From a virus: a stretch of 36,715 bases of DNA. The translations under genes and the position numbers were made by a program. Below are positions 1 to 36,715 of the stretch, piece after piece. The notes below the pieces were generated by a model. The model saw nothing but the letters and a program-made list of their open reading frames with translations, was not told the DNA's origin and searched no databases. Positions within the stretch are counted from its first letter, which is position 1. Each line of letters starts with the position of its first letter. The stretch spans positions 1-36,715 of the IMG/VR virus record IMGVR_UViG_3300045988_069160; one strand, given 5' to 3'.

Positions 1-119
1 AAGGAGTAAATCATGAGCACAAGAGCACTTGAAGATATTTGCGAGAAGCTCTGCCGTGAGCTTGATGAAATCGCAAAGAAACCCGAGCTCGGAGCGGGTG
101 ATCTGGATATCGTCCATAA
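1..119. repeat. Terminal direct repeat, copy 1 (identical to 36597..36715)
   Basis: AAGGAGTAAATCATGAGCAC...GATATCGTCCATAA at 1-119 is repeated base for base at 36597-36715. Confidence 0.95.
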
Positions 120-393
120 GCTGACCGACACCATGAAGAACATCTACAAGATAGAGATGTACGAAGAGGACGGAGGCTATAGCCGCGCGGGCGAATGGGA
201 AGCGGATATGCGCGGCCGTTACGGACGCGGCAGCAGCTACGCCCATCGTGGGCAGCACTATGTGCGTGGCCACTACAGCCGCACTGACGCTCGCGAGCGC
301 ATGCGTTCGCAAATGGAGGATATGATGCGGGACGCCGACGATGATCGCACTCGCGAGGCTATCCGCCGCTGCATGAACGAGCTCGACAGCTGA
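13..393 (+). CDS. Hypothetical protein with Arg/Gly/Tyr/His-rich low-complexity centre
   Basis: AAGGAG RBS at 1-6, ATG at 13, 126 aa. Helical N- and C-terminal parts flank GGYSRAGEWEADMRGRYGRGSSYAHRGQHYVRGHYSR. No family recognised. Confidence 0.75.
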   Translation: MSTRALEDICEKLCRELDEIAKKPELGAGDLDIVHKLTDTMKNIYKIEMYEEDGGYSRAGEWEADMRGRYGRGSSYAHRGQHYVRGHYSRTDARERMRSQMEDMMRDADDDRTREAIRRCMNELDS

Positions 394-408
394 CGGGAGG
401 GAGACCTT

Positions 409-765
409 ATGCTCGACAAGCAGGAGATTCGCAAGGAGATAGCCCGCCTCGAGTATGAGGAATCGAGCTACCCGAACTATGCCAAGCTCGCCGACCTGTA
501 CATAATCAGCGCTGAGATGGAGAAATCCAACGAAAGAATAGAGCCGCGCTATGAGCGGCTCTATTCGAGGGCAGCTGCCCCGGCTGGAATGCACATGCCG
601 CAGAACGCGGTCAACATAGATGCTGCGGACAGCGATTTCTTAAAAGCTGTGAGCGGGAAAGATGCGGGCGCGGTGTGGAAAATCATGGATGAACTCATGG
701 AAAGCCTGCATGTAATGCAGCCCCGCACCTATAGCGCGGTCATGCGGCAGCTCCGGGAGCTGTAG
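409..765 (+). CDS. Hypothetical protein
   Basis: GGGAGGGAG RBS lies 6 nt upstream of the ATG. 118 aa. It follows the previous gene by 15 nt. No motif recognised. Confidence 0.7.
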   Translation: MLDKQEIRKEIARLEYEESSYPNYAKLADLYIISAEMEKSNERIEPRYERLYSRAAAPAGMHMPQNAVNIDAADSDFLKAVSGKDAGAVWKIMDELMESLHVMQPRTYSAVMRQLREL

Positions 766-768
766 AAT

Positions 769-791
769 TGTAGGCTACGATGTAGGCTACG
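769..791 (+). promoter_or_regulatory. Tandem TGTAGGCTACG x2, candidate integrase arm-type sites (left arm of attP)
   Basis: TGTAGGCTACG occurs at 769-779 and 781-791. Related copies lie on the other side of the tRNA-like core (1020-1111). Confidence 0.4.
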
Positions 792-872
792 CAATGAAAC
801 GTGCCGAGCCGCGTTGTAATTTTTTAGCACTTTCACACCAAACTGGAAGCCCAAAAACAAAATGAAAACAAC

Positions 873-916
873 AAAAAAGATACCGAAAATCGCTATTTTT
901 AACGATTTTCGGTATC
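873..916 (-). terminator. Rho-independent terminator following the tRNA-like fragment
   Basis: Perfect 14-bp stem GATACCGAAAATCG (879-892) / CGATTTTCGGTATC (903-916). On the minus strand it is followed by TTTTTT (complement of 873-878) and sits 2 nt after the tRNA-like CCA end. Confidence 0.7.
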
Positions 917-918
917 TT

Positions 919-981
919 TGGCGCAGAAGGAGGGATTTGAACCCTCGCGTGCTTTTTAGACACCTACTCCCTTAGCAGGGG
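919..981 (-). other. 3' portion of a tRNA-Ser(GCU)-like gene = probable attP core
   Basis: Minus strand reads CCC-CTGCTAA-GGGAG (anticodon loop with GCT), then a long variable region, then GAGGG-TTCAAAT-CCCTC (T arm), CTTCTGC (acceptor 3' strand), G discriminator and CCA. No matching 5' acceptor strand (GCAGAAG) lies upstream, so it is a fragment rather than a gene. It sits next to the integrase gene. Confidence 0.7.
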
Positions 982-1019
982 CGAGAAACCCCTTGATTTT
1001 TCAGGCGTTTGCGGGATTC

Positions 1020-1111
1020 TGTAGGCTATTTTGTTAGCTACGCGAATACATTTTTCGGCACTTTACAGGCCATATTGAAACCGGGATTCCCCTGAATTTG
1101 TTAGCTACGCG
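1020..1111 (+). promoter_or_regulatory. Three further TGTAGGCTA / TGTTAGCTACGCG repeats, candidate arm-type sites (right arm of attP)
   Basis: TGTAGGCTA at 1020-1028, and TGTTAGCTACGCG at 1032-1044 and 1099-1111. Same family as the 769-791 repeats. They lie between the tRNA-like core and the integrase stop codon. Confidence 0.4.
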
Positions 1112-1137
1112 GGGAATTTTGACGGGCGATCTCGGCG

Positions 1138-2253
1138 TCACTCAGCGCCTTTGTCGAGGACGTTGATAGCGTTGTGGGCACTCTGCATGTCGGGATGGAT
1201 ATACCGCTGCGTCGTGGAGAACTTCGTGTGACGCATGATCTCTTGAATCAGGCTCGGCGCGGTCTTGGCCAGAGCAAGCGCTGTTGCCGTGGTATGCCGG
1301 CATGAATAAGGCGGCAGGTCACGAACCTTTGCCCGAGCGAGTGCGGCGTGGTACTCGGTATAGAAATTATCTGCGTTCATGCCGACGATATAGCCTTTTT
1401 GGCTTTTGACGTTGGAGAGAATATCCAGCACGAGCGGGCCGAGCCAGTCAGGATAAATCAGCGGCGTTTCTTTTCGCTTTTTGGTTTTTAGACCGCAGCC
1501 GATAATCTCGTGCGTATCGGTGTGGATCATGTCGGAGGTGCAGCGCAGCAGCTCTCCGGGCATCATGCCGCTATAAATCATCAGGAGCGGGAAAGCAACA
1601 AATTTGTCACCGCCGTCGTAAGCTTTCCACAGGGATTTTATCTCATCTTCGGTGAACGGCTTCTGTTCGGTCTCCTCCAGCGGCGGCAGCTCGATAAACT
1701 CGGCGAGATTCGTCCGCGCCTGCCCCTCAGCGACGGCACGTTTATATAGCTGCGAGAAAAGCGTTTTCATGTCCCGGGCAGGGTAAAACGTTTCGACCTG
1801 AGAATCGACGCAGCTTTGCAGATTGTTGATTGTCAAATCGAGCATGGGGACATTCTTCAGCGCCTCCATGCGTTTCCACGCGATATCATACGCACACTGC
1901 TTTGACTTCGACAGTGCGTTATAGGCGCTGGTAGACCACCCCTTGTAATAGTCGTTGAGCGTGGGGCGGTAAGCATCTTTTGCCTGAACCTCGACCGGAT
2001 TCGCGGCAAAGGCCAGCGCCGCTGTCTTGGACGGGAAGCCGCCTTTTGTGCTGCGCCGCTGGTGCAGATTCCCGGAGGCGTCCACGAACGTCTCACACGT
2101 CCACATGGCCGTCCACGTGCGCCCGCGTTTATATGCGGTCCCTTGGCCGTTGCCGCGCCCTCTGCGCGTTTGAGCGATCTCCTGCTTTGCACCGCAATAT
2201 AGGCAGTACGCGCTGATGTCAGGAATCTCCTTTTTACATTTCCGGCATTTCAT
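1138..2253 (-). CDS. int: Tyrosine recombinase / phage integrase with N-terminal zinc ribbon
   Basis: 371 aa. N-terminus reads CRKC...CLYCG. The C-terminal catalytic region contains YSCRHTTATALA and IMRHTKFSTTQRYIH (the R, HxxR and Y signature of tyrosine recombinases). Adjacent to the tRNA-fragment attP. Confidence 0.95.
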   Translation of the reverse strand: MKCRKCKKEIPDISAYCLYCGAKQEIAQTRRGRGNGQGTAYKRGRTWTAMWTCETFVDASGNLHQRRSTKGGFPSKTAALAFAANPVEVQAKDAYRPTLNDYYKGWSTSAYNALSKSKQCAYDIAWKRMEALKNVPMLDLTINNLQSCVDSQVETFYPARDMKTLFSQLYKRAVAEGQARTNLAEFIELPPLEETEQKPFTEDEIKSLWKAYDGGDKFVAFPLLMIYSGMMPGELLRCTSDMIHTDTHEIIGCGLKTKKRKETPLIYPDWLGPLVLDILSNVKSQKGYIVGMNADNFYTEYHAALARAKVRDLPPYSCRHTTATALALAKTAPSLIQEIMRHTKFSTTQRYIHPDMQSAHNAINVLDKGAE

Positions 2254-2272
2254 AGCATCACCCTATAACTAT

Positions 2273-2309
2273 GCCCCCGGTCGGGAGACTGGGGGCTGTT
2301 TTTATTTTT
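2273..2309. terminator. Hairpin plus T-run between the HTH gene and int
   Basis: GCCCCC (2273-2278) pairs with GGGGGC (2291-2296), followed on the + strand by TGTTTTTATTTTT. Orientation and function are ambiguous because both flanking genes are on the minus strand. Confidence 0.3.
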
Positions 2310-2874
2310 CCTTACGATTCCAGCTGAGATCACTCTTCACGGCGAGGGAAATGACAACCAGCGAGAGCAGGACGATGATTATAAACAAGATTGCAAAAGT
2401 GCTCGTTCTGGCACTCTTAAACAGACCGGCGGTCGTGACCGATGCGTCGAATATCATGTAGCCAATCAGCGCCATTGTCAGAATCACACACATGGCGATA
2501 AGCGCATATAGCATCGGCCGGTGCGAATAGAGCCGTTTGTCCTTCTCAACGTTTACCTCCGTCAAACGGCGAACGTCACCGGCCTGCTGGACATTTTCGA
2601 GTTCAAGCTCATGGATCTGCTCCGTCAGCTCCGCGACATCGGTGGAGCCTTTAATGCCAAACAGTTCATCCATTGATATACCCAGCACGCGGCAGACCGC
2701 CGCGAAGTTTAATAGCGCGTCCTGATTGTTGACATTCAGCTTCGTAATGAACGAGAGCGGGACGCCGGCCTTTTCAGCAAGTTCCTTTTGCGTCAGCCCC
2801 TTGGCGACGCGGGCGGCTTTGATTTTATATGGGTACTCCTTGATATACGATTCCAGTTCTTGAATAGCGGACAC
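2302..2874 (-). CDS. XRE-family HTH protein with coiled-coil linker and two C-terminal transmembrane segments
   Basis: GTG start with GGAGGCG RBS 7 nt upstream, 190 aa. HTH motif: GLTQKELAEKAGVPLSFITKL...VCRVLGISMDELF. Hydrophobic stretches: MLYALIAMCVILTMALIGYMIF and FAILFIIIVLLSLVVISLAV. Confidence 0.85.
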   Translation of the reverse strand: MSAIQELESYIKEYPYKIKAARVAKGLTQKELAEKAGVPLSFITKLNVNNQDALLNFAAVCRVLGISMDELFGIKGSTDVAELTEQIHELELENVQQAGDVRRLTEVNVEKDKRLYSHRPMLYALIAMCVILTMALIGYMIFDASVTTAGLFKSARTSTFAILFIIIVLLSLVVISLAVKSDLSWNRKEK

Positions 2875-3040
2875 AAATGAACGCCTCCGAAAAATAATTT
2901 ACCGAAAAAGAAAATAAACAAACTATGGTATTTGCTGCATGGGAAAGCGATTTTCCGATTCGGCGCTGGACATTATGGAGATTACCTGCTACCCTGTAAC
3001 CGTAGCAGATAGTCGGTTTACAAGGGAATATCTGTTACAA

Positions 3041-3071
3041 GTCCCGCCTCTGATTGCAGCAGGGGCGGGAC
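3041..3071 (-). terminator. Hairpin just downstream of the SAP-motif gene
   Basis: GTCCCGCC (3041-3048) pairs with GGCGGGAC (3064-3071) around a 15-nt loop. The T-run on the minus strand is weak. Confidence 0.35.
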
Positions 3072-3080
3072 ACCTTAGAA

Positions 3081-4175
3081 TCATTCAGGTGCTACAAACT
3101 TTTGAATATACAGAACTTCGCGAACCAAGCGACCGGCATTCGACATTTCGGGGATAATCTCCCACTCTCCCGTATCAAGATTATGCACACGCATTGAACG
3201 TGAATCCTGAGAGCGGTTATGCGGCATGGGCGAATCAGGGCAGCGCAATAAAGCCGTACATGCGACGTCGTACGAGCGAAAAGCGAGAGCGACATAAATC
3301 CCAGCAATATCAAGCCAAGAAAAATTGTTGCACGGTGCGGGGAAACCGGAAAGGCAATCTTTTATATATTCAAAAAGCTCACCTTGAGACTGAGCGTTAG
3401 CTGCGGCGACATCCTGAATATCAGTGACTACTGCGGGCGCAATAAGCGGCGAACGATCATTAAGATCGAGATACATGACTTCGGCAAGGTACACATGAGA
3501 TGTGTATGATAAGTGCCGCCGTTCTTGTTTGAGAAACTGATACATTGCGTAGCGAACTTGGCGATACTCTCGCCAAGCCCCACTGAGGGGAAGATAATAA
3601 CATCTGCGGTTGAATTCAGCCCACACTAAATCTCTCGCAGATACGTCCTTTTCTTTGGCAGAGAGAGCGTTCAGTTCATCAACAGATATGCCTGTCCAAG
3701 GATTCTTATAAGCAAAGACAACAGACTCGTTATCATCAAGCACCTTACGACCTTTTTCTGTGACTCGATATTTTCGCTCATCTACCGTCTGTTCCAAAGC
3801 ATCCACAGGGATTTGGGACACCGCAGAAAGAATATCCGCCTTTTTGCCCTTGACGGTTATACCGTTTTTTGCGGCGATGTCTTTTAGCTGCGCAACGGTG
3901 AACTTTGGCAGCATATCAAGTGCTGGGCAGAACTCGATGTATCCTCTCAACTCCAAGGAGCGCAACGCTTGATCCACATCGGATATGCCGAATTTGCGTT
4001 CCCACATTAGAGGATAACCGTTCTTTGGATTAGGGTACGAACCGTAAGTGCAGTATTCCAGCAGCATTATGTCTGAGTCCGGCAGAGTTGGCGCTGAAAC
4101 GGCCTCGGGCCCAGGCTCAGTTTTCTGGACGGGCAGGGGGACGGGCTTGCGTTTGAAGAAATCAAAAATTCCCAT
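3081..4175 (-). CDS. Hypothetical protein with SAP-like DNA-binding motif (accessory gene in the lysogeny module)
   Basis: 364 aa, GGAGGGAGG RBS. FTVAQLKDIAAKNGITVKGKKADILSAV matches the SAP helix-extended-helix pattern. The rest is unrecognised. The region is visibly lower in GC (sampled 60-nt lines give about 42-47%) than the phage backbone. Confidence 0.8.
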   Translation of the reverse strand: MGIFDFFKRKPVPLPVQKTEPGPEAVSAPTLPDSDIMLLEYCTYGSYPNPKNGYPLMWERKFGISDVDQALRSLELRGYIEFCPALDMLPKFTVAQLKDIAAKNGITVKGKKADILSAVSQIPVDALEQTVDERKYRVTEKGRKVLDDNESVVFAYKNPWTGISVDELNALSAKEKDVSARDLVWAEFNRRCYYLPLSGAWREYRQVRYAMYQFLKQERRHLSYTSHVYLAEVMYLDLNDRSPLIAPAVVTDIQDVAAANAQSQGELFEYIKDCLSGFPAPCNNFSWLDIAGIYVALAFRSYDVACTALLRCPDSPMPHNRSQDSRSMRVHNLDTGEWEIIPEMSNAGRLVREVLYIQKFVAPE

Positions 4176-4215
4176 AGTTCACACCTCCCTCCTGAGCAAG
4201 ATTCCATTCTTAAAT

Positions 4216-4254
4216 GTTAATAAAATATTAACACCGACAGCACTCAAAAGTCAA
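4216..4254 (-). promoter_or_regulatory. Candidate promoter with palindromic operator for the SAP-motif gene
   Basis: Minus strand reads TTGACT (4254-4249), 18 nt, TAATAT. The -10 lies inside the perfect palindrome GTTAATA-AAA-TATTAAC (4216-4232). Confidence 0.45.
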
Positions 4255-4337
4255 GTGCATTATCGTACCTATATTGCACTTTATATCATTTTTCGTCATA
4301 TTTAAGAATTTTGACATAAAAAGGAGAGGGGAACGAC

Positions 4338-4445
4338 TTGAACGAAAGCGAAAAAGAGCGGGAGATAGAGAAGATCGTCCGGCTGCTGCGAATGCTGGAC
4401 ATAAAAAAATTACAGAACCTTTATTACCTGGTTCTGTACATGTGA
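4338..4445 (+). CDS. Small hypothetical ORF (35 aa, TTG start)
   Basis: Not in the ORF track because it is under 60 aa. AAGGAGAGGGG RBS at 4321-4331, then TTG at 4338. Product: NESEKEREIEKIVRLLRMLDIKKLQNLYYLVLYM. It ends just before the hairpin at 4458. Confidence 0.35.
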   Translation: MNESEKEREIEKIVRLLRMLDIKKLQNLYYLVLYM

Positions 4446-4457
4446 GATAAGGCGAAA

Positions 4458-4500
4458 GCCCCGATGCGGTTTAATCCGCGTCGGGGCTTTTGTCGTTTTT
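4458..4500. terminator. Hairpin terminator between convergent genes
   Basis: GCCCCGATGCGG (4458-4469) pairs with CCGCGTCGGGGC (4476-4487), 12 bp including one G-U pair, followed by TTTTGTCGTTTTT. It overlaps the 3' end of the repressor gene. Confidence 0.6.
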
Positions 4501-4875
4501 GAGGTTCTCCTGATAGGCCTCGTAGGTGCGGCCGATGAAAGCAATGACGGTTTTCAGATCGTCGTTCGGCGTGGCCTTCAGTGCGTCAATGAAAGCGTTG
4601 ACTTCTGGGCTTGACTCACCGGCTGTGACGCTGGCCAGAAACACGGCGCGTTCCTGATCGGGAGTGAGCTGCATATACATTGAGCCCTCGCCGGTACGCA
4701 GCCACTCTTCACGGACGCGGAACTCGCGGCAAATCGAGCGGATGGTCTGATCACTCGGGTTAGACTTTCCGGATTCTATCGTACTACAGGACGAGGCAGT
4801 TATACCGATGCGCTCTCCGAATTTTTCAAGAGTCAGCCCCTCAGCCTTACGAAGCGCCCTTATACGGGTGTTCAT
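4471..4875 (-). CDS. CI-like repressor, XRE-family HTH
   Basis: The track ORF runs 4471-4884 from a GTG that abuts the AAGGGGG RBS. ATG at 4875 has better spacing (134 aa). HTH motif: LTLEKFGERIGITASSCSTIESGKSNPSDQTIRSICREF. The gene is divergent from the early operon. Confidence 0.9.
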   Translation of the reverse strand: MNTRIRALRKAEGLTLEKFGERIGITASSCSTIESGKSNPSDQTIRSICREFRVREEWLRTGEGSMYMQLTPDQERAVFLASVTAGESSPEVNAFIDALKATPNDDLKTVIAFIGRTYEAYQENLKNDKSPDAD

Positions 4876-4899
4876 CGGAATCACCCCCTTTCAACATGG

Positions 4900-4928
4900 A
4901 GTATAAGAGCTGCATCTAAAAATGTCAA
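4900..4928 (-). promoter_or_regulatory. Leftward promoter for the repressor gene
   Basis: Minus strand reads TTGACA (4928-4923), 17 nt, TATACT (4905-4900). Confidence 0.6.
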
Positions 4929-4978
4929 GAAAGAATTTAGATTATCCAACAAAAGGAGCTTGACTTTTTAGATAATCT
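4914..4978. promoter_or_regulatory. Three operator-like TTTAGAT copies
   Basis: TTTTTAGAT on the minus strand (4922-4914), inside the leftward promoter spacer. TTTAGATTATC at 4936-4946, between the two -35 boxes. TTTTTAGATAATC at 4965-4977, inside the rightward spacer, containing the palindrome AGATAATCT at 4970-4978. Confidence 0.5.
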
Positions 4979-4988
4979 GATTTATACT
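4960..4988 (+). promoter_or_regulatory. Rightward early promoter
   Basis: TTGACT (4960-4965), 17 nt, TATACT (4983-4988), upstream of the first + strand early gene. Confidence 0.65.
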
Positions 4989-5040
4989 TTGGACAGTCCA
5001 AAAAACAAATCAACTGCGAACACGAAAAGGAGACAAAACA

Positions 5041-5268
5041 ATGTGGTGTAAAGGAACTATCGTAGAATCTGGCGTCAAGTGTGAATACTGGGTGAAGCAC
5101 TACGAAGAGAAGAGCGAGGACTTCGGCCTGAACGGCGGCAGGATCAGCAAGCTGTCAGTCCGAATAGGCGACAGCTTCACCGCAAATTATGATCGCGGCT
5201 GGGACGTGTACCCCGAGGATGAAATCAGCAAGAAGGTCGTGGAGCAGCTCATAGCACGCTACAACTGA
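5041..5268 (+). CDS. Hypothetical immediate-early protein
   Basis: AAAGGAG RBS, 75 aa. It is the first gene after the early promoter. No HTH is evident. Confidence 0.75.
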   Translation: MWCKGTIVESGVKCEYWVKHYEEKSEDFGLNGGRISKLSVRIGDSFTANYDRGWDVYPEDEISKKVVEQLIARYN

Positions 5269-5295
5269 ACGGGAACGGCTTGAAAGGAGAGAGAA

Positions 5296-5583
5296 ATGAA
5301 AGAAGAAACCGCTTTGCAGATAATCCGCGCACAGATGGAGCGTTTGTCGAAATCAGCCGATTTGAGTGATGAATTGGAGCTGGGTTACATTAACAGGATG
5401 GTGAAGCTTGGGCGGTTGGCCAAGGCTTTGGACGGGGTAGTTATGCCGGAGTGGGCAGAAAGACACCTCGGCGAACTGGGGGGCCGACTTATTGAAATAT
5501 CGAGTAAAGAAATACTTCCCTCGGAGCGTCTGTGGAATGCCACCGATGCGATTATTGAAATTATAGAGGCGATATGCTTTTGA
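5296..5583 (+). CDS. Hypothetical protein
   Basis: AAAGGAGAG RBS, 95 aa, predicted helical. No motif recognised. Confidence 0.7.
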   Translation: MKEETALQIIRAQMERLSKSADLSDELELGYINRMVKLGRLAKALDGVVMPEWAERHLGELGGRLIEISSKEILPSERLWNATDAIIEIIEAICF

Positions 5584-5673
5584 CGCGTCGCCGGGCGGCA
5601 ATCCCCGCCCACCTTAATGCGGCCTTGCGCGAGAGCGCGAGCCGGTCACAAGCCCGGATAAACGCAGAGTGAG

Positions 5674-6021
5674 GACTAACGCGCAGGAAAAGAAAAAGAC
5701 GCCTGTGGTGGTTTCACAGGCATCTTTCCCCCGGCTTGTTTACCAGAGCTTTGTTGCATTGGATGTGCACAGCGGAGTTTCTTTACCGCGGCACGGGACG
5801 TGAGCTACCACGTCCGCATGAGCCAAGCGTTGAGCCGCCAACGCTTCTATGGCAACACCGTTCACTTGGGCAGCTCCGGACTGCCTACCCCATCGAGCAT
5901 CCCGCAGTTACTTTAGTCTGGAACTCAGGGGCAAAAACAGTGCTTCGCACAAGGCGCTGCACAGCAATCACTCCTTTCGTGATGGGATGTGCCAATAGTA
6001 ACACCGGGCTGCGCGTTAGTC
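5674..6021. repeat. Perfect 13-bp inverted repeat pair bracketing a 322-bp noncoding segment
   Basis: GACTAACGCGCAG at 5674-5686 is the exact reverse complement of CTGCGCGTTAGTC at 6009-6021. The interval has no credible ORF. Confidence 0.9.
5687..5723 (-). terminator. Intrinsic terminator facing leftward inside the inverted-repeat-bounded segment
   Basis: Stem GCCTGTG (5701-5707) / CACAGGC (5715-5721), extendable to 9 bp. On the minus strand it is followed by GTCTTTTTCTTTTC (complement of 5687-5700). On the + strand the tail is only ATCTTTCCCCC. Confidence 0.55.
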
Positions 6022-6069
6022 AATTCTTGTTAATAAAGCCCTGCTGGGCGTGAATGGAGGTAAACGACA

Positions 6070-6222
6070 ATGAGTGAAGAGATGAAGAAAGAACTTGAAG
6101 AGGCGATAGAGCAGCTCAGACAGCTGCCGCCGGAGAAGCAGAACATGTGCACGGGCTTTGTGCTCGGCGTCAACGCCACGGCGGCGCTCAAGGCCACCCA
6201 GCCCGCGCCGCAGGACAAGTGA
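6070..6222 (+). CDS. Small hypothetical protein (50 aa)
   Basis: Not in the track because it is under 60 aa. GGAGG RBS at 6056-6060, ATG at 6070. Product: MSEEMKKELEEAIEQLRQLPPEKQNMCTGFVLGVNATAALKATQPAPQDK. Its stop overlaps the RBS of the next gene. Confidence 0.55.
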   Translation: MSEEMKKELEEAIEQLRQLPPEKQNMCTGFVLGVNATAALKATQPAPQDK

Positions 6223-6233
6223 GGAGGCAGAAT

Positions 6234-6467
6234 GTGACATCCTCAGAAGCTCGCGATTGGCTTGAATCGCTGGACTGCATTGACCTCACACCGGAGCAGG
6301 CCGCGAAGGCGCTCAACTGCAACCCGCACGCGATCAGGCTGCAGGCACATGACGCTCCGGAGAAGCTCGGGTATCGCGTCTCAGTTACAAACCGCACCGT
6401 CAGGATTCCACGCCGGCCTTTTATAGAGTTCTGGTGGGGGTCTGCGGAGAATAAGCCGTCGGCATGA
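6234..6467 (+). CDS. Excisionase-type (MerR-like) HTH DNA-binding protein, candidate Xis or early regulator
   Basis: GTG at 6234 with GAGGAGG RBS 6 nt upstream; the track ORF starts earlier, at 6147. 77 aa. LTPEQAAKALNCNPHAIRLQA...RTVRIPRRPFIEFW fits the excisionase-family HTH pattern. Confidence 0.6.
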   Translation: MTSSEARDWLESLDCIDLTPEQAAKALNCNPHAIRLQAHDAPEKLGYRVSVTNRTVRIPRRPFIEFWWGSAENKPSA

Positions 6468-6496
6468 CCGCGGCAGAAATCAAGGGGGAGAAAACA

Positions 6497-6718
6497 ATGG
6501 ACAAGCTTACAGCTGCAGAGACACAGTTCCGACAGATGGGCCTTCGCGATCTGGAGAAGTGCGCGGCAGAAGCCGAACACCTCATAACCAAGCGCACGGA
6601 GGAGATGTTTGAGCTTGCGAACGAGATTCGACAGCTCGACTATGAAGCTTTCCAGAGGATCAGCACCGCTGTCAATGCGGAGTTGGCCGGGAGGAAAGGA
6701 GCCACAGAAGATGGATAA
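6497..6718 (+). CDS. Hypothetical coiled-coil protein
   Basis: ATG at 6497 follows an AAGGGGGAG RBS. 73 aa. Confidence 0.6.
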   Translation: MDKLTAAETQFRQMGLRDLEKCAAEAEHLITKRTEEMFELANEIRQLDYEAFQRISTAVNAELAGRKGATEDG

Positions 6719-6848
6719 CCCGTTATCATGGCTGACCGTGACGGCAGCCGTCGCGTACCTTATCGGCTGCCTGTTCAGACAGGCGGCGTATGAAATCGAA
6801 GAGCGCCACGCGGCGAGTGAGCGCGCGTGGAAGGAGGAAGGACTATGA
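6711..6848 (+). CDS. Small membrane protein (45 aa)
   Basis: AGGAAAGGAG RBS, ATG at 6711. One hydrophobic helix: LSWLTVTAAVAYLIGCLF. Confidence 0.5.
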   Translation: MDNPLSWLTVTAAVAYLIGCLFRQAAYEIEERHAASERAWKEEGL

Positions 6849-7111
6849 GCACAGGGACAATATGCCTGCTGATCTCGGCGGGCATCATGATAATCGTGAC
6901 AATCTATCTTGACATCGTCGGCGAGCAGGTGGCGGAGATCAAGGAGATTGCGGAGGAGCAGGGCTGGGCAGACCCGGCCAAGGTGCAGGAGCTGGGCGAG
7001 CGCCCGCGTAGCTGCGCCGCGCACCGCCGCAGCAGACCGGCGCCGGCGCCGGCAGTGATGGACGCGCAGTACTTCACCATGCCCGACGGTGAGAGAGTGA
7101 GGCGCAGATGA
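6845..7111 (+). CDS. Small membrane protein
   Basis: GGAAGGAGGAAGG RBS, ATG at 6845, 88 aa. N-terminal TM segment: ICLLISAGIMIIVTIYL. Confidence 0.55.
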   Translation: MSTGTICLLISAGIMIIVTIYLDIVGEQVAEIKEIAEEQGWADPAKVQELGERPRSCAAHRRSRPAPAPAVMDAQYFTMPDGERVRRR

Positions 7112-7350
7112 ACAAGCCCATTTACACCATGACGGACGCAGAGCTTCAGGCTGAGAACGACCGTCTGCGCCGAGAGAATGACCGGCTCTGCAAGGCGCTT
7201 GCCGACATGGCCGAGGAGAACGCGGAGCTGCGCGCCAAGTATGACGGCCTTGTAGCCGGCGTCAAGGCTCTCAAGAATAAGATCAGAGAGGAGGAGAAGA
7301 GGCATGCCGGAGGAAGAAAGAGCGGCGGAGCAGGAGCAGGAAGAGTTTAA
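7108..7350 (+). CDS. Hypothetical coiled-coil protein
   Basis: ATGA overlap with the previous gene. 80 aa. Heptad-like sequence: AELQAENDRLRRENDRLCKALADMAEENAELRAKY. Confidence 0.6.
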   Translation: MNKPIYTMTDAELQAENDRLRRENDRLCKALADMAEENAELRAKYDGLVAGVKALKNKIREEEKRHAGGRKSGGAGAGRV

Positions 7351-7558
7351 GCTCCGCTCCTGCAAGCATAAGAACTGCAAGTACCGCGCGACCAGCAACA
7401 ACGCATACGGCGTGTACAACTGCGACTACGCTCTTATAACCGGCCACACCCGCGCAGCGCAGCACCCCCCGGACAAGCGTCAGCCTGCGGACTGCATGCT
7501 GTACGAGCCGCGCACCGGCAAGAAGCCACGGCGTAAGCCCTTTGTACAGACAGGATGA
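7304..7558 (+). CDS. Hypothetical Cys-containing protein
   Basis: 84 aa. Contains CKHKNCKY...NCDY...C. It overlaps its neighbours in the operon. Confidence 0.55.
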   Translation: MPEEERAAEQEQEEFKLRSCKHKNCKYRATSNNAYGVYNCDYALITGHTRAAQHPPDKRQPADCMLYEPRTGKKPRRKPFVQTG

Positions 7559-7863
7559 GCAGCAAGAAGAAGGATGCGTCCCAGCAGTACATAAGCCTGT
7601 GCCCCGATCACTACCGGAGATTCGACACCAAGCATTACCAACTGACCCACGAAGCAGACAACAGCAGCTGCGCATTTTGCGGACGCGCGGCAGCACAGTA
7701 CAGTTTCATACCCCGGTACGTAATAAAGCGTCAGCGGCAGCGCAGCGCTCCAGCGCGCAGCCGCGACACGCGGGCACAGTACCGGGGAGACTGGAGGGAG
7801 TCAATATATGGAAACAACAATGACAGCAGCGAGCGCCCGGAAGAAGATGCCCTGCCCTACTGA
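7555..7863 (+). CDS. Hypothetical protein with zinc-ribbon-like CPDH...CAFCG
   Basis: ATGA overlap with the previous gene. 102 aa. The C-terminal third overlaps the VRR-NUC gene and is compositionally odd. Confidence 0.5.
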   Translation: MSSKKKDASQQYISLCPDHYRRFDTKHYQLTHEADNSSCAFCGRAAAQYSFIPRYVIKRQRQRSAPARSRDTRAQYRGDWRESIYGNNNDSSERPEEDALPY

Positions 7864-8224
7864 GGGAGTAGAACAGGCTACGCTATTCTCCTGGGCGTCA
7901 ATGCGCACTTACTGGCATCCGGAACTTAACCTGATGTTCCACATCCCGAACGGCGGGAAGCGGAGCAAGGCCGAGGCCGGGCGCTTCCGCGCCGAGGGCG
8001 TAAAGTCCGGCGTGCCGGATATCTGCCTGCCGGTAGCCCGCGGCGGCTATCACGGCCTGTTCATAGAGCTAAAGCGTCAGCACGGAAACACCACCACGAA
8101 GAATCAGGACACATGGCTTGCCGACTTGCGCGAGCAGGGATATGCGACTGCCGTAGCTTACGGCTGGGAGCAGGCGGCGAAGATCATCACAGACTATATG
8201 GAGGAAGAGTATGAAAATAAATAA
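7808..8224 (+). CDS. VRR-NUC domain nuclease (PD-(D/E)xK fold)
   Basis: 138 aa, GGAGGGA RBS. GVPDICLP...GLFIELKR supplies the D...E-x-K signature typical of VRR-NUC. Confidence 0.9.
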   Translation: METTMTAASARKKMPCPTEGVEQATLFSWASMRTYWHPELNLMFHIPNGGKRSKAEAGRFRAEGVKSGVPDICLPVARGGYHGLFIELKRQHGNTTTKNQDTWLADLREQGYATAVAYGWEQAAKIITDYMEEEYENK

Positions 8225-8810
8225 GATTGCCGGTATCTGCAAGCGCGCCGGGATGATCAGACTCTACGATGAGCACACCGGAGATATGCAATGGTGCGGC
8301 ACGGATGCGGCCATATACCCGCTGTACTCTCTGCCGGTGCTTGACGGCGATACCGTAGGTCCCGTTATGAATTTCTCCGACAAGGAGCTGAAGAACATCG
8401 TGGTTGAGCACATGCGCATTCCCTTGCGCTACGACGTCAACGACACCGCCGAGGGCGAGAAGTATATCGGAGAGCCGGTGTTCCGATTCCTCATAGGCAG
8501 CACCGTATACAACGCATACCAGCGTCCGGGAACACTTGGCGTGCTGTTCATCAATGCGGCGTACCTCAAGCCGCTGCTCGGCGGAGAGGATGATCCTGAA
8601 CTCTATCTCCGTAATGGCGACAGCTTCACCGGTGAGTACATAGCAGTAAAGCAGGGACTTATGCTTGCGGCGATCATTGAGCCGGAACTGGATATTCTGA
8701 GCGCGAGCCTTATCAACAGTGTCTCGGCGCTTGCAGTTGCCGTGAACAACGAAATCCACCGCTTGGACGGCATCCCCGATACAGACCCGGAGACGGGCGA
8801 GATCGTATAA
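8211..8810 (+). CDS. Hypothetical protein
   Basis: 199 aa, good coding character. No motif recognised. Confidence 0.75.
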   Translation: MKINKIAGICKRAGMIRLYDEHTGDMQWCGTDAAIYPLYSLPVLDGDTVGPVMNFSDKELKNIVVEHMRIPLRYDVNDTAEGEKYIGEPVFRFLIGSTVYNAYQRPGTLGVLFINAAYLKPLLGGEDDPELYLRNGDSFTGEYIAVKQGLMLAAIIEPELDILSASLINSVSALAVAVNNEIHRLDGIPDTDPETGEIV

Positions 8811-8813
8811 CGA

Positions 8814-9692
8814 ATGGACAAAGAACAAACTGCAATGGAGCGGCTGCGGCTGGCGTCGGATATGTCGCTGCGCCTGTATCACCGTCCGCTGCTGCTGACT
8901 GACAGCGGCGGCAAGGACAGCGCCGTGATCTGCAAGCTCGCGGAGAACGCAGGGATTCCCTTTGAGATCGTCCACTCTCACACGACCGCGGACGCGCCCG
9001 AGACTGTCTATCATGTCCGCAAGCGCGCCAAAGAATACGAACTCAAAGGCGTAAGCTATACGATCCATTACCCCACATATAAGGGCAAGCCGACAAGTAT
9101 GTGGGAGCTCATACCCATTAAGCTCATGCCGCCGACACGGTTAGCCCGTTACTGCTGCGCTGTGCTCAAGGAGACAACAGGCCGCGGCAGGTTCATAGCG
9201 ACCGGTGTGCGCTGGGCGGAGAGCACAGCACGGAAGAACAATCGCAGCAGCCTTGAAATAATCCACGCAGACAGGAAGAAGACCCTGCTGCTGAACAATG
9301 ATAACGATGAAGATAGGCGGCTCTTCGAGACATGCACGCTCAAGGGCGAGCGTGTCTGCAATCCTATCATCGACTGGCAGGAATCCGATGTGTGGGACTA
9401 CCTCACAGAACAGCACGTCGAATGCAATCCACTATACTGCAAGGGCTGGCCCCGCGTGGGCTGTATCGGCTGCCCGCTGGCGGGCAAAGCACGGTATAGA
9501 GAGTTTGCCCAATATCCAAAGTACAGGCCGATGTACATCAATGCGTTTGACCGCATGCTCGCGGAGCGCCAGCGCCGCGGAAAGATGAACGGCTCATGGA
9601 GAATGGGCACTACCGGCGTTGATGTATTCCACTGGTGGATGGAGGACGGCGTTCTGCCGGGGCAGTTCGAGATTGAGGAGGATGAACCGTGA
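8814..9692 (+). CDS. PAPS reductase-family (PP-loop ATP pyrophosphatase, DndC/IbrA-like) protein
   Basis: 292 aa. PP-loop LLTDSGGKDSAV and a C-terminal Cys cluster CNPLYCKGWPRVGCIGCP. Confidence 0.9.
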   Translation: MDKEQTAMERLRLASDMSLRLYHRPLLLTDSGGKDSAVICKLAENAGIPFEIVHSHTTADAPETVYHVRKRAKEYELKGVSYTIHYPTYKGKPTSMWELIPIKLMPPTRLARYCCAVLKETTGRGRFIATGVRWAESTARKNNRSSLEIIHADRKKTLLLNNDNDEDRRLFETCTLKGERVCNPIIDWQESDVWDYLTEQHVECNPLYCKGWPRVGCIGCPLAGKARYREFAQYPKYRPMYINAFDRMLAERQRRGKMNGSWRMGTTGVDVFHWWMEDGVLPGQFEIEEDEP

Positions 9693-10240
9693 CCGATATC
9701 AAGCCGTTTCCGGATAAACTGTTCCGCACAATCTACATAGATCCGCCGTGGCCGGAGCGGGGGGGCGGTAAAATCAAGCGCGGCGCAGACAAGCACTACG
9801 GTTTAATGTCCGTTGCTGAGATTAAGGCGCTGCCGATTGCCCGGCTCGCAGCCCCTGACGGATGCCACTTGTACTGTTGGGCAACAAACAATTATTTGCC
9901 TGCCGCCGTTGAGTGCGTAAAAGCGTGGGGATTCGAGTATGTGACAACGATAACATGGATGAAAGACCGTCAAGGGCTTGGACAGTATTACCGCGGTATT
10001 ACAGAGCATTGCATATTTGCCACGACTAAGAAGCGCCTGCCATACAAAGTTTCTCCTGAAGGCAAACGCTGTCAGGGGAAAACGGGATTCTACGCACCAA
10101 AAACAATTCACAGTCGAAAACCATATGAGATGCGCCGGATGATAGAGCTTGTGAGTTACGCGCCGCGCATAGAGATTTTTGCGAGAGAACAATTCCCAGG
10201 CTGGGATGCCTGGGGAAATGAAGTGGAGGAAATGACATGA
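9689..10240 (+). CDS. MT-A70 family N6-adenine DNA methyltransferase
   Basis: GTGA overlap with the previous gene. 183 aa. Catalytic motif IYIDPPWP, plus HSRKPYEM and WDAWGNE, typical of MT-A70 enzymes. Confidence 0.9.
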   Translation: MTDIKPFPDKLFRTIYIDPPWPERGGGKIKRGADKHYGLMSVAEIKALPIARLAAPDGCHLYCWATNNYLPAAVECVKAWGFEYVTTITWMKDRQGLGQYYRGITEHCIFATTKKRLPYKVSPEGKRCQGKTGFYAPKTIHSRKPYEMRRMIELVSYAPRIEIFAREQFPGWDAWGNEVEEMT

Positions 10241-10572
10241 CATACGATGGACTCATTAACACCCTGCGTACTTATGCGACCGAGACACTCGGGGACTGTC
10301 CTGAAGACTGCCCGGTCAAGCAACGGCAGGAGGCGACTTGCCGTGAGGTATTCAGCACGGCAGCCGACGCACTTGAAACGTCGTCGGCGATACGCAAAGA
10401 CACCTTAGCGTCGGCGCTCAGAATGCAGCACGAGGCAGCCACGGCAAAAAACGAGCTTGAACAAACGAAGAGAGCGAATGAGATTCTGCATTTGGAACTA
10501 CACCGTATGTTCCACCGATACATAGCTGCTAAGACGGGGATGGACACGGGCGAGAGCACGGAGGAGGATTGA
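10237..10572 (+). CDS. Hypothetical protein
   Basis: ATGA overlap with the previous gene. 111 aa. Confidence 0.65.
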   Translation: MTYDGLINTLRTYATETLGDCPEDCPVKQRQEATCREVFSTAADALETSSAIRKDTLASALRMQHEAATAKNELEQTKRANEILHLELHRMFHRYIAAKTGMDTGESTEED

Positions 10573-10574
10573 CC

Positions 10575-10877
10575 ATGCCTATATACTACGAAGCCAAAGC
10601 ATTAGAGCGGGCGATAGACGCCGCACCGAGGATAACCCCAAGCACAAAGTCTGTACTGAAGAAGATCATACGCAGCGCGCCGGTGGCGGATGAGGTAGAG
10701 AAGCTGCGCCGGGAGCGGGACGCGGCGGTAGCGGACATACAGGGAGTGATGCGCAACGCTGCGGACACCTGCTATCGCTGCAAGCATCGCTTCGGCGACA
10801 GCGCGGCAGAGTGCTGCATCGACTGTGAGGACGGCAGTAACTGGGAATGGAGGGGAGTAGTAGATGCGACCAATTGA
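10575..10877 (+). CDS. Hypothetical protein with C-terminal CxxC...CxxC
   Basis: ATG at 10575 follows a GGAGGAGGA RBS; the track uses TTG at 10569. 100 aa. Contains CYRCKH...CCIDCEDG. Confidence 0.6.
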   Translation: MPIYYEAKALERAIDAAPRITPSTKSVLKKIIRSAPVADEVEKLRRERDAAVADIQGVMRNAADTCYRCKHRFGDSAAECCIDCEDGSNWEWRGVVDATN

Positions 10878-11163
10878 CGCCGATGCACTCATAGAGAATC
10901 ATTTCTCTGACAACCACAGGATAGCACTTTCATATGCGGACAAGGCATGGATGCGCAAGATCATTAACGATGCGCCGACTCTTGAGCATGTCCCTACACG
11001 ACATAGCCGCTGGTTTAGACCTTATATCAGCTGGCTGCGGCCGCTCAAAATCAAGAACCCGTATTGCTTTTGCTTGAACTGTGTGTATGCAGTAAAGGCA
11101 AAGAAGAAAACAAAGTATTGCCCCAATTGCGGGGCGAAGATGGATTTGGAGGAGGGTGTATGA
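10864..11163 (+). CDS. Hypothetical protein with C-terminal zinc ribbon
   Basis: 99 aa. Contains CFCLNC...YCPNCGAKM. Confidence 0.65.
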   Translation: MRPIDADALIENHFSDNHRIALSYADKAWMRKIINDAPTLEHVPTRHSRWFRPYISWLRPLKIKNPYCFCLNCVYAVKAKKKTKYCPNCGAKMDLEEGV

Positions 11164-11720
11164 AAGCGGTTTTAATTAGCATACATCCAGAGTGGTGTTC
11201 AAAGATCGCGAGCGGCGAGAAGGCGATCGAGGTACGGAAAACGCGCCCGAAGCTGACCCCACCATTTAAGGTGTACATCTATTGTACGAAGGACGCGAAG
11301 AAGCAATTTTGGACAGGCCCGAGGTATTCCTATGCGGACGATCACAGCCATAACGCAATTGATAAATGCGGAAACGGTAAAGTCATTGGCGAATTCCTTT
11401 GCAATCAGATCATTGAGGATCACACGTTCGGCCACGATGAAAAGTTCTACAGTGCAGCCTGCATGAGCCCGTGCGATGTGGCGGCGTATGCAGTGCAGTC
11501 GCCAATGTACGGCTGGCACATCGCTAACGTGAAAATCTACGACAAACCGCGAAAGCTAAACGCGTTCTACAAGAAGTGCTCGGAGTACACGGAACTCGGC
11601 ACAAATTGTTTCGACTGCAAGTACGAATGCGGGACTGACGAAGTTGAATGCGCTTCAGAGGGAAGATTGCATCTTCATTGTGCCCCGCAAAGCTGGTGTT
11701 ATGTGGAGGAGCAGCAATGA
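11160..11720 (+). CDS. ASCH (PUA-like) domain protein
   Basis: ATGA overlap; ATG at 11160 follows a GGAGGAGGG RBS. 186 aa. The N-terminus MKAVLISIHPEWCSKIASGEKAIEVRKTRP is typical of ASCH domains. Confidence 0.8.
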   Translation: MKAVLISIHPEWCSKIASGEKAIEVRKTRPKLTPPFKVYIYCTKDAKKQFWTGPRYSYADDHSHNAIDKCGNGKVIGEFLCNQIIEDHTFGHDEKFYSAACMSPCDVAAYAVQSPMYGWHIANVKIYDKPRKLNAFYKKCSEYTELGTNCFDCKYECGTDEVECASEGRLHLHCAPQSWCYVEEQQ

Positions 11721-11809
11721 CCAAACATAAAAAGTGCTACGGCAAATGCGACCGCTGCGTGTGGAAGAACAACGGCGGCTGTTCAGAATGGAGGAGAATA
11801 AAATTATGA
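11717..11809 (+). CDS. Micro-ORF (30 aa) with CxxxC-x2-C...C
   Basis: Not in the track. It has ATGA overlaps at both ends (11717 and 11806). Product: MTKHKKCYGKCDRCVWKNNGGCSEWRRIKL. Confidence 0.35.
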   Translation: MTKHKKCYGKCDRCVWKNNGGCSEWRRIKL

Positions 11810-12105
11810 GTTACGAAGACAACGGAAATAGCGTCGGCTGTGCACCGGCGGCGGGGACGCTTCAGGGGAGTGCAGCCACGCTTTCGAGCATGATGGATCA
11901 GGCCAATAACATGGCACAAGAAATTCTGATCATGGCACAAAAGATAAATGATCACATGTTCGGCGAGAGCAACTCCGACAGAGATGAGGCGGAGCCTCCA
12001 ATGTGCTTTCAAGATGTTCTTGCTAACCAGCTCAAGACGCTTAGCAAAGCGACGTGCGAGCTCACGGCGATAATGGATAAGCTGGGGGTGCAGATGGATG
12101 CCTGA
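11806..12105 (+). CDS. Hypothetical protein
   Basis: ATG at 11806 follows a GGAGGAG RBS. 99 aa. Confidence 0.6.
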   Translation: MSYEDNGNSVGCAPAAGTLQGSAATLSSMMDQANNMAQEILIMAQKINDHMFGESNSDRDEAEPPMCFQDVLANQLKTLSKATCELTAIMDKLGVQMDA

Positions 12106-12304
12106 ATTAAAACCCTGCCCGTTTTGCGGGGAGAGCGGGTGCTCTGTTCACCTGCAAAAGATCATCTATGCCAATGAAGATTACAAACGTTGGGAAGTAA
12201 TTTGCGAAGCCTGCGGCGCTGAGATGGCGGAGTTTGTTACACCGGAGCGGGCGATCGAGGCATGGAACAGGAGAGCAAGCAATGACGGAGGAGCGGGAGC
12301 ATAA
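12098..12304 (+). CDS. lar: Lar-family restriction alleviation-like protein
   Basis: 68 aa. LKPCPFCG...CEACGA...AIEAWNRR matches the Lar zinc-ribbon pattern as I remember it. Confidence 0.7.
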   Translation: MPELKPCPFCGESGCSVHLQKIIYANEDYKRWEVICEACGAEMAEFVTPERAIEAWNRRASNDGGAGA

Positions 12305-12340
12305 CGCGCCCGCCCTCCCCGCAAGCACAAAGTAGATTGT

Positions 12341-12369
12341 AAGGTGCTGCCGCGGACCGGCAGCACCTT
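12341..12369. repeat. Perfect 12-bp-stem hairpin
   Basis: AAGGTGCTGCCG, CGGA loop, CGGCAGCACCTT. No T-run follows on the + strand. Confidence 0.85.
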
Positions 12370-12402
12370 AGAGCCCACTTTGAGGCGGAGGATATTGAAA
12401 AA

Positions 12403-12428
12403 GCAAACGCGCGCGCACGCGCGTTTGC
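12403..12428. repeat. Perfect 11-bp-stem GC-rich hairpin
   Basis: GCAAACGCGCG, CGCA loop, CGCGCGTTTGC. An A-run precedes it on the + strand, which is a T-run on the minus strand. Confidence 0.85.
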
Positions 12429-12487
12429 GAGCTCGGTAAGAGCCTAAGTAATCCGCCATTCTTTAATAGACAGAAGAGGAGAGCACC

Positions 12488-13315
12488 ATGAAGGACGGAT
12501 ATTGGGTAGTCAGAACATACGAAGCCGGGCAGGTCGGCGAGAAGACGAAGTACTTCGTTCTCGGTGATCGCACCCGGCGCAACAGACGCAAGGAAGAATC
12601 CAGCATCAAGAAGCAGGAGCAGAATGAATACTCCACGAAGAAGCGCCTTGCCCGTCTCATCAATGCGAACTTTACACACGGAGATATCCTCCTCGGTCTT
12701 GACTACTCCGATGCATCATACAAGAAGCTCGAGCGCTCCGCCCGAAAAGCCGCCCCAGATTATGACAGTCTGCCCGAAGAGGATCAACTGCGCTGCATCC
12801 GTGAAGCTGCCGCCCAGGAGATGGAGAACTATCTCCGCAGGGTGAAGCGCGCCCTCGAAAAGGAAGGCCGCGCCGATGAGCTAAAGTACATAGCGATTAC
12901 ATCCGACATGGACGGCGACACAAAGGAGACCGTGCGCGTTCATCATCACCTGATAGTCCCGGCCTCATGCGAGCACATCGTCCGCATGAAGTGGGGACGC
13001 GGCGGCACGTACTGCAAGCCCCTGAGCAAGCAGGAGGATTATATACCGATAGCCGAGTACCTGATAGCTCAGGTGCGCGGGACGCTCAACGCAAAGAAGT
13101 TCGTATCGTCCCGCAATCTCATCCGCCCGCAGCCGAAAGACCGCGTAGCCGTGAGCGACGCCGAGATCAGAGTGCCCCGCAACTGCAAGCTCATTCAGCG
13201 CGCAGAGTATAAGCGCGGCGCACCTCAGTACATCCGTTACATCCTGCCGGAGAAGAAAGCAGCAGACATAAGCAGCAGCGACGGAGAGCCCGCCGCAGAA
13301 AGGAGCGAGACATGA
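12488..13315 (+). CDS. HUH-endonuclease-like protein (tentative rolling-circle Rep or relaxase-like initiator)
   Basis: GAGGAGAG RBS, 275 aa. Motif-1-like ILLGLDYS (aa 67-74), HUH-like VRVHHHLIV (aa 150-158), then KWGRGG...IAEYLIAQ with a Tyr about 39 aa downstream. The function call is tentative. Confidence 0.8.
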   Translation: MKDGYWVVRTYEAGQVGEKTKYFVLGDRTRRNRRKEESSIKKQEQNEYSTKKRLARLINANFTHGDILLGLDYSDASYKKLERSARKAAPDYDSLPEEDQLRCIREAAAQEMENYLRRVKRALEKEGRADELKYIAITSDMDGDTKETVRVHHHLIVPASCEHIVRMKWGRGGTYCKPLSKQEDYIPIAEYLIAQVRGTLNAKKFVSSRNLIRPQPKDRVAVSDAEIRVPRNCKLIQRAEYKRGAPQYIRYILPEKKAADISSSDGEPAAERSET

Positions 13316-13653
13316 AGAACAAAAGCAACATGGTTTACGATCACCTTTGCGCAGATTGTTACCGAAAGCTAAACACGCTGTACCGCCTGCATGACGTGCC
13401 GCTCGAACGCCAGCGCGGCGGCAGGGGCAAGTGCGGCCTCTGTGATTTTCGCGGGGAGCTGACGGAGATCGAGTACGACAGAGTGAAAGACAAGCGTTCA
13501 CCGGAAGAGCGGGCGCGGCTGCGCGCGGAGCTGAACGCCCCGCCGAAAACCCGCGAGGAGATCAGGCGGCAGGAAGAACCGGCGCCGGCACCGAAGGACT
13601 ACGGCTTCACGCGACAGACCTTCCTCGACCTCGCTGCGCTGGACAAGCTTTGA
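13312..13653 (+). CDS. Hypothetical zinc-finger protein
   Basis: ATGA overlap with the previous gene. 113 aa. Contains CADC...CGLCDF. Confidence 0.7.
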   Translation: MKNKSNMVYDHLCADCYRKLNTLYRLHDVPLERQRGGRGKCGLCDFRGELTEIEYDRVKDKRSPEERARLRAELNAPPKTREEIRRQEEPAPAPKDYGFTRQTFLDLAALDKL

Positions 13654-13668
13654 CGGGAGGGCGGGGAG

Positions 13669-13977
13669 ATGAGTAAACCGAGGTACGATTGGTGGGGCTA
13701 TGTCAAGAAGACCCTTTACCGGTATCCGGACAACCAGCGTCCGGCGGAGCGGCGCGCGATCGAGAAAGCGATCCAGACGACGCGCGACAGCTGCGCGGAT
13801 GCAGACGAAAGGCTCGAACTGGTCAGGCTGATATACTGGTCGCGCATTCGCTACAACATCCCCGGCGCGGCGCTCGCGCTGCCTGGTATATCTGAGGCGA
13901 CGGCCAAAAGATGGCACCGCGATTTCCTTAAAGCCGTTGCCGGAAATTTAGGGCTTGTGGACGGCAGGAAAAAATGA
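13669..13977 (+). CDS. Putative late-gene transcriptional activator (sigma-70 region-4-like / RinA-like HTH)
   Basis: GGGAGGGCGGGGAG RBS, 102 aa. ELVRLIYW...IPGAALALPGISEATAKRWHRDFLKAVA resembles small phage late activators. It lies immediately upstream of the packaging operon. Confidence 0.7.
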   Translation: MSKPRYDWWGYVKKTLYRYPDNQRPAERRAIEKAIQTTRDSCADADERLELVRLIYWSRIRYNIPGAALALPGISEATAKRWHRDFLKAVAGNLGLVDGRKK

Positions 13978-14008
13978 GCCACGAAAGCCAAAAGAAATTG
14001 ATATCATA
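13970..14008 (+). promoter_or_regulatory. Conserved late-operon motif, copy 1
   Basis: AAAAATGAGCCACGAAAGCCAAAAGAA, then TATCAT 9 nt after GCCAAA. It is nearly identical to 20884-20920. Confidence 0.5.
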
Positions 14009-14077
14009 TCCGCAGAAGGACAGATAATCCTCTCTTCATTCTCTCCTTTTCTGCGGCAAAGCGGAAAGACGCTTGAC

Positions 14078-14100
14078 AGCCCGGACAGACGGGCTTTTTT
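14078..14100 (+). terminator. Rho-independent terminator in the leader of the packaging operon
   Basis: AGCCCG (14078-14083) / CGGGCT (14090-14095) with a 6-nt loop, running into TTTTTT (14095-14100). Confidence 0.65.
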
Positions 14101-14174
14101 CACACCCGCGGGCGGTTCGCCGGGCGGGTAAATGAATCCGGAGAATCCGGAGACCATAAAAAAGGAGCGGGATC

Positions 14175-15401
14175 ATGCAAAAGATGAACATCGTTTACAA
14201 GCGGCTCGATGAGCTGCGGCCATACGAAAACAACGCGAAGACCCACCCGGAATCACAGCTTGCCAACATTGCCCACAGCATCGCGACGTATGGCTGGAAA
14301 CAGCCGGTGGTAATAGACCCCTACGGAGTCATCATCGTCGGACACGGGCGCGTACAGGCGGCACAGCGGTCAAACGTGCTGCGAGACCAGCTTGTGCCGT
14401 GCATTATAGCCGATGATCTGACCGAAGAAGAGATAGCGCAGTTCAGGATCGTCGACAACAAGTCAGCGGAGTCCCCGTGGGATATGGACGCACTCGCAGC
14501 CGAGCTTGAAAAGGTCGACCTGTCGGGATTTGATTTTGATTTCGGGTTCGAGGACAAACTGAGCGCCGAGGTAGTCGAGGACAATTACGTGCCGGAGCTG
14601 CCTGAAAAGCCGAAAGCACGAGCGGGCGATGTGTACCAGCTGGGGGGGCACAGACTGATGTGCGGCGACAGCACGAAACGCGAGGATGTGGAGAAGCTGT
14701 GCGCCGGGGTCCAGATGGATTTACTCTTGACCGACCCGCCGTATAACGTGGACTACGAGGGCACGGCCGGGAAGATCAAGAACGACCACATGGCATCGGA
14801 TAAGTTCCGCGAGTTCCTCACGGCGGCGTTCCGGAATGCGGCTGCTGTGATGAAGCCCGGAGCGGGATTTTACATTTGGCACGCGGACTCGGAGGGCTAT
14901 AACTTCCGCGGGGCCTGCATGGACAGCAAGTTCCAGATTCGACAGTGCCTGATCTGGGTAAAAAACACACACGTAATGGGGCGACAGGACTTCCAGTGGA
15001 AGCACGAGCCTTGCCTGTACGGCGAGCGGGAGATCGAGGAAGATGAAATACCACTCGGCGATGAAACACAGCCGTGTTTGTACGGCTGGAAAGATGGCGC
15101 GCGGCACTATTTCTTCAAAAACCGCAAGCAATCCACCGTGCTTGAGTTTCCGAAGCCGATAAAGAGCAAGGAGCACCCGACGATGAAGCCAGTGCGCCTG
15201 TTCGACTACCAGATGCAGTGCTCGACGCACACCGGGGACAGCGTCCTCGACCTGTTCGCCGGGAGCGGGACGACGATCATAGCGGCGGAGCAGAACGGGC
15301 GGCGTGCATACTGCATGGAGTTCGACCCGCACTATGTCGACGTGATAATCGACCGCTGGGAGAAATTCACCGGCGAGCGGGCGGTGCTGCTGAATGAATG
15401 A
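14175..15401 (+). CDS. ParB-like nuclease domain fused to an N6A/N4C DNA methyltransferase
   Basis: 408 aa. N-terminal ParB-like motifs RPYENNAKTHP...IIVGHGR, followed by the beta-class methyltransferase motifs LLLTDPPYNVDY and DLFAGSGTT. Confidence 0.95.
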   Translation: MQKMNIVYKRLDELRPYENNAKTHPESQLANIAHSIATYGWKQPVVIDPYGVIIVGHGRVQAAQRSNVLRDQLVPCIIADDLTEEEIAQFRIVDNKSAESPWDMDALAAELEKVDLSGFDFDFGFEDKLSAEVVEDNYVPELPEKPKARAGDVYQLGGHRLMCGDSTKREDVEKLCAGVQMDLLLTDPPYNVDYEGTAGKIKNDHMASDKFREFLTAAFRNAAAVMKPGAGFYIWHADSEGYNFRGACMDSKFQIRQCLIWVKNTHVMGRQDFQWKHEPCLYGEREIEEDEIPLGDETQPCLYGWKDGARHYFFKNRKQSTVLEFPKPIKSKEHPTMKPVRLFDYQMQCSTHTGDSVLDLFAGSGTTIIAAEQNGRRAYCMEFDPHYVDVIIDRWEKFTGERAVLLNE

Positions 15402-15639
15402 GTGGCAGGCGCTCGAACGCTGCAAGCATCTGCTGACGAAGCAGCAGTACAGGACAATAAAAGGCCAGCTCCGAGCGGGCGATACCGCGGGAGCAATGCG
15501 TGGCTTGATAAAGCTGACAGGAGGAGGTGAGCCACATCGCAGCCAGGAAGAAGCCCGGCACGAAAAAGAAACCGGCAGCCGGAGGGAAGCCCAGCGCAAG
15601 GGGCAAATATGCGCAGTGGCGCACCGAGAGCGGGCTTGA
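15394..15639 (+). CDS. Small hypothetical protein upstream of TerS; 3' extent uncertain
   Basis: ATGAATGA overlap with the methyltransferase stop. The first ~45 aa (MNEWQALERCKHLLTKQQYRTIKGQLRAGDTAGAMRGLIKL) look genuine. The remaining ~36 aa overlap terS out of frame and look like shadow sequence. Confidence 0.45.
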   Translation: MNEWQALERCKHLLTKQQYRTIKGQLRAGDTAGAMRGLIKLTGGGEPHRSQEEARHEKETGSRREAQRKGQICAVAHRERA

Positions 15640-16066
15640 GCTGCTCGCCGCCTGGGCGCGCGACGGCTGCACCGATGAAGACCTTGCAAAAAAAATAGGC
15701 GTCGCTCCGTCGACCTTTTACGACTGGAAGCGCCGTTTTCCGGACATTGCCGAGGCAGTGTCCAAAGGAAAAGAAATCGTGGACATTAAAGTCGAGAACG
15801 CGTTGCTGAAGCGCGCTCTCGGCTACACGTATACGGAGGTCAAGAAAGAGGGCACCGTAAATGGCATAAAAAACGGCACGGCAAAGGTCACGGTGACAGA
15901 GAAAACCATGCCTCCGGATGTGGCTGCCATAATCTTTTGGCTGAAGAACCGCAAGCCGGACGTGTGGCGCGAGATCATAACCGAGACGCAGGAGCTGCTG
16001 GAGGACGACGGTTTCCTTGAGGCGCTGAACGAGAAGGCGGCGAGAATATGGCAAGACGAAGTGTAA
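15527..16066 (+). CDS. terS: Terminase small subunit
   Basis: 179 aa. Basic N-terminus followed by an HTH (CTDEDLAKKIGVAPSTFYDWKRRFPDIAEAV), typical of TerS. It lies immediately upstream of TerL. The only in-frame start is GTG at 15527, 2 nt after GGAGG. Confidence 0.85.
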   Translation: MSHIAARKKPGTKKKPAAGGKPSARGKYAQWRTESGLELLAAWARDGCTDEDLAKKIGVAPSTFYDWKRRFPDIAEAVSKGKEIVDIKVENALLKRALGYTYTEVKKEGTVNGIKNGTAKVTVTEKTMPPDVAAIIFWLKNRKPDVWREIITETQELLEDDGFLEALNEKAARIWQDEV

Positions 16067-17367
16067 GGAGCGCCGGATTCAAGTTTCAACCGTTTTCCCA
16101 CAAACAGAAGCAGGTTCTGACATGGTGGATGCCGTCGAGCGGAGTTTCCGACTATGAGGGCATCATTGCTGACGGCGCGATCAGGAGCGGGAAGACGGTG
16201 TCAATGGCACTGTCCTACGTTATGTGGGCAATGAGCACGTTTCGGGAAGAGAATTTCGGCATGTGCGGAAAGACGATCGGCAGTTTCCGGAGAAACGTAC
16301 TCGGACCGCTGCAGCGGATGCTGCGGACGCGGGGATATAAATATGCGTATCACCGTGCGGACAATTACATCGAGATACGCCGCGGCGCGGTGATAAATTA
16401 TTTCTACATCTTCGGCGGCAAGGATGAGAGCAGCCAGGACTTGGTGCAGGGCATAACGCTCGCGGGTGTGCTGTTCGACGAAGTAGCGCTGATGCCTGAA
16501 AGCTTTGTCAATCAGGCGACGGCGCGATGCTCGGTCGAGGGCTCGAAGTTCTGGTTCAACTGCAACCCAGACAGCCCGGAGCACTGGTTCAAGAAAGAAT
16601 GGATAGATAAGCTCGGCGAGGAGAGCGGGAAGCATTTGATCTATCTCCATTTCACGATGGACGATAACCTCTCCCTAAGCGAGGAAACGAAAGCCCGATA
16701 CCGGGGAATGTACAGCGGCGTGTTCTACAAACGCTTCATCCTCGGCGAGTGGTGTGTGGCCGAGGGGCTTGTCTACACCGAGTTCACGGATGCGAACATC
16801 AAGACCGAGCACGCGGCGAATCCCCAGCGCTGGTTCATCTCGATAGACTATGGCACATTCAACGCCTTTTCGGCGGGACTATGGTCATGGGACGGAAAGA
16901 AAGCGCAGCGGGAGCGGGAGTTTTACTATTCCGGCCGCGAGGAGCGGGAGCAGCTGACAGACGACGAATACTACACCAAGCTTGAAGAGCTGGCGGGCGA
17001 TTTGACGATCAGCTGCGTAGTAATAGACCCGTCGGCGGCGTCATTTATAACGCTGATCCGGAAGAAGAAAAGGTTCCAAACGAAGAAAGCGAAAAACGAT
17101 GTGCTTGACGGCATCCGCTTCACGGCTGCGTGCCTGAAGGCGGGGCTGATAACCGTTCACGAGAGCTGCGAGAGCTGCCTGCGGGAGTTCAAGCTGTACC
17201 GTTGGAACGAAAAAGCCACGACCGACACGGTCATCAAAGAGAATGACCACGCGATGGACGACACCCGGTATTTCGCATACACGATTCTGCGCCCATTGCT
17301 GCGCAGTGCGTATAAAGACGGCAAAGACAAAACCATTTCGACGATATTTGGAGGGCAATATCTATGA
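16048..17367 (+). CDS. terL: Terminase large subunit
   Basis: 439 aa. Walker A GAIRSGKT, Walker B-like GVLFDEV, and a C-terminal nuclease region with acidic residues (VIDPSAA, DHAMDDTRY). Confidence 0.95.
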   Translation: MARRSVRSAGFKFQPFSHKQKQVLTWWMPSSGVSDYEGIIADGAIRSGKTVSMALSYVMWAMSTFREENFGMCGKTIGSFRRNVLGPLQRMLRTRGYKYAYHRADNYIEIRRGAVINYFYIFGGKDESSQDLVQGITLAGVLFDEVALMPESFVNQATARCSVEGSKFWFNCNPDSPEHWFKKEWIDKLGEESGKHLIYLHFTMDDNLSLSEETKARYRGMYSGVFYKRFILGEWCVAEGLVYTEFTDANIKTEHAANPQRWFISIDYGTFNAFSAGLWSWDGKKAQREREFYYSGREEREQLTDDEYYTKLEELAGDLTISCVVIDPSAASFITLIRKKKRFQTKKAKNDVLDGIRFTAACLKAGLITVHESCESCLREFKLYRWNEKATTDTVIKENDHAMDDTRYFAYTILRPLLRSAYKDGKDKTISTIFGGQYL

Positions 17368-18809
17368 GTTTCCTGACCTATCAGGACTTCGAGACTGTGA
17401 AGCCGGAAGAGCTCGCAGACTTCGTAAAGCGTGCAATCGCGGAACATAAGGCCAGCGTAGAGTACGAAATCGCCTTGACGGCGGATCAATACGACAAAAA
17501 GCGGAACACGACGATCTGCAACTACGTCCAGACCATGATGGATGTGACCGGCGTTCGTATCGTGGATATCACGGCGGCAAACAATAAAATCTGCTCCAAC
17601 TTTTTCCACAGGCTGAACACGCAGCGGAATATGTACTCTCTGGGCAACGGCCTAACGTTCGAGAAAGAGGAGACAAAAAAGAAACTCGGCAGGAATGCCG
17701 ATGTGAAGATCAAGCAGGCTGCGTATAAGGCGCTGATCCACGGCCGGAGCTTCATCTTCTGGAACGGCAGCCAGATGTATGTGTTCCCGGTCACCGAGTT
17801 CAAGCCGCTGCCGGACGAGGACACCGGCGCAGTGAGAGCGGGAATCCGATTCTGGCAGCTCGCTGCAGATAAGCCGCTGATCGCCGTGCTCTACACGGAG
17901 CGCGGCTACAAGAAGTTCATATACCGGAAGGACAGGCAGCCCGAAGCAATACCGCCTGAGCGGGATAGATACATGGCCTACAAGATCACGATACGCAAGG
18001 TCGAGGCCACGGGAGAGGTCGAGGTGGCCGGGGAAGAGAACTGGAACGGCATCCTGCCGATAATCCCGCTTTACGGCTCGGAACTCAAGCAGAGCACCCT
18101 TGTCGGTATGCGCGAGCAGATAGATTCCTTTGACCTCATCCGTTCCGGATTCGCGAACAATCTTCAGGACTGCGCGGAAATATACTGGATCGTCAAGAGA
18201 GCGGGAGGCATGGACGATGCGTCACTTGCTGAGTTCCGCACCCGCTTGAAGACGCAGCACATTGCGTCGGTAAATTCCGAATATGACGACGGCGAGAATG
18301 ATGCTGCCGAGCCGTACACCCAGCAGATACCGTATGAAGCCCGGAAAGAATACCTGCAGGAGATCAGAGCGGGAATCTATGAGGACTTCGGAGGGCTGGA
18401 TGTGCATACCATCGCTGCCGGCGCCACGAATGACCACATTGACGCCGCTTATCAGCCTTTGGACGAAGAGGCGGACGATTTCGAGTTCCAAATCATTGAA
18501 TGCGTCGTGGCGCTGCTTGCACTGCAGGGCGTGTCGGAAGAGGACGCGACGCCGAGTTTCAAACGAAACCGAATCAGCAACCAGAAAGAGCAGACGGATA
18601 TGGTCATGGAGACCAGGGAACTGATCGGTGATGAGCTGGCATTAAAGAAGCTGCCTTTCCTGACCCCGGACGAGGTCGCGACGCGACTCGAAACTATGCT
18701 CGCCGAAGAAATGGACCGTTTTGATAACGGTTTCGACGACGGTAATAACAAAAATCCGGAGGACGATAACATAAACCCCTATGATGATAACGCTGGGGAT
18801 GAGGCATAA
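17364..18809 (+). CDS. Portal protein (SPP1 gp6-like)
   Basis: ATGA overlap with terL. 481 aa. Position, size and acidic C-terminus fit a portal protein. Confidence 0.9.
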   Translation: MSFLTYQDFETVKPEELADFVKRAIAEHKASVEYEIALTADQYDKKRNTTICNYVQTMMDVTGVRIVDITAANNKICSNFFHRLNTQRNMYSLGNGLTFEKEETKKKLGRNADVKIKQAAYKALIHGRSFIFWNGSQMYVFPVTEFKPLPDEDTGAVRAGIRFWQLAADKPLIAVLYTERGYKKFIYRKDRQPEAIPPERDRYMAYKITIRKVEATGEVEVAGEENWNGILPIIPLYGSELKQSTLVGMREQIDSFDLIRSGFANNLQDCAEIYWIVKRAGGMDDASLAEFRTRLKTQHIASVNSEYDDGENDAAEPYTQQIPYEARKEYLQEIRAGIYEDFGGLDVHTIAAGATNDHIDAAYQPLDEEADDFEFQIIECVVALLALQGVSEEDATPSFKRNRISNQKEQTDMVMETRELIGDELALKKLPFLTPDEVATRLETMLAEEMDRFDNGFDDGNNKNPEDDNINPYDDNAGDEA

Positions 18810-18812
18810 ACC

Positions 18813-20276
18813 ATGAAGCTGGATGAAGGCCACAGGCTGACCGATGAGCATCTGCAGGAGCTTGAAGAGCGCATCCGGGAAATGTACGAGGAAGCCGCTA
18901 AAGAGCTGCAGGGCATCATCGATGATTATTTTGCTAAGTTCGCGGTAAGAGACAAGGAAATGCAGGATATGCTGCAGGCCGGGAAAATCGACGAAGAAGC
19001 ATATAAGCAGTGGCGTTTAAATCAGATCGGCCGCGGCCGACGATTTGAGCAGTTGCGGGACAAGCTCGCGGAGCGGGCGACACATGCGAATGAAGTGGCG
19101 GTGGCCTACATCAATGACACCACGCCGGGGATATACACCCTCAACCGCAACTATGCGGCTTACGAGATTGAGAGCGTCGGAGCGGGCGTAGACTTCACTC
19201 TGTACGATGAGGCGACTATTCGCCGCTTGCTTGTCGAACGCCCTGACCTCATGCCATATTACCCGCCGAGCCTTGCACTGAAACGCGGCATTGATCTCAA
19301 CTACGGCAAAAAGCAGATAACCGCACGAGTAACACGGGGAATACTGATGGGCGAGAGCAACCGACAGATTGCTGCCGGGCTGAGGGAGCGGCTGACAAAC
19401 ATGAGCGTCACGAGCGCCATCCGCGCCGCACGAACCGCGGTCACGGCTGCCGAGAACGGCGGGCGAACGGCGAGTTATCAACAGGCCGAGGACATGGGCA
19501 TTGAGCTCACGCGTGAGTGGCTGTCCACAAGAGACGGCAGAACACGCCCCGAACACGGCAAAGCCGATGGACAGAGCGTCGGAGTCAAAGAACCCTTTAC
19601 AGTTGGCGGCGAAAAGCTCATGTTCCCCGGAGACGCTTCTCTTGGAGCGTCCGGCTGGAATCTGTATTGCTGCCGCTGCGCCGTGAAAGCCAAAATCAAA
19701 GGCCATGAACGCAAGAGAGAGGTGTATTCGGAATGGCTTGAGCGGAAAATGGAAGAAGACCCGCAAGGAACTACACTGGAGTTCAAAAAGCAGGTTCGGC
19801 GTAACGCTGATTATGCACAGTATCAGGAGTATGCAAAATACGCGCGTAAAGAGACACCAAATACATTTGCAAAATTTCAAGATTTGAAGTATAGTAACCC
19901 AAACGAATGGGAAAAGCTAAAAGCCACCAAACATCAGAGGGAGACAATAAAAAACGCGCCGTGCGAAACCACGCCGAAAAAATTCAGCGGCTATTTTCTC
20001 AAGGACGGAACAAAGCACGCGAGAGATTTTTTCGATGCTGGGTATTCTGCGAATGATGTTCTGCGGCTACGCTATGATATAGCCCGGCAATTCGACGAAA
20101 GCAAGGCTGAGAAGTTTACCATTGATGAAGATGGGCGCGAAAGGTTCAGGATTTACATGAAATTGGGAACAAAAGGACAGGTATTCCGCACTGCGTGGAT
20201 CCGCGATACGCCGGAAAGCAAGCCGAGAATAACCACGGCGTTCAGGGAGGCGGCAAAAGATGATAAAGCTTTTTGA
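18813..20276 (+). CDS. Minor head protein (Mu F / SPP1 gp7-like) with an additional ~190-aa C-terminal extension
   Basis: 487 aa. MuF-type core TRPEHGKADGQSV...FPGD...LYCCRC ends near aa 297. The C-terminal part (from about nt 19710) is visibly AT-richer; its last ~100 aa resemble, from memory, the DUF6883 pattern. Confidence 0.9.
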   Translation: MKLDEGHRLTDEHLQELEERIREMYEEAAKELQGIIDDYFAKFAVRDKEMQDMLQAGKIDEEAYKQWRLNQIGRGRRFEQLRDKLAERATHANEVAVAYINDTTPGIYTLNRNYAAYEIESVGAGVDFTLYDEATIRRLLVERPDLMPYYPPSLALKRGIDLNYGKKQITARVTRGILMGESNRQIAAGLRERLTNMSVTSAIRAARTAVTAAENGGRTASYQQAEDMGIELTREWLSTRDGRTRPEHGKADGQSVGVKEPFTVGGEKLMFPGDASLGASGWNLYCCRCAVKAKIKGHERKREVYSEWLERKMEEDPQGTTLEFKKQVRRNADYAQYQEYAKYARKETPNTFAKFQDLKYSNPNEWEKLKATKHQRETIKNAPCETTPKKFSGYFLKDGTKHARDFFDAGYSANDVLRLRYDIARQFDESKAEKFTIDEDGRERFRIYMKLGTKGQVFRTAWIRDTPESKPRITTAFREAAKDDKAF

Positions 20277-20451
20277 CCATGTCAAAATAAAGGAAACAGG
20301 AATTAGCGGCATCGTGGTCGATATTGGCGAGGTAAAAGGCGAGGCTCGATACGAAGTGGAAGCCGACGAAAAGGGCACACCGGGAGGCTACGGCGATGAA
20401 GGCGACTGGAAGCTATACGGTTGCCGCGCTGCTGAAATCGAGAAGGTGTGA
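20260..20451 (+). CDS. Small protein overlapping the MuF 3' end (DUF4926-like by memory; candidate cognate/immunity partner)
   Basis: 63 aa. The start overlaps the MuF gene by 17 nt. Product: MIKLFDHVKIKETGISGIVVDIGEVKGEARYEVEADEKG... Confidence 0.7.
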   Translation: MIKLFDHVKIKETGISGIVVDIGEVKGEARYEVEADEKGTPGGYGDEGDWKLYGCRAAEIEKV

Positions 20452-20454
20452 ACA

Positions 20455-20883
20455 TTGGCTATAGAAGTCAAAATCATAAACAACAAAGACCTTGTGAGAA
20501 ATGCCCTCCGCGAGCAAATCATTACTGCCCTTGAAGCAGTGGGCATACAGGCTGAGGGCGACGTCAAGGATGAAGTCGAGAACCTGCATGCGGTTGACAC
20601 GGGACGGCTCAGGAGCAGCATCACACACAAGGTCGTCCCCGATGAGAAGGCCGTATACGTGGGGACGGACGTCAACTATGCCGTCTACGTCCACGAGGGG
20701 ACCGGCGCGGAGAACGTGGCCGGGGGCACACCGAAGAAGCGCTGGGCATACAAAGACCCGCTGACCGGGGAGTGGCGCATTGGCACACCGCAAAAGCCCC
20801 GCCGCTTCATCAAAAAGGCTGTTGAAAAGAACGCCAAGGATTACGGGAAAATCATTGAAGAATACCTCTCCCGCGGCGATTAA
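20455..20883 (+). CDS. HK97 gp10-family head-tail joining protein
   Basis: TTG start with a GAAGGTG RBS, 142 aa. DTGRLRSSI...NYAVYVHEGTG is typical of the gp10 family. Confidence 0.8.
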   Translation: MAIEVKIINNKDLVRNALREQIITALEAVGIQAEGDVKDEVENLHAVDTGRLRSSITHKVVPDEKAVYVGTDVNYAVYVHEGTGAENVAGGTPKKRWAYKDPLTGEWRIGTPQKPRRFIKKAVEKNAKDYGKIIEEYLSRGD

Positions 20884-20920
20884 AAAATGAGCCACAAAAG
20901 CCAAATGAATATTTTAGAAT
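20884..20920 (+). promoter_or_regulatory. Conserved late-operon motif, copy 2
   Basis: AAAAATGAGCCACAAAAGCCAAATGAA, then TAGAAT 9 nt after GCCAAA. It matches 13970-14008 at 27 of the first 29 positions. Confidence 0.5.
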
Positions 20921-20953
20921 AAGCTCACAACGAAAGTTGTGGGCTTATTTTTA
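20921..20953 (+). terminator. Rho-independent terminator abutting motif copy 2
   Basis: AAGCTCACAAC, GAAA loop, GTTGTGGGCTT (11 bp including one G-U pair), followed by ATTTTTAT. Confidence 0.7.
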
Positions 20954-21008
20954 TACCCACTCCTGCGGCGAGGAACTGCCGCCGAAGAACCGAAAAAGGA
21001 GAATAAAC

Positions 21009-21605
21009 ATGGCACTCACAAGAAAAGGCCTCAAAGCAATGGGGCTGACGGATGAGCAGGTCGACAGTGTGATCGAGCTCCACACCGAGACCATCGACGG
21101 ACTCACCACTCAGCGCGACGAATATAAAGTCGCAGCTGATAAGCTTCCGGGCGTTCAGAAGGAATTGGACGAGCTGAAAGCAGCAGACGGCGGTTACAAG
21201 AAAAAGTACGAGGAAGAACACTCGGCTTTTGAGACTTACAAGTCTGCTCAGACCGCCAAGGAAACCAAAGCCGCAAAAACCACGGCAGTGCGCAAGTATT
21301 TTGAGAGCAAGGGCATCACCGGCAAGAGCCTTGAAATAGCTATGCGCGGAGCGGGAGCGGAGATCGATGCAGCCGAGCTTGACGGTGAAAAGCTCAAGGA
21401 CACCGCAGCACTCGACGCCCTCGTCACCGGCGATTTTGCGGGGCTGGTAGGCAAGACGATCACCAAGGGCGCGAAGGTGGACACGCCACCGGCGAACAAC
21501 TCCGGCGCGGTAAAGACGCGCGCAGAGATTGCAGCCATGCCTGACCGTGAAGCTCGCCGCGCGGAATACGCGAAACTTATCAACACTGAGAACAAAGGAG
21601 ATTAA
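21009..21605 (+). CDS. Scaffolding protein
   Basis: ATG at 21009 follows an AAAAAGGAG RBS. 198 aa, helical and charged, immediately upstream of the major capsid gene. Confidence 0.8.
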   Translation: MALTRKGLKAMGLTDEQVDSVIELHTETIDGLTTQRDEYKVAADKLPGVQKELDELKAADGGYKKKYEEEHSAFETYKSAQTAKETKAAKTTAVRKYFESKGITGKSLEIAMRGAGAEIDAAELDGEKLKDTAALDALVTGDFAGLVGKTITKGAKVDTPPANNSGAVKTRAEIAAMPDREARRAEYAKLINTENKGD

Positions 21606-21607
21606 TC

Positions 21608-22744
21608 ATGGCAGAAGCGAATCTGATTAAGAGAGAAGATCTCTCGCGAGTGAGAGAAATGGAGTTTGTCGACCAGTTCGGCTACTCCGTCAAGAAGCTG
21701 CTGGAGGTTCTGGGCGTCACCAGAAAAATCAAGAAGCAGCCCGGAACCGTCCTCAAGAGCTATAAGGCGAAGGGAAAGCTTGAGAGCGGGATCGTCGGCG
21801 AAGGTGAAACCATACCGCTGAGCAAGTATGAGGTCGAAGAGATCAACTACAAGGAAATCACGCTGAAGAAGTGGCGTAAGGCCACCACCCTTGAAGCAAT
21901 TGTAGACCGCGGCTACGATCAGGCCGTCGAGGCTACCACGGCTGAAATGCTGCGTGATGTACAGAGGGGAATCCGAAAGGACTTCTTCACGTTCATGCTG
22001 AGCGGAGAGACCTCGGCCACAGGTAAGAACTTCCAGACTGCGCTCGCGCGCATGTGGGGACAGCTTCAGATCCTCTTTGAGGACGACAATATCCAGGCAG
22101 TGTACTTCATGAACCCGATGGATGTTGCAGACTACCTCGCCGATCACAACATCACTGTGGAGAGCGTGTTCGGTATGAGGTATGTGGAGAACTTCCTCGG
22201 CATCGGCACCACGTTTTTCAATTCCTCCGTGCCGCAGGGGAAGATTGCCGCGACCGCGTCCGGGAACATCGTCTGCTACTACGTCGACGCCGCAACGGCG
22301 GATGTCGCCGAGGCGTTCAACTTCACCACCGATGAGACCGGCCTGATCGGCATTCACGAGACTTCGGACTACGATAACCTTACCTCGAAGGACACGGTTG
22401 TCTCGGGTGTGGAGCTGTTCGCAGAGCGTATCGACGGCATTGTCGTCGGCACGATCGGCAGCACTCTCGGCGCCCTGACCGTCACGAGCGCCGCCGGTAA
22501 GGCTTCCGGCACCACGAAGCTGACGGTAACCCCGGCCAAGAGCAGCGCGGGCAACATCTACAAGTACAAGGTCGGCGAAGCAGCTGAAACCGTGACCATG
22601 GGCGAAGACGTGTCCGGCTGGGACAGCTGGGACGGCGCGGCGGACATCACGGCCGCGACGGGGAAGACCCTGACCCTTGTCGAGGCGGACAGCCTCAATA
22701 AGGCGGTAGCGTCCGGCTCGGCCACGGTAACGGCCAAGGGCTGA
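21608..22744 (+). CDS. Major capsid protein (HK97 fold) with C-terminal Ig-like domain
   Basis: 378 aa, positioned after the scaffold gene. The C-terminal ~90 aa (LTVTSAAGKASGTTKLTVTPAKS...ASGSATVTAKG) have a beta-strand-rich, Ig-like character. Confidence 0.9.
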   Translation: MAEANLIKREDLSRVREMEFVDQFGYSVKKLLEVLGVTRKIKKQPGTVLKSYKAKGKLESGIVGEGETIPLSKYEVEEINYKEITLKKWRKATTLEAIVDRGYDQAVEATTAEMLRDVQRGIRKDFFTFMLSGETSATGKNFQTALARMWGQLQILFEDDNIQAVYFMNPMDVADYLADHNITVESVFGMRYVENFLGIGTTFFNSSVPQGKIAATASGNIVCYYVDAATADVAEAFNFTTDETGLIGIHETSDYDNLTSKDTVVSGVELFAERIDGIVVGTIGSTLGALTVTSAAGKASGTTKLTVTPAKSSAGNIYKYKVGEAAETVTMGEDVSGWDSWDGAADITAATGKTLTLVEADSLNKAVASGSATVTAKG

Positions 22745-22765
22745 TAAACAAAGGAGGACGGCAGC

Positions 22766-23206
22766 ATGAATGAAACGCTTGACGAAGTATGCGGATTTCT
22801 CCGCAACTGGTTCACCGTGCCGGGTGGTGTTCATGTCGGCACATACACCGTCGTTGACGGGGCGCTCACGCTGCCGTTCCTCCAGAACGGACAGTATTAC
22901 CGGATAATCGGGAGCGTGTTTAACGACGGTGTTCACCGGTACGGCGACGAAGAGGACAGATTAGCCCCTGAGAGCTTCCACGGGGCCGTCTGGGCGCTTG
23001 CAGTCCCGCCGGCGGTCATATCTATTACCAAAGAGATCGAGGAATGGAGCGCCCAGAACGCGGCGACAGTGGCGAGCCCGTACCAGTCGGAGAGCTTCGG
23101 CGGTTACAGCTACAGCAAAGCGGCGCCGAGCGGGAGCGGAGTGCAGAAGACTCTGACATGGAGGAACGTGTTCGCGGCGAAGCTTGCGAGGTGGAGGAAG
23201 TTATGA
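22766..23206 (+). CDS. Head-tail connector (gp6-like / DNA packaging) protein
   Basis: AAAGGAGG RBS, 146 aa. SESFGGYSYSK...W...F...LARWRK is typical of gp6-like connectors. Confidence 0.7.
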   Translation: MNETLDEVCGFLRNWFTVPGGVHVGTYTVVDGALTLPFLQNGQYYRIIGSVFNDGVHRYGDEEDRLAPESFHGAVWALAVPPAVISITKEIEEWSAQNAATVASPYQSESFGGYSYSKAAPSGSGVQKTLTWRNVFAAKLARWRKL

Positions 23207-23544
23207 GTCTGTACGAGACCTTTTATGAAACTGCGGTACTGATGGACCGCAAGACCACAGCCTCGCCGGTCGGCGGCTTTATCTCCGGATGGACGGAGGG
23301 TGCGGAATTTCAAGCCGCATTCACCGGCCTTACTCCGACGGAAAAGATAGCTGCACAGCAGGCGGCGGTGCAGTACTCCGATACCATCGTCACGCCGATA
23401 AACACAGGGCTTGCGGAGCGGGACGTGTTTAAATTCGACGAAAAATACTACCGCGTGATAGGCAAGCTGCCGACAACGCCGAAAGTAGCGACATTCAGCT
23501 TCGAGCGCTACGCCGTAGAATCATTAGCGGGGTTGCCGACATGA
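23203..23544 (+). CDS. Head closure / head-tail adaptor protein
   Basis: ATGA overlap with the previous gene. 113 aa. The call rests on position and size. Confidence 0.65.
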   Translation: MSLYETFYETAVLMDRKTTASPVGGFISGWTEGAEFQAAFTGLTPTEKIAAQQAAVQYSDTIVTPINTGLAERDVFKFDEKYYRVIGKLPTTPKVATFSFERYAVESLAGLPT

Positions 23545-23924
23545 CAAAAGCTGAGGCGCTGCACGCATTTATGTCGGGTTTCACCTGGACTGCATACCCC
23601 AATCAGGCAACGATCGGCGCAGACGGGAAAGACCCGGCATTCCCCTATCTGGTATATGAACAGAATATAGGCTCGATAGACGACGGACCTATCGCCATCG
23701 TGATCAATCTGTGGGATTACAGCAGCAATCCTCAGACCGTCTTAAACAAGACGCAGGAGATATCCGAGAAAATCGGGCTGGGCGGCATATATCTCCCGTG
23801 CGATAACGGAGCGATACTGATCCAGCGAGGCTCGCCATTTTCGCAGGCACAGACAGATCAGGCGAGCGAGTATATACAAGGCCGCTATTTGCAGATAACG
23901 GCAGAATACCTTACACAAGACTGA
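23541..23924 (+). CDS. Tail completion / tail terminator-like protein
   Basis: ATGA overlap with the previous gene. 127 aa. It lies immediately upstream of the major tail gene. Confidence 0.6.
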   Translation: MTKAEALHAFMSGFTWTAYPNQATIGADGKDPAFPYLVYEQNIGSIDDGPIAIVINLWDYSSNPQTVLNKTQEISEKIGLGGIYLPCDNGAILIQRGSPFSQAQTDQASEYIQGRYLQITAEYLTQD

Positions 23925-23933
23925 GGTGTAGAA

Positions 23934-24545
23934 ATGAAATTTACAAAAATGCCCACGGAAACGTTCAAGCAGCTTACTGTGAACGCGGGCGTGATTCTCA
24001 AGACGTTTGACCCGGCAGACCCCAAGCTTACCGACAGTAATATCCTCGGGGCAACCTCGGGGGGCGTTAACGTCTCCATCACGAGGACCTTTGAAGACTA
24101 CGGAAGCGATATCGATAACTGCCCGGCCGACACAAAAGAGCTTAAAAAGTGCACGGCTGTAGCCGTCAAGGCTTCCGGGTCGTTTGTGACGATGAGTCCC
24201 GCACTGGCCGCGATGCTGGCCGCTGCTGCCGATATAGACAGCACCAACAACGCGAAAGTGACACTGAGGCGGGATCTTCTGGATTCCGACTTTTCAGACC
24301 TGTGGATCGTCGGTGACTATTCCGATAAAAACGGCGAAAAGAACGGCGGTTATATAGCTATTAAGCTCATTGCCGCGCTGTCGACCGGCGGATTCGTAGT
24401 GCAGACAAAGGACAAAGGCAAAGCAACATATTCATTTGAATTCACGGCGCACTCGAGCCTCACCGACCAGAACACCGTCCCTGTCGACATTTACGTCCAG
24501 AGCGGGACAGCTGAGACCACGAGCAACACGGGGGACGGAACATGA
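23934..24545 (+). CDS. Major tail protein
   Basis: GAGGTG RBS, 203 aa. It precedes the chaperone pair and the tape measure gene. Confidence 0.8.
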   Translation: MKFTKMPTETFKQLTVNAGVILKTFDPADPKLTDSNILGATSGGVNVSITRTFEDYGSDIDNCPADTKELKKCTAVAVKASGSFVTMSPALAAMLAAAADIDSTNNAKVTLRRDLLDSDFSDLWIVGDYSDKNGEKNGGYIAIKLIAALSTGGFVVQTKDKGKATYSFEFTAHSSLTDQNTVPVDIYVQSGTAETTSNTGDGT

Positions 24546-24904
24546 AGCTTTCTGAATTTTCAACCGACAGGGCGTGCGATGTAATGTGCGCCCTGACCCC
24601 TTATATAAGCAGCATTGCAGTTGATAACGAGCTGCTGGCCACGCTCAAGGAAAAGCTCCACGCCGAAACCCGCGCAGATATGCTGCTTGCAGGTGTGGAA
24701 AAATTCAACAAGGTCGTCCCGATACTGCTCAAGGAGCACCGCGAGGACGTATTTGGGATACTTGCCGTGCTCAACGACACCACCGCAGAAGCGATCGGGA
24801 AGCAGAACTTCATCAAGACGATGACGCAGATCCGCGACATTGCCAACGATAAGGAGCTTATGACTTTTTTCAGATCGTGCGCGGAGTCGGAAGAGAAAGA
24901 ATAA
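24542..24904 (+). CDS. Tail assembly chaperone (gpG-like)
   Basis: ATGA overlap with the previous gene. 120 aa, acidic C-terminus. The slippery site lies near its 3' end. Confidence 0.8.
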   Translation: MKLSEFSTDRACDVMCALTPYISSIAVDNELLATLKEKLHAETRADMLLAGVEKFNKVVPILLKEHREDVFGILAVLNDTTAEAIGKQNFIKTMTQIRDIANDKELMTFFRSCAESEEKE

Positions 24905-25143
24905 TAAATGCTCTCCTCTCCGCGCCGAAAGTCAGCGCGGCATCGTTCTTTTTGCTGCTGCCGGATATCGACCGGAGGGAGCAGAAGAAACAAGCTTACC
25001 AGATATACATCACAGATGCGCTCAAGATTATCGGCGGACTGAACATCCGATATGCGGACCTGATAAGACCGCAGGCGGCTCAAGAATCGCCGGAAGAGAT
25101 AATCGAACGTATGAAGCGAGACATTAACGGCACTGAAGAATGA
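24542..25143 (+). CDS. Frameshift-extended tail assembly chaperone (gpG-T-like fusion)
   Basis: This is the conserved G/T arrangement upstream of the tape measure gene. The downstream ORF lacks its own RBS and ends in an ATGA overlap with the tape measure start. Confidence 0.65.
24865..24871 (+). promoter_or_regulatory. -1 programmed frameshift slippery heptamer T_TTT_TTC
   Basis: In the G frame the sequence reads ACT TTT TTC. The ORF at 24877-25143 is in the -1 frame, and after the slip it reads FFQIVRGVGRERIINALL... Confidence 0.7.
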
Positions 25144-27008
25144 ATGTTTTTGAACTGTTCGCAAGGCTGAGCCTTGACACAAGTGAATATGAGCGAGACC
25201 TCGATGATGCACAGACCAAAGCAGACGGATTCGGCTCAAAGCTCAAGACCGGGCTTGCTGCTGCAGCGAAGATCGGCGCGGCTGCAATAGGGGCTGTAGC
25301 CACGGGAGTGGCTGCACTCGGCAAGGCGAGCATATCACAGTTCGCGGAGTATGAGCAGCTCGTCGGCGGCGCGGAGCTTATGTTTGACACAGCATACGAT
25401 ACTGTCGCGGCGAACGCCGAGAGTGCGTATCAAAGGGTGCAGATGAGTCAGAACGAGTACCTGACTCAGGTCAACGGCTTTGCGACCGGCCTTAAAACGG
25501 CGCTCGGCGATAATGCTCAGGCTGCGGCGGAGCTTGCGGACAAGATCATCACCGCCGAGGCTGACGTTGTGGCAGCGACTGGCGCATCCCAGGAGTCCGT
25601 GCAGAATGCTTTCAACGGTATTATGAAAAGCAACTACACGATGCTCGACAACCTGCAGCTTGGTATCACACCAACAAAAGAGGGATTCCAGAGCCTAATC
25701 GATAAAGTCAACGACTGGAACGCCGAGAACGACAGAATGACCGAGTATTCCATCGACAACCTCGCGGACTGTCAAGCGGCGCTGGTGGATTACATCGCAA
25801 TGCAGGGACTGTCAGGCTACGCAGCAGCCGAAGCGGCGGGCACCATACAAGGCTCTATCGCGTCGATGAAGTCGGCGTGGAAAGACCTACTGACAGCTTT
25901 TGCGGATGAAAACGCAGACCTCGAAACCAAAATAGACAACCTTGTCACATCGGCGGGGAATGTCTATCAGAACATCGAGCCGCGAATTATCAAGGTAGTG
26001 CAGGGGATAGCTGATTTTGCAAATCTGGTCGTGCCGAAGATCATCGATACCATCGGCGCAAATGCTCCGATGCTGCTGGAGGCGGCGGTATCCATCATCG
26101 GCACGCTTGCCGAGGCACTGATAAGCAATCTCCCGACGCTGTTAGCGGCGGCGCTGGAGCTTTTAGTGAGCCTTGCAGAGTCGATGGCGGATAATACAGG
26201 TGCCTTTGTAGACGGAGTGGTTCAGATCATTACTGCCGTTGCCGGGGCAATCTTGAATAACCTCCCGGCACTGACGGTGGCCGTTGTAGAAATAATCGTG
26301 AACCTTGCGGCTGAAATCGTCATGCACACCCCGGAGATAGTAGAAGCCGCCGGAGAAATCGTCCTCGCGGTGATAGGCGCACTGTTCGCGGCGATCGGCT
26401 CGTTCCTCGAAGTCGGCGGCGCGTGGATAGACAGTCTTAATGCAGCAATCGCGGCTAAGGTCTCCGAGGTCGTCACAGCGGCGCAGGAGCTTGTCAGTGG
26501 ATTCATTTCGACGCTTGCGGCAAAGTTCGCAGAAATATACGAACAGGCCGGCGAGTGGGTCGAAGAGAATCTGATAACGCCCATCAGCGACAAGGTAGAA
26601 GAGTTTGCTAACATCGGACAGTCTGTCGTTGACAAAATCCGGGAGGGCATCAGCAACGCGTGGGAAAGTCTGACATCGTGGTTTTCGGGTATATGGGATT
26701 CTCTATTCGGAAATCTGAGAGTCAACGTCGGCGTTGGCGGAAGCCGCGGCAGAGGCCACGCAGGCGGCCTGGATTACGTACCCTATAACGGATATCCCGC
26801 AGTGCTTCACCGCGGCGAGGCTGTGCTCACGTCGCGCGAGGCGGATAATTGGCGCAAGGGTGGAGCGGGAAACGCTGCCGCCATGCAGCCAATTACTCTC
26901 AACCTCGAATTGAAGACCGAGCTTGACGGCGCGACCGTGGCCAAGAAGACTTACAAGTACATACTCAAAGAGGCGGTCTACCACGGAGACCAGCTGATCA
27001 AGGCTTAA
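25140..27008 (+). CDS. Tape measure protein
   Basis: 622 aa, Ala/Gly/Ile-rich helical repeats, positioned after the G/T pair. Confidence 0.9.
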   Translation: MNVFELFARLSLDTSEYERDLDDAQTKADGFGSKLKTGLAAAAKIGAAAIGAVATGVAALGKASISQFAEYEQLVGGAELMFDTAYDTVAANAESAYQRVQMSQNEYLTQVNGFATGLKTALGDNAQAAAELADKIITAEADVVAATGASQESVQNAFNGIMKSNYTMLDNLQLGITPTKEGFQSLIDKVNDWNAENDRMTEYSIDNLADCQAALVDYIAMQGLSGYAAAEAAGTIQGSIASMKSAWKDLLTAFADENADLETKIDNLVTSAGNVYQNIEPRIIKVVQGIADFANLVVPKIIDTIGANAPMLLEAAVSIIGTLAEALISNLPTLLAAALELLVSLAESMADNTGAFVDGVVQIITAVAGAILNNLPALTVAVVEIIVNLAAEIVMHTPEIVEAAGEIVLAVIGALFAAIGSFLEVGGAWIDSLNAAIAAKVSEVVTAAQELVSGFISTLAAKFAEIYEQAGEWVEENLITPISDKVEEFANIGQSVVDKIREGISNAWESLTSWFSGIWDSLFGNLRVNVGVGGSRGRGHAGGLDYVPYNGYPAVLHRGEAVLTSREADNWRKGGAGNAAAMQPITLNLELKTELDGATVAKKTYKYILKEAVYHGDQLIKA

Positions 27009-27021
27009 GAAGGAGCGGACT

Positions 27022-27405
27022 ATGAACAAGGAAATCAAAGTGAACAACATAGACTGCTCCTTAATTTTTACCCGTTACGGGTACTCTGTGACTTACAAGA
27101 AGATCATGGGCGACGCCAGCGGCGATATGCTCGACGGGAGCACCACCGAGGACGTCATAGCGATTAGACCGGTAGTGACGTTCGGTTTCATGCCGGTCGA
27201 CGAAGATAAGCTGTCTGCGTTCATCGCGAGCCTTTACAAGAATGACTACGCGCAGCTGTATTACTTCGACCTCCGCGAGCGGGCGTATAAAACCATCGAA
27301 ACGATATACAGCGATGTACAGGCCGGTCACAGGCTGACGGGCACCGATGGGAAAGACTACTGGTTCGCGAACACCATAACGTTTGAGGGGAGAAGCCCAT
27401 TATGA
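27022..27405 (+). CDS. Distal tail protein (small, Dit-position)
   Basis: GAAGGAG RBS, 127 aa. The call is by position only. Confidence 0.6.
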   Translation: MNKEIKVNNIDCSLIFTRYGYSVTYKKIMGDASGDMLDGSTTEDVIAIRPVVTFGFMPVDEDKLSAFIASLYKNDYAQLYYFDLRERAYKTIETIYSDVQAGHRLTGTDGKDYWFANTITFEGRSPL

Positions 27406-29582
27406 GAGCTATCCCGAACAAAGTAGTGATCGGCGATGAGGATGCGCCGATCCTGACCTTTTATAACGACAGCATTAAAAACGTGACCGAAGAGACGGCA
27501 GTCTCACTGATCGGCGATGAGCTGTTTATAGATCAGTTCGTTCCAGTCGTCAGCTACAACCTGCTGATCCAGTACATCCTCACCCCAGCAGATCAGGAAA
27601 ATTACAACGGGCTTGTATCTGCGGACGGCTACGTCCTCTGCAGTCGATATAATTACGACATTCGAAACATCCCCTACGGGACGCCGGTCAGGTTCTACGT
27701 TGACGGTAAGATCAACGGATTGTTCTACTGCAACACAGTCGACCGGCAGGGGAAGAACCTGTTCAAGATCAACTGTATGTCCGCTATCGGCCTGATGAAC
27801 CGGCAACGCAGCAAGGGTGGCATCTATACCGGGCAGCGCTTCGACGCGGTGGCGGCGGAGATCATGGGTAACGAATACACCTACGATATCGAGCCGGATG
27901 TCGCGGAGCTTCAGGTGTTCGGCTGGCTGCCGTACTCCACTCGCCGCAGAAACCTGCATCAGCTGCTTGTCGCCTACGGAGTGACAATCACACGGTCGGA
28001 CACGGGCGGGATGCTGTTCACGTTCCTCAAGGCCATAGACTCACAGAAGATACCGAGCAGCCGCGTGTTCAACGGCGGCAGCGTTGTCTACGGCGAGCCT
28101 GCGTCAAGGGTCGAGGTGCTGGAACACGGGTACCACTATCTTTCAACGACGGAATATGAAGTGTTATACGACACGCAGGCCGAGACTGTAGAGAACGTGC
28201 TCGTGACATTTGACAAGCCCATATATGCACCGTCGTTGATGGTAGAGGAGGGCGGCGACCTCACGATCAGTTCATCCGGAACCAACTTTGCTGTGATATC
28301 TGGCACGGGAATCCTAAAGGGCAAGCCCTATGTACACACAGTAAAGCGGCTGACCGCTGACAATAAAGATGCCCTGACCGAGAAGATCGTCACCGTCGAG
28401 GAAGCGACACTGGTGACGGTGGCTAATTCTGAGAGCGTGCTTGCGAGACTGTCGGCCTACTACTTCCACGCGACGACTGTTCAGAATTCGATAATCGTCG
28501 ACGGCGAAACGACCGGCAAGAGATACAGCTTCGAGAATGCTTTCCACGAGCCGACGAACGCTTTTCTCGCTAAGAAGTCCACCATGGTTTCAAGCTTTTT
28601 GAGGGCTGAATGTGAATGGATTCAGGACTACATGCCGGTAGCTGAGGGCACAGCTTTCAACAAGCGGGCTATCCTCGAACTGACGGATACAGAACAGCGC
28701 TGGGACATCCCGGACAGCGTCTACGAGAAAGACGTCCCGCAGATCCGCTGCGTTCTGATTGGCCGCGGCTCAGACGGCGCGACCGGTGAAGATGGTGAGA
28801 CAGGCGGCTACGGTAATGACAGCGAGGGCGGCCCCGGTGGCGCTGGAGGCAAAGGCGGCAAAGGCGGCGCAGGCGGTAAGGTGTACTCTGCAACTATCGA
28901 CTGTAAAAATCTCGCGTTCATTCGGTATAAAAACATCGACGGGAACACCGTACTCTATGCCGCCGATGATATGTATTCATCGGCAAATGGCAACGCTTCA
29001 AGGTCTGGTTTCGTTGAAGTATTTTCCGGGGCGGTCTACGCACTGCCCGGCAACGACGGCGTTGATGGCGCAGACGGCGGTAAAGGCGGCTGTAACCCGG
29101 CTGTGGGTGCTTCGCCGCAAAAAGCCACCAATGGCAGTGACCTTGAATATGACGGCACTACATACAAGGGCGGTAAGGGCGGAAAAATGCAGGCCGTCAG
29201 AGCAAGAAGCTATTCGACCGCATACCACGAAAACATGACATGGCGTTTTGGCGGAAACGGCGGCGGTGGCGCTGCAGCCGGGGCAAATGGCCACGATGCA
29301 ACAGACCTCACAGGCGGAAACGAGGACTATGAATGGCCTACAGGCGGCGACGGCGCAGACGCTACCAAAGCGCAGCCGACTGTTGAGCTTTACGGCTCCG
29401 GCGGCAACGGGGGCTCCGGCGGCGGTGGCGGCGGCGGAGCTTCAAACCATTACTGGTGGAACGATGTTTATACTGTTCTTATTTCCACATGGTCACATGA
29501 AGAATCCAATATTCCCGGTAAAGGCGGCAAAGGCAGCGCTGGAACCGCCGGGTATAAAGGATGTCTCATAATCTACTATTAG
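27402..29582 (+). CDS. Tail tip / baseplate protein with Gly-rich, collagen-like C-terminal region
   Basis: ATGA overlap with the previous gene. 726 aa. From about nt 28761 it reads GSDGATGEDGETGGYGND...GGPGGAGGKGGKGGAGGK...GNDGVDGADGGKGG...GSGGNGGSGGGGGGG...GKGGKGSAGTAGYKG. Confidence 0.85.
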   Translation: MRAIPNKVVIGDEDAPILTFYNDSIKNVTEETAVSLIGDELFIDQFVPVVSYNLLIQYILTPADQENYNGLVSADGYVLCSRYNYDIRNIPYGTPVRFYVDGKINGLFYCNTVDRQGKNLFKINCMSAIGLMNRQRSKGGIYTGQRFDAVAAEIMGNEYTYDIEPDVAELQVFGWLPYSTRRRNLHQLLVAYGVTITRSDTGGMLFTFLKAIDSQKIPSSRVFNGGSVVYGEPASRVEVLEHGYHYLSTTEYEVLYDTQAETVENVLVTFDKPIYAPSLMVEEGGDLTISSSGTNFAVISGTGILKGKPYVHTVKRLTADNKDALTEKIVTVEEATLVTVANSESVLARLSAYYFHATTVQNSIIVDGETTGKRYSFENAFHEPTNAFLAKKSTMVSSFLRAECEWIQDYMPVAEGTAFNKRAILELTDTEQRWDIPDSVYEKDVPQIRCVLIGRGSDGATGEDGETGGYGNDSEGGPGGAGGKGGKGGAGGKVYSATIDCKNLAFIRYKNIDGNTVLYAADDMYSSANGNASRSGFVEVFSGAVYALPGNDGVDGADGGKGGCNPAVGASPQKATNGSDLEYDGTTYKGGKGGKMQAVRARSYSTAYHENMTWRFGGNGGGGAAAGANGHDATDLTGGNEDYEWPTGGDGADATKAQPTVELYGSGGNGGSGGGGGGGASNHYWWNDVYTVLISTWSHEESNIPGKGGKGSAGTAGYKGCLIIYY

Positions 29583-29593
29583 GCGGTGAAAAG

Positions 29594-30577
29594 ATGGCAA
29601 CAAACACAGTATCGTACTTTCCCCTCTCTCAGCTGCATCAGGAAATAGACGACACCTTAACAGGCGCTGTCAGATTCAACGCTGAACAGGGTCTGTCTGA
29701 ATCACAGAAAGCTCAGGCACGCGAGAACATCGGCGCTGTGCCGTTCGGCAGCAATCTCAAAATATTAGGTCATTTTGACACAGTCGCCGCGCTGCAAGCA
29801 TCTGCACCGCAGAACGTCGGCGACGCTTACAGCGTGGGCGCGATTACACCCTATAACCTGTACATATTCGACGGCCTACGTAATGAATGGGTAAACTACG
29901 GCCAAATCCGCGCAGCGGATATCTCCGCGCAATATGTCGAGAATCAGGTGATAGCCGTATCGGCGTGGACGCAGGATACCTCATCCCTCGCGGGATACAG
30001 CTATAAAGCACAGATCACGGTCAGCGGCGCGACGGGAGACGATTTCCCGATAGTGGCATTCAACCAGAGCGACGCAGTGAGCGGAAATTTTGCACCGCTG
30101 TCATTCTCCTTTGACGGTTATCTTGAGATATGGGCTAAAGAAAAGCCGACGGCAGCAGTGACCATCCCCATTGCAACGATCATAGTCAATGGCGGCAACG
30201 GACGCGGTATCACCAATGCAACCGGTGGCATAACCGCGGGGAGCATTGGTGCTGATAGCCTTGCAAACGGCTCTGTGACGGCACCTAAGATTGCAGACGG
30301 CGCAGTGTCACAGACTTTTACCGCAACGATAACCGCCGCGGGATGGACGGGCGACGCGACACCATACACAAACGATGTCACTGTAACCGGCCTGACCGCT
30401 GATGATAATCCTTTTGTTGACATGATCGCATCAAGCACCTTTGAGACCGCAGAAACCGAAATTGAAGCATTTGCGAACATTTATCGAATGGTCACGGCGG
30501 AAAATAAACTCACGGTCTATGCGGCAGAAAAGCCAACTGTTGATATCGTCATTCAAATTAAGGTGGTGAGAAAGTAA
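29594..30577 (+). CDS. Tail fibre protein
   Basis: ATG at 29594, 327 aa. The N-terminal RFNAEQGLSESQKAQARENIGA motif is common at the start of prophage tail fibre proteins (from memory). Confidence 0.75.
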   Translation: MATNTVSYFPLSQLHQEIDDTLTGAVRFNAEQGLSESQKAQARENIGAVPFGSNLKILGHFDTVAALQASAPQNVGDAYSVGAITPYNLYIFDGLRNEWVNYGQIRAADISAQYVENQVIAVSAWTQDTSSLAGYSYKAQITVSGATGDDFPIVAFNQSDAVSGNFAPLSFSFDGYLEIWAKEKPTAAVTIPIATIIVNGGNGRGITNATGGITAGSIGADSLANGSVTAPKIADGAVSQTFTATITAAGWTGDATPYTNDVTVTGLTADDNPFVDMIASSTFETAETEIEAFANIYRMVTAENKLTVYAAEKPTVDIVIQIKVVRK

Positions 30578-31302
30578 TGGGTGAAGCTTTTATAACGCGC
30601 AGGGGCGGCAGCAGTAACAAGGCCTTTGCCGTCATAGGCGTCACGTATCCAGCCGGTTCAATTTGCACATGTTCTAACGGTAGCAAAACGCTGACGACCA
30701 AGGACACGAGCGGTAAGGCGATGTTTATTATCCCCTCCGCCGGAACGTGGACGGTAACGGCGGTCAGCGGCAGCAAGAGCAAGAGCAAAGCGGTATCGAT
30801 CTCCGCCGAGGGACAGGTCGAGGTTGTGACACTGATTTTCGAGACGATACTTTGGGAAGCGGGTTCCGATCAGAACACGTCCTTAACAGGCGGCTTCGCT
30901 ACGAATAACACTTCTTATGCCTCTTATGTCACAGTGGGGGACAGCGCTGTGACCATAACTGGTAACAGGACATATTTCGGTGAGGGCAGTGACAATTGGT
31001 CATATGGCGGTAACTTTTATACCAAGAAGAAAGTGACCAAAGGTGAGTTCGAGTATTTCTGCGCAAACATCATAACGAATACTGGCAAGCAAACAGGCAA
31101 CAAAGCGTGGCTTTATGCAGCAGATCAGTATGATTTTACCGAGAATAATACGATTGCAAGGCTTGAAATTCCAGTTACCACTGGCGAAACGGGCGTATTC
31201 AAGATGCCCCTTACTGGAGTAACGTCTGCTGTTTTCGGCATCCGAGTCTATGGGTACATGGACCTGCAAACGATCGTCACAGACAAGATTTGGTTTGAAT
31301 AG
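30577..31302 (+). CDS. Hypothetical tail-associated protein (possible receptor-binding or fibre accessory)
   Basis: TAATG overlap with the previous gene. 241 aa, Ser/Thr/Gly-rich and beta-like. Lower GC (two sampled 60-nt lines give about 45%). Confidence 0.7.
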   Translation: MGEAFITRRGGSSNKAFAVIGVTYPAGSICTCSNGSKTLTTKDTSGKAMFIIPSAGTWTVTAVSGSKSKSKAVSISAEGQVEVVTLIFETILWEAGSDQNTSLTGGFATNNTSYASYVTVGDSAVTITGNRTYFGEGSDNWSYGGNFYTKKKVTKGEFEYFCANIITNTGKQTGNKAWLYAADQYDFTENNTIARLEIPVTTGETGVFKMPLTGVTSAVFGIRVYGYMDLQTIVTDKIWFE

Positions 31303-31313
31303 GGGGACATAAC

Positions 31314-31628
31314 ATGAAAATCTACATCGACACAAATGACGGATTTAAGTGTTACACCGCCGATACCGGCGGCCTGCTTGAATATGAAGAGCCTTTTTTC
31401 GACGGCAAATGCCCCGAGTTCATAGAAAGCTACCGCTGCAAGCCTGTCGGGTACAGATGGGTAGCTGAAAACGGCGAATTTACTCGAGCTGATTGCAAGC
31501 TTCTCATCCCGTGGAAGGACCTGGGCGAAGCATACGCGGCGCAGGCAGCTTACGTAACGGCACAGAACACGCAGTACGAAAACGCGTTATCCGAGATAGA
31601 AGCAGCGCTGGGGGTGAATGCTGAATGA
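31314..31628 (+). CDS. Hypothetical protein
   Basis: GGGGGA RBS, 104 aa. Confidence 0.7.
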   Translation: MKIYIDTNDGFKCYTADTGGLLEYEEPFFDGKCPEFIESYRCKPVGYRWVAENGEFTRADCKLLIPWKDLGEAYAAQAAYVTAQNTQYENALSEIEAALGVNAE

Positions 31629-31753
31629 CGATAGAAGAACGGAAGAACGCGATCCTTGCCAAAATCGCGGAGATAAAGCAGGGTGGAACTGATGAGGAAA
31701 AGCAGGACATGCAAAACGCCTTGAACGTGCTGGGGGTGACGGTCAATGAGTAA
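31625..31753 (+). CDS. Small hypothetical protein (42 aa)
   Basis: Not in the track. ATGA overlap. Product: MTIEERKNAILAKIAEIKQGGTDEEKQDMQNALNVLGVTVNE. Confidence 0.5.
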   Translation: MTIEERKNAILAKIAEIKQGGTDEEKQDMQNALNVLGVTVNE

Positions 31754-31925
31754 AGGCAAATGGACGATAGCTGCGGAGGAAGTAGCCGCCGACACCAAGA
31801 CCGCACTGCAAACGGTTTATGACGCGTTGAATCAGGGGCAGCAGAAGAAGATACTTAAGGACGCTCGGGTCAAGGCTCTATTCGACCGGTACGGCGTGGA
31901 GTATACGGGGAGAGGAGGTAACTGA
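31746..31925 (+). CDS. Small hypothetical protein (59 aa)
   Basis: Not in the track. It overlaps the previous ORF by 8 nt. Product: MSKGKWTIAAEEVAADTKTALQTVYDALNQGQQKKILKDARVKALFDRYGVEYTGRGGN. Confidence 0.5.
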   Translation: MSKGKWTIAAEEVAADTKTALQTVYDALNQGQQKKILKDARVKALFDRYGVEYTGRGGN

Positions 31926-31928
31926 GTA

Positions 31929-32030
31929 ATGGACGATGAGAAAACCGACAGCGGCTTGCTGACGGAAGACGCACGCGAGAGCGTAGACCCGACAGGGTGG
32001 CTGCTCTCAAGATTTACGACAGTGACATAA
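31929..32030 (+). CDS. Micro-ORF (33 aa)
   Basis: Not in the track. GAGGAGG lies 10 nt upstream. Product: MDDEKTDSGLLTEDARESVDPTGWLLSRFTTVT. Confidence 0.3.
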   Translation: MDDEKTDSGLLTEDARESVDPTGWLLSRFTTVT

Positions 32031-32041
32031 GGAGGAAAACA

Positions 32042-32302
32042 ATGTCAAACGAAAAATTCATTGAAAAAGCGAAAGCGTATGTTGCCGACTATGCGGCCAA
32101 GCACTGCGACAAAACAGATAAGATTCCAGACTTCGAGGTATTCGTAGTGTGGAACGCGTTTATTCTCGGGAACATCAAGGCGCTCCTCTCTACTACCCTC
32201 TTTGACGGTATGTACTATGAGGTAACATACAACGCAGTGAGGAATGAGATTTACTTCGACGCGTACAAGAAGTTCGAGAACCGCTGCGTTCCTGTGGAGT
32301 AA
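32042..32302 (+). CDS. Hypothetical protein
   Basis: ATG at 32042 follows an AAGGAGGA RBS. 86 aa. Lower GC than the backbone. Confidence 0.7.
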   Translation: MSNEKFIEKAKAYVADYAAKHCDKTDKIPDFEVFVVWNAFILGNIKALLSTTLFDGMYYEVTYNAVRNEIYFDAYKKFENRCVPVE

Positions 32303-32307
32303 AGACT

Positions 32308-33015
32308 ATGGGAGTTATAGACAATGCCGCGGCATACGCGCAGAACATTGCGGCGGACGACAGCCACGGCTACGATCAGGCCGGCCGCTGGGGACCTGAC
32401 TACGATTGCAGCAGTCTGGTGATCTCCGCTTTCAGGAAAGCAGGGGTCCCGCTCAGCTGCACTTACACCGGCAACATGCGCGGGGACATGCTGAGGCATG
32501 GCTTCGAGGATGTGACCGGCAGCGTCGATCTCACGACCGGCGCGGGGCTTGAGCGCGGGGACGTGCTGTTAAACCATGTCCATCACACCGCCCTGTATAT
32601 AGGCGGCGGGCAGCTCGTACAGGCGAGCATCAACGAGTACGGCGGCACGACCGGAGGCCAGACCGGCGACCAGACCGGGCGCGAGATATACACGCGCGGG
32701 TACTATAACTACCCTTGGGACTGCGTGCTGCGGTACACCGGGGCAGAACCGGACACGGTGCCGGCCACAAAGAAGCCGACACGCTATGTCACCGTCGAGC
32801 TGCCCATGCTGGAGGACGGACAGACGGGCGTAGTCGTCGCCATGCTTCAGGCGGCATTGAAATATCTCGGTTATGATCCAAAGTGGATCGATGGCGAGTT
32901 CGGAATCAGGACGCGCAACATGCTCATGGCCTATCAGGCGGAGCACGGCCTTGAAGCTGACGGCATCTGTGGGAAAGACACGTACAAGAGTTTGATAGGA
33001 GGTGAGCGGAAATGA
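32308..33015 (+). CDS. Endolysin: N-terminal Cys-His peptidoglycan hydrolase (Amidase_5 / NlpC-P60-like) plus C-terminal PG_binding_1 domain
   Basis: 235 aa. N-terminal motifs: HGYDQAGRWGPDYDCSSLV...HHTALYIG. C-terminal repeat: LQAALKYLGYDPKWIDGEFGIRTRNMLMAYQAEHGLEADGICGKDTYKSL. Confidence 0.9.
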   Translation: MGVIDNAAAYAQNIAADDSHGYDQAGRWGPDYDCSSLVISAFRKAGVPLSCTYTGNMRGDMLRHGFEDVTGSVDLTTGAGLERGDVLLNHVHHTALYIGGGQLVQASINEYGGTTGGQTGDQTGREIYTRGYYNYPWDCVLRYTGAEPDTVPATKKPTRYVTVELPMLEDGQTGVVVAMLQAALKYLGYDPKWIDGEFGIRTRNMLMAYQAEHGLEADGICGKDTYKSLIGGERK

Positions 33016-33108
33016 CCAAGATACTGAGATACTGATATGAACCGGCAGGGAAAAGTAACTATACGCGCGAAGAATCTTAACTTTAGTCAAAACAAAGGAG
33101 AAACAAAA

Positions 33109-33606
33109 ATGAATGCACCTGACAAAGCCTTGCAGTTCAAGGCATGGATCGTCGCAGCTATCGCCTTCCTCACAGCATTGTGGGGCTGGGTCGGCTGGGC
33201 GGTAATCATCTGGATCGCCTGTATAGTCCTCGACTATGCTACGGGAACCTGGGCCGCGAAGAGCGCCGGGGACTGGTCGTCCGCCGTAGCAAGAGCGGGA
33301 CTGTGGCACAAGCTGGGCGAGATCGTCGCCGTGCTTGTGGCGGCGCTTTGTGATATAGCAATTAGTGTAATTATTAACGGAGCCGGCATAGATATCGGCA
33401 TAACGTTCGGGACGCTCATCACGCCGGTCGTGCTGCTCTGGTACATAATAACGGAGCTCGGCAGCATCATTGAAAACGCCGGTAAGCTCGGCGCACCTAT
33501 CCCGGAATGGCTTAAGAAGTGGCTCAGAAATTATAAGAATAAAATAGATTCAGATCATGAGCCGCCTGTTGAAATAATCGAGTCTGACGAAACTCAGAAC
33601 GAATAA
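33109..33606 (+). CDS. Holin (Phage_holin_4_1 / TcdE-like family)
   Basis: ATG at 33109 follows an AAAGGAG RBS. 165 aa with 3-4 TM segments. Contains LDYATG...WYIITELGSIIENAGKLGAPIPEWLKK. Confidence 0.9.
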   Translation: MNAPDKALQFKAWIVAAIAFLTALWGWVGWAVIIWIACIVLDYATGTWAAKSAGDWSSAVARAGLWHKLGEIVAVLVAALCDIAISVIINGAGIDIGITFGTLITPVVLLWYIITELGSIIENAGKLGAPIPEWLKKWLRNYKNKIDSDHEPPVEIIESDETQNE

Positions 33607-33725
33607 GCAACACGCGCCGCGTGCAGTCGAAGGCCTGCGTGCCTACGCGGGGTATTGATGTAAGCTGCACCCGGCGCAAACAGAAAAATCCTTGTAAACC
33701 GATAGACCGATAGAGAGGTATTGAC

Positions 33726-33899
33726 GTGACTGCAACCGTCAAAGAATTTTGCCGGATCAACGGCATTGATGAAAAATCAGAAAATCTTACAGAGCTGCTC
33801 TACTCTGCTCTGACTGGCGGTGATACCGATAGACGCGTTATCCGATCTGATGACTCCCGGCAAGAAAGCAAAACTGCAATTTCCGACGGCGCTCCGTGA
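33726..33899 (+). CDS. Small ORF (57 aa, GTG start) preceding and overlapping the HTH ORF in another frame
   Basis: Not in the track. AGAGAGG RBS lies 7 nt upstream of GTG at 33726. Product begins VTATVKEFCRINGIDEKSENLTELLYSALTGG...; the last ~25 aa overlap the HTH ORF. Confidence 0.4.
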   Translation: MTATVKEFCRINGIDEKSENLTELLYSALTGGDTDRRVIRSDDSRQESKTAISDGAP

Positions 33900-34065
33900 A
33901 AAATTCATAGCCGAGTGCGGCTTCACACTTGAGGAGAAAACGATCCTAAATATGAGGGCTGACGGTTTTTCACTGCTGGAAATAGCCAGCAGGCAGAACT
34001 GCAGCGTGGAGACAATAAACCGGCGCATCCGGAGCATTAAAAACAAGATAGCGGAATCAGTTTAG
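33850..34065 (+). CDS. LuxR/GerE / sigma-70 region-4-type HTH protein
   Basis: The track ORF runs 33820-34065 from a GTG; ATG at 33850 gives 71 aa. Neither start has an RBS. FTLEEKTILNMRADGFSLLEIASRQNCSVETINRRIRSIKNKI matches the LuxR/GerE-type HTH pattern. Confidence 0.65.
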   Translation: MTPGKKAKLQFPTALREKFIAECGFTLEEKTILNMRADGFSLLEIASRQNCSVETINRRIRSIKNKIAESV

Positions 34066-34124
34066 AGCGACGCACCATGCGCCGCTCTTTCATATATCCC
34101 GAGACAGATTACTGACAGATTCCC

Positions 34125-34158
34125 GGCAGGTAACGGACATGTTACCTGCCCTTTTTTA
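34125..34158 (+). terminator. Rho-independent terminator
   Basis: GGCAGGTAAC (34125-34134) / GTTACCTGCC (34141-34150), a perfect 10-bp stem, followed by CTTTTTTAT. Confidence 0.8.
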
Positions 34159-34190
34159 TCTTAGAATTTAAGCAGAAAAAGGTGATGCGC

Positions 34191-34571
34191 ATGTATGTAC
34201 ATTTTAACCCTAACCCAGCGGGACACTCGGTTGGTGATTGCGTGATCAGGGCGTTGTGCAAAGCCACGGGGGAAAGCTGGGACAAGACCTTTGTTGAGCT
34301 GGCCGTGACGGGCTTCGAGCTGTCGGATATGCCGAGCGCAAACGCTGTGTGGGGCGCATATCTCCACAGAAAAGGCTACACGCGCACGGCGCTGCCTGAT
34401 AAGTGCCCGGAGTGCTATACGGTGAAGCTCTTTACGGAGGAGCATCCGCACGGCACATATATTCTCGCACTGAGCGGGCACGTTGTTGCGGTGCAGGATG
34501 GCAACTATTTTGACGCATGGGATTCAGGCGACGAGATCCCGTTGTATGTATGGAAGGAGCAGAAAACATGA
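34191..34571 (+). CDS. Hypothetical protein with papain-like Cys...His...Asp arrangement
   Basis: ATG at 34191 lies 7 nt after AAGGTG; the track starts at GTG 34182. 126 aa. Motifs: NPAGHSVGDCVIRAL, then LSGHVVAVQDGNYFDAWDSG. Confidence 0.75.
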   Translation: MYVHFNPNPAGHSVGDCVIRALCKATGESWDKTFVELAVTGFELSDMPSANAVWGAYLHRKGYTRTALPDKCPECYTVKLFTEEHPHGTYILALSGHVVAVQDGNYFDAWDSGDEIPLYVWKEQKT

Positions 34572-35041
34572 ACTATTCTCCACAGTACCCAGCATATCAG
34601 CCTCAGCAGTTTTACCCAGCTTATAATCCACCGATGATGGACAACCTTGCGCAGATGCGCGCCCAGCAGTACGCTCCGCAGCCCCAACAGCCGGCGCCCA
34701 CGCCAGCAGCCACACAGCAGGGCGGCGTGAACTGGGTACAGGGCGAGGCAGGGATGAAGGCATTCCTGGTTGCTGCCGGAAATAGCGTTTTGCTGTTCGA
34801 CAGCGAGAATCCGACTTTCTGCATTAAGAGCGCAGATCAGAGCGGGATGCCGCTGCCGCTGCGCATCTTCGATTACACGGAGCGCACACAGCCGTCACAG
34901 GCGCCCGTAGCGGCGTCGCAGCCGCAGAGCGTTGAATATGTACCCCGGGCGGAGTTTGATGCGTTGGCGGCGCAGGTGGCGGCGCTGACGGCCAAGAAAC
35001 AGCGCAAGACGCAGAGTGAGGAGGCTACGGTAAATGAGTAA
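34568..35041 (+). CDS. Hypothetical protein with Pro/Gln/Tyr-rich N-terminus
   Basis: ATGA overlap, GGAAGGAG RBS, 157 aa. N-terminus reads MNYSPQYPAYQPQQFYPAYNPP...QQYAPQPQQPAPTPAATQQ. A globular core follows (VNWVQGEAGMKAFLVAAGNSVLLFDSENPTFCIKSADQSGMP). Confidence 0.75.
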   Translation: MNYSPQYPAYQPQQFYPAYNPPMMDNLAQMRAQQYAPQPQQPAPTPAATQQGGVNWVQGEAGMKAFLVAAGNSVLLFDSENPTFCIKSADQSGMPLPLRIFDYTERTQPSQAPVAASQPQSVEYVPRAEFDALAAQVAALTAKKQRKTQSEEATVNE

Positions 35042-35267
35042 TTCAATTTTTCAGGCACTCGGCGGCGCACAGCAGGCTGCACCGCGGATGCCCGGCATGG
35101 CCGGACAGTTCCAGAACATGATGCAGAAGTTCCAGCAGTTCAGAGCTACCTTTCAGGGTGACCCAAGGCAGGAAGTGGAGAAACTCTTGCAGAGCGGGAG
35201 AATATCCCAGCAGCAGCTCAATCAGGTGCAGGGCCTCGCGCAGCAGTTCATGCAGTTCCTCAAGTAA
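35034..35267 (+). CDS. Gln-rich small hypothetical protein
   Basis: GAGGAGG RBS, overlaps the previous gene by 8 nt. 77 aa, rich in Q, M and F. Confidence 0.65.
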   Translation: MSNSIFQALGGAQQAAPRMPGMAGQFQNMMQKFQQFRATFQGDPRQEVEKLLQSGRISQQQLNQVQGLAQQFMQFLK

Positions 35268-35325
35268 TCTATATCGTGGCCACGATTAAGATAAATTAAA
35301 AAATTCCGAAAGGAGAAAACACAAA

Positions 35326-36057
35326 ATGAGTCTTTCCGATAACGTTCCCTTTACCATGCCGGTGACTCCTGCCAACTCGAACGGCGACGGCTTCGGCTGG
35401 GGCGGCGGTCTGTTCTGGATCGTCATCCTGTTTTTCCTCGCTGCGTTCGGCTGGGGCGGTAACGGCTGGGGCGGCAACAATGGCGGTGTGATGGACGGCT
35501 ACGTCCTCACGTCCGACTTTGCGAACATCGAGCGCAAGCTCGATGTTGTAAACAACGGCATCTGTGATGGCTTCTACGCGATGAACACCGGGATGCTCAA
35601 CGGCTTTGCCGGGGTCACCCAGGCGGTCACGAGCGGATTCTCGGCGGCAGAGATAGCGAGATGCAACTCTCAGATGGCGTTTATGCAGCAGTTCTTCGCA
35701 CTGCAGCAGTCGCTCTCCGATTGCTGCTGCCAGAACCGCGAGGCGATAGCACAGGTCCGCTATGACATGGCCACTCAGGCATGTGATACGCGCAACACCG
35801 TGCAGAACGCCACCCGCGATATCATCGACAATCAGAACGCCAATAGCAGAGCCGTTCTGGACTATCTCCAGAATAGCAGGATGAGGGATCTGGAAGCCGA
35901 GAATGCGAGCCTGAGGCTCGCAGCATCTCAGGCGGCACAGAACAATTACCTTGTGAACACGCTGCGCCCGCCCGCTTCCCCCGCGTATATCGTGCAGAAT
36001 CCCTACTGCTGCAATCAGCAGTACACGGGCTGCGGTTGTGGCTGCGGTGCCGCCTGA
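35326..36057 (+). CDS. Membrane protein: Gly/Trp-rich N-terminus with one TM helix, helical core with a CCC motif, Cys-rich C-terminus
   Basis: AAAGGAG RBS, 243 aa. Sequence features: GDGFGWGGGLFWIVILFFLAAFGWGGNGWGGNNGG, then ...SLSDCCCQNRE..., then NPYCCNQQYTGCGCGCGAA. Confidence 0.8.
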   Translation: MSLSDNVPFTMPVTPANSNGDGFGWGGGLFWIVILFFLAAFGWGGNGWGGNNGGVMDGYVLTSDFANIERKLDVVNNGICDGFYAMNTGMLNGFAGVTQAVTSGFSAAEIARCNSQMAFMQQFFALQQSLSDCCCQNREAIAQVRYDMATQACDTRNTVQNATRDIIDNQNANSRAVLDYLQNSRMRDLEAENASLRLAASQAAQNNYLVNTLRPPASPAYIVQNPYCCNQQYTGCGCGCGAA

Positions 36058-36124
36058 CAATTGCACACCGGTCAACTTGTCGGAATAATCGACATGTTCA
36101 GCCCCAAGAGCTGATATCAACACA

Positions 36125-36156
36125 AACGGCGGGGCTTAATGCCTCGCCGTGCTTTT
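36125..36156 (+). terminator. Rho-independent terminator
   Basis: ACGGCGGGGC (36125-36134) / GCCTCGCCGT (36140-36149), 10 bp including one G-U pair, followed by GCTTTTT. Confidence 0.75.
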
Positions 36157-36173
36157 TGAAAGGATGAATAGAA

Positions 36174-36596
36174 ATGGCTGAATACACAAATGCAAACACT
36201 GCGACCGTCGCAGCGGGGCAGAATGTCCCGTTTACCGAGGAGACGGTATCCGGTAACCCCTGCATTGTCCATCGCGAGGGAGCGGGCATTATCACGCTCC
36301 GCGGTCTGACGAACCAGTGCCGCGCACGGTTCAAGGTTTCGTTCGGCGCTAATATCGCCCTGCCGACCGGCAGCACCGTCGGCGCGATCTCGGCGGCGAT
36401 AGCCGTCAACGGTGAGCCTCTGAACAGCGCCACAGGCATTGTCACCCCAGCCGCTGTGGACCAGTACGGCAACATCTACGTTGCCGCAAACATCGATGTC
36501 CCGCGTGGCTGCTGCCTCACCGTGGCGGTCAAGAACACCAGCGGGCAGGCTATCAATTTTGCGAACGTCAACCTTATTGTTGAGCGTGTCGCATGA
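36174..36596 (+). CDS. Beta-rich hypothetical protein (BclA-C-terminal / C1q-like impression only)
   Basis: AAAGGA RBS, 140 aa. Alternating hydrophobic pattern, ending ...RGCCLTVAVKNTSGQAINFANVNLIVERVA. The fold assignment is from memory and has not been verified. Confidence 0.8.
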   Translation: MAEYTNANTATVAAGQNVPFTEETVSGNPCIVHREGAGIITLRGLTNQCRARFKVSFGANIALPTGSTVGAISAAIAVNGEPLNSATGIVTPAAVDQYGNIYVAANIDVPRGCCLTVAVKNTSGQAINFANVNLIVERVA

Positions 36597-36715
36597 AAGG
36601 AGTAAATCATGAGCACAAGAGCACTTGAAGATATTTGCGAGAAGCTCTGCCGTGAGCTTGATGAAATCGCAAAGAAACCCGAGCTCGGAGCGGGTGATCT
36701 GGATATCGTCCATAA
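36597..36715. repeat. Terminal direct repeat, copy 2 (identical to 1..119)
   Basis: Exact 119-bp match to the window start. It includes the RBS and the first 107 nt of the 13-393 gene (36609-36715). Confidence 0.95.

Follow-up and report, generated by a model that had tools for sequence, protein, structure and literature searches.

What occupies the gap between the first early genes of a temperate phage and its long early operon, and why is that gap spanned by an inverted repeat? We addressed this question at positions 5584-6069 of a 36,715-nt viral DNA (the whole stretch analysed, referred to below as the window), which is of the temperate phage type judging by its gene content. The gene order is divergent promoters, two small early genes, the gap, which begins right after the stop codon of a 95-aa gene, and then a long plus-strand operon. 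The landmarks around the gap are as follows.

1138-2253, minus strand: tyrosine integrase, the only recombinase found among the ORFs scanned, 3.4 kb from the cassette in the gap
4471-4884, minus strand: CI-like HTH repressor gene (HTH_3 match)
4928..4900, minus strand: promoter of the CI-like repressor, divergent from the 4960 promoter (scan, 11/12)
4960..4988, plus strand: early promoter, TTGACT-17-TATACT (promoter scan, 10/12 match)
6056..6072, plus strand: ribosome-binding site GGAGG and ATG of the first gene of the long operon (50-aa ORF, 6070-6222)

Further HTH regulators are present besides the CI-like repressor at 4471-4884. Between 6070 and the right arm of the inverted repeat, neither a scan nor inspection by eye revealed a convincing promoter on the plus strand; the transcript started at 4960 must, therefore, read through the gap to reach the operon. 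In two relatives of the window (L075 and L080) the early promoter is found ~40-50 nt upstream of the left arm of the repeat, so that the operon transcript must cross the cassette there too. It is reasonable to suppose that the gap may gate the delayed-early operon.

For comparison we used 32 related contigs, drawn from gut metagenomes and from MAGs of Oscillospiraceae and Clostridiales, which were recovered via homologues of the flanking 95-aa and 50-aa ORFs (for the 50-aa ORF at 6070-6222, P0005-P0016) together with DNA patterns. Scans of metagenomes and genomes with 17-mers returned mostly chance matches, and were filtered by requiring the core of the twister ribozyme described below. A distant-mode blastn search of GenBank phages with positions 5000-6300 gave no match, no relatives of the 95-aa ORF were found in IMG/VR, and a right-flank pattern for cassette-less relatives gave chance matches only, besides the known L010 and L037.

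The original prediction for this DNA saw no credible ORF in the gap, and this was borne out: gene callers placed no gene there in four relatives (L004, L006, L008 and L009). A small protein was considered and rejected, as indels of 1, 3 and 4 nt in relatives disrupt the frame of the 105-aa ORF starting at TTG, which is not conserved. No tRNA or tmRNA was found. The local hairpins that had been listed (5701-5721, 5796-5815, 5825-5846, 5869-5885 and 5967-5983) are all present on direct reading, and a repeat search lists hairpins at 5695-5727 and 5825-5846.

Rfam scans of both strands explained the region by two known families, a FuFi-1 motif on the minus strand and, on the plus strand, a twister ribozyme of type P1, 12 nt apart. 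We hold these two identities, and the strand of each, with high confidence. The minus-strand gene is made up of the following elements.

6023..5995, minus strand: sigma-70-type promoter of the FuFi-1 gene (scan)
5906..5988, minus strand: inferred 5' extension of the FuFi-1 transcript, between the predicted start at ~5988 and the Rfam match
5905..5693, minus strand: FuFi-1 motif, RF02986 (66.9 bits against a threshold of 59.6, model positions 1-175)
5727..5687, minus strand: intrinsic terminator of FuFi-1, aligning to RF02986 model positions 141-175 (terminator stem and UU)

The FuFi-1 match has an E-value of 2.8e-12 on the whole window and was obtained on the minus strand only. The conserved blocks AUAGAAG, UGCA and GGUAAACAA are present. 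Among relatives, L006 scores 62.8 bits, and a second sequence variant of the motif (variant B) scores 48-52 bits (E ~1e-8). The promoter comprises a -35 element TTGACT (6023..6018), a 17-nt spacer and a TG-extended -10 element TACTAT (6000..5995), and both elements are kept in relatives, even in those with a different cargo behind them (L018, L091, L094 and L095). At the other end of the gene, the terminator has a 13-bp stem (5727..5715 with 5707..5695) and a U-tract (5694..5687; UUCUUUUC on the minus strand). The stem holds a U.G pair, whose plus-strand counterpart is the mismatch C.A, and the terminator is more stable on the minus strand in 25 of 26 relatives; a simple terminator scan did not list this hairpin. 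The original prediction had correctly described a backwards-facing hairpin with a U-run on the minus strand only, and was wrong in supposing that there was no minus-strand gene for it to end: it is the terminator of the FuFi-1 RNA gene itself. Promoter and terminator together predict a minus-strand RNA of ~300 nt, running from ~5988 to ~5688.

The P1 stem of FuFi-1 (model 1-7 with 47-53) is poorly formed in the window, with several non-canonical pairs flagged in the alignment, and one stem of the motif carries a ~45-nt insertion (the hairpin at ~5796-5815). The 5' extension (5906..5988) is almost invariant among close relatives and is lineage-specific. When the minus-strand RNA was folded with RNAalifold, the 5' extension paired instead of P1, the Rfam structure was not reproduced and the covariation term was -0.92 kcal/mol; given the missed Rfam structure and the little covariation, we claim no structure for the extension. 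The FuFi-1 family is conserved and terminator-ended, has no assigned role, is reported not to have self-cleaved, and was described as having 'properties suggesting a sophisticated biochemical function' (Weinberg et al. 2017, PMC5737381).

The plus strand of the gap carries, directly after the two early genes, the following two elements.

5593..5610, plus strand: 6-bp GC hairpin, GGGCGG-CAATCC-CCGCCC (direct reading), abutting the twister
5611..5675, plus strand: type-P1 twister, RF03160 (full-length match to model 1-68, 63.4 bits, E 9e-14)

The twister score is 3.8 bits under the Rfam threshold of 67.2 bits. The shortfall is explained by the T1 pseudoknot, in which the P4 loop reads CAC and the 3' strand GUG in place of the consensus CCC/GGG, a covarying pair. 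Indeed, among 31 twisters collected from viral contigs the middle bases of T1 covary almost perfectly (CAC-GAGUG, CCC-GAGGG and CGC-GAGCG; one G.U), and the A-U form is the commonest of those sampled; CAC/GUG is invariant in all relatives with a twister of the window's type. The other conserved twister positions all match (UAA, GCC, CGGUC-CAAGCCCGG, UAAA and GAG-G), and P1, P2, P3 and P4 are present, P1 with only 3 bp. By analogy with characterised twisters, we take the cleavage site to be U5615/A5616. The stem at 5593..5610 is conserved in relatives, with a different loop in L006, and a hairpin is found directly 5' of most of the 31 phage twisters sampled. After cleavage at the predicted site, this hairpin would be the 3' end structure of the upstream mRNA. 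The reason why bacteria and phages carry twisters is still open (PMC6765202).

The RNA gene is framed by the two arms of the inverted repeat.

5674..5686, plus strand: left arm, GACTAACGCGCAG, overlapping the last 2 nt of the twister and ending 1 nt before the FuFi-1 U-tract
6009..6021, plus strand: right arm, CTGCGCGTTAGTC, comprising the last 4 nt of the -35 element and 9 nt of the spacer of the minus-strand promoter

The repeat thus brackets the RNA gene exactly, with the right arm lying on -35 and spacer and the left arm following the terminator. The arms are exact reverse complements (13/13), with 322 nt between them. The expectation that such a repeat would be rare by chance was confirmed: among 1000 dinucleotide shuffles of 5584-6069, 2 produced a perfect inverted repeat at least 13 nt long, none of 1000 shuffles of 5400-6300 did so, and the whole 36.7-kb window has only three loci with inverted repeats of at least 13 nt and arms no more than 600 nt apart. 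The repeat is also conserved in homologous phages, as each of the 32 module-bearing relatives has it, whatever its cargo.

The relatives provide a range of natural variants. Close relatives have the same twister, the same arms and the same FuFi-1, the latter in two sequence variants (A and B). The repeat is 13, 14, 18 or 27 bp long and is extended on either side; in the L008 type, a 13-nt insertion creates an 18-bp repeat. Indels are concentrated where the left arm meets the interior, at its inner edge, and L016 and L028 have a second terminator exactly at this edge. Four relatives (L018, L091, L094 and L095) carry an unrelated 171-nt cargo, with its own terminator, between the same arms and behind the same promoter; nothing in Rfam matches the L018 cargo, whose fold signal is weak (z = -1.7). 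In L070, L077 and L095, the left arm has a different twister (CGC/GCG type) beside it. Six relatives (L073-L076, L079 and L080) are without a twister and have the early promoter, a short leader and then a 27-nt repeat around FuFi-1 (GTTCCCGCGGATAGACTAGCGCACAGG / CCTGTGCGTTAGTCAATCCGCGGGAAC), the outer 12 bp of which are replaced by the twister in many other relatives. FuFi-1 is truncated in L073 and L076 and the cargo is almost deleted in L077, and the arms are kept in all three; L081 and L082 have the right arm and promoter only.

The original prediction saw in the repeat the possible borders of an invertible switch, in which a recombinase flips the 322-bp segment so that the terminator, now assigned to FuFi-1, faces rightward and blocks read-through to the 6070 operon. 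The size and layout are those of known invertons, with repeats of 13-27 bp on either side of a 190-377-bp stretch in which both a promoter and a strong terminator lie; the phage has a tyrosine recombinase gene, the indels gather at the inner edge of the left arm, and the arms are kept complementary by compensatory changes (described below), which would also be expected of recombination sites. However, a flipped cassette, the left junction of which would read GTGAGGACTAACGCGCAGCCCGGTG, was found in 0 of 32 related contigs assembled from different samples: judged on these assembled contigs, every one with both arms has the cassette in the same orientation relative to its flanks. Furthermore, arm length changes by extension on either side, often with the outer 12 bp replaced by the twister, and such variability is more in keeping with an RNA helix than with a recombinase site. 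Left-specific arm variants (G at arm position 6, and A replacing the -35 T) and right-specific ones stay on their own sides across diverged relatives, which argues against exchange between the arms. Arms also remain without a promoter, or with almost no cargo left to flip (L073 and L077), and the ORFs checked in the left 8 kb included no dedicated invertase; a host enzyme might act in trans. With no flipped copies among the assembled contigs, variable arm length, side-specific variants and no invertase among those ORFs, the invertible switch gains no support, and we consider it very unlikely.

The pattern of substitutions in the arms suggests that the repeat itself is under selection. Across 20 distinct arm pairs, 97.5% of the cells pair on the plus strand, as opposed to 21-35% when the partners are slid by 1-3 columns; shuffle statistics overstate the support here, because the relatives are phylogenetically related. 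At one compensatory position, these 20 pairs are A-U in 10 cases, G-C in 8 and G.U in 2 (the window has G-C, L018 and L009 have G.U, and ten sequences have A-U); at a second one, they are G-C in 13 and C-G in 3. An uncompensated A.G mismatch occurs in the arms of L009, L010 and L024. Since the compensatory changes fall at promoter-spacer positions, which the promoter does not constrain, the repeat appears to be maintained as a repeat.

These changes bear on the proposal that the repeat has no function of its own and is a by-product of the insertion or exchange of RNA-gene cassettes (either marking the border of a module or left over as an inverted copy of the promoter), with arms kept only through their constrained flanks, the twister and the promoter. 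The right arm is part of a promoter, whose function partly explains its conservation, and the left arm touches the invariant twister; the interior is a mosaic of two FuFi-1 variants, foreign cargo and extra terminators, and other phages have FuFi-1 without a bracket. The proposal does not easily account, however, for compensatory changes in the promoter spacer, for the twister-less relatives, in which the left arm adjoins no constrained element and yet the repeat is longer (27 bp), or for the arms kept after cargo loss in L077. We regard it as unlikely, while still worth keeping in view.

The phages in question (L001/L002, L003 and L114) carry FuFi-1 antisense in the early operon beside the repressor switch, directly after the early promoter or the first cro-like gene, so that the same position of FuFi-1 is found in four phage lineages, the window's included. 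Lambda OOP RNA has a similar antisense position in the early operon. No inverted repeats surround FuFi-1 in L001, L003 or L114, and a bracket stem around it scored no better there than in shuffles; a 7-nt match seen by eye in L114 was taken as chance, the bracket not being above shuffles. The stem is, thus, not needed for FuFi-1 as such. A FuFi-1 pattern with a canonical-length gap had 0 matches in viral contigs, and a looser pattern had 39 loci, among which only L114 is a true FuFi-1, the others being AT-rich coding sequence. L001 and L002 also carry a hammerhead ribozyme on the operon strand, 2.3 kb from FuFi-1.

Could the arms be binding sites instead, occupied by a single DNA-binding protein, of phage or host origin, that regulates the FuFi-1 promoter, perhaps through DNA looping? 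That the right arm covers the -35 element and spacer, and that the arms are identical asymmetric 13-mers, would be in keeping with this. Yet no third copy of the arm, or any further one, was found in the window at up to 2 mismatches, and by eye it bears no relation to the operator-like repeats of the main switch (TTAGATAATC type, 4938-4980). Moreover, the arm is not palindromic, the G versus A differences between the arms persist, and arm length varies. Control of this kind seems to us highly improbable.

The strand on which the repeat would act can be judged from wobble pairs and folding energies. Thirteen arm cells are G.U on the plus strand and, hence, C.A on the minus strand. The plus-strand arm duplex is more stable than the minus-strand one in 21 of 23 arm pairs, and, by our own tally, the independent strand-informative transitions in the arms are few, with ~5 that keep a wobble pair on the plus strand as opposed to 2 on the minus strand. 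The minimum-energy fold of plus-strand 5584-6075 contains the arm stem (z = -3.6 against shuffles), and the minus-strand fold has an equal z-score. The interior, in turn, folds better on the minus strand in all 26 distinct interiors. The arms and the interior, therefore, differ in their preferred strand, plus for the former and minus for the latter, which fits a minus-strand RNA gene inside a plus-strand stem. We put the chance that the repeat forms a long-range stem in the plus-strand transcript at slightly better than even. In the lineage of the window, the stretch 6022-6031 on the right flank is also able to base-pair with the twister's 3' half, a minor hint that the RNA might refold after cleavage.

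The same data speak to the second reading offered by the original prediction, namely that the plus strand encodes a large, functional and structured RNA, some 350 nt in size, with the repeat as its closing helix. The fold that includes the closing stem and the strand preference of the arms are consistent with it, and this part of the claim has stood: the repeat is probably a long-range plus-strand helix, as arm pairing and duplex stability suggest. The part concerning the interior has not. The interior matches FuFi-1 on the minus strand only, has its promoter and terminator there and folds better there without exception, pointing to selection as a minus-strand RNA; the fold statistic of the plus strand is equalled by that of the minus strand, and the interior has been swapped or deleted without loss of the arms. 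A functional plus-strand RNA of this size is, in our view, very improbable.

On balance, we consider probable a scheme that combines a twister cut, a minus-strand FuFi-1 gene and a plus-strand bracket stem; its cleavage, transcript ends, in vivo stem and regulatory effect are all predicted from sequence. The twister would cleave the early transcript from the 4960 promoter at the predicted U5615/A5616 site, leaving the upstream two-gene mRNA to end in the GC hairpin, and the RNA downstream would begin at a fixed point, with 58 nt separating its 5' end from the left arm. Where relatives lack the twister, the predicted transcription start is a comparably short distance upstream of the arm. The arms would then pair in the read-through transcript and loop out a ~320-nt antisense image of the RNA gene, and the resulting stem would bring the twister-made 5' end near the ribosome site of the next gene. 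FuFi-1 itself would be transcribed head-on against the early operon transcript, in the manner of lambda OOP RNA.

A more general proposal, which we make tentatively and hold to be possible more than probable, is that the locus is a modular control cassette. An exchangeable antisense RNA gene (FuFi-1 or the 171-nt RNA) would sit in the leader of the early operon, insulated within the sense transcript by the 13-27-bp stem, which may serve as an RNase III-type stalk; where extra genes lie upstream, a preceding twister would reset the 5' end. If true, the cassette would amount to a 'ribozyme insulator' of natural origin, and both twister and FuFi-1 would have a definite part in the lysis-lysogeny decision. 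Should no more than the unremarkable portion of our interpretation hold, known RNA families still account for the region, and it is not a DNA switch. Both RNAs belong to known families; for the composite module (twister or extended stem, bracket helix and exchangeable antisense RNA gene) we found no earlier description in the sources consulted. Its natural variants, with no twister or with swapped, truncated or near-deleted cargo, constitute a comparative and experimental series, which could be used to probe FuFi-1 as a convergent or antisense regulator of early genes, the twister as a setter of mRNA ends, and the contribution of the stem.

Several known systems resemble parts of this arrangement. 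Like E. coli fimS, the cwpV and flgB switches of C. difficile and gut invertons, the cassette has short inverted repeats around a few hundred bp with a promoter and a terminator; it differs from them in the 0 of 32 flipped copies, in the lack of an adjacent invertase among the ORFs checked and in its variable arm length. A long-range stem around a large insert is also found in rRNA precursors, whose stems are substrates of RNase III, and in synthetic insulators of the RiboJ kind a self-cleaving ribozyme sets the 5' end whatever lies upstream; we draw both parallels as analogies only. Lambda OOP and P22 sar are closer in genetic position, being short RNA genes with their own promoter and terminator, directed head-on into the early operon and close to the repressor/cro switch. 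In contrast to them, FuFi-1 is conserved and highly structured, is not a simple complement and overlaps no coding sequence here, and its regulatory role is putative.

Within its own family, the window's FuFi-1 has a full-length match above threshold, the conserved blocks, the 3' terminator and a prophage setting, and departs from the family description in the ~45-nt insertion, the weak P1, the ~83-nt 5' extension, the inverted-repeat bracket and the neighbouring twister. The twister shares with type-P1 twisters the stems, the conserved nucleotides, the T1 interaction (via an A-U exchange), the intergenic setting in a phage and the 5' hairpin. In the other phage twisters sampled, a ribosome-binding site often follows within tens of nucleotides, whereas in the window a 335-bp RNA-gene cassette is interposed.

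Immediately 3' of the right arm of the 13-bp inverted repeat, the sub-lineage formed by contigs L097-L103, L105 and L106 carries a different flank (AATTCGAGGGAAG), and a 114-aa gene is inserted between this arm and the 50-aa ORF that begins the early operon (for example, L097 1126-1470). The fixed boundary of the module is, thus, the right arm rather than the sequence downstream of it. What stands between the arms also varies. A predicted RNA gene of about 171 nt takes the place of FuFi-1 between the same arms in contig L018 (2453-2623, + strand), and L091, L094 and L095 have this same cargo. It has the same promoter and first 7 nt as the FuFi-1 gene and a terminator of its own. The L018 cargo had no match in Rfam, and its fold was weakly better than those of shuffled sequences (z = -1.7). 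At the other end of the module, a 1108-nt Logan contig (L007) breaks off within the left arm (…GAGTGAGGACT). This end may reflect a branch of the assembly graph at the cassette boundary, in which case mixed cargo variants or both orientations may have been present in that sample, or it may simply reflect low coverage.

In the plus-strand RNA, the flank 3' of the right arm (6022-6031, AAUUCUUGUU) is able to pair, G.U pairs included, with 5661-5670 (AACGCAGAGU), which belongs to the 3' half of the twister ribozyme. The predicted pairing can lengthen the long-range stem at the cost of the ribozyme fold; it could represent refolding after cleavage, or chance.

Besides the arms, the window contains only two perfect inverted repeats of at least 13 nt (halves no more than 600 nt apart):

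876-919, 17-bp hairpin between an upstream ORF and the end of the integrase gene
12340-12370, 13-bp hairpin with a 5-nt loop, within the replication-gene region

A TTAGATAATC-like motif recurs as inverted copies at 4938-4980, where it overlaps the divergent promoters that separate the repressor gene from the early genes. These copies probably serve as operators for the repressor; judged by eye, they are unrelated to the 13-bp arms.

A further Rfam RNA motif, DUF3800-VIII, was found at:

window 33613-33678, + strand, 42.1 bits (threshold 40.2)
contig L025 1235-1300

In the window it begins 7 nt beyond the holin gene (33037-33606), which itself closely follows the endolysin gene (32308-33015). 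None of the neighbouring genes that were checked was seen to encode a DUF3800 protein.

Other phage lineages carry FuFi-1 without the bracket stem. In one (L001/L002), a high-scoring FuFi-1 (135 bits) lies 2.3 kb from a type II hammerhead ribozyme and on the opposite strand to it:

L001 9879-9947, - strand (early-operon strand), type II hammerhead
L002 4845-4913, - strand (early-operon strand), type II hammerhead

This is, therefore, a second, unrelated phage in which a self-cleaving ribozyme and FuFi-1 co-occur. Three unrelated phages have FuFi-1 antisense in the early operon, beside an HTH repressor/cro-like pair:

L114 1376-1994 (FuFi-1 directly follows the early promoter)
L003 4354-5321
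L001 11300-13651

This arrangement suggests that a placement resembling that of OOP, the antisense RNA of phage lambda, is general to the FuFi-1 family.

Follow-up and report, generated by a model that had tools for sequence, protein, structure and literature searches.

The 487-aa MuF protein encoded in the window, the whole 36,715-nt stretch of IMG/VR virus record IMGVR_UViG_3300045988_069160, is probably a polymorphic toxin that carries a DUF6883-family toxin domain, is accompanied by a 63-aa immunity gene and is delivered by the virion. Human-gut phages frequently encode MuF toxins; the only cargo with experimental tests in the studies found is (p)ppApp synthetase, to which the characterized MuF toxins (Apk2) belong (PMC12226406). 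The domain described here defines a second putative MuF cargo, which is widespread, forming 167 clusters at 50% identity, and seems to be limited to phages.

The MuF gene and its genomic context

The window represents a siphophage-type genome with the gene order TerL, portal, MuF. The presence of an integrase demonstrates that the phage is temperate, and the host is likely an Oscillospiraceae bacterium. The phage is a human-gut phage of a Firmicute. The following features were assigned:

1138–2253, minus strand: tyrosine integrase (Pfam Phage_integrase, E=3.2e-11)
2302–2874 and 4471–4884: HTH repressor-like genes
17364–18809, plus strand: portal protein, SPP1 gp6-like, directly 5′ of the MuF gene (Pfam SPP1_portal, E=1.9e-25)
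18813–20276, plus strand: MuF/gp7-type minor head protein of 487 aa with a C-terminal toxin-like domain (ORF, Pfam, PHROG head-morphogenesis families)
19311–19685, plus strand: MuF core domain, aa 167–291 (Pfam PF04233, Phage_Mu_F)
19704–19943, plus strand: low-GC linker, aa ~298–377 (GC 43.3%)
19944–20276, plus strand: C-terminal DUF6883-family domain, putative toxin, aa 378–487 (Pfam match at aa 388–477, i.e. 19974–20243)
19894–20455, plus strand: exchangeable cassette, comprising the last 127 aa of MuF and the small ORF (blastn against the sister phage L189)
20244–20250, plus strand: Shine-Dalgarno sequence AGGGAGG of the small ORF, located within the MuF coding sequence (read from the sequence)
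20260–20451, plus strand: 63-aa SH3-like small ORF, putative cognate immunity protein (homologues, AlphaFold2, Foldseek)
20455–20883, plus strand: HK97 gp10-like head-tail protein (Pfam HK97-gp10_like)

Both reading frames reported in the first-pass annotation and their 17-nt overlap were recovered at these positions. The Shine-Dalgarno sequence of the small ORF is separated from its ATG by 9 nt. PF04233 matched the 487-aa protein with 52.5 bits (cut-off 29.6), and the core is followed by a C-terminal extension of ~190 aa. The size of this extension had been predicted correctly; the LYCCRC motif, thought to end the core near aa 297, was located at aa 284–289. Short homologues stop at 325–333 aa, and similarity to these short MuF proteins ends at aa ~299–312.

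The extension had further been described as AT-rich compared to a backbone of roughly 60% GC. The dip exists, as positions 19861–19920 contain 30% GC and belong to the lowest 0.5% of 60-nt windows, but the backbone value was too high, since we measured 54.5% for the backbone and 57.1% for the MuF core. The entire extension (19704–20276) has a GC content of 46.1%, among the lowest 1.4% of same-size windows. The GC minimum coincides with the linker (aa ~320–396) and not with the putative toxin domain (48%). The linker also harbors the junction motif FAKFQDLKY (aa 352–360, 19866–19892), which in 73 unique long carriers precedes the domain by 18 aa. The corresponding FxxFQDLKY pattern was present in 79 of 122 close carriers and in only 4 of 46 diverse carriers, which rules it out as a general junction motif and shows that it is subfamily-specific.

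Pairing and exchange of the domain and the small ORF

Across unrelated carriers, the C-terminal domain is almost obligately paired with a homologue of the small ORF. Relatives of the C-terminal domain collected by an exhaustive HMMER search formed the 167 clusters mentioned above; in these proteins of 54–870 aa the domain is nearly always located 0–8 residues from the C-terminus. Pfam analysis of 125 relatives revealed Phage_Mu_F in 23, Phage_min_cap2 in 10, VG15 in 11 and DUF7211 in 11, and none of them was a T5SS, T6SS, T7SS or Rhs toxin. The DUF6883-family domain, seen on phage carriers only, differs in this respect from most polymorphic-toxin domains. A small-ORF homologue was located 3′ of all domain-bearing ORFs (172/172; 169 detected by HMM, the other three diverged) at a distance of −41 to +8 nt. 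Among 82 unique pairs, forming 12 clusters below 60% identity, toxin and immunity identities correlated with r=0.89 (Mantel p=0.001), a correlation also expected from co-inheritance alone.

The carriers of the pair vary and include MuF, minor capsid protein 2, VG15 and DUF7211 proteins or no recognizable carrier at all. Unrelated phages contain the pair between TerL and portal. At locus L180 the domain is encoded by a separate 102-aa gene following an intact MuF gene, and it was also found, together with its partner, on a small DUF7211 protein of 160 aa. A free-standing pair with an 11-nt overlap is located on a Schwartzia chromosome (L184).

Comparison of close relatives demonstrated joint exchange of the two parts, and the boundaries of the swapped segment map to 19894 and 20455. 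The sister phage L189 is 93% identical to the window up to position 19893 and from position 20456 onwards, and blastn detected no identity in between. In place of the cassette it encodes a C-terminal domain and a small ORF that are both unrelated to those of the window; hhalign of our domain profile against this DUF4258-like domain gave a probability of 3.6%. The right boundary is marked by the start of the gp10-like gene (20455). In L190 the flanks are 87–89% and the cassette 68% identical, and at the protein level the MuF core is 91% and the C-terminal domain 58% identical. The dS values in this comparison were 2.5–3.7 in the cassette versus 0.4–0.5 in the flanks. Both genes are under purifying selection (dN/dS of 0.07–0.14 for the cassette genes; 0.07 for the small ORF). 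Phage Chenonceau contains a different C-terminal domain along with a different small ORF, and L195 has yet another C-terminal domain. Dulem virus 33, L192 and L193 encode short MuF proteins that end without the extension, and they lack the small ORF as well. Comparison of MuF homologues, proposed in the first-pass annotation to reveal modularity, displayed a conserved core and a C-terminus that is polymorphic or absent.

This organization resembles CdiA-CT/CdiI and Rhs-CT cassettes, in which toxin domain and immunity gene are swapped as a unit past a conserved junction motif (Zhang et al. 2012, PMC3482391). Orphan immunity genes accompany those cassettes; they occur without toxin and in tandem in bacterial chromosomes, as do copies of the small ORF described here. 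In contrast to CdiA-CT and Rhs-CT, the presumed vehicle is a phage capsid instead of a secretion system and the junction motif is restricted to a subfamily. Some of the toxin-less copies in bacteria are arranged in tandem, others lie inside arrays of other immunity-type genes. At 17 of the 29 loci with such a copy it adjoins a CRISPR array, and the array-adjacent copies are associated with three unrelated CRISPR repeat types. No toxin remnant was detected 5′ of the CRISPR-adjacent copies. Those at the Oscillospiraceae CRISPR locus (P0002, P0003) show 65–70% identity.

Family and fold of the two proteins

The proposed similarity of the C-terminus to DUF6883 (PF21814) was borne out, with a marginal Pfam match of 27.8 bits at aa 388–477 (gathering score 27). 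The isolated C-terminus scored 26.3 bits, just under this cut-off, and 99 of the 125 relatives matched DUF6883 with a best E-value of 3.1e-15. No toxin family in Pfam, NCBIfam or PADLOC matched the domain, and neither NCBIfam nor PADLOC holds a model for it or for the small ORF. A word-indexed protein search with aa 370–487 retrieved no relatives, as the family has too few words of 5 residues in common. Using tblastn, the domain was found in one of 50,697 GenBank phage records, an unannotated faecal contig, and no match to the pair was obtained in 72,556 plasmids.

The family alignment revealed four polar residues, K390, H402, Y411 and R472, that are conserved to at least 90%. AlphaFold2 predicted a helix-helix-helix-strand-strand-strand-strand arrangement for the domain (pLDDT 90.3). 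Foldseek comparison of this model with the PDB returned nothing at E≤1e-3; weak matches with TM values of 0.33–0.42 comprised 7vd7_A, 3hi2_B (MqsR) and 5ja8_C (HigB2) and included RelE-family toxins. Profile searches of PDB sequences (A2, A7) gave nothing useful, and a phmmer match to PDB sequences was discarded as a spurious sum of repeats in fused RecA chains. The suggested Pfam and PDB searches of the extension accordingly delivered DUF6883 but no significant PDB match. Foldseek against BFVD yielded three matches, all of them remote versions of this domain carried by minor capsid proteins of uncultured phages. These BFVD matches carry no functional information.

The compact predicted fold may correspond to that of BECR/RelE RNase toxins (RelE, HigB, MqsR, colicin D/E5, barnase), in which helices at the N-terminus precede an antiparallel sheet of four strands. 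Further common properties are conserved polar residues (His, Lys, Arg, Tyr) and a small neutralizing protein encoded alongside, which is putative in our case. The domain differs from these toxins in that the Foldseek TM values reach only 0.33–0.42, no E-value is significant and no sequence-profile link exists. The first-pass annotation considered the cargo to have no known activity. In the literature searched, experimental toxicity is not reported for any DUF6883 protein, in agreement with that view; its scope is limited by a preprint classifying BECR RNases (10.64898/2026.08.28.747851), which mentions DUF6883 and DUF4926.

The label DUF4926, suggested for the 63-aa ORF, found no support at the Pfam cut-off, and the ORF produced no Pfam match even at E≤10. 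Across 33 diverse members of the small-ORF family, DUF4926 (PF16277) appeared in 5 with 12.7–14.1 bits (cut-off 29.1), the MSSS SH3 domain in 15 and NifZ in 4, and none of these matches reached its threshold. Weak co-linear matches to positions 16–48 of the DUF4926 profile occurred in few members. DUF4926, MSSS and NifZ resemble the small ORF in size and in the predicted five-stranded SH3-like barrel; none of their gathering scores was reached by any family member. AlphaFold2 modelled the small protein with five strands and a best pLDDT of 85.5, based on 8 close sequences and with disagreement between the five models (pLDDT 42–85.5). Foldseek assigned the model to SH3-like barrels (TM 0.6–0.7), and a DNA-binding domain was not recognizable in the small protein. 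Judged from these predictions, the small ORF belongs to a family of SH3-like barrels that is best left unclassified.

Putative toxin-immunity function and alternative explanations

The criteria for MuF polymorphic toxins were defined by Jamet et al. 2017 (PMC5576092), the searched parts of which list nucleases, peptidases and ADP-ribosyltransferases as MuF cargo. Several properties described there recur in the window: an N-terminal MuF domain encoded near the portal gene, a C-terminal domain of ≥100 aa whose identity varies between close homologues, a small ORF (<150 aa) directly 3′ that is absent after short MuF genes, and a temperate phage of human-gut Firmicutes. The toxin-immunity architecture postulated from the letters alone is thereby supported in its components, namely PF04233 next to the portal gene of a temperate phage, a variable C-terminus of ~190 aa and a co-varying small ORF. 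In contrast to that class, the domain was found neither among recognized toxins nor on other polymorphic-toxin families, and DUF6883 is not named among the MuF toxin domains in the searched parts of PMC5576092. In SPP1 gp7, whose behaviour PMC5576092 describes, the MuF module attaches to the portal, and each capsid contains one or two copies of it.

By analogy, residues 1 to ~300 of our protein would act as MuF module and place the protein in the capsid, from which it would be injected into the next host. A linker (aa ~300–377) would connect this module to a compact alpha/beta toxin (aa 378–487) with three helices and a four-stranded sheet. The putative toxin would most probably be a metal-independent BECR/RelE-type RNase, which would use H402 together with K390, Y411 and R472; the preprint on BECR RNases that names both DUFs is in line with this reading. 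The overlapping 63-aa gene would be translationally coupled and is predicted to encode an SH3-like barrel, which, like other immunity proteins, may bind the toxin directly and neutralize it within the lysogen or the cell that produces it. Toxin domain and immunity gene would pass between phages as one cassette (19894–20455) by recombination. A direct experiment on toxicity and immunity is easy to design now that the obligate SH3-like partner, the precise limits of the swap and four candidate catalytic residues are defined.

A classical type II toxin-antitoxin system, which would serve addiction, abortive infection or superinfection exclusion strictly inside the cell and whose fusion to MuF at a permissive site would be accidental and unrelated to virion delivery, is an unlikely explanation. 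It would account for the free-standing chromosomal pair with its 11-nt overlap in Schwartzia (L184), the separate 102-aa gene behind an intact MuF gene (L180), the pair on the 160-aa DUF7211 protein and the weak structural matches to RelE, HigB and MqsR toxins. However, the domain occupies the extreme C-terminus of the proteins checked, the identifiable carriers, MuF and minor capsid protein 2, belong to the packaged head proteins, and the swap boundary lies within the MuF reading frame so that the fusion is preserved. Furthermore, the gene order is toxin-first and the small ORF lacks the kind of DNA-binding domain that type II antitoxins usually carry.

Very unlikely is a non-toxic domain engaged in nucleic acid binding or head assembly, with the SH3-like protein as chaperone or assembly partner. 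SPP1 gp7 binds DNA and portal, and significant similarity to known toxins was not found, both of which would be compatible with an assembly domain. Yet close relatives live without the pair or with unrelated replacements, indicating that it is dispensable for assembly. The pair was also found outside the head-gene context (Schwartzia), and there would be no reason for bacterial chromosomes to keep toxin-less copies of the partner if it were a chaperone. An anti-defence function of the small ORF, e.g. as anti-CRISPR, with a purely positional link to the domain appears extremely improbable. Anti-defence genes are often located in head-gene regions of temperate phages, and toxin-less copies beside CRISPR arrays point in the same direction. 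On the other hand, the ORF is strictly coupled to a single domain family on varied carriers and at varied positions (172/172), a swapped domain comes with an unrelated replacement ORF, and a bacterium with a long array that looks active would hardly retain, next to it, a gene that inhibits its own CRISPR system. A phage-delivered polymorphic toxin with a cognate immunity gene remains the preferred reading.

The position of the toxin-less copies at CRISPR arrays raises the rather doubtful idea that these copies are no chance remnants and that targeted bacteria keep an antidote gene at the cas-distal end of their arrays to neutralize phage-injected toxin. A stronger version would regard the injected DUF6883 RNase as an early anti-defence weapon that might attack, e.g., crRNA or transcripts of defence genes; the copy in the host would then be a counter-measure co-located with CRISPR. 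If the CRISPR link holds, it would suggest that hosts defend themselves against phage-injected proteins and that the genes responsible gather at CRISPR loci. The arrays of bacteria with toxin-less copies include a spacer (L002/L003) directed against the window:

7740–7769, plus strand: protospacer for a CRISPR spacer of a bacterium with toxin-less copies (28/30 bases)

It was the only one of 315 spacers from three array types that matched the window or any collected phage locus, and none of 100 shuffles produced a spacer match to the window.

Head module and exchange of the MuF cassette

The 487-aa MuF/gp7-type minor head protein and a 63-aa ORF overlapping its stop by 17 nt, both described in the first-pass annotation, were recovered together with the overlap. 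The genes and sites of this region and the integrase gene are located as follows:

1138-2253, minus strand, tyrosine integrase
17364-18809, SPP1-type portal, neighbour of MuF (Pfam)
18813-20276, plus strand, MuF protein, 487 aa
20244-20250, Shine-Dalgarno sequence AGGGAGG, 9 nt 5′ of the small-ORF ATG
20260-20451, plus strand, small ORF, 63 aa
20455-20883, HK97 gp10-like protein, neighbour of MuF (Pfam)

Scaffold and capsid protein genes also adjoin the MuF region, and the window encodes a large terminase and two HTH repressor-like genes. The neighbouring head genes combined with the terminase, integrase and repressor-like genes mark this region as the head module of a temperate phage. The MuF protein matched Phage_Mu_F at aa 167-291 (Pfam, 52.5 bits) and the head-morphogenesis and minor-head families of PHROGs. 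Its LYCCRC motif, previously placed near aa 297, occupies aa 284-289. An AT-richer C-terminal extension had been noted against a backbone of about 60% GC. The dip was found (30% GC in 19861-19920), but it is smaller than claimed: the extension has 46.1% GC, compared with 57.1% in the MuF core and 54.5% in the window overall, and the minimum lies in the linker, not in the toxin domain.

The proposal that the C-terminal module had been swapped in was borne out by a sister phage (L189), whose 93% nucleotide identity to the window breaks off after 19893 and resumes at 20456. The intervening 562 nt, comprising the last 127 aa of MuF and the small ORF, are replaced in L189 by an unrelated C-terminal domain with a weak DUF4258 match and an unrelated Cys-rich 67-aa ORF. 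A second locus (L190) has this cassette as a diverged allele, with flanks 87-89% and the cassette 68% identical. Between window and L190, dS was 0.4-0.5 in the flanks versus 2.5-3.7 in the cassette, and dN/dS was 0.07-0.14 throughout. The two cassettes are thus old alleles that recombination has moved, and purifying selection acts on both cassette genes. MuF relatives with 52-58% identity displayed the expected polymorphism behind a conserved core: Dulem virus 33, L192 and L193 end after the core with the gp10-like gene directly next, and Chenonceau and L195 have another C-terminal domain and another small ORF. At the same MuF position, Flavonifractor phage Chenonceau (L019, 2495-4002) and L189 (3582-4199) carry weakly DUF4258-like C-terminal domains (E=0.015); the small ORF that goes with each (67-69 aa) is unrelated and particular to it.

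Exchange of the C-terminal domain along with the small ORF is the defining behaviour of MuF polymorphic toxins according to PMC5576092, and is matched here. Pairing and cassette exchange thus support the suggested toxin-immunity architecture, with the window pair as a putative MuF polymorphic toxin and its immunity gene. In the literature examined, a (p)ppApp synthetase is the only MuF cargo tested experimentally (PMC12226406). For the window pair, we infer that the domain would be toxic, act by RNase chemistry, bind the small-ORF product directly and be delivered with the virion. Overall, the first-pass observation holds, except for the DUF4926 label discussed below and some numbers.

Elsewhere in the window, Pfam detects an S-layer SbsC-like domain at the C-terminus of the major capsid protein (21608-22744, plus strand; domain at aa 296-377, E=1.1e-15), which is probably a surface decoration. 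The phage also encodes a PAPS-reductase-family protein and a DNA methylase (8814-9692 and 14175-15401, both plus strand); the N-terminus of the latter matches ParB_N weakly and below threshold.

The C-terminal domain and its SH3-like partner

Pairing was scanned in 179 loci, comprising contigs of the same phage and its relatives plus two viral-contig scans. For 169 of the 172 domain-bearing ORFs, an HMM-detected small-ORF homologue followed with a spacing of -41 to +8 nt, and the other three were paired with a diverged 56-aa homologue. The 82 unique pairs fall into 12 clusters below 60% toxin identity. Identity between toxins was correlated with identity between their partners (r=0.89, Mantel p=0.001), to which co-inheritance alone could contribute. 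The partner follows the domain across carriers and positions: the domain is fused to MuF in the window, whereas elsewhere the pair involves a DUF7211 protein of 160 aa, encoded between TerL and an HK97-type portal, or stands free in a Schwartzia chromosome. In locus L180 (1373-3033), separate genes encode an intact MuF (347-365 aa), the DUF6883 domain (102 aa) and the small-ORF product (73 aa); therefore, the toxin is not always fused to MuF. These comparisons suggest that domain and small ORF form a functional pair, with the small ORF as the obligate SH3-like partner. In one phage group, several DUF7211 proteins of varied length (121-231 aa) are encoded on either side of TerL (L013, 872-1237 and 3001-3483; L014, 169-1213 and 3001-3468; L017, 567-1262). 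One of them bears the DUF6883 domain, so DUF7211 may be another N-terminal carrier whose C-termini vary.

When aa 378-487 served as query in an exhaustive HMMER search, 167 clusters (50% identity) passed E<=1e-3, of which 92 also passed E<=1e-10. The domain lies nearly always 0-8 residues from the C-terminus of proteins of 54 to 870 aa. The earlier assignment of the last ~100 aa to DUF6883 held: the window protein matched at aa 388-477 with 27.8 bits (gathering score 27), and 99 of 125 domain-bearing proteins matched DUF6883 (best E-value 3e-15), so that the family as a whole, and not just the marginal score of the window protein, supports membership. The same 125 proteins gave 23 matches to Phage_Mu_F, 10 to Phage_min_cap2, 11 to VG15 and 11 to DUF7211. 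Only one of 50,697 GenBank phage records contained the domain, the plasmids searched contained none, and neither a profile search of PDB sequences nor NCBIfam or PADLOC gave a match. It is an uncharacterised MuF cargo, apparently restricted to phages.

A confident AlphaFold2 model built on 42 sequences (pLDDT 90.3, pTM 0.81) places three helices ahead of an antiparallel sheet of four strands. Foldseek returned no similar PDB structure at E<=1e-3; the weak matches (TM 0.33-0.42) include the RelE-superfamily toxins 7vd7_A, MqsR 3hi2_B and HigB2 5ja8_C, and in BFVD only uncultured-phage minor capsid proteins were matched significantly, at their C-termini. Conserved residues, numbered as in the window protein, include K390, H402, Y411, W462 and R472. 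The fold topology, the conserved His, Lys, Arg and Tyr and the mention of DUF6883 and DUF4926 in a 2026 preprint on BECR ribonucleases make a BECR/RelE-type RNase a reasonable inference and no more.

Small-ORF homologues formed eight clusters with 65-98% identity. Assignment of the small ORF to DUF4926 was not supported at the family level: the window ORF had no Pfam match at E<=10, and the sub-threshold matches among 33 diverse members were to MSSS SH3 (15), DUF4926 (5, scoring 13-14 bits where the cut-off is 29.1) and NifZ (4). The AlphaFold2 model, built on a shallow alignment, has five strands; its best pLDDT is 85.5, but the five models differ from one another. Its Foldseek matches, with TM 0.6-0.7, were SH3-like barrels, including nitrile hydratase beta subunit, R67 DHFR, NdhS, CAP-Gly and Tudor domains. 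At most, kinship with DUF4926 is distant, within SH3-like barrels; the small ORF is a real gene of an unclassified SH3-like family.

Toxin-less copies beside CRISPR arrays

A genome scan located the same phage (91.7% nucleotide identity) in one MAG of an uncultured Oscillospiraceae bacterium, and a small-ORF copy lacking the toxin in a second such MAG. Among phages of cultured hosts, a Flavonifractor phage has the closest relative of the MuF core. A search of metagenome contigs that started from the small ORF yielded 77 loci. After a DUF6883-domain ORF lay 45 small ORFs, and none of these 45 loci had a CRISPR array. For 30 small ORFs in 29 loci no upstream toxin was detectable, and 17 of the 29 had an array within about 30-1000 nt (L001, 3767-4198; L188; L197-L208; L248, L250, L252, L253; L216, L221-L223). 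These copies, which most merit follow-up, sit at the cas-distal array end, next to three unrelated repeat families, in the following contexts:

Context 1: cas9-cas1-cas2 locus adjoining metK, one or two tandem small-ORF copies
Context 2: cas4-cas1-cas2 locus
Context 3: GTCGCC...GAAAT repeat array, then Zn-ribbon ORF, L195-type small ORF and window-type ORF

Common to all three is only an ORF of about 175 nt with 74-77% nucleotide identity. Copy number varies by strain: across L001 (3767-3964 and 4001-4198), L002, L003 and L188, the CRISPR-adjacent small ORF is single in some and a tandem pair in others. Strains L245 and L251 keep the small ORF and downstream flank of L250 (92-95% nucleotide identity) and are missing cas4-cas1-cas2 and the array; the CRISPR locus is thus an insertion/deletion polymorphism next to the small ORF. 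The L195-type small ORF is a homologue of the partner of a different, unrelated MuF toxin, and the context-3 gene row resembles a small polyimmunity array. In L216 (2600-3186), L221 and L222 (2601-3186), the row consists of a 52-aa Zn-ribbon ORF, a 63-aa L195-partner homologue and the window-type ORF; an IS30-type transposase and phage lysis-like genes lie downstream.

Toxin-less immunity genes and polyimmunity loci are reportedly a known feature of polymorphic-toxin systems (Zhang et al. 2012). No toxin remnant was found upstream of the CRISPR-adjacent copies; other toxin-less copies lie downstream of a frameshifted toxin or an HTH gene. The repeated cas-distal placement may be a defence-island effect of a general kind, or the host may be countering an injected toxin specifically. 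A spacer of the cas9-linked array (L002/L003) matches window 7740-7769 (plus strand) in 28 of 30 bases, with 0 of 100 shuffles matching, and links an Oscillospiraceae bacterium with toxin-less copies to this phage. In L202, L209/L210, L213/L214 and L264, the small ORF is intact and the upstream toxin frame apparently frameshifted or degraded, through either assembly errors or real toxin loss with immunity kept.

What the first reader, a model, noticed from the sequence alone, without database searches (positions are those of the whole stretch)
33726..36596. A ~3.7-kb post-lysis cassette (continuing across the circular junction to 765) of low-complexity, Cys-rich and membrane proteins with a GerE/LuxR-type regulator: possible spore-surface-like or lysogenic-conversion module
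Nine + strand genes between the holin and attP have no virion or lysis role that I can assign. They are:
- A small LuxR/GerE-type HTH protein (33850-34065).
- A Cys-His protein (34191-34571).
- A P/Q/Y-rich protein (34568-35041).
- A Q-rich small protein (35034-35267).
- A membrane protein whose N-terminus, GFGWGGGLFWIVILFFLAAFGWGGNGWGG, recalls YjcZ-type sporulation peptides. It also has CCC and CCNQQYTGCGCGCG motifs (35326-36057).
- A beta-rich protein of about 140 aa (36174-36596).
- An R/G/Y/H-rich protein (13-393).
- A 118-aa protein (409-765).

The cassette is delimited by strong terminators at 34125 and 36125 and occupies the classic moron position next to attP. The composition (Tyr/Gly/Cys/Gln-rich, GerE-like regulator) is reminiscent of spore coat or exosporium proteins. 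This link is speculative.
Basis: inference. Interest (0 to 1): 0.65.

Follow-up and report, generated by a model that had tools for sequence, protein, structure and literature searches.

The report
Conserved gut-phage accessory operon after lysis genes
The genes after the lysis cassette are real and form a tightly conserved multi-gene operon of unknown function that recurs in gut viruses of very different hosts, including hosts that never make spores, so it is not a spore-coat module.

Summary
The window ends in a 119-bp terminal duplication, so the cassette runs unbroken from 33726 across the junction to 765.

The core order (papain-like Cys-His-Asp protein, Q/P/Y-rich protein, Q-rich 77-aa protein, single-pass CCC-motif membrane protein, 140-aa beta protein, R/G/Y-rich protein, 118-aa protein) recurs in 75 of 88 related loci. 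It follows at least eight endolysin types. A diverged small sigma-70-region-4/LuxR-type HTH gene plus a terminator usually precedes it.

The 140-aa protein models confidently as a TNF/C1q jelly roll. Its best matches are the Bacillus exosporium proteins ExsFA/BxpB and the BclA C-terminal domain. This is the only support for the spore idea.

The full cassette occurs in Butyrivibrio phage Ceridwen, which has no integrase and a non-sporulating host. Analogous cassettes occur in crAss-like and Bacteroides phages. The membrane protein also occurs in viruses assigned to methanogenic archaea. Spore-surface and lysogenic-conversion readings are therefore refuted.

Function is unknown. My best guess is a separately regulated, membrane-anchored complex with a processing peptidase, acting during lytic growth. 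A conserved three-hairpin RNA ending in a terminator splits the operon.

The parts
33613..33678 (+). Match to the Rfam DUF3800-VIII RNA motif, between the holin stop and the HTH gene. Membership in the cassette is uncertain.
   Evidence: 42.1 bits against a gathering score of 40.2; E 1.2e-5 in the 3.2-kb search. Not found upstream of the cassette in 13 other loci.
33726..33899 (+). 57-aa acidic ORF overlapping the start of the HTH gene in another frame. Its N-terminal 30 residues are conserved wherever this HTH type occurs.
   Evidence: 18 loci, always together with the HTH gene
33820..34065 (+). Small sigma-70-region-4/LuxR-type HTH protein (81 aa from GTG, 72 aa from the ATG at 33850). Presumed regulator of the cassette.
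   Evidence: GerE 3.3e-5, HTH_38, Sigma70_r4_2; phage sigma-factor PHROGs; a diverged 73-91-aa HTH gene sits at the same position in nearly all lineages
34125..34150 (+). Intrinsic terminator after the HTH gene, followed by a -10-like TAGAAT and the ribosome-binding site of the next gene.
   Evidence: One search shows the arrangement 'HTH stop - hairpin + T-run - short spacer - cassette' in lineages with unrelated sequence.
34191..34571 (+). Papain-like (clan CA-like) cysteine enzyme with invariant Cys20, His100 and Asp111, numbered from the GTG at 34182. Homologues begin at the MY... that corresponds to 34191.
   Evidence: invariant columns; AF2 pLDDT 91.7; top three PDB hits Josephin-2, AvrPphB and the ComA C39 domain, all weak at E 0.09-0.14; 2976 clusters at 50% identity
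34568..35041 (+). Protein with a Q/P/Y-rich N-terminus, a small conserved beta domain and a C-terminal helix. Its start overlaps the stop of the Cys-His gene (ATGA). In some phages it is fused to the Cys-His protein.
   Evidence: phrog_21718; (natural fusions P0305, P0365, P0370)
35034..35267 (+). 77-aa basic protein, 25% Gln. Overlaps the preceding gene by 8 nt.
   Evidence: phrog_22984, 2e-20
35326..36057 (+). Single-pass membrane protein. It has a Gly/Trp-flanked transmembrane helix, an N/Q-rich helical region with an invariant CCC motif, and a Pro- and Cys-rich C-terminal tail (LRPxxxPAY...CGCGCG).
   Evidence: phrog_16490, 4e-41; more than 585 relatives in IMG/VR; hydropathy 2.04 at residue 23; CCC invariant from Bacillota phages to crAss-like, Bacteroides and archaeal viruses
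36058..36160 (+). Conserved three-hairpin RNA element ending in an intrinsic terminator. Stems are at 36078-82/36090-94, 36098-102/36110-14 and 36126-35/36141-50. It divides the operon in two.
   Evidence: 95.9% of cells paired against 37-54% when partners are slid, 9 of 20 pairs with compensatory changes, covariation 0.351 against 0.10-0.14. No Rfam match.
36174..36596 (+). 140-aa TNF/C1q-like jelly-roll protein with no signal peptide and conserved Cys49 and Cys113-Cys114.
   Evidence: 7427 homologues; pLDDT 86.5, pTM 0.82; ExsFA/BxpB, BclA-CTD and F-BclA, E 8e-7 to 7e-6, TM 0.62-0.73; stand-alone 130-145-aa proteins of gut phages, TM 0.8-0.89
13..393 (+). 126-aa protein with an N-terminal helical part, an R/G/Y/H-rich disordered middle and a C-terminal helix. 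Also readable from 36609 because of the terminal duplication.
   Evidence: phrog_28802. Counterparts in other lineages are R/G/Y-rich regions joined to DUF7841.
409..765 (+). 118-aa helical protein, the last gene of the cassette.
   Evidence: 51 loci; homologues in C. perfringens phage CPD1 at E 1e-8 and in Ceridwen at E 2e-23
36597..36715 (.). Terminal duplication of the assembly, identical to 1-119. It marks the circular junction.

Best explanation
The region is one copy of a widespread, self-contained accessory operon of gut tailed viruses. It has nothing specifically to do with spores or lysogeny.

Shown:
- The gene set and order are conserved behind many unrelated lysis modules and in phages with unrelated virion genes.
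- A small sigma-70-region-4/LuxR-type HTH gene plus a terminator usually precedes it.
- A covarying three-hairpin RNA ending in a terminator separates the first four genes from the last three.
- The Cys-His protein has an invariant Cys-His-Asp set and a papain-like model. It is translationally coupled to the Q/P/Y-rich protein and in some phages fused to it.
- The membrane protein family carries an invariant CCC motif across viruses of three host phyla.
- The 140-aa protein is a TNF/C1q jelly roll of the ExsF/BclA-CTD type.

Inferred:
- The HTH protein drives a promoter that has only a -10 box, lying just behind the terminator.
- The products assemble at the cytoplasmic membrane of the infected cell into a spike-like complex.
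- In that complex, the membrane protein's helical stalk and its Pro/Cys-rich tail are bound by the TNF-like trimer, much as the ExsF trimer docks the proline-rich leader peptides of BclA and F-Anchor.
- The peptidase and its Q/P/Y-rich adaptor process or tether a partner.
- The R/G/Y-rich and helical proteins are accessory subunits.
- The RNA element sets the ratio between the two halves of the operon.
- Because the module sits next to lysis genes in several unrelated genome architectures, I place its action in lytic growth, around the control of lysis or egress, or the exclusion of incoming phage DNA.
For: Conservation:
- Order kept in 75 of 88 loci.
- Eight endolysin types lie upstream.
- 54 of 66 IMG/VR loci have a recognised lysin or holin within 3.5 kb upstream.
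- The cassette is kept at 42-68% identity in MT835513 and MT835739, whose portal, capsid and tail genes are not detectably related.

Host range and lifestyle:
- Full cassette in integrase-less Ceridwen (PMC7372960).
- Partial cassette in C. perfringens phage CPD1.
- Analogous cassettes in Bacteroidota phages, with an HTH gene, the membrane protein, a beta protein, a coiled-coil protein, an R/D/Y-rich protein, DUF7841 and an HExxH peptidase.
- Membrane-protein homologues in Methanomassiliicoccales viruses.

Components:
- Fold matches.
- Invariant residues.
- Fusions of the Cys-His and Q/P/Y-rich proteins.
- HTH gene plus terminator architecture.
- RNA element.
- ExsF docks proline-rich leader peptides in clefts of the trimer interface (PMC12357932, read).
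- In crAss-like cr52_1 and cr118_1 the module directly follows a LysB/FtsL-like protein with a transmembrane segment and coiled coil.
Against: - No experiment or expression data bears on timing or location.
- The membrane protein's topology cannot be decided from charge distribution.
- No structure was obtained for five of the seven core proteins.
- The papain-like assignment rests on weak Foldseek scores (E about 0.1, TM 0.38-0.50) plus the residue pattern.
- The docking of the Pro-rich tail to the TNF-like trimer is an analogy and was not tested.
- In Bacteroides phage C3_41T2LP, in CPD1 and, for the lone Cys-His gene, in Geobacillus GBK2, the genes lie beside replication or early genes rather than immediately after lysis genes. 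This fits an early or host-takeover role as well.
- In temperate Bacillota siphoviruses almost anything non-essential ends up after the lysin, so that linkage is weak evidence by itself.
Confidence: 0.35

Rival explanations
1. First reader's reading. The cassette is a lysogenic-conversion module whose products are built into or modify the host spore coat or exosporium under a GerE-like regulator.
For: - The 140-aa protein's best structural matches are the exosporium proteins ExsFA/BxpB and the BclA C-terminal domain.
- The composition is rich in Cys, Tyr, Gly and Gln.
- The small HTH protein passes the Pfam GerE cut-off by 0.4 bits.
- The cassette lies next to attP and the integrase in this window.
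- Related contigs are binned with Oscillospiraceae/Clostridia.
Against: - The full cassette is in a phage of non-sporulating Butyrivibrio fibrisolvens that has no integrase (PMC7372960).
- Analogous cassettes are in crAss-like and Bacteroides phages, and the membrane protein is in archaeal viruses.
- There is no Pfam BclA_C match, no collagen repeat, no exosporium leader and no YjcZ match.
- The TNF/C1q fold is common in phage fibre tips and in giant-virus proteins.
Confidence: 0.04
2. The products are accessory virion proteins. They would be capsid-internal or ejected cargo, or decoration or fibre proteins, matured by the cassette's own peptidase, in the manner of phage P1 Dar proteins or of polyvalent proteins with embedded metallopeptidases.
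For: - The peptidase slot is conserved but filled by different folds: papain-like in Bacillota phages and HExxH in Bacteroidota phages. This fits a processing role as described for packaged proteins (PMC5512222).
- A hydrophobic helix together with a Q/M-rich small protein could be an ejection protein and its holdase.
- TNF-like domains are typical tips of phage fibres.
- In cr116_1 and cr52_1 the genes lie among packaging and tail genes.
- The window, Dulem virus 33 and Ceridwen share both the head-tail genes and the cassette.
Against: - The cassette is kept in phages with unrelated portal, capsid and tail genes and in different morphotypes. This is unusual for parts that must fit a particle.
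- It has its own HTH gene and is insulated by terminators from the late operon.
- It lies after the lysis genes, outside the structural block.
- The TNF-like protein is highly conserved rather than hypervariable, unlike receptor-binding tips.
Confidence: 0.2
3. The cassette is an early host-takeover or anti-defence module. The Cys-His enzyme would act as a protease or deconjugating enzyme against a host defence or host protein, and the other products would be co-effectors.
For: - The Cys-His gene occurs alone at the start of early regions: in Geobacillus GBK2 before recE/recT, and in Bacillus Tsamsa-like phages near an ocr-like anti-restriction gene. It also occurs in Lak megaphages.
- The best weak fold match is a deubiquitinase, Josephin-2.
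- In CPD1 and C3_41T2LP the cassette sits among early or replication genes.
- Homing endonucleases are inserted within or next to it in at least five viruses.
Against: - There is no PADLOC or anti-defence family match.
- Anti-defence genes are usually single, fast-evolving and patchy, not a seven-gene set kept in order at 40-70% identity.
- A membrane protein and a TNF-like trimer have no precedent in anti-defence.
Confidence: 0.15
4. The products are effectors released by phage lysis, such as a bacteriocin-like or adhesive/lectin complex acting outside the cell. The Cys-His protein would act as a C39-type leader peptidase.
For: - The cassette lies next to the holin and endolysin, as do toxins released by phage lysis.
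- The spacing of Cys, His and Asp resembles that of the ComA C39 domain.
- Many Q-rich proteins begin with ...ALGG.
- Some TNF-like domains act as lectins; BC2L-C is among the hits.
Against: - The GG motif is not conserved; it is absent in Ceridwen and CPD1.
- There is no ABC transporter or immunity gene.
- There are no signal peptides.
- The same module is present in viruses of three host phyla with very different competitors.
Confidence: 0.06
5. There is no common function. The genes are unrelated small morons that travel together only because of shared ancestry.
For: Individual genes can occur alone (the Cys-His gene; the membrane protein with only a beta protein). Some lineages lack or add genes.
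Against: - Order is kept across phages whose other modules are unrelated.
- There are overlapping stop and start codons and natural gene fusions.
- The same parts list recurs in Bacteroidota phages, with non-homologous replacement of the peptidase.
- A conserved internal RNA element is present.
Confidence: 0.08

Closest known systems
ExsFA/BxpB and the BclA C-terminal domain (Bacillus cereus-group exosporium; PDB 7r1m, 8d02, 9h3d, 1wck)
   Same: The 140-aa protein has the same TNF/C1q jelly-roll fold and about the same size. These are the best PDB matches (E 8e-7 to 7e-6, TM 0.62-0.73). Like ExsF, it is a stand-alone domain without a collagen stalk.
   Different: - Sequence identity is only 14-19%, with no Pfam BclA_C hit.
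- There is no exosporium leader or collagen repeat in any cassette protein.
- It is encoded by phages, including phages of hosts that make no spores.
- Closer structural relatives are uncharacterised 130-145-aa proteins of gut phages (TM 0.8-0.89).
Papain-like cysteine peptidases (clan CA: Josephin, AvrPphB/C58, ComA C39 domain)
   Same: An invariant Cys at the start of a helix, a His on a strand about 80 residues later, and an Asp 11 residues after that. The model has an alpha-plus-beta layout, and its top three PDB hits are all clan CA.
   Different: - Fold scores are weak (E about 0.1).
- There is no Pfam, NCBIfam or PDB sequence match.
- The substrate is unknown, and no ABC transporter or ubiquitin-like partner lies nearby.
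- A transglutaminase-type transferase activity cannot be excluded.
Phage P1 Dar proteins and polyvalent proteins with embedded zincin metallopeptidases (Iyer et al. 2017, PMC5512222)
   Same: A set of phage proteins that comes with its own processing peptidase. The GenBank record of Bacteroides phage C3_41T2LP names the peptidase of its cassette a PolyVal metallopeptidase. The P1 darA operon also carries lysis-control genes; this last point is from my own knowledge.
   Different: The proteins are small and separate rather than one giant polypeptide. No anti-restriction, methylase, helicase or ParB domains are present. Packaging into the particle is not shown.
Spanins (lambda Rz/Rz1, P2 LysB) and other membrane-tethered lysis regulators
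   Same: An N-terminal membrane anchor followed by a helical region with conserved cysteines, encoded beside the holin and endolysin.
   Different: The hosts here include monoderm bacteria and archaea, which have no outer membrane to fuse. No lipoprotein partner is present. There is no sequence similarity. Six soluble partners have no counterpart in spanin systems.
Morons and lysogenic-conversion cassettes between lysin and attP (for example the staphylococcal immune-evasion cluster and the PVL genes)
   Same: The position in this temperate phage, the cassette's own regulator, and the terminators.
   Different: The products have no signal peptides. The cassette is also present in integrase-less and virulent phages. 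It is far more conserved and more widely distributed than known conversion genes.

Membership tests
BclA_C / ExsF-BxpB exosporium TNF-like proteins | TNF/C1q-type jelly-roll fold | tested here: met
   AF2 model with pLDDT 86.5; Foldseek top hits 9h3d, 7r1m, 8d02, 1wck and 9h38
BclA_C / ExsF-BxpB exosporium TNF-like proteins | Detectable sequence membership (Pfam BclA_C or a PDB sequence match) | tested here: not met
   No Pfam hit above noise; phmmer against PDB sequences finds nothing at E <= 10
BclA_C / ExsF-BxpB exosporium TNF-like proteins | Occurrence in endospore formers, with collagen-like or exosporium-leader partners | tested here: not met
   Homologue in a Butyrivibrio phage. No collagen repeats or leader motif in any cassette protein.
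GerE/LuxR-type HTH regulators | LuxR/sigma-70-region-4 type helix-turn-helix | tested here: met
   Pfam GerE 23.9 bits (cut-off 23.5). HTH_38 and Sigma70_r4_2 score similarly but below their cut-offs, so only the superfamily is assigned.
GerE/LuxR-type HTH regulators | Control of late mother-cell (sigma-K) coat genes | not testable with these tools
   No expression data. Hosts of several homologous cassettes do not sporulate.
YjcZ-family sporulation peptides | Match to the family model | tested here: not met
   NCBIfam scan of the 243-aa protein gives no family at E <= 1
Papain-like cysteine peptidases (clan CA) | Conserved Cys/His (plus Asp/Asn) catalytic residues in the canonical order | tested here: met
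   C20, H100 and D111 are invariant in 40 sequences of 56-86% identity
Papain-like cysteine peptidases (clan CA) | Papain-like fold | tested here: inconclusive
   Model pLDDT 91.7, but the best Foldseek hits have E 0.09-0.14 and TM 0.38-0.50
C39 bacteriocin-processing peptidases | Double-glycine leader substrate and an associated ABC transporter | tested here: not met
   No transporter in any locus. The GG near the N-terminus of the Q-rich protein is absent in Ceridwen and CPD1.
Known anti-phage defence systems (PADLOC-DB) | Match of any component to a defence-system model | tested here: not met
   Only noise-level hits, E >= 0.002 on short stretches
Lysogenic-conversion morons | Restricted to temperate phages or prophages, next to the attachment site | tested here: not met
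   Present in Ceridwen (no integrase, all genes on one strand) and in crAss-like phages
Spanins | Membrane-anchored coiled-coil protein paired with an outer-membrane lipoprotein in a diderm host | tested here: not met
   No lipoprotein gene in the cassette. The same family occurs in phages of monoderm hosts and in archaeal viruses.
Rfam RNA families (for the element at 36058-36160) | Match to a curated covariance model | tested here: not met
   No match at E <= 1 in 33500-36715 other than DUF3800-VIII at 33613-33678

The most novel reading that the evidence does not exclude
The cassette is one instance of an undescribed multi-protein system shared by tailed viruses of the gut that infect Bacillota, Bacteroidota and probably methanogenic archaea. 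The system comprises:
- a dedicated small HTH regulator;
- a membrane protein with an invariant CCC motif;
- a small beta-sandwich or TNF-like partner;
- a protein with a beta domain and a coiled coil;
- an R/G/Y-rich disordered protein with a DUF7841-type or similar helical domain;
- an interchangeable peptidase (papain-like or zincin).

It would perform a step of the viral cycle at the cell membrane that is not yet recognised.
Probability: 0.45. Interest if true: 0.8.

Novelty: categorically new. Interest (0 to 1): 0.62.

Why it matters
The families are very abundant. The 140-aa protein has 7427 clusters at 90% identity, the Cys-His protein has 2976 clusters at 50% identity, and the membrane protein has more than 585 IMG/VR relatives. 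All are annotated only as hypothetical, PHROG 'unknown function' or DUF.

A module kept in order across viruses of hosts as different as Clostridia and Bacteroides, with the membrane protein also in Methanomassiliicoccales viruses, points to a general and unrecognised step in gut virus biology. That step would lie at the membrane or around lysis.

Two cultured systems carry the module, so the question is directly testable: Butyrivibrio phage Ceridwen on B. fibrisolvens DSM 3071, and Bacteroides phage C3_41T2LP on B. uniformis.

The result also warns against reading a BclA/ExsF-like fold or coat-like composition in a phage as evidence of a spore function.

Tried and rejected
- Sequence searches of the 140-aa and Cys-His proteins against PDB, as single sequences and as a profile, found nothing.
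- Pfam, NCBIfam and PADLOC scans of all cassette proteins and of diverse homologues found only the HTH hit and, in the alternative lineage, DUF7841.
- Profile-profile comparison among the cassette families found no paralogy. It did not link the beta proteins of cr116_1 or CPD1 to the 140-aa family.
- The double-glycine leader/C39 idea is rejected because the GG is not conserved and no transporter is present.
- The GerQ/Tgl idea (a transglutaminase cross-linking a Q-rich coat protein) has no sequence support, because NCBIfam gives no GerQ hit. It is kept only as an untested alternative activity.
- I tested whether the cassette simply tracks one virion lineage. It does in the window, Dulem virus 33 and Ceridwen, but not in MT835513 or MT835739.
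- The DUF3800-VIII RNA motif is not a general feature of the cassette.
- Literature searches for DUF7841, C3_41T2LP and prophage-borne BclA/TNF-like proteins found no description of this module.
- Only two structure predictions were allowed, so the membrane protein, the Q/P/Y-rich, Q-rich and R/G/Y-rich proteins and the 118-aa protein were not modelled.

Full report
**Observation**

The window is a temperate siphovirus genome. It has a tyrosine integrase (1138-2253, minus strand), XRE-type repressors, a large terminase, an SPP1-type portal, a capsid protein, a tape measure, an NlpC/P60-type endolysin with a PG_binding_1 domain (32308-33015) and a holin (33037-33606).

The two terminator hairpins at 34125-34150 and 36126-36150 are found by the scan. 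The last 119 bases of the window repeat the first 119. The genome is therefore circular or terminally redundant with a unit length of 36596 bp. The R/G/Y/H-rich gene follows the 140-aa gene after 12 nt, and the cassette is one uninterrupted block from 33726 to 765.

The stop and start codons of the first three genes overlap (34568-34571 and 35034-35041).

**The cassette is a conserved unit**

Six products match PHROG families of unknown function at E 1e-8 to 1e-57. A scan of IMG/VR with the membrane protein returned more than 585 relatives.

In the 88 loci I fetched, tblastn finds this order in 75: Cys-His protein, Q/P/Y-rich protein, Q-rich protein, membrane protein, 140-aa protein, R/G/Y-rich protein. 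The 118-aa protein follows in 51. Identity is 40-75%, while the endolysin, holin and integrase in the same loci are unrelated or about 25-35% identical.

Upstream lie endolysins of at least eight architectures:
- Amidase_2+SLH
- Amidase_2+PG_binding_1
- Amidase_3+SPOR
- two CHAP types
- GH25+CW_7
- glucosaminidase+PG_binding_1
- NlpC/P60+PG_binding_1

Of 66 loci with enough upstream sequence, 54 have one of these lysins or holins within 3.5 kb.

The window, Dulem virus 33 and Butyrivibrio virus Ceridwen share head and tail genes as well as the cassette. MT835513 and MT835739 keep the cassette at 42-68% identity without detectable portal, capsid or tail similarity. The cassette is therefore not tied to one virion type.

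Some lineages carry two extra small ORFs that the window lacks. One is a 40-64-aa ORF before the Cys-His gene. The other is a 65-70-aa ORF before the 140-aa gene.

**The regulator**

By tblastn the window's HTH protein is found in only 19 loci. Inspection of the upstream ORFs shows that nearly every lineage has a 73-91-aa protein of the same sigma-70-region-4/LuxR type at that position. This gene is followed by a hairpin with a T-run, then 10-100 nt, then the first cassette gene.

The hairpins differ in sequence between lineages, but the layout is the same. A hexamer resembling a -10 box (TAGAAT in the window) lies just after the T-run, with no good -35 box. I read this as an activator-dependent promoter. 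This is an inference.

**Components**

The Cys-His protein (2976 clusters at 50% identity) has invariant N9, N11, P12, G18, D19, C20, R23, H100, D111, W113 and S115. Its model is confident (pLDDT 91.7). The three best PDB matches are all papain-like enzymes: Josephin-2, AvrPphB and the ComA C39 domain. Their scores are weak.

Three clusters, two of them very divergent from each other, encode it fused to the Q/P/Y-rich protein (P0305, P0365, P0370). Together with the overlapping stop and start codons, this ties the two proteins functionally.

The 140-aa protein (7427 homologues) models as an all-beta domain (pLDDT 86.5, pTM 0.82). Its best PDB matches are ExsFA/BxpB, the BclA C-terminal domain and F-BclA. 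TNF-family ligands, C1q domains and some phage fibre tips follow. In the viral structure library its closest relatives are uncharacterised stand-alone proteins of 130-145 aa from gut phages (TM 0.8-0.89).

The membrane protein has one strongly hydrophobic segment flanked by Gly/Trp-rich runs. It has an N/Q-rich helical region. Its CCC motif is invariant in an alignment spanning Bacillota phages, crAss-like phages, a Bacteroides phage and an archaeal virus. It also has a conserved Pro- and Cys-rich tail.

None of the other products has a signal peptide or a second hydrophobic segment.

**An RNA element inside the operon**

The 100 nt after the membrane-protein stop form three hairpins, the last being the terminator at 36126-36150. 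In 21 lineages the first hairpin differs completely in sequence but keeps its pairing. The second switches between TCGGC/GCCGA and TCAGC/GCTGA.

On the alignment, 95.9% of cells pair, against 37-54% when partners are slid by one to three columns. Nine of 20 pairs show compensatory changes, and the covariation score is 0.351 against 0.10-0.14. No Rfam family matches it.

It probably attenuates transcription or stabilises the upstream message. Either way it would set the ratio between the two halves of the operon. This is an inference.

**Host range refutes the spore reading**

The complete cassette is in Butyrivibrio virus Ceridwen. It includes the small HTH gene and terminator, and a homing endonuclease is inserted between the 140-aa and R/G/Y-rich genes. 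Family profile E-values range from 2e-13 to 3e-50.

Ceridwen infects B. fibrisolvens DSM 3071. All its genes are on one strand and it has no integrase. It was seen only in lytic growth (PMC7372960). Butyrivibrio is a non-sporulating genus (established knowledge).

C. perfringens phage CPD1 has a variant between its lysis and replication genes: a Q/Y/N-rich protein, a Q/M-rich 77-aa protein, an HNH endonuclease, the membrane protein, a Cys-rich 125-aa beta protein and a homologue of the 118-aa protein. The same variant occurs in a group of IMG/VR loci. There it lacks the Cys-His gene and ends in an R/G/Y-rich protein with a DUF7841 domain at E 3e-30.

DUF7841 proteins and membrane-protein homologues lie side by side in many crAss-like phages. 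In the cultured Bacteroides uniformis phage C3_41T2LP the set reads:
- a 98-aa HTH protein
- a homing endonuclease
- the membrane protein
- a beta protein
- a protein with a beta domain and a coiled coil
- an R/D/Y-rich 77-aa protein
- DUF7841 (E 5e-16)
- a 154-aa HExxH protein, named a PolyVal metallopeptidase by the depositors

The same parts list thus recurs, with a non-homologous peptidase in the peptidase slot.

Membrane-protein homologues, annotated phrog_16490, are also in two viruses assigned to Methanomassiliicoccales.

The Cys-His gene alone occurs in Bacillus Tsamsa-like phages, in Geobacillus GBK2 and in Lak megaphages of Prevotella.

**What it most likely is**

The evidence shows a coherent, separately regulated operon whose products include one membrane protein and six cytoplasmic proteins. 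It works in lytic infection as well as in temperate phages, and in hosts with quite different envelopes.

The common ground of those hosts is the cytoplasmic membrane. The recurrent neighbours are lysis genes. In cr52_1 and cr118_1 the neighbour is a LysB/FtsL-like protein.

ExsF trimers bind proline-rich leader peptides in the clefts between subunits (PMC12357932). By analogy, the TNF-like trimer here may bind the conserved LRPxxxPAY tail of the membrane protein, giving a membrane-anchored stalk with a trimeric head. The peptidase and its adaptor would process or tether a partner.

I put this membrane-complex reading at about 0.35. The main rivals are virion cargo or decoration proteins matured by the cassette's own peptidase (0.2) and an early anti-defence or takeover module (0.15). 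The spore-surface reading stands at about 0.04.

**Comparison with what is known**

No component beyond the HTH protein, and DUF7841 in the variant, belongs to a curated family. No defence-system model matches. I found no paper describing the module.

The folds are familiar: TNF/C1q jelly roll, papain-like enzyme and sigma-region-4 HTH. The combination, its regulation and its distribution are not those of any system I can name. I therefore rate it as a new kind of module with unknown function. Its reality as a conserved unit is well supported; its mechanism is not.

Noticed in passing
window 36597-36715 and 1-119: Exact 119-bp terminal duplication of the contig. The genome is circular or terminally redundant with a unit length of 36596 bp, so gene coordinates near the ends are duplicated.
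   Followed up: yes
window 33613-33678 (+): Match to the Rfam DUF3800-VIII RNA motif (42.1 bits, gathering score 40.2), directly after the holin stop and before the HTH gene. I identified no DUF3800 gene in the window, and the motif is absent upstream of the cassette in 13 other loci.
   Followed up: partly
window 5693-5905 (-): Full-length match to the Rfam FuFi-1 RNA (66.9 bits, E 2.8e-12) in the early region. This is a structured RNA of unknown function described by Weinberg et al. 2017.
   Followed up: no
window 36058-36160 (+); L005 6724-6826, L047 6718-6832 and 18 other loci: Covarying three-hairpin RNA ending in an intrinsic terminator, between the membrane-protein gene and the next gene. 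It is not in Rfam 15.
   Followed up: yes
L001 7280-7831; L090 5047-5670; L092 7451-8245; L104 4270-4890; L102 7695-8273: Free-standing HNH or I-HmuI-type homing endonuclease genes are inserted within or right next to the cassette in five different viruses, at three different positions. This suggests frequent exchange between co-infecting phages that share these genes.
   Followed up: partly
window 2302-2874 (-): The XRE-type HTH protein next to the integrase carries two strongly hydrophobic C-terminal segments (MLYALIAMCVILTMALIGYMIF and FAILFIIIVLLSLVVISLAV). It may be a membrane-anchored repressor.
   Followed up: no
window 33726-33899 (+) against 33820-34065 (+): A 57-aa ORF overlaps the HTH gene in the -1 frame. 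Its non-overlapping N-terminus is conserved in relatives of only 57-60% identity. It is either a real small gene or the upstream part of a frameshifted, longer HTH protein.
   Followed up: partly
P0305, P0365, P0370 (protein clusters); P0332, P0346: Natural fusions of the Cys-His domain with the Q/P/Y-rich protein, and tandem duplications of the Cys-His domain. One duplicated protein has an N-terminal hydrophobic segment.
   Followed up: partly
window 21608-22744 (+): The major capsid protein carries a C-terminal domain matching the S-layer SbsC C-terminal (Ig-like) domain at E 1e-15, probably a surface decoration domain.
   Followed up: no
window 14175-15401 (+): An N6/N4 DNA methylase fused to a ParB-N-like domain lies just upstream of the terminase genes.
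   Followed up: no
L102 (crAss-like cr52_1) 3668-9366: Translations with table 11 contain in-frame stops within annotated genes, consistent with stop-codon recoding in this phage. Alignments with its proteins are therefore approximate.
   Followed up: no
L085 and L086 (contig CAVEPP010000001.1, binned as Alloprevotella sp.): The same 46.7-kb contig holds two copies of the cassette about 30 kb apart. It looks like a concatemer of a circular phage genome binned with an unlikely host.
   Followed up: no
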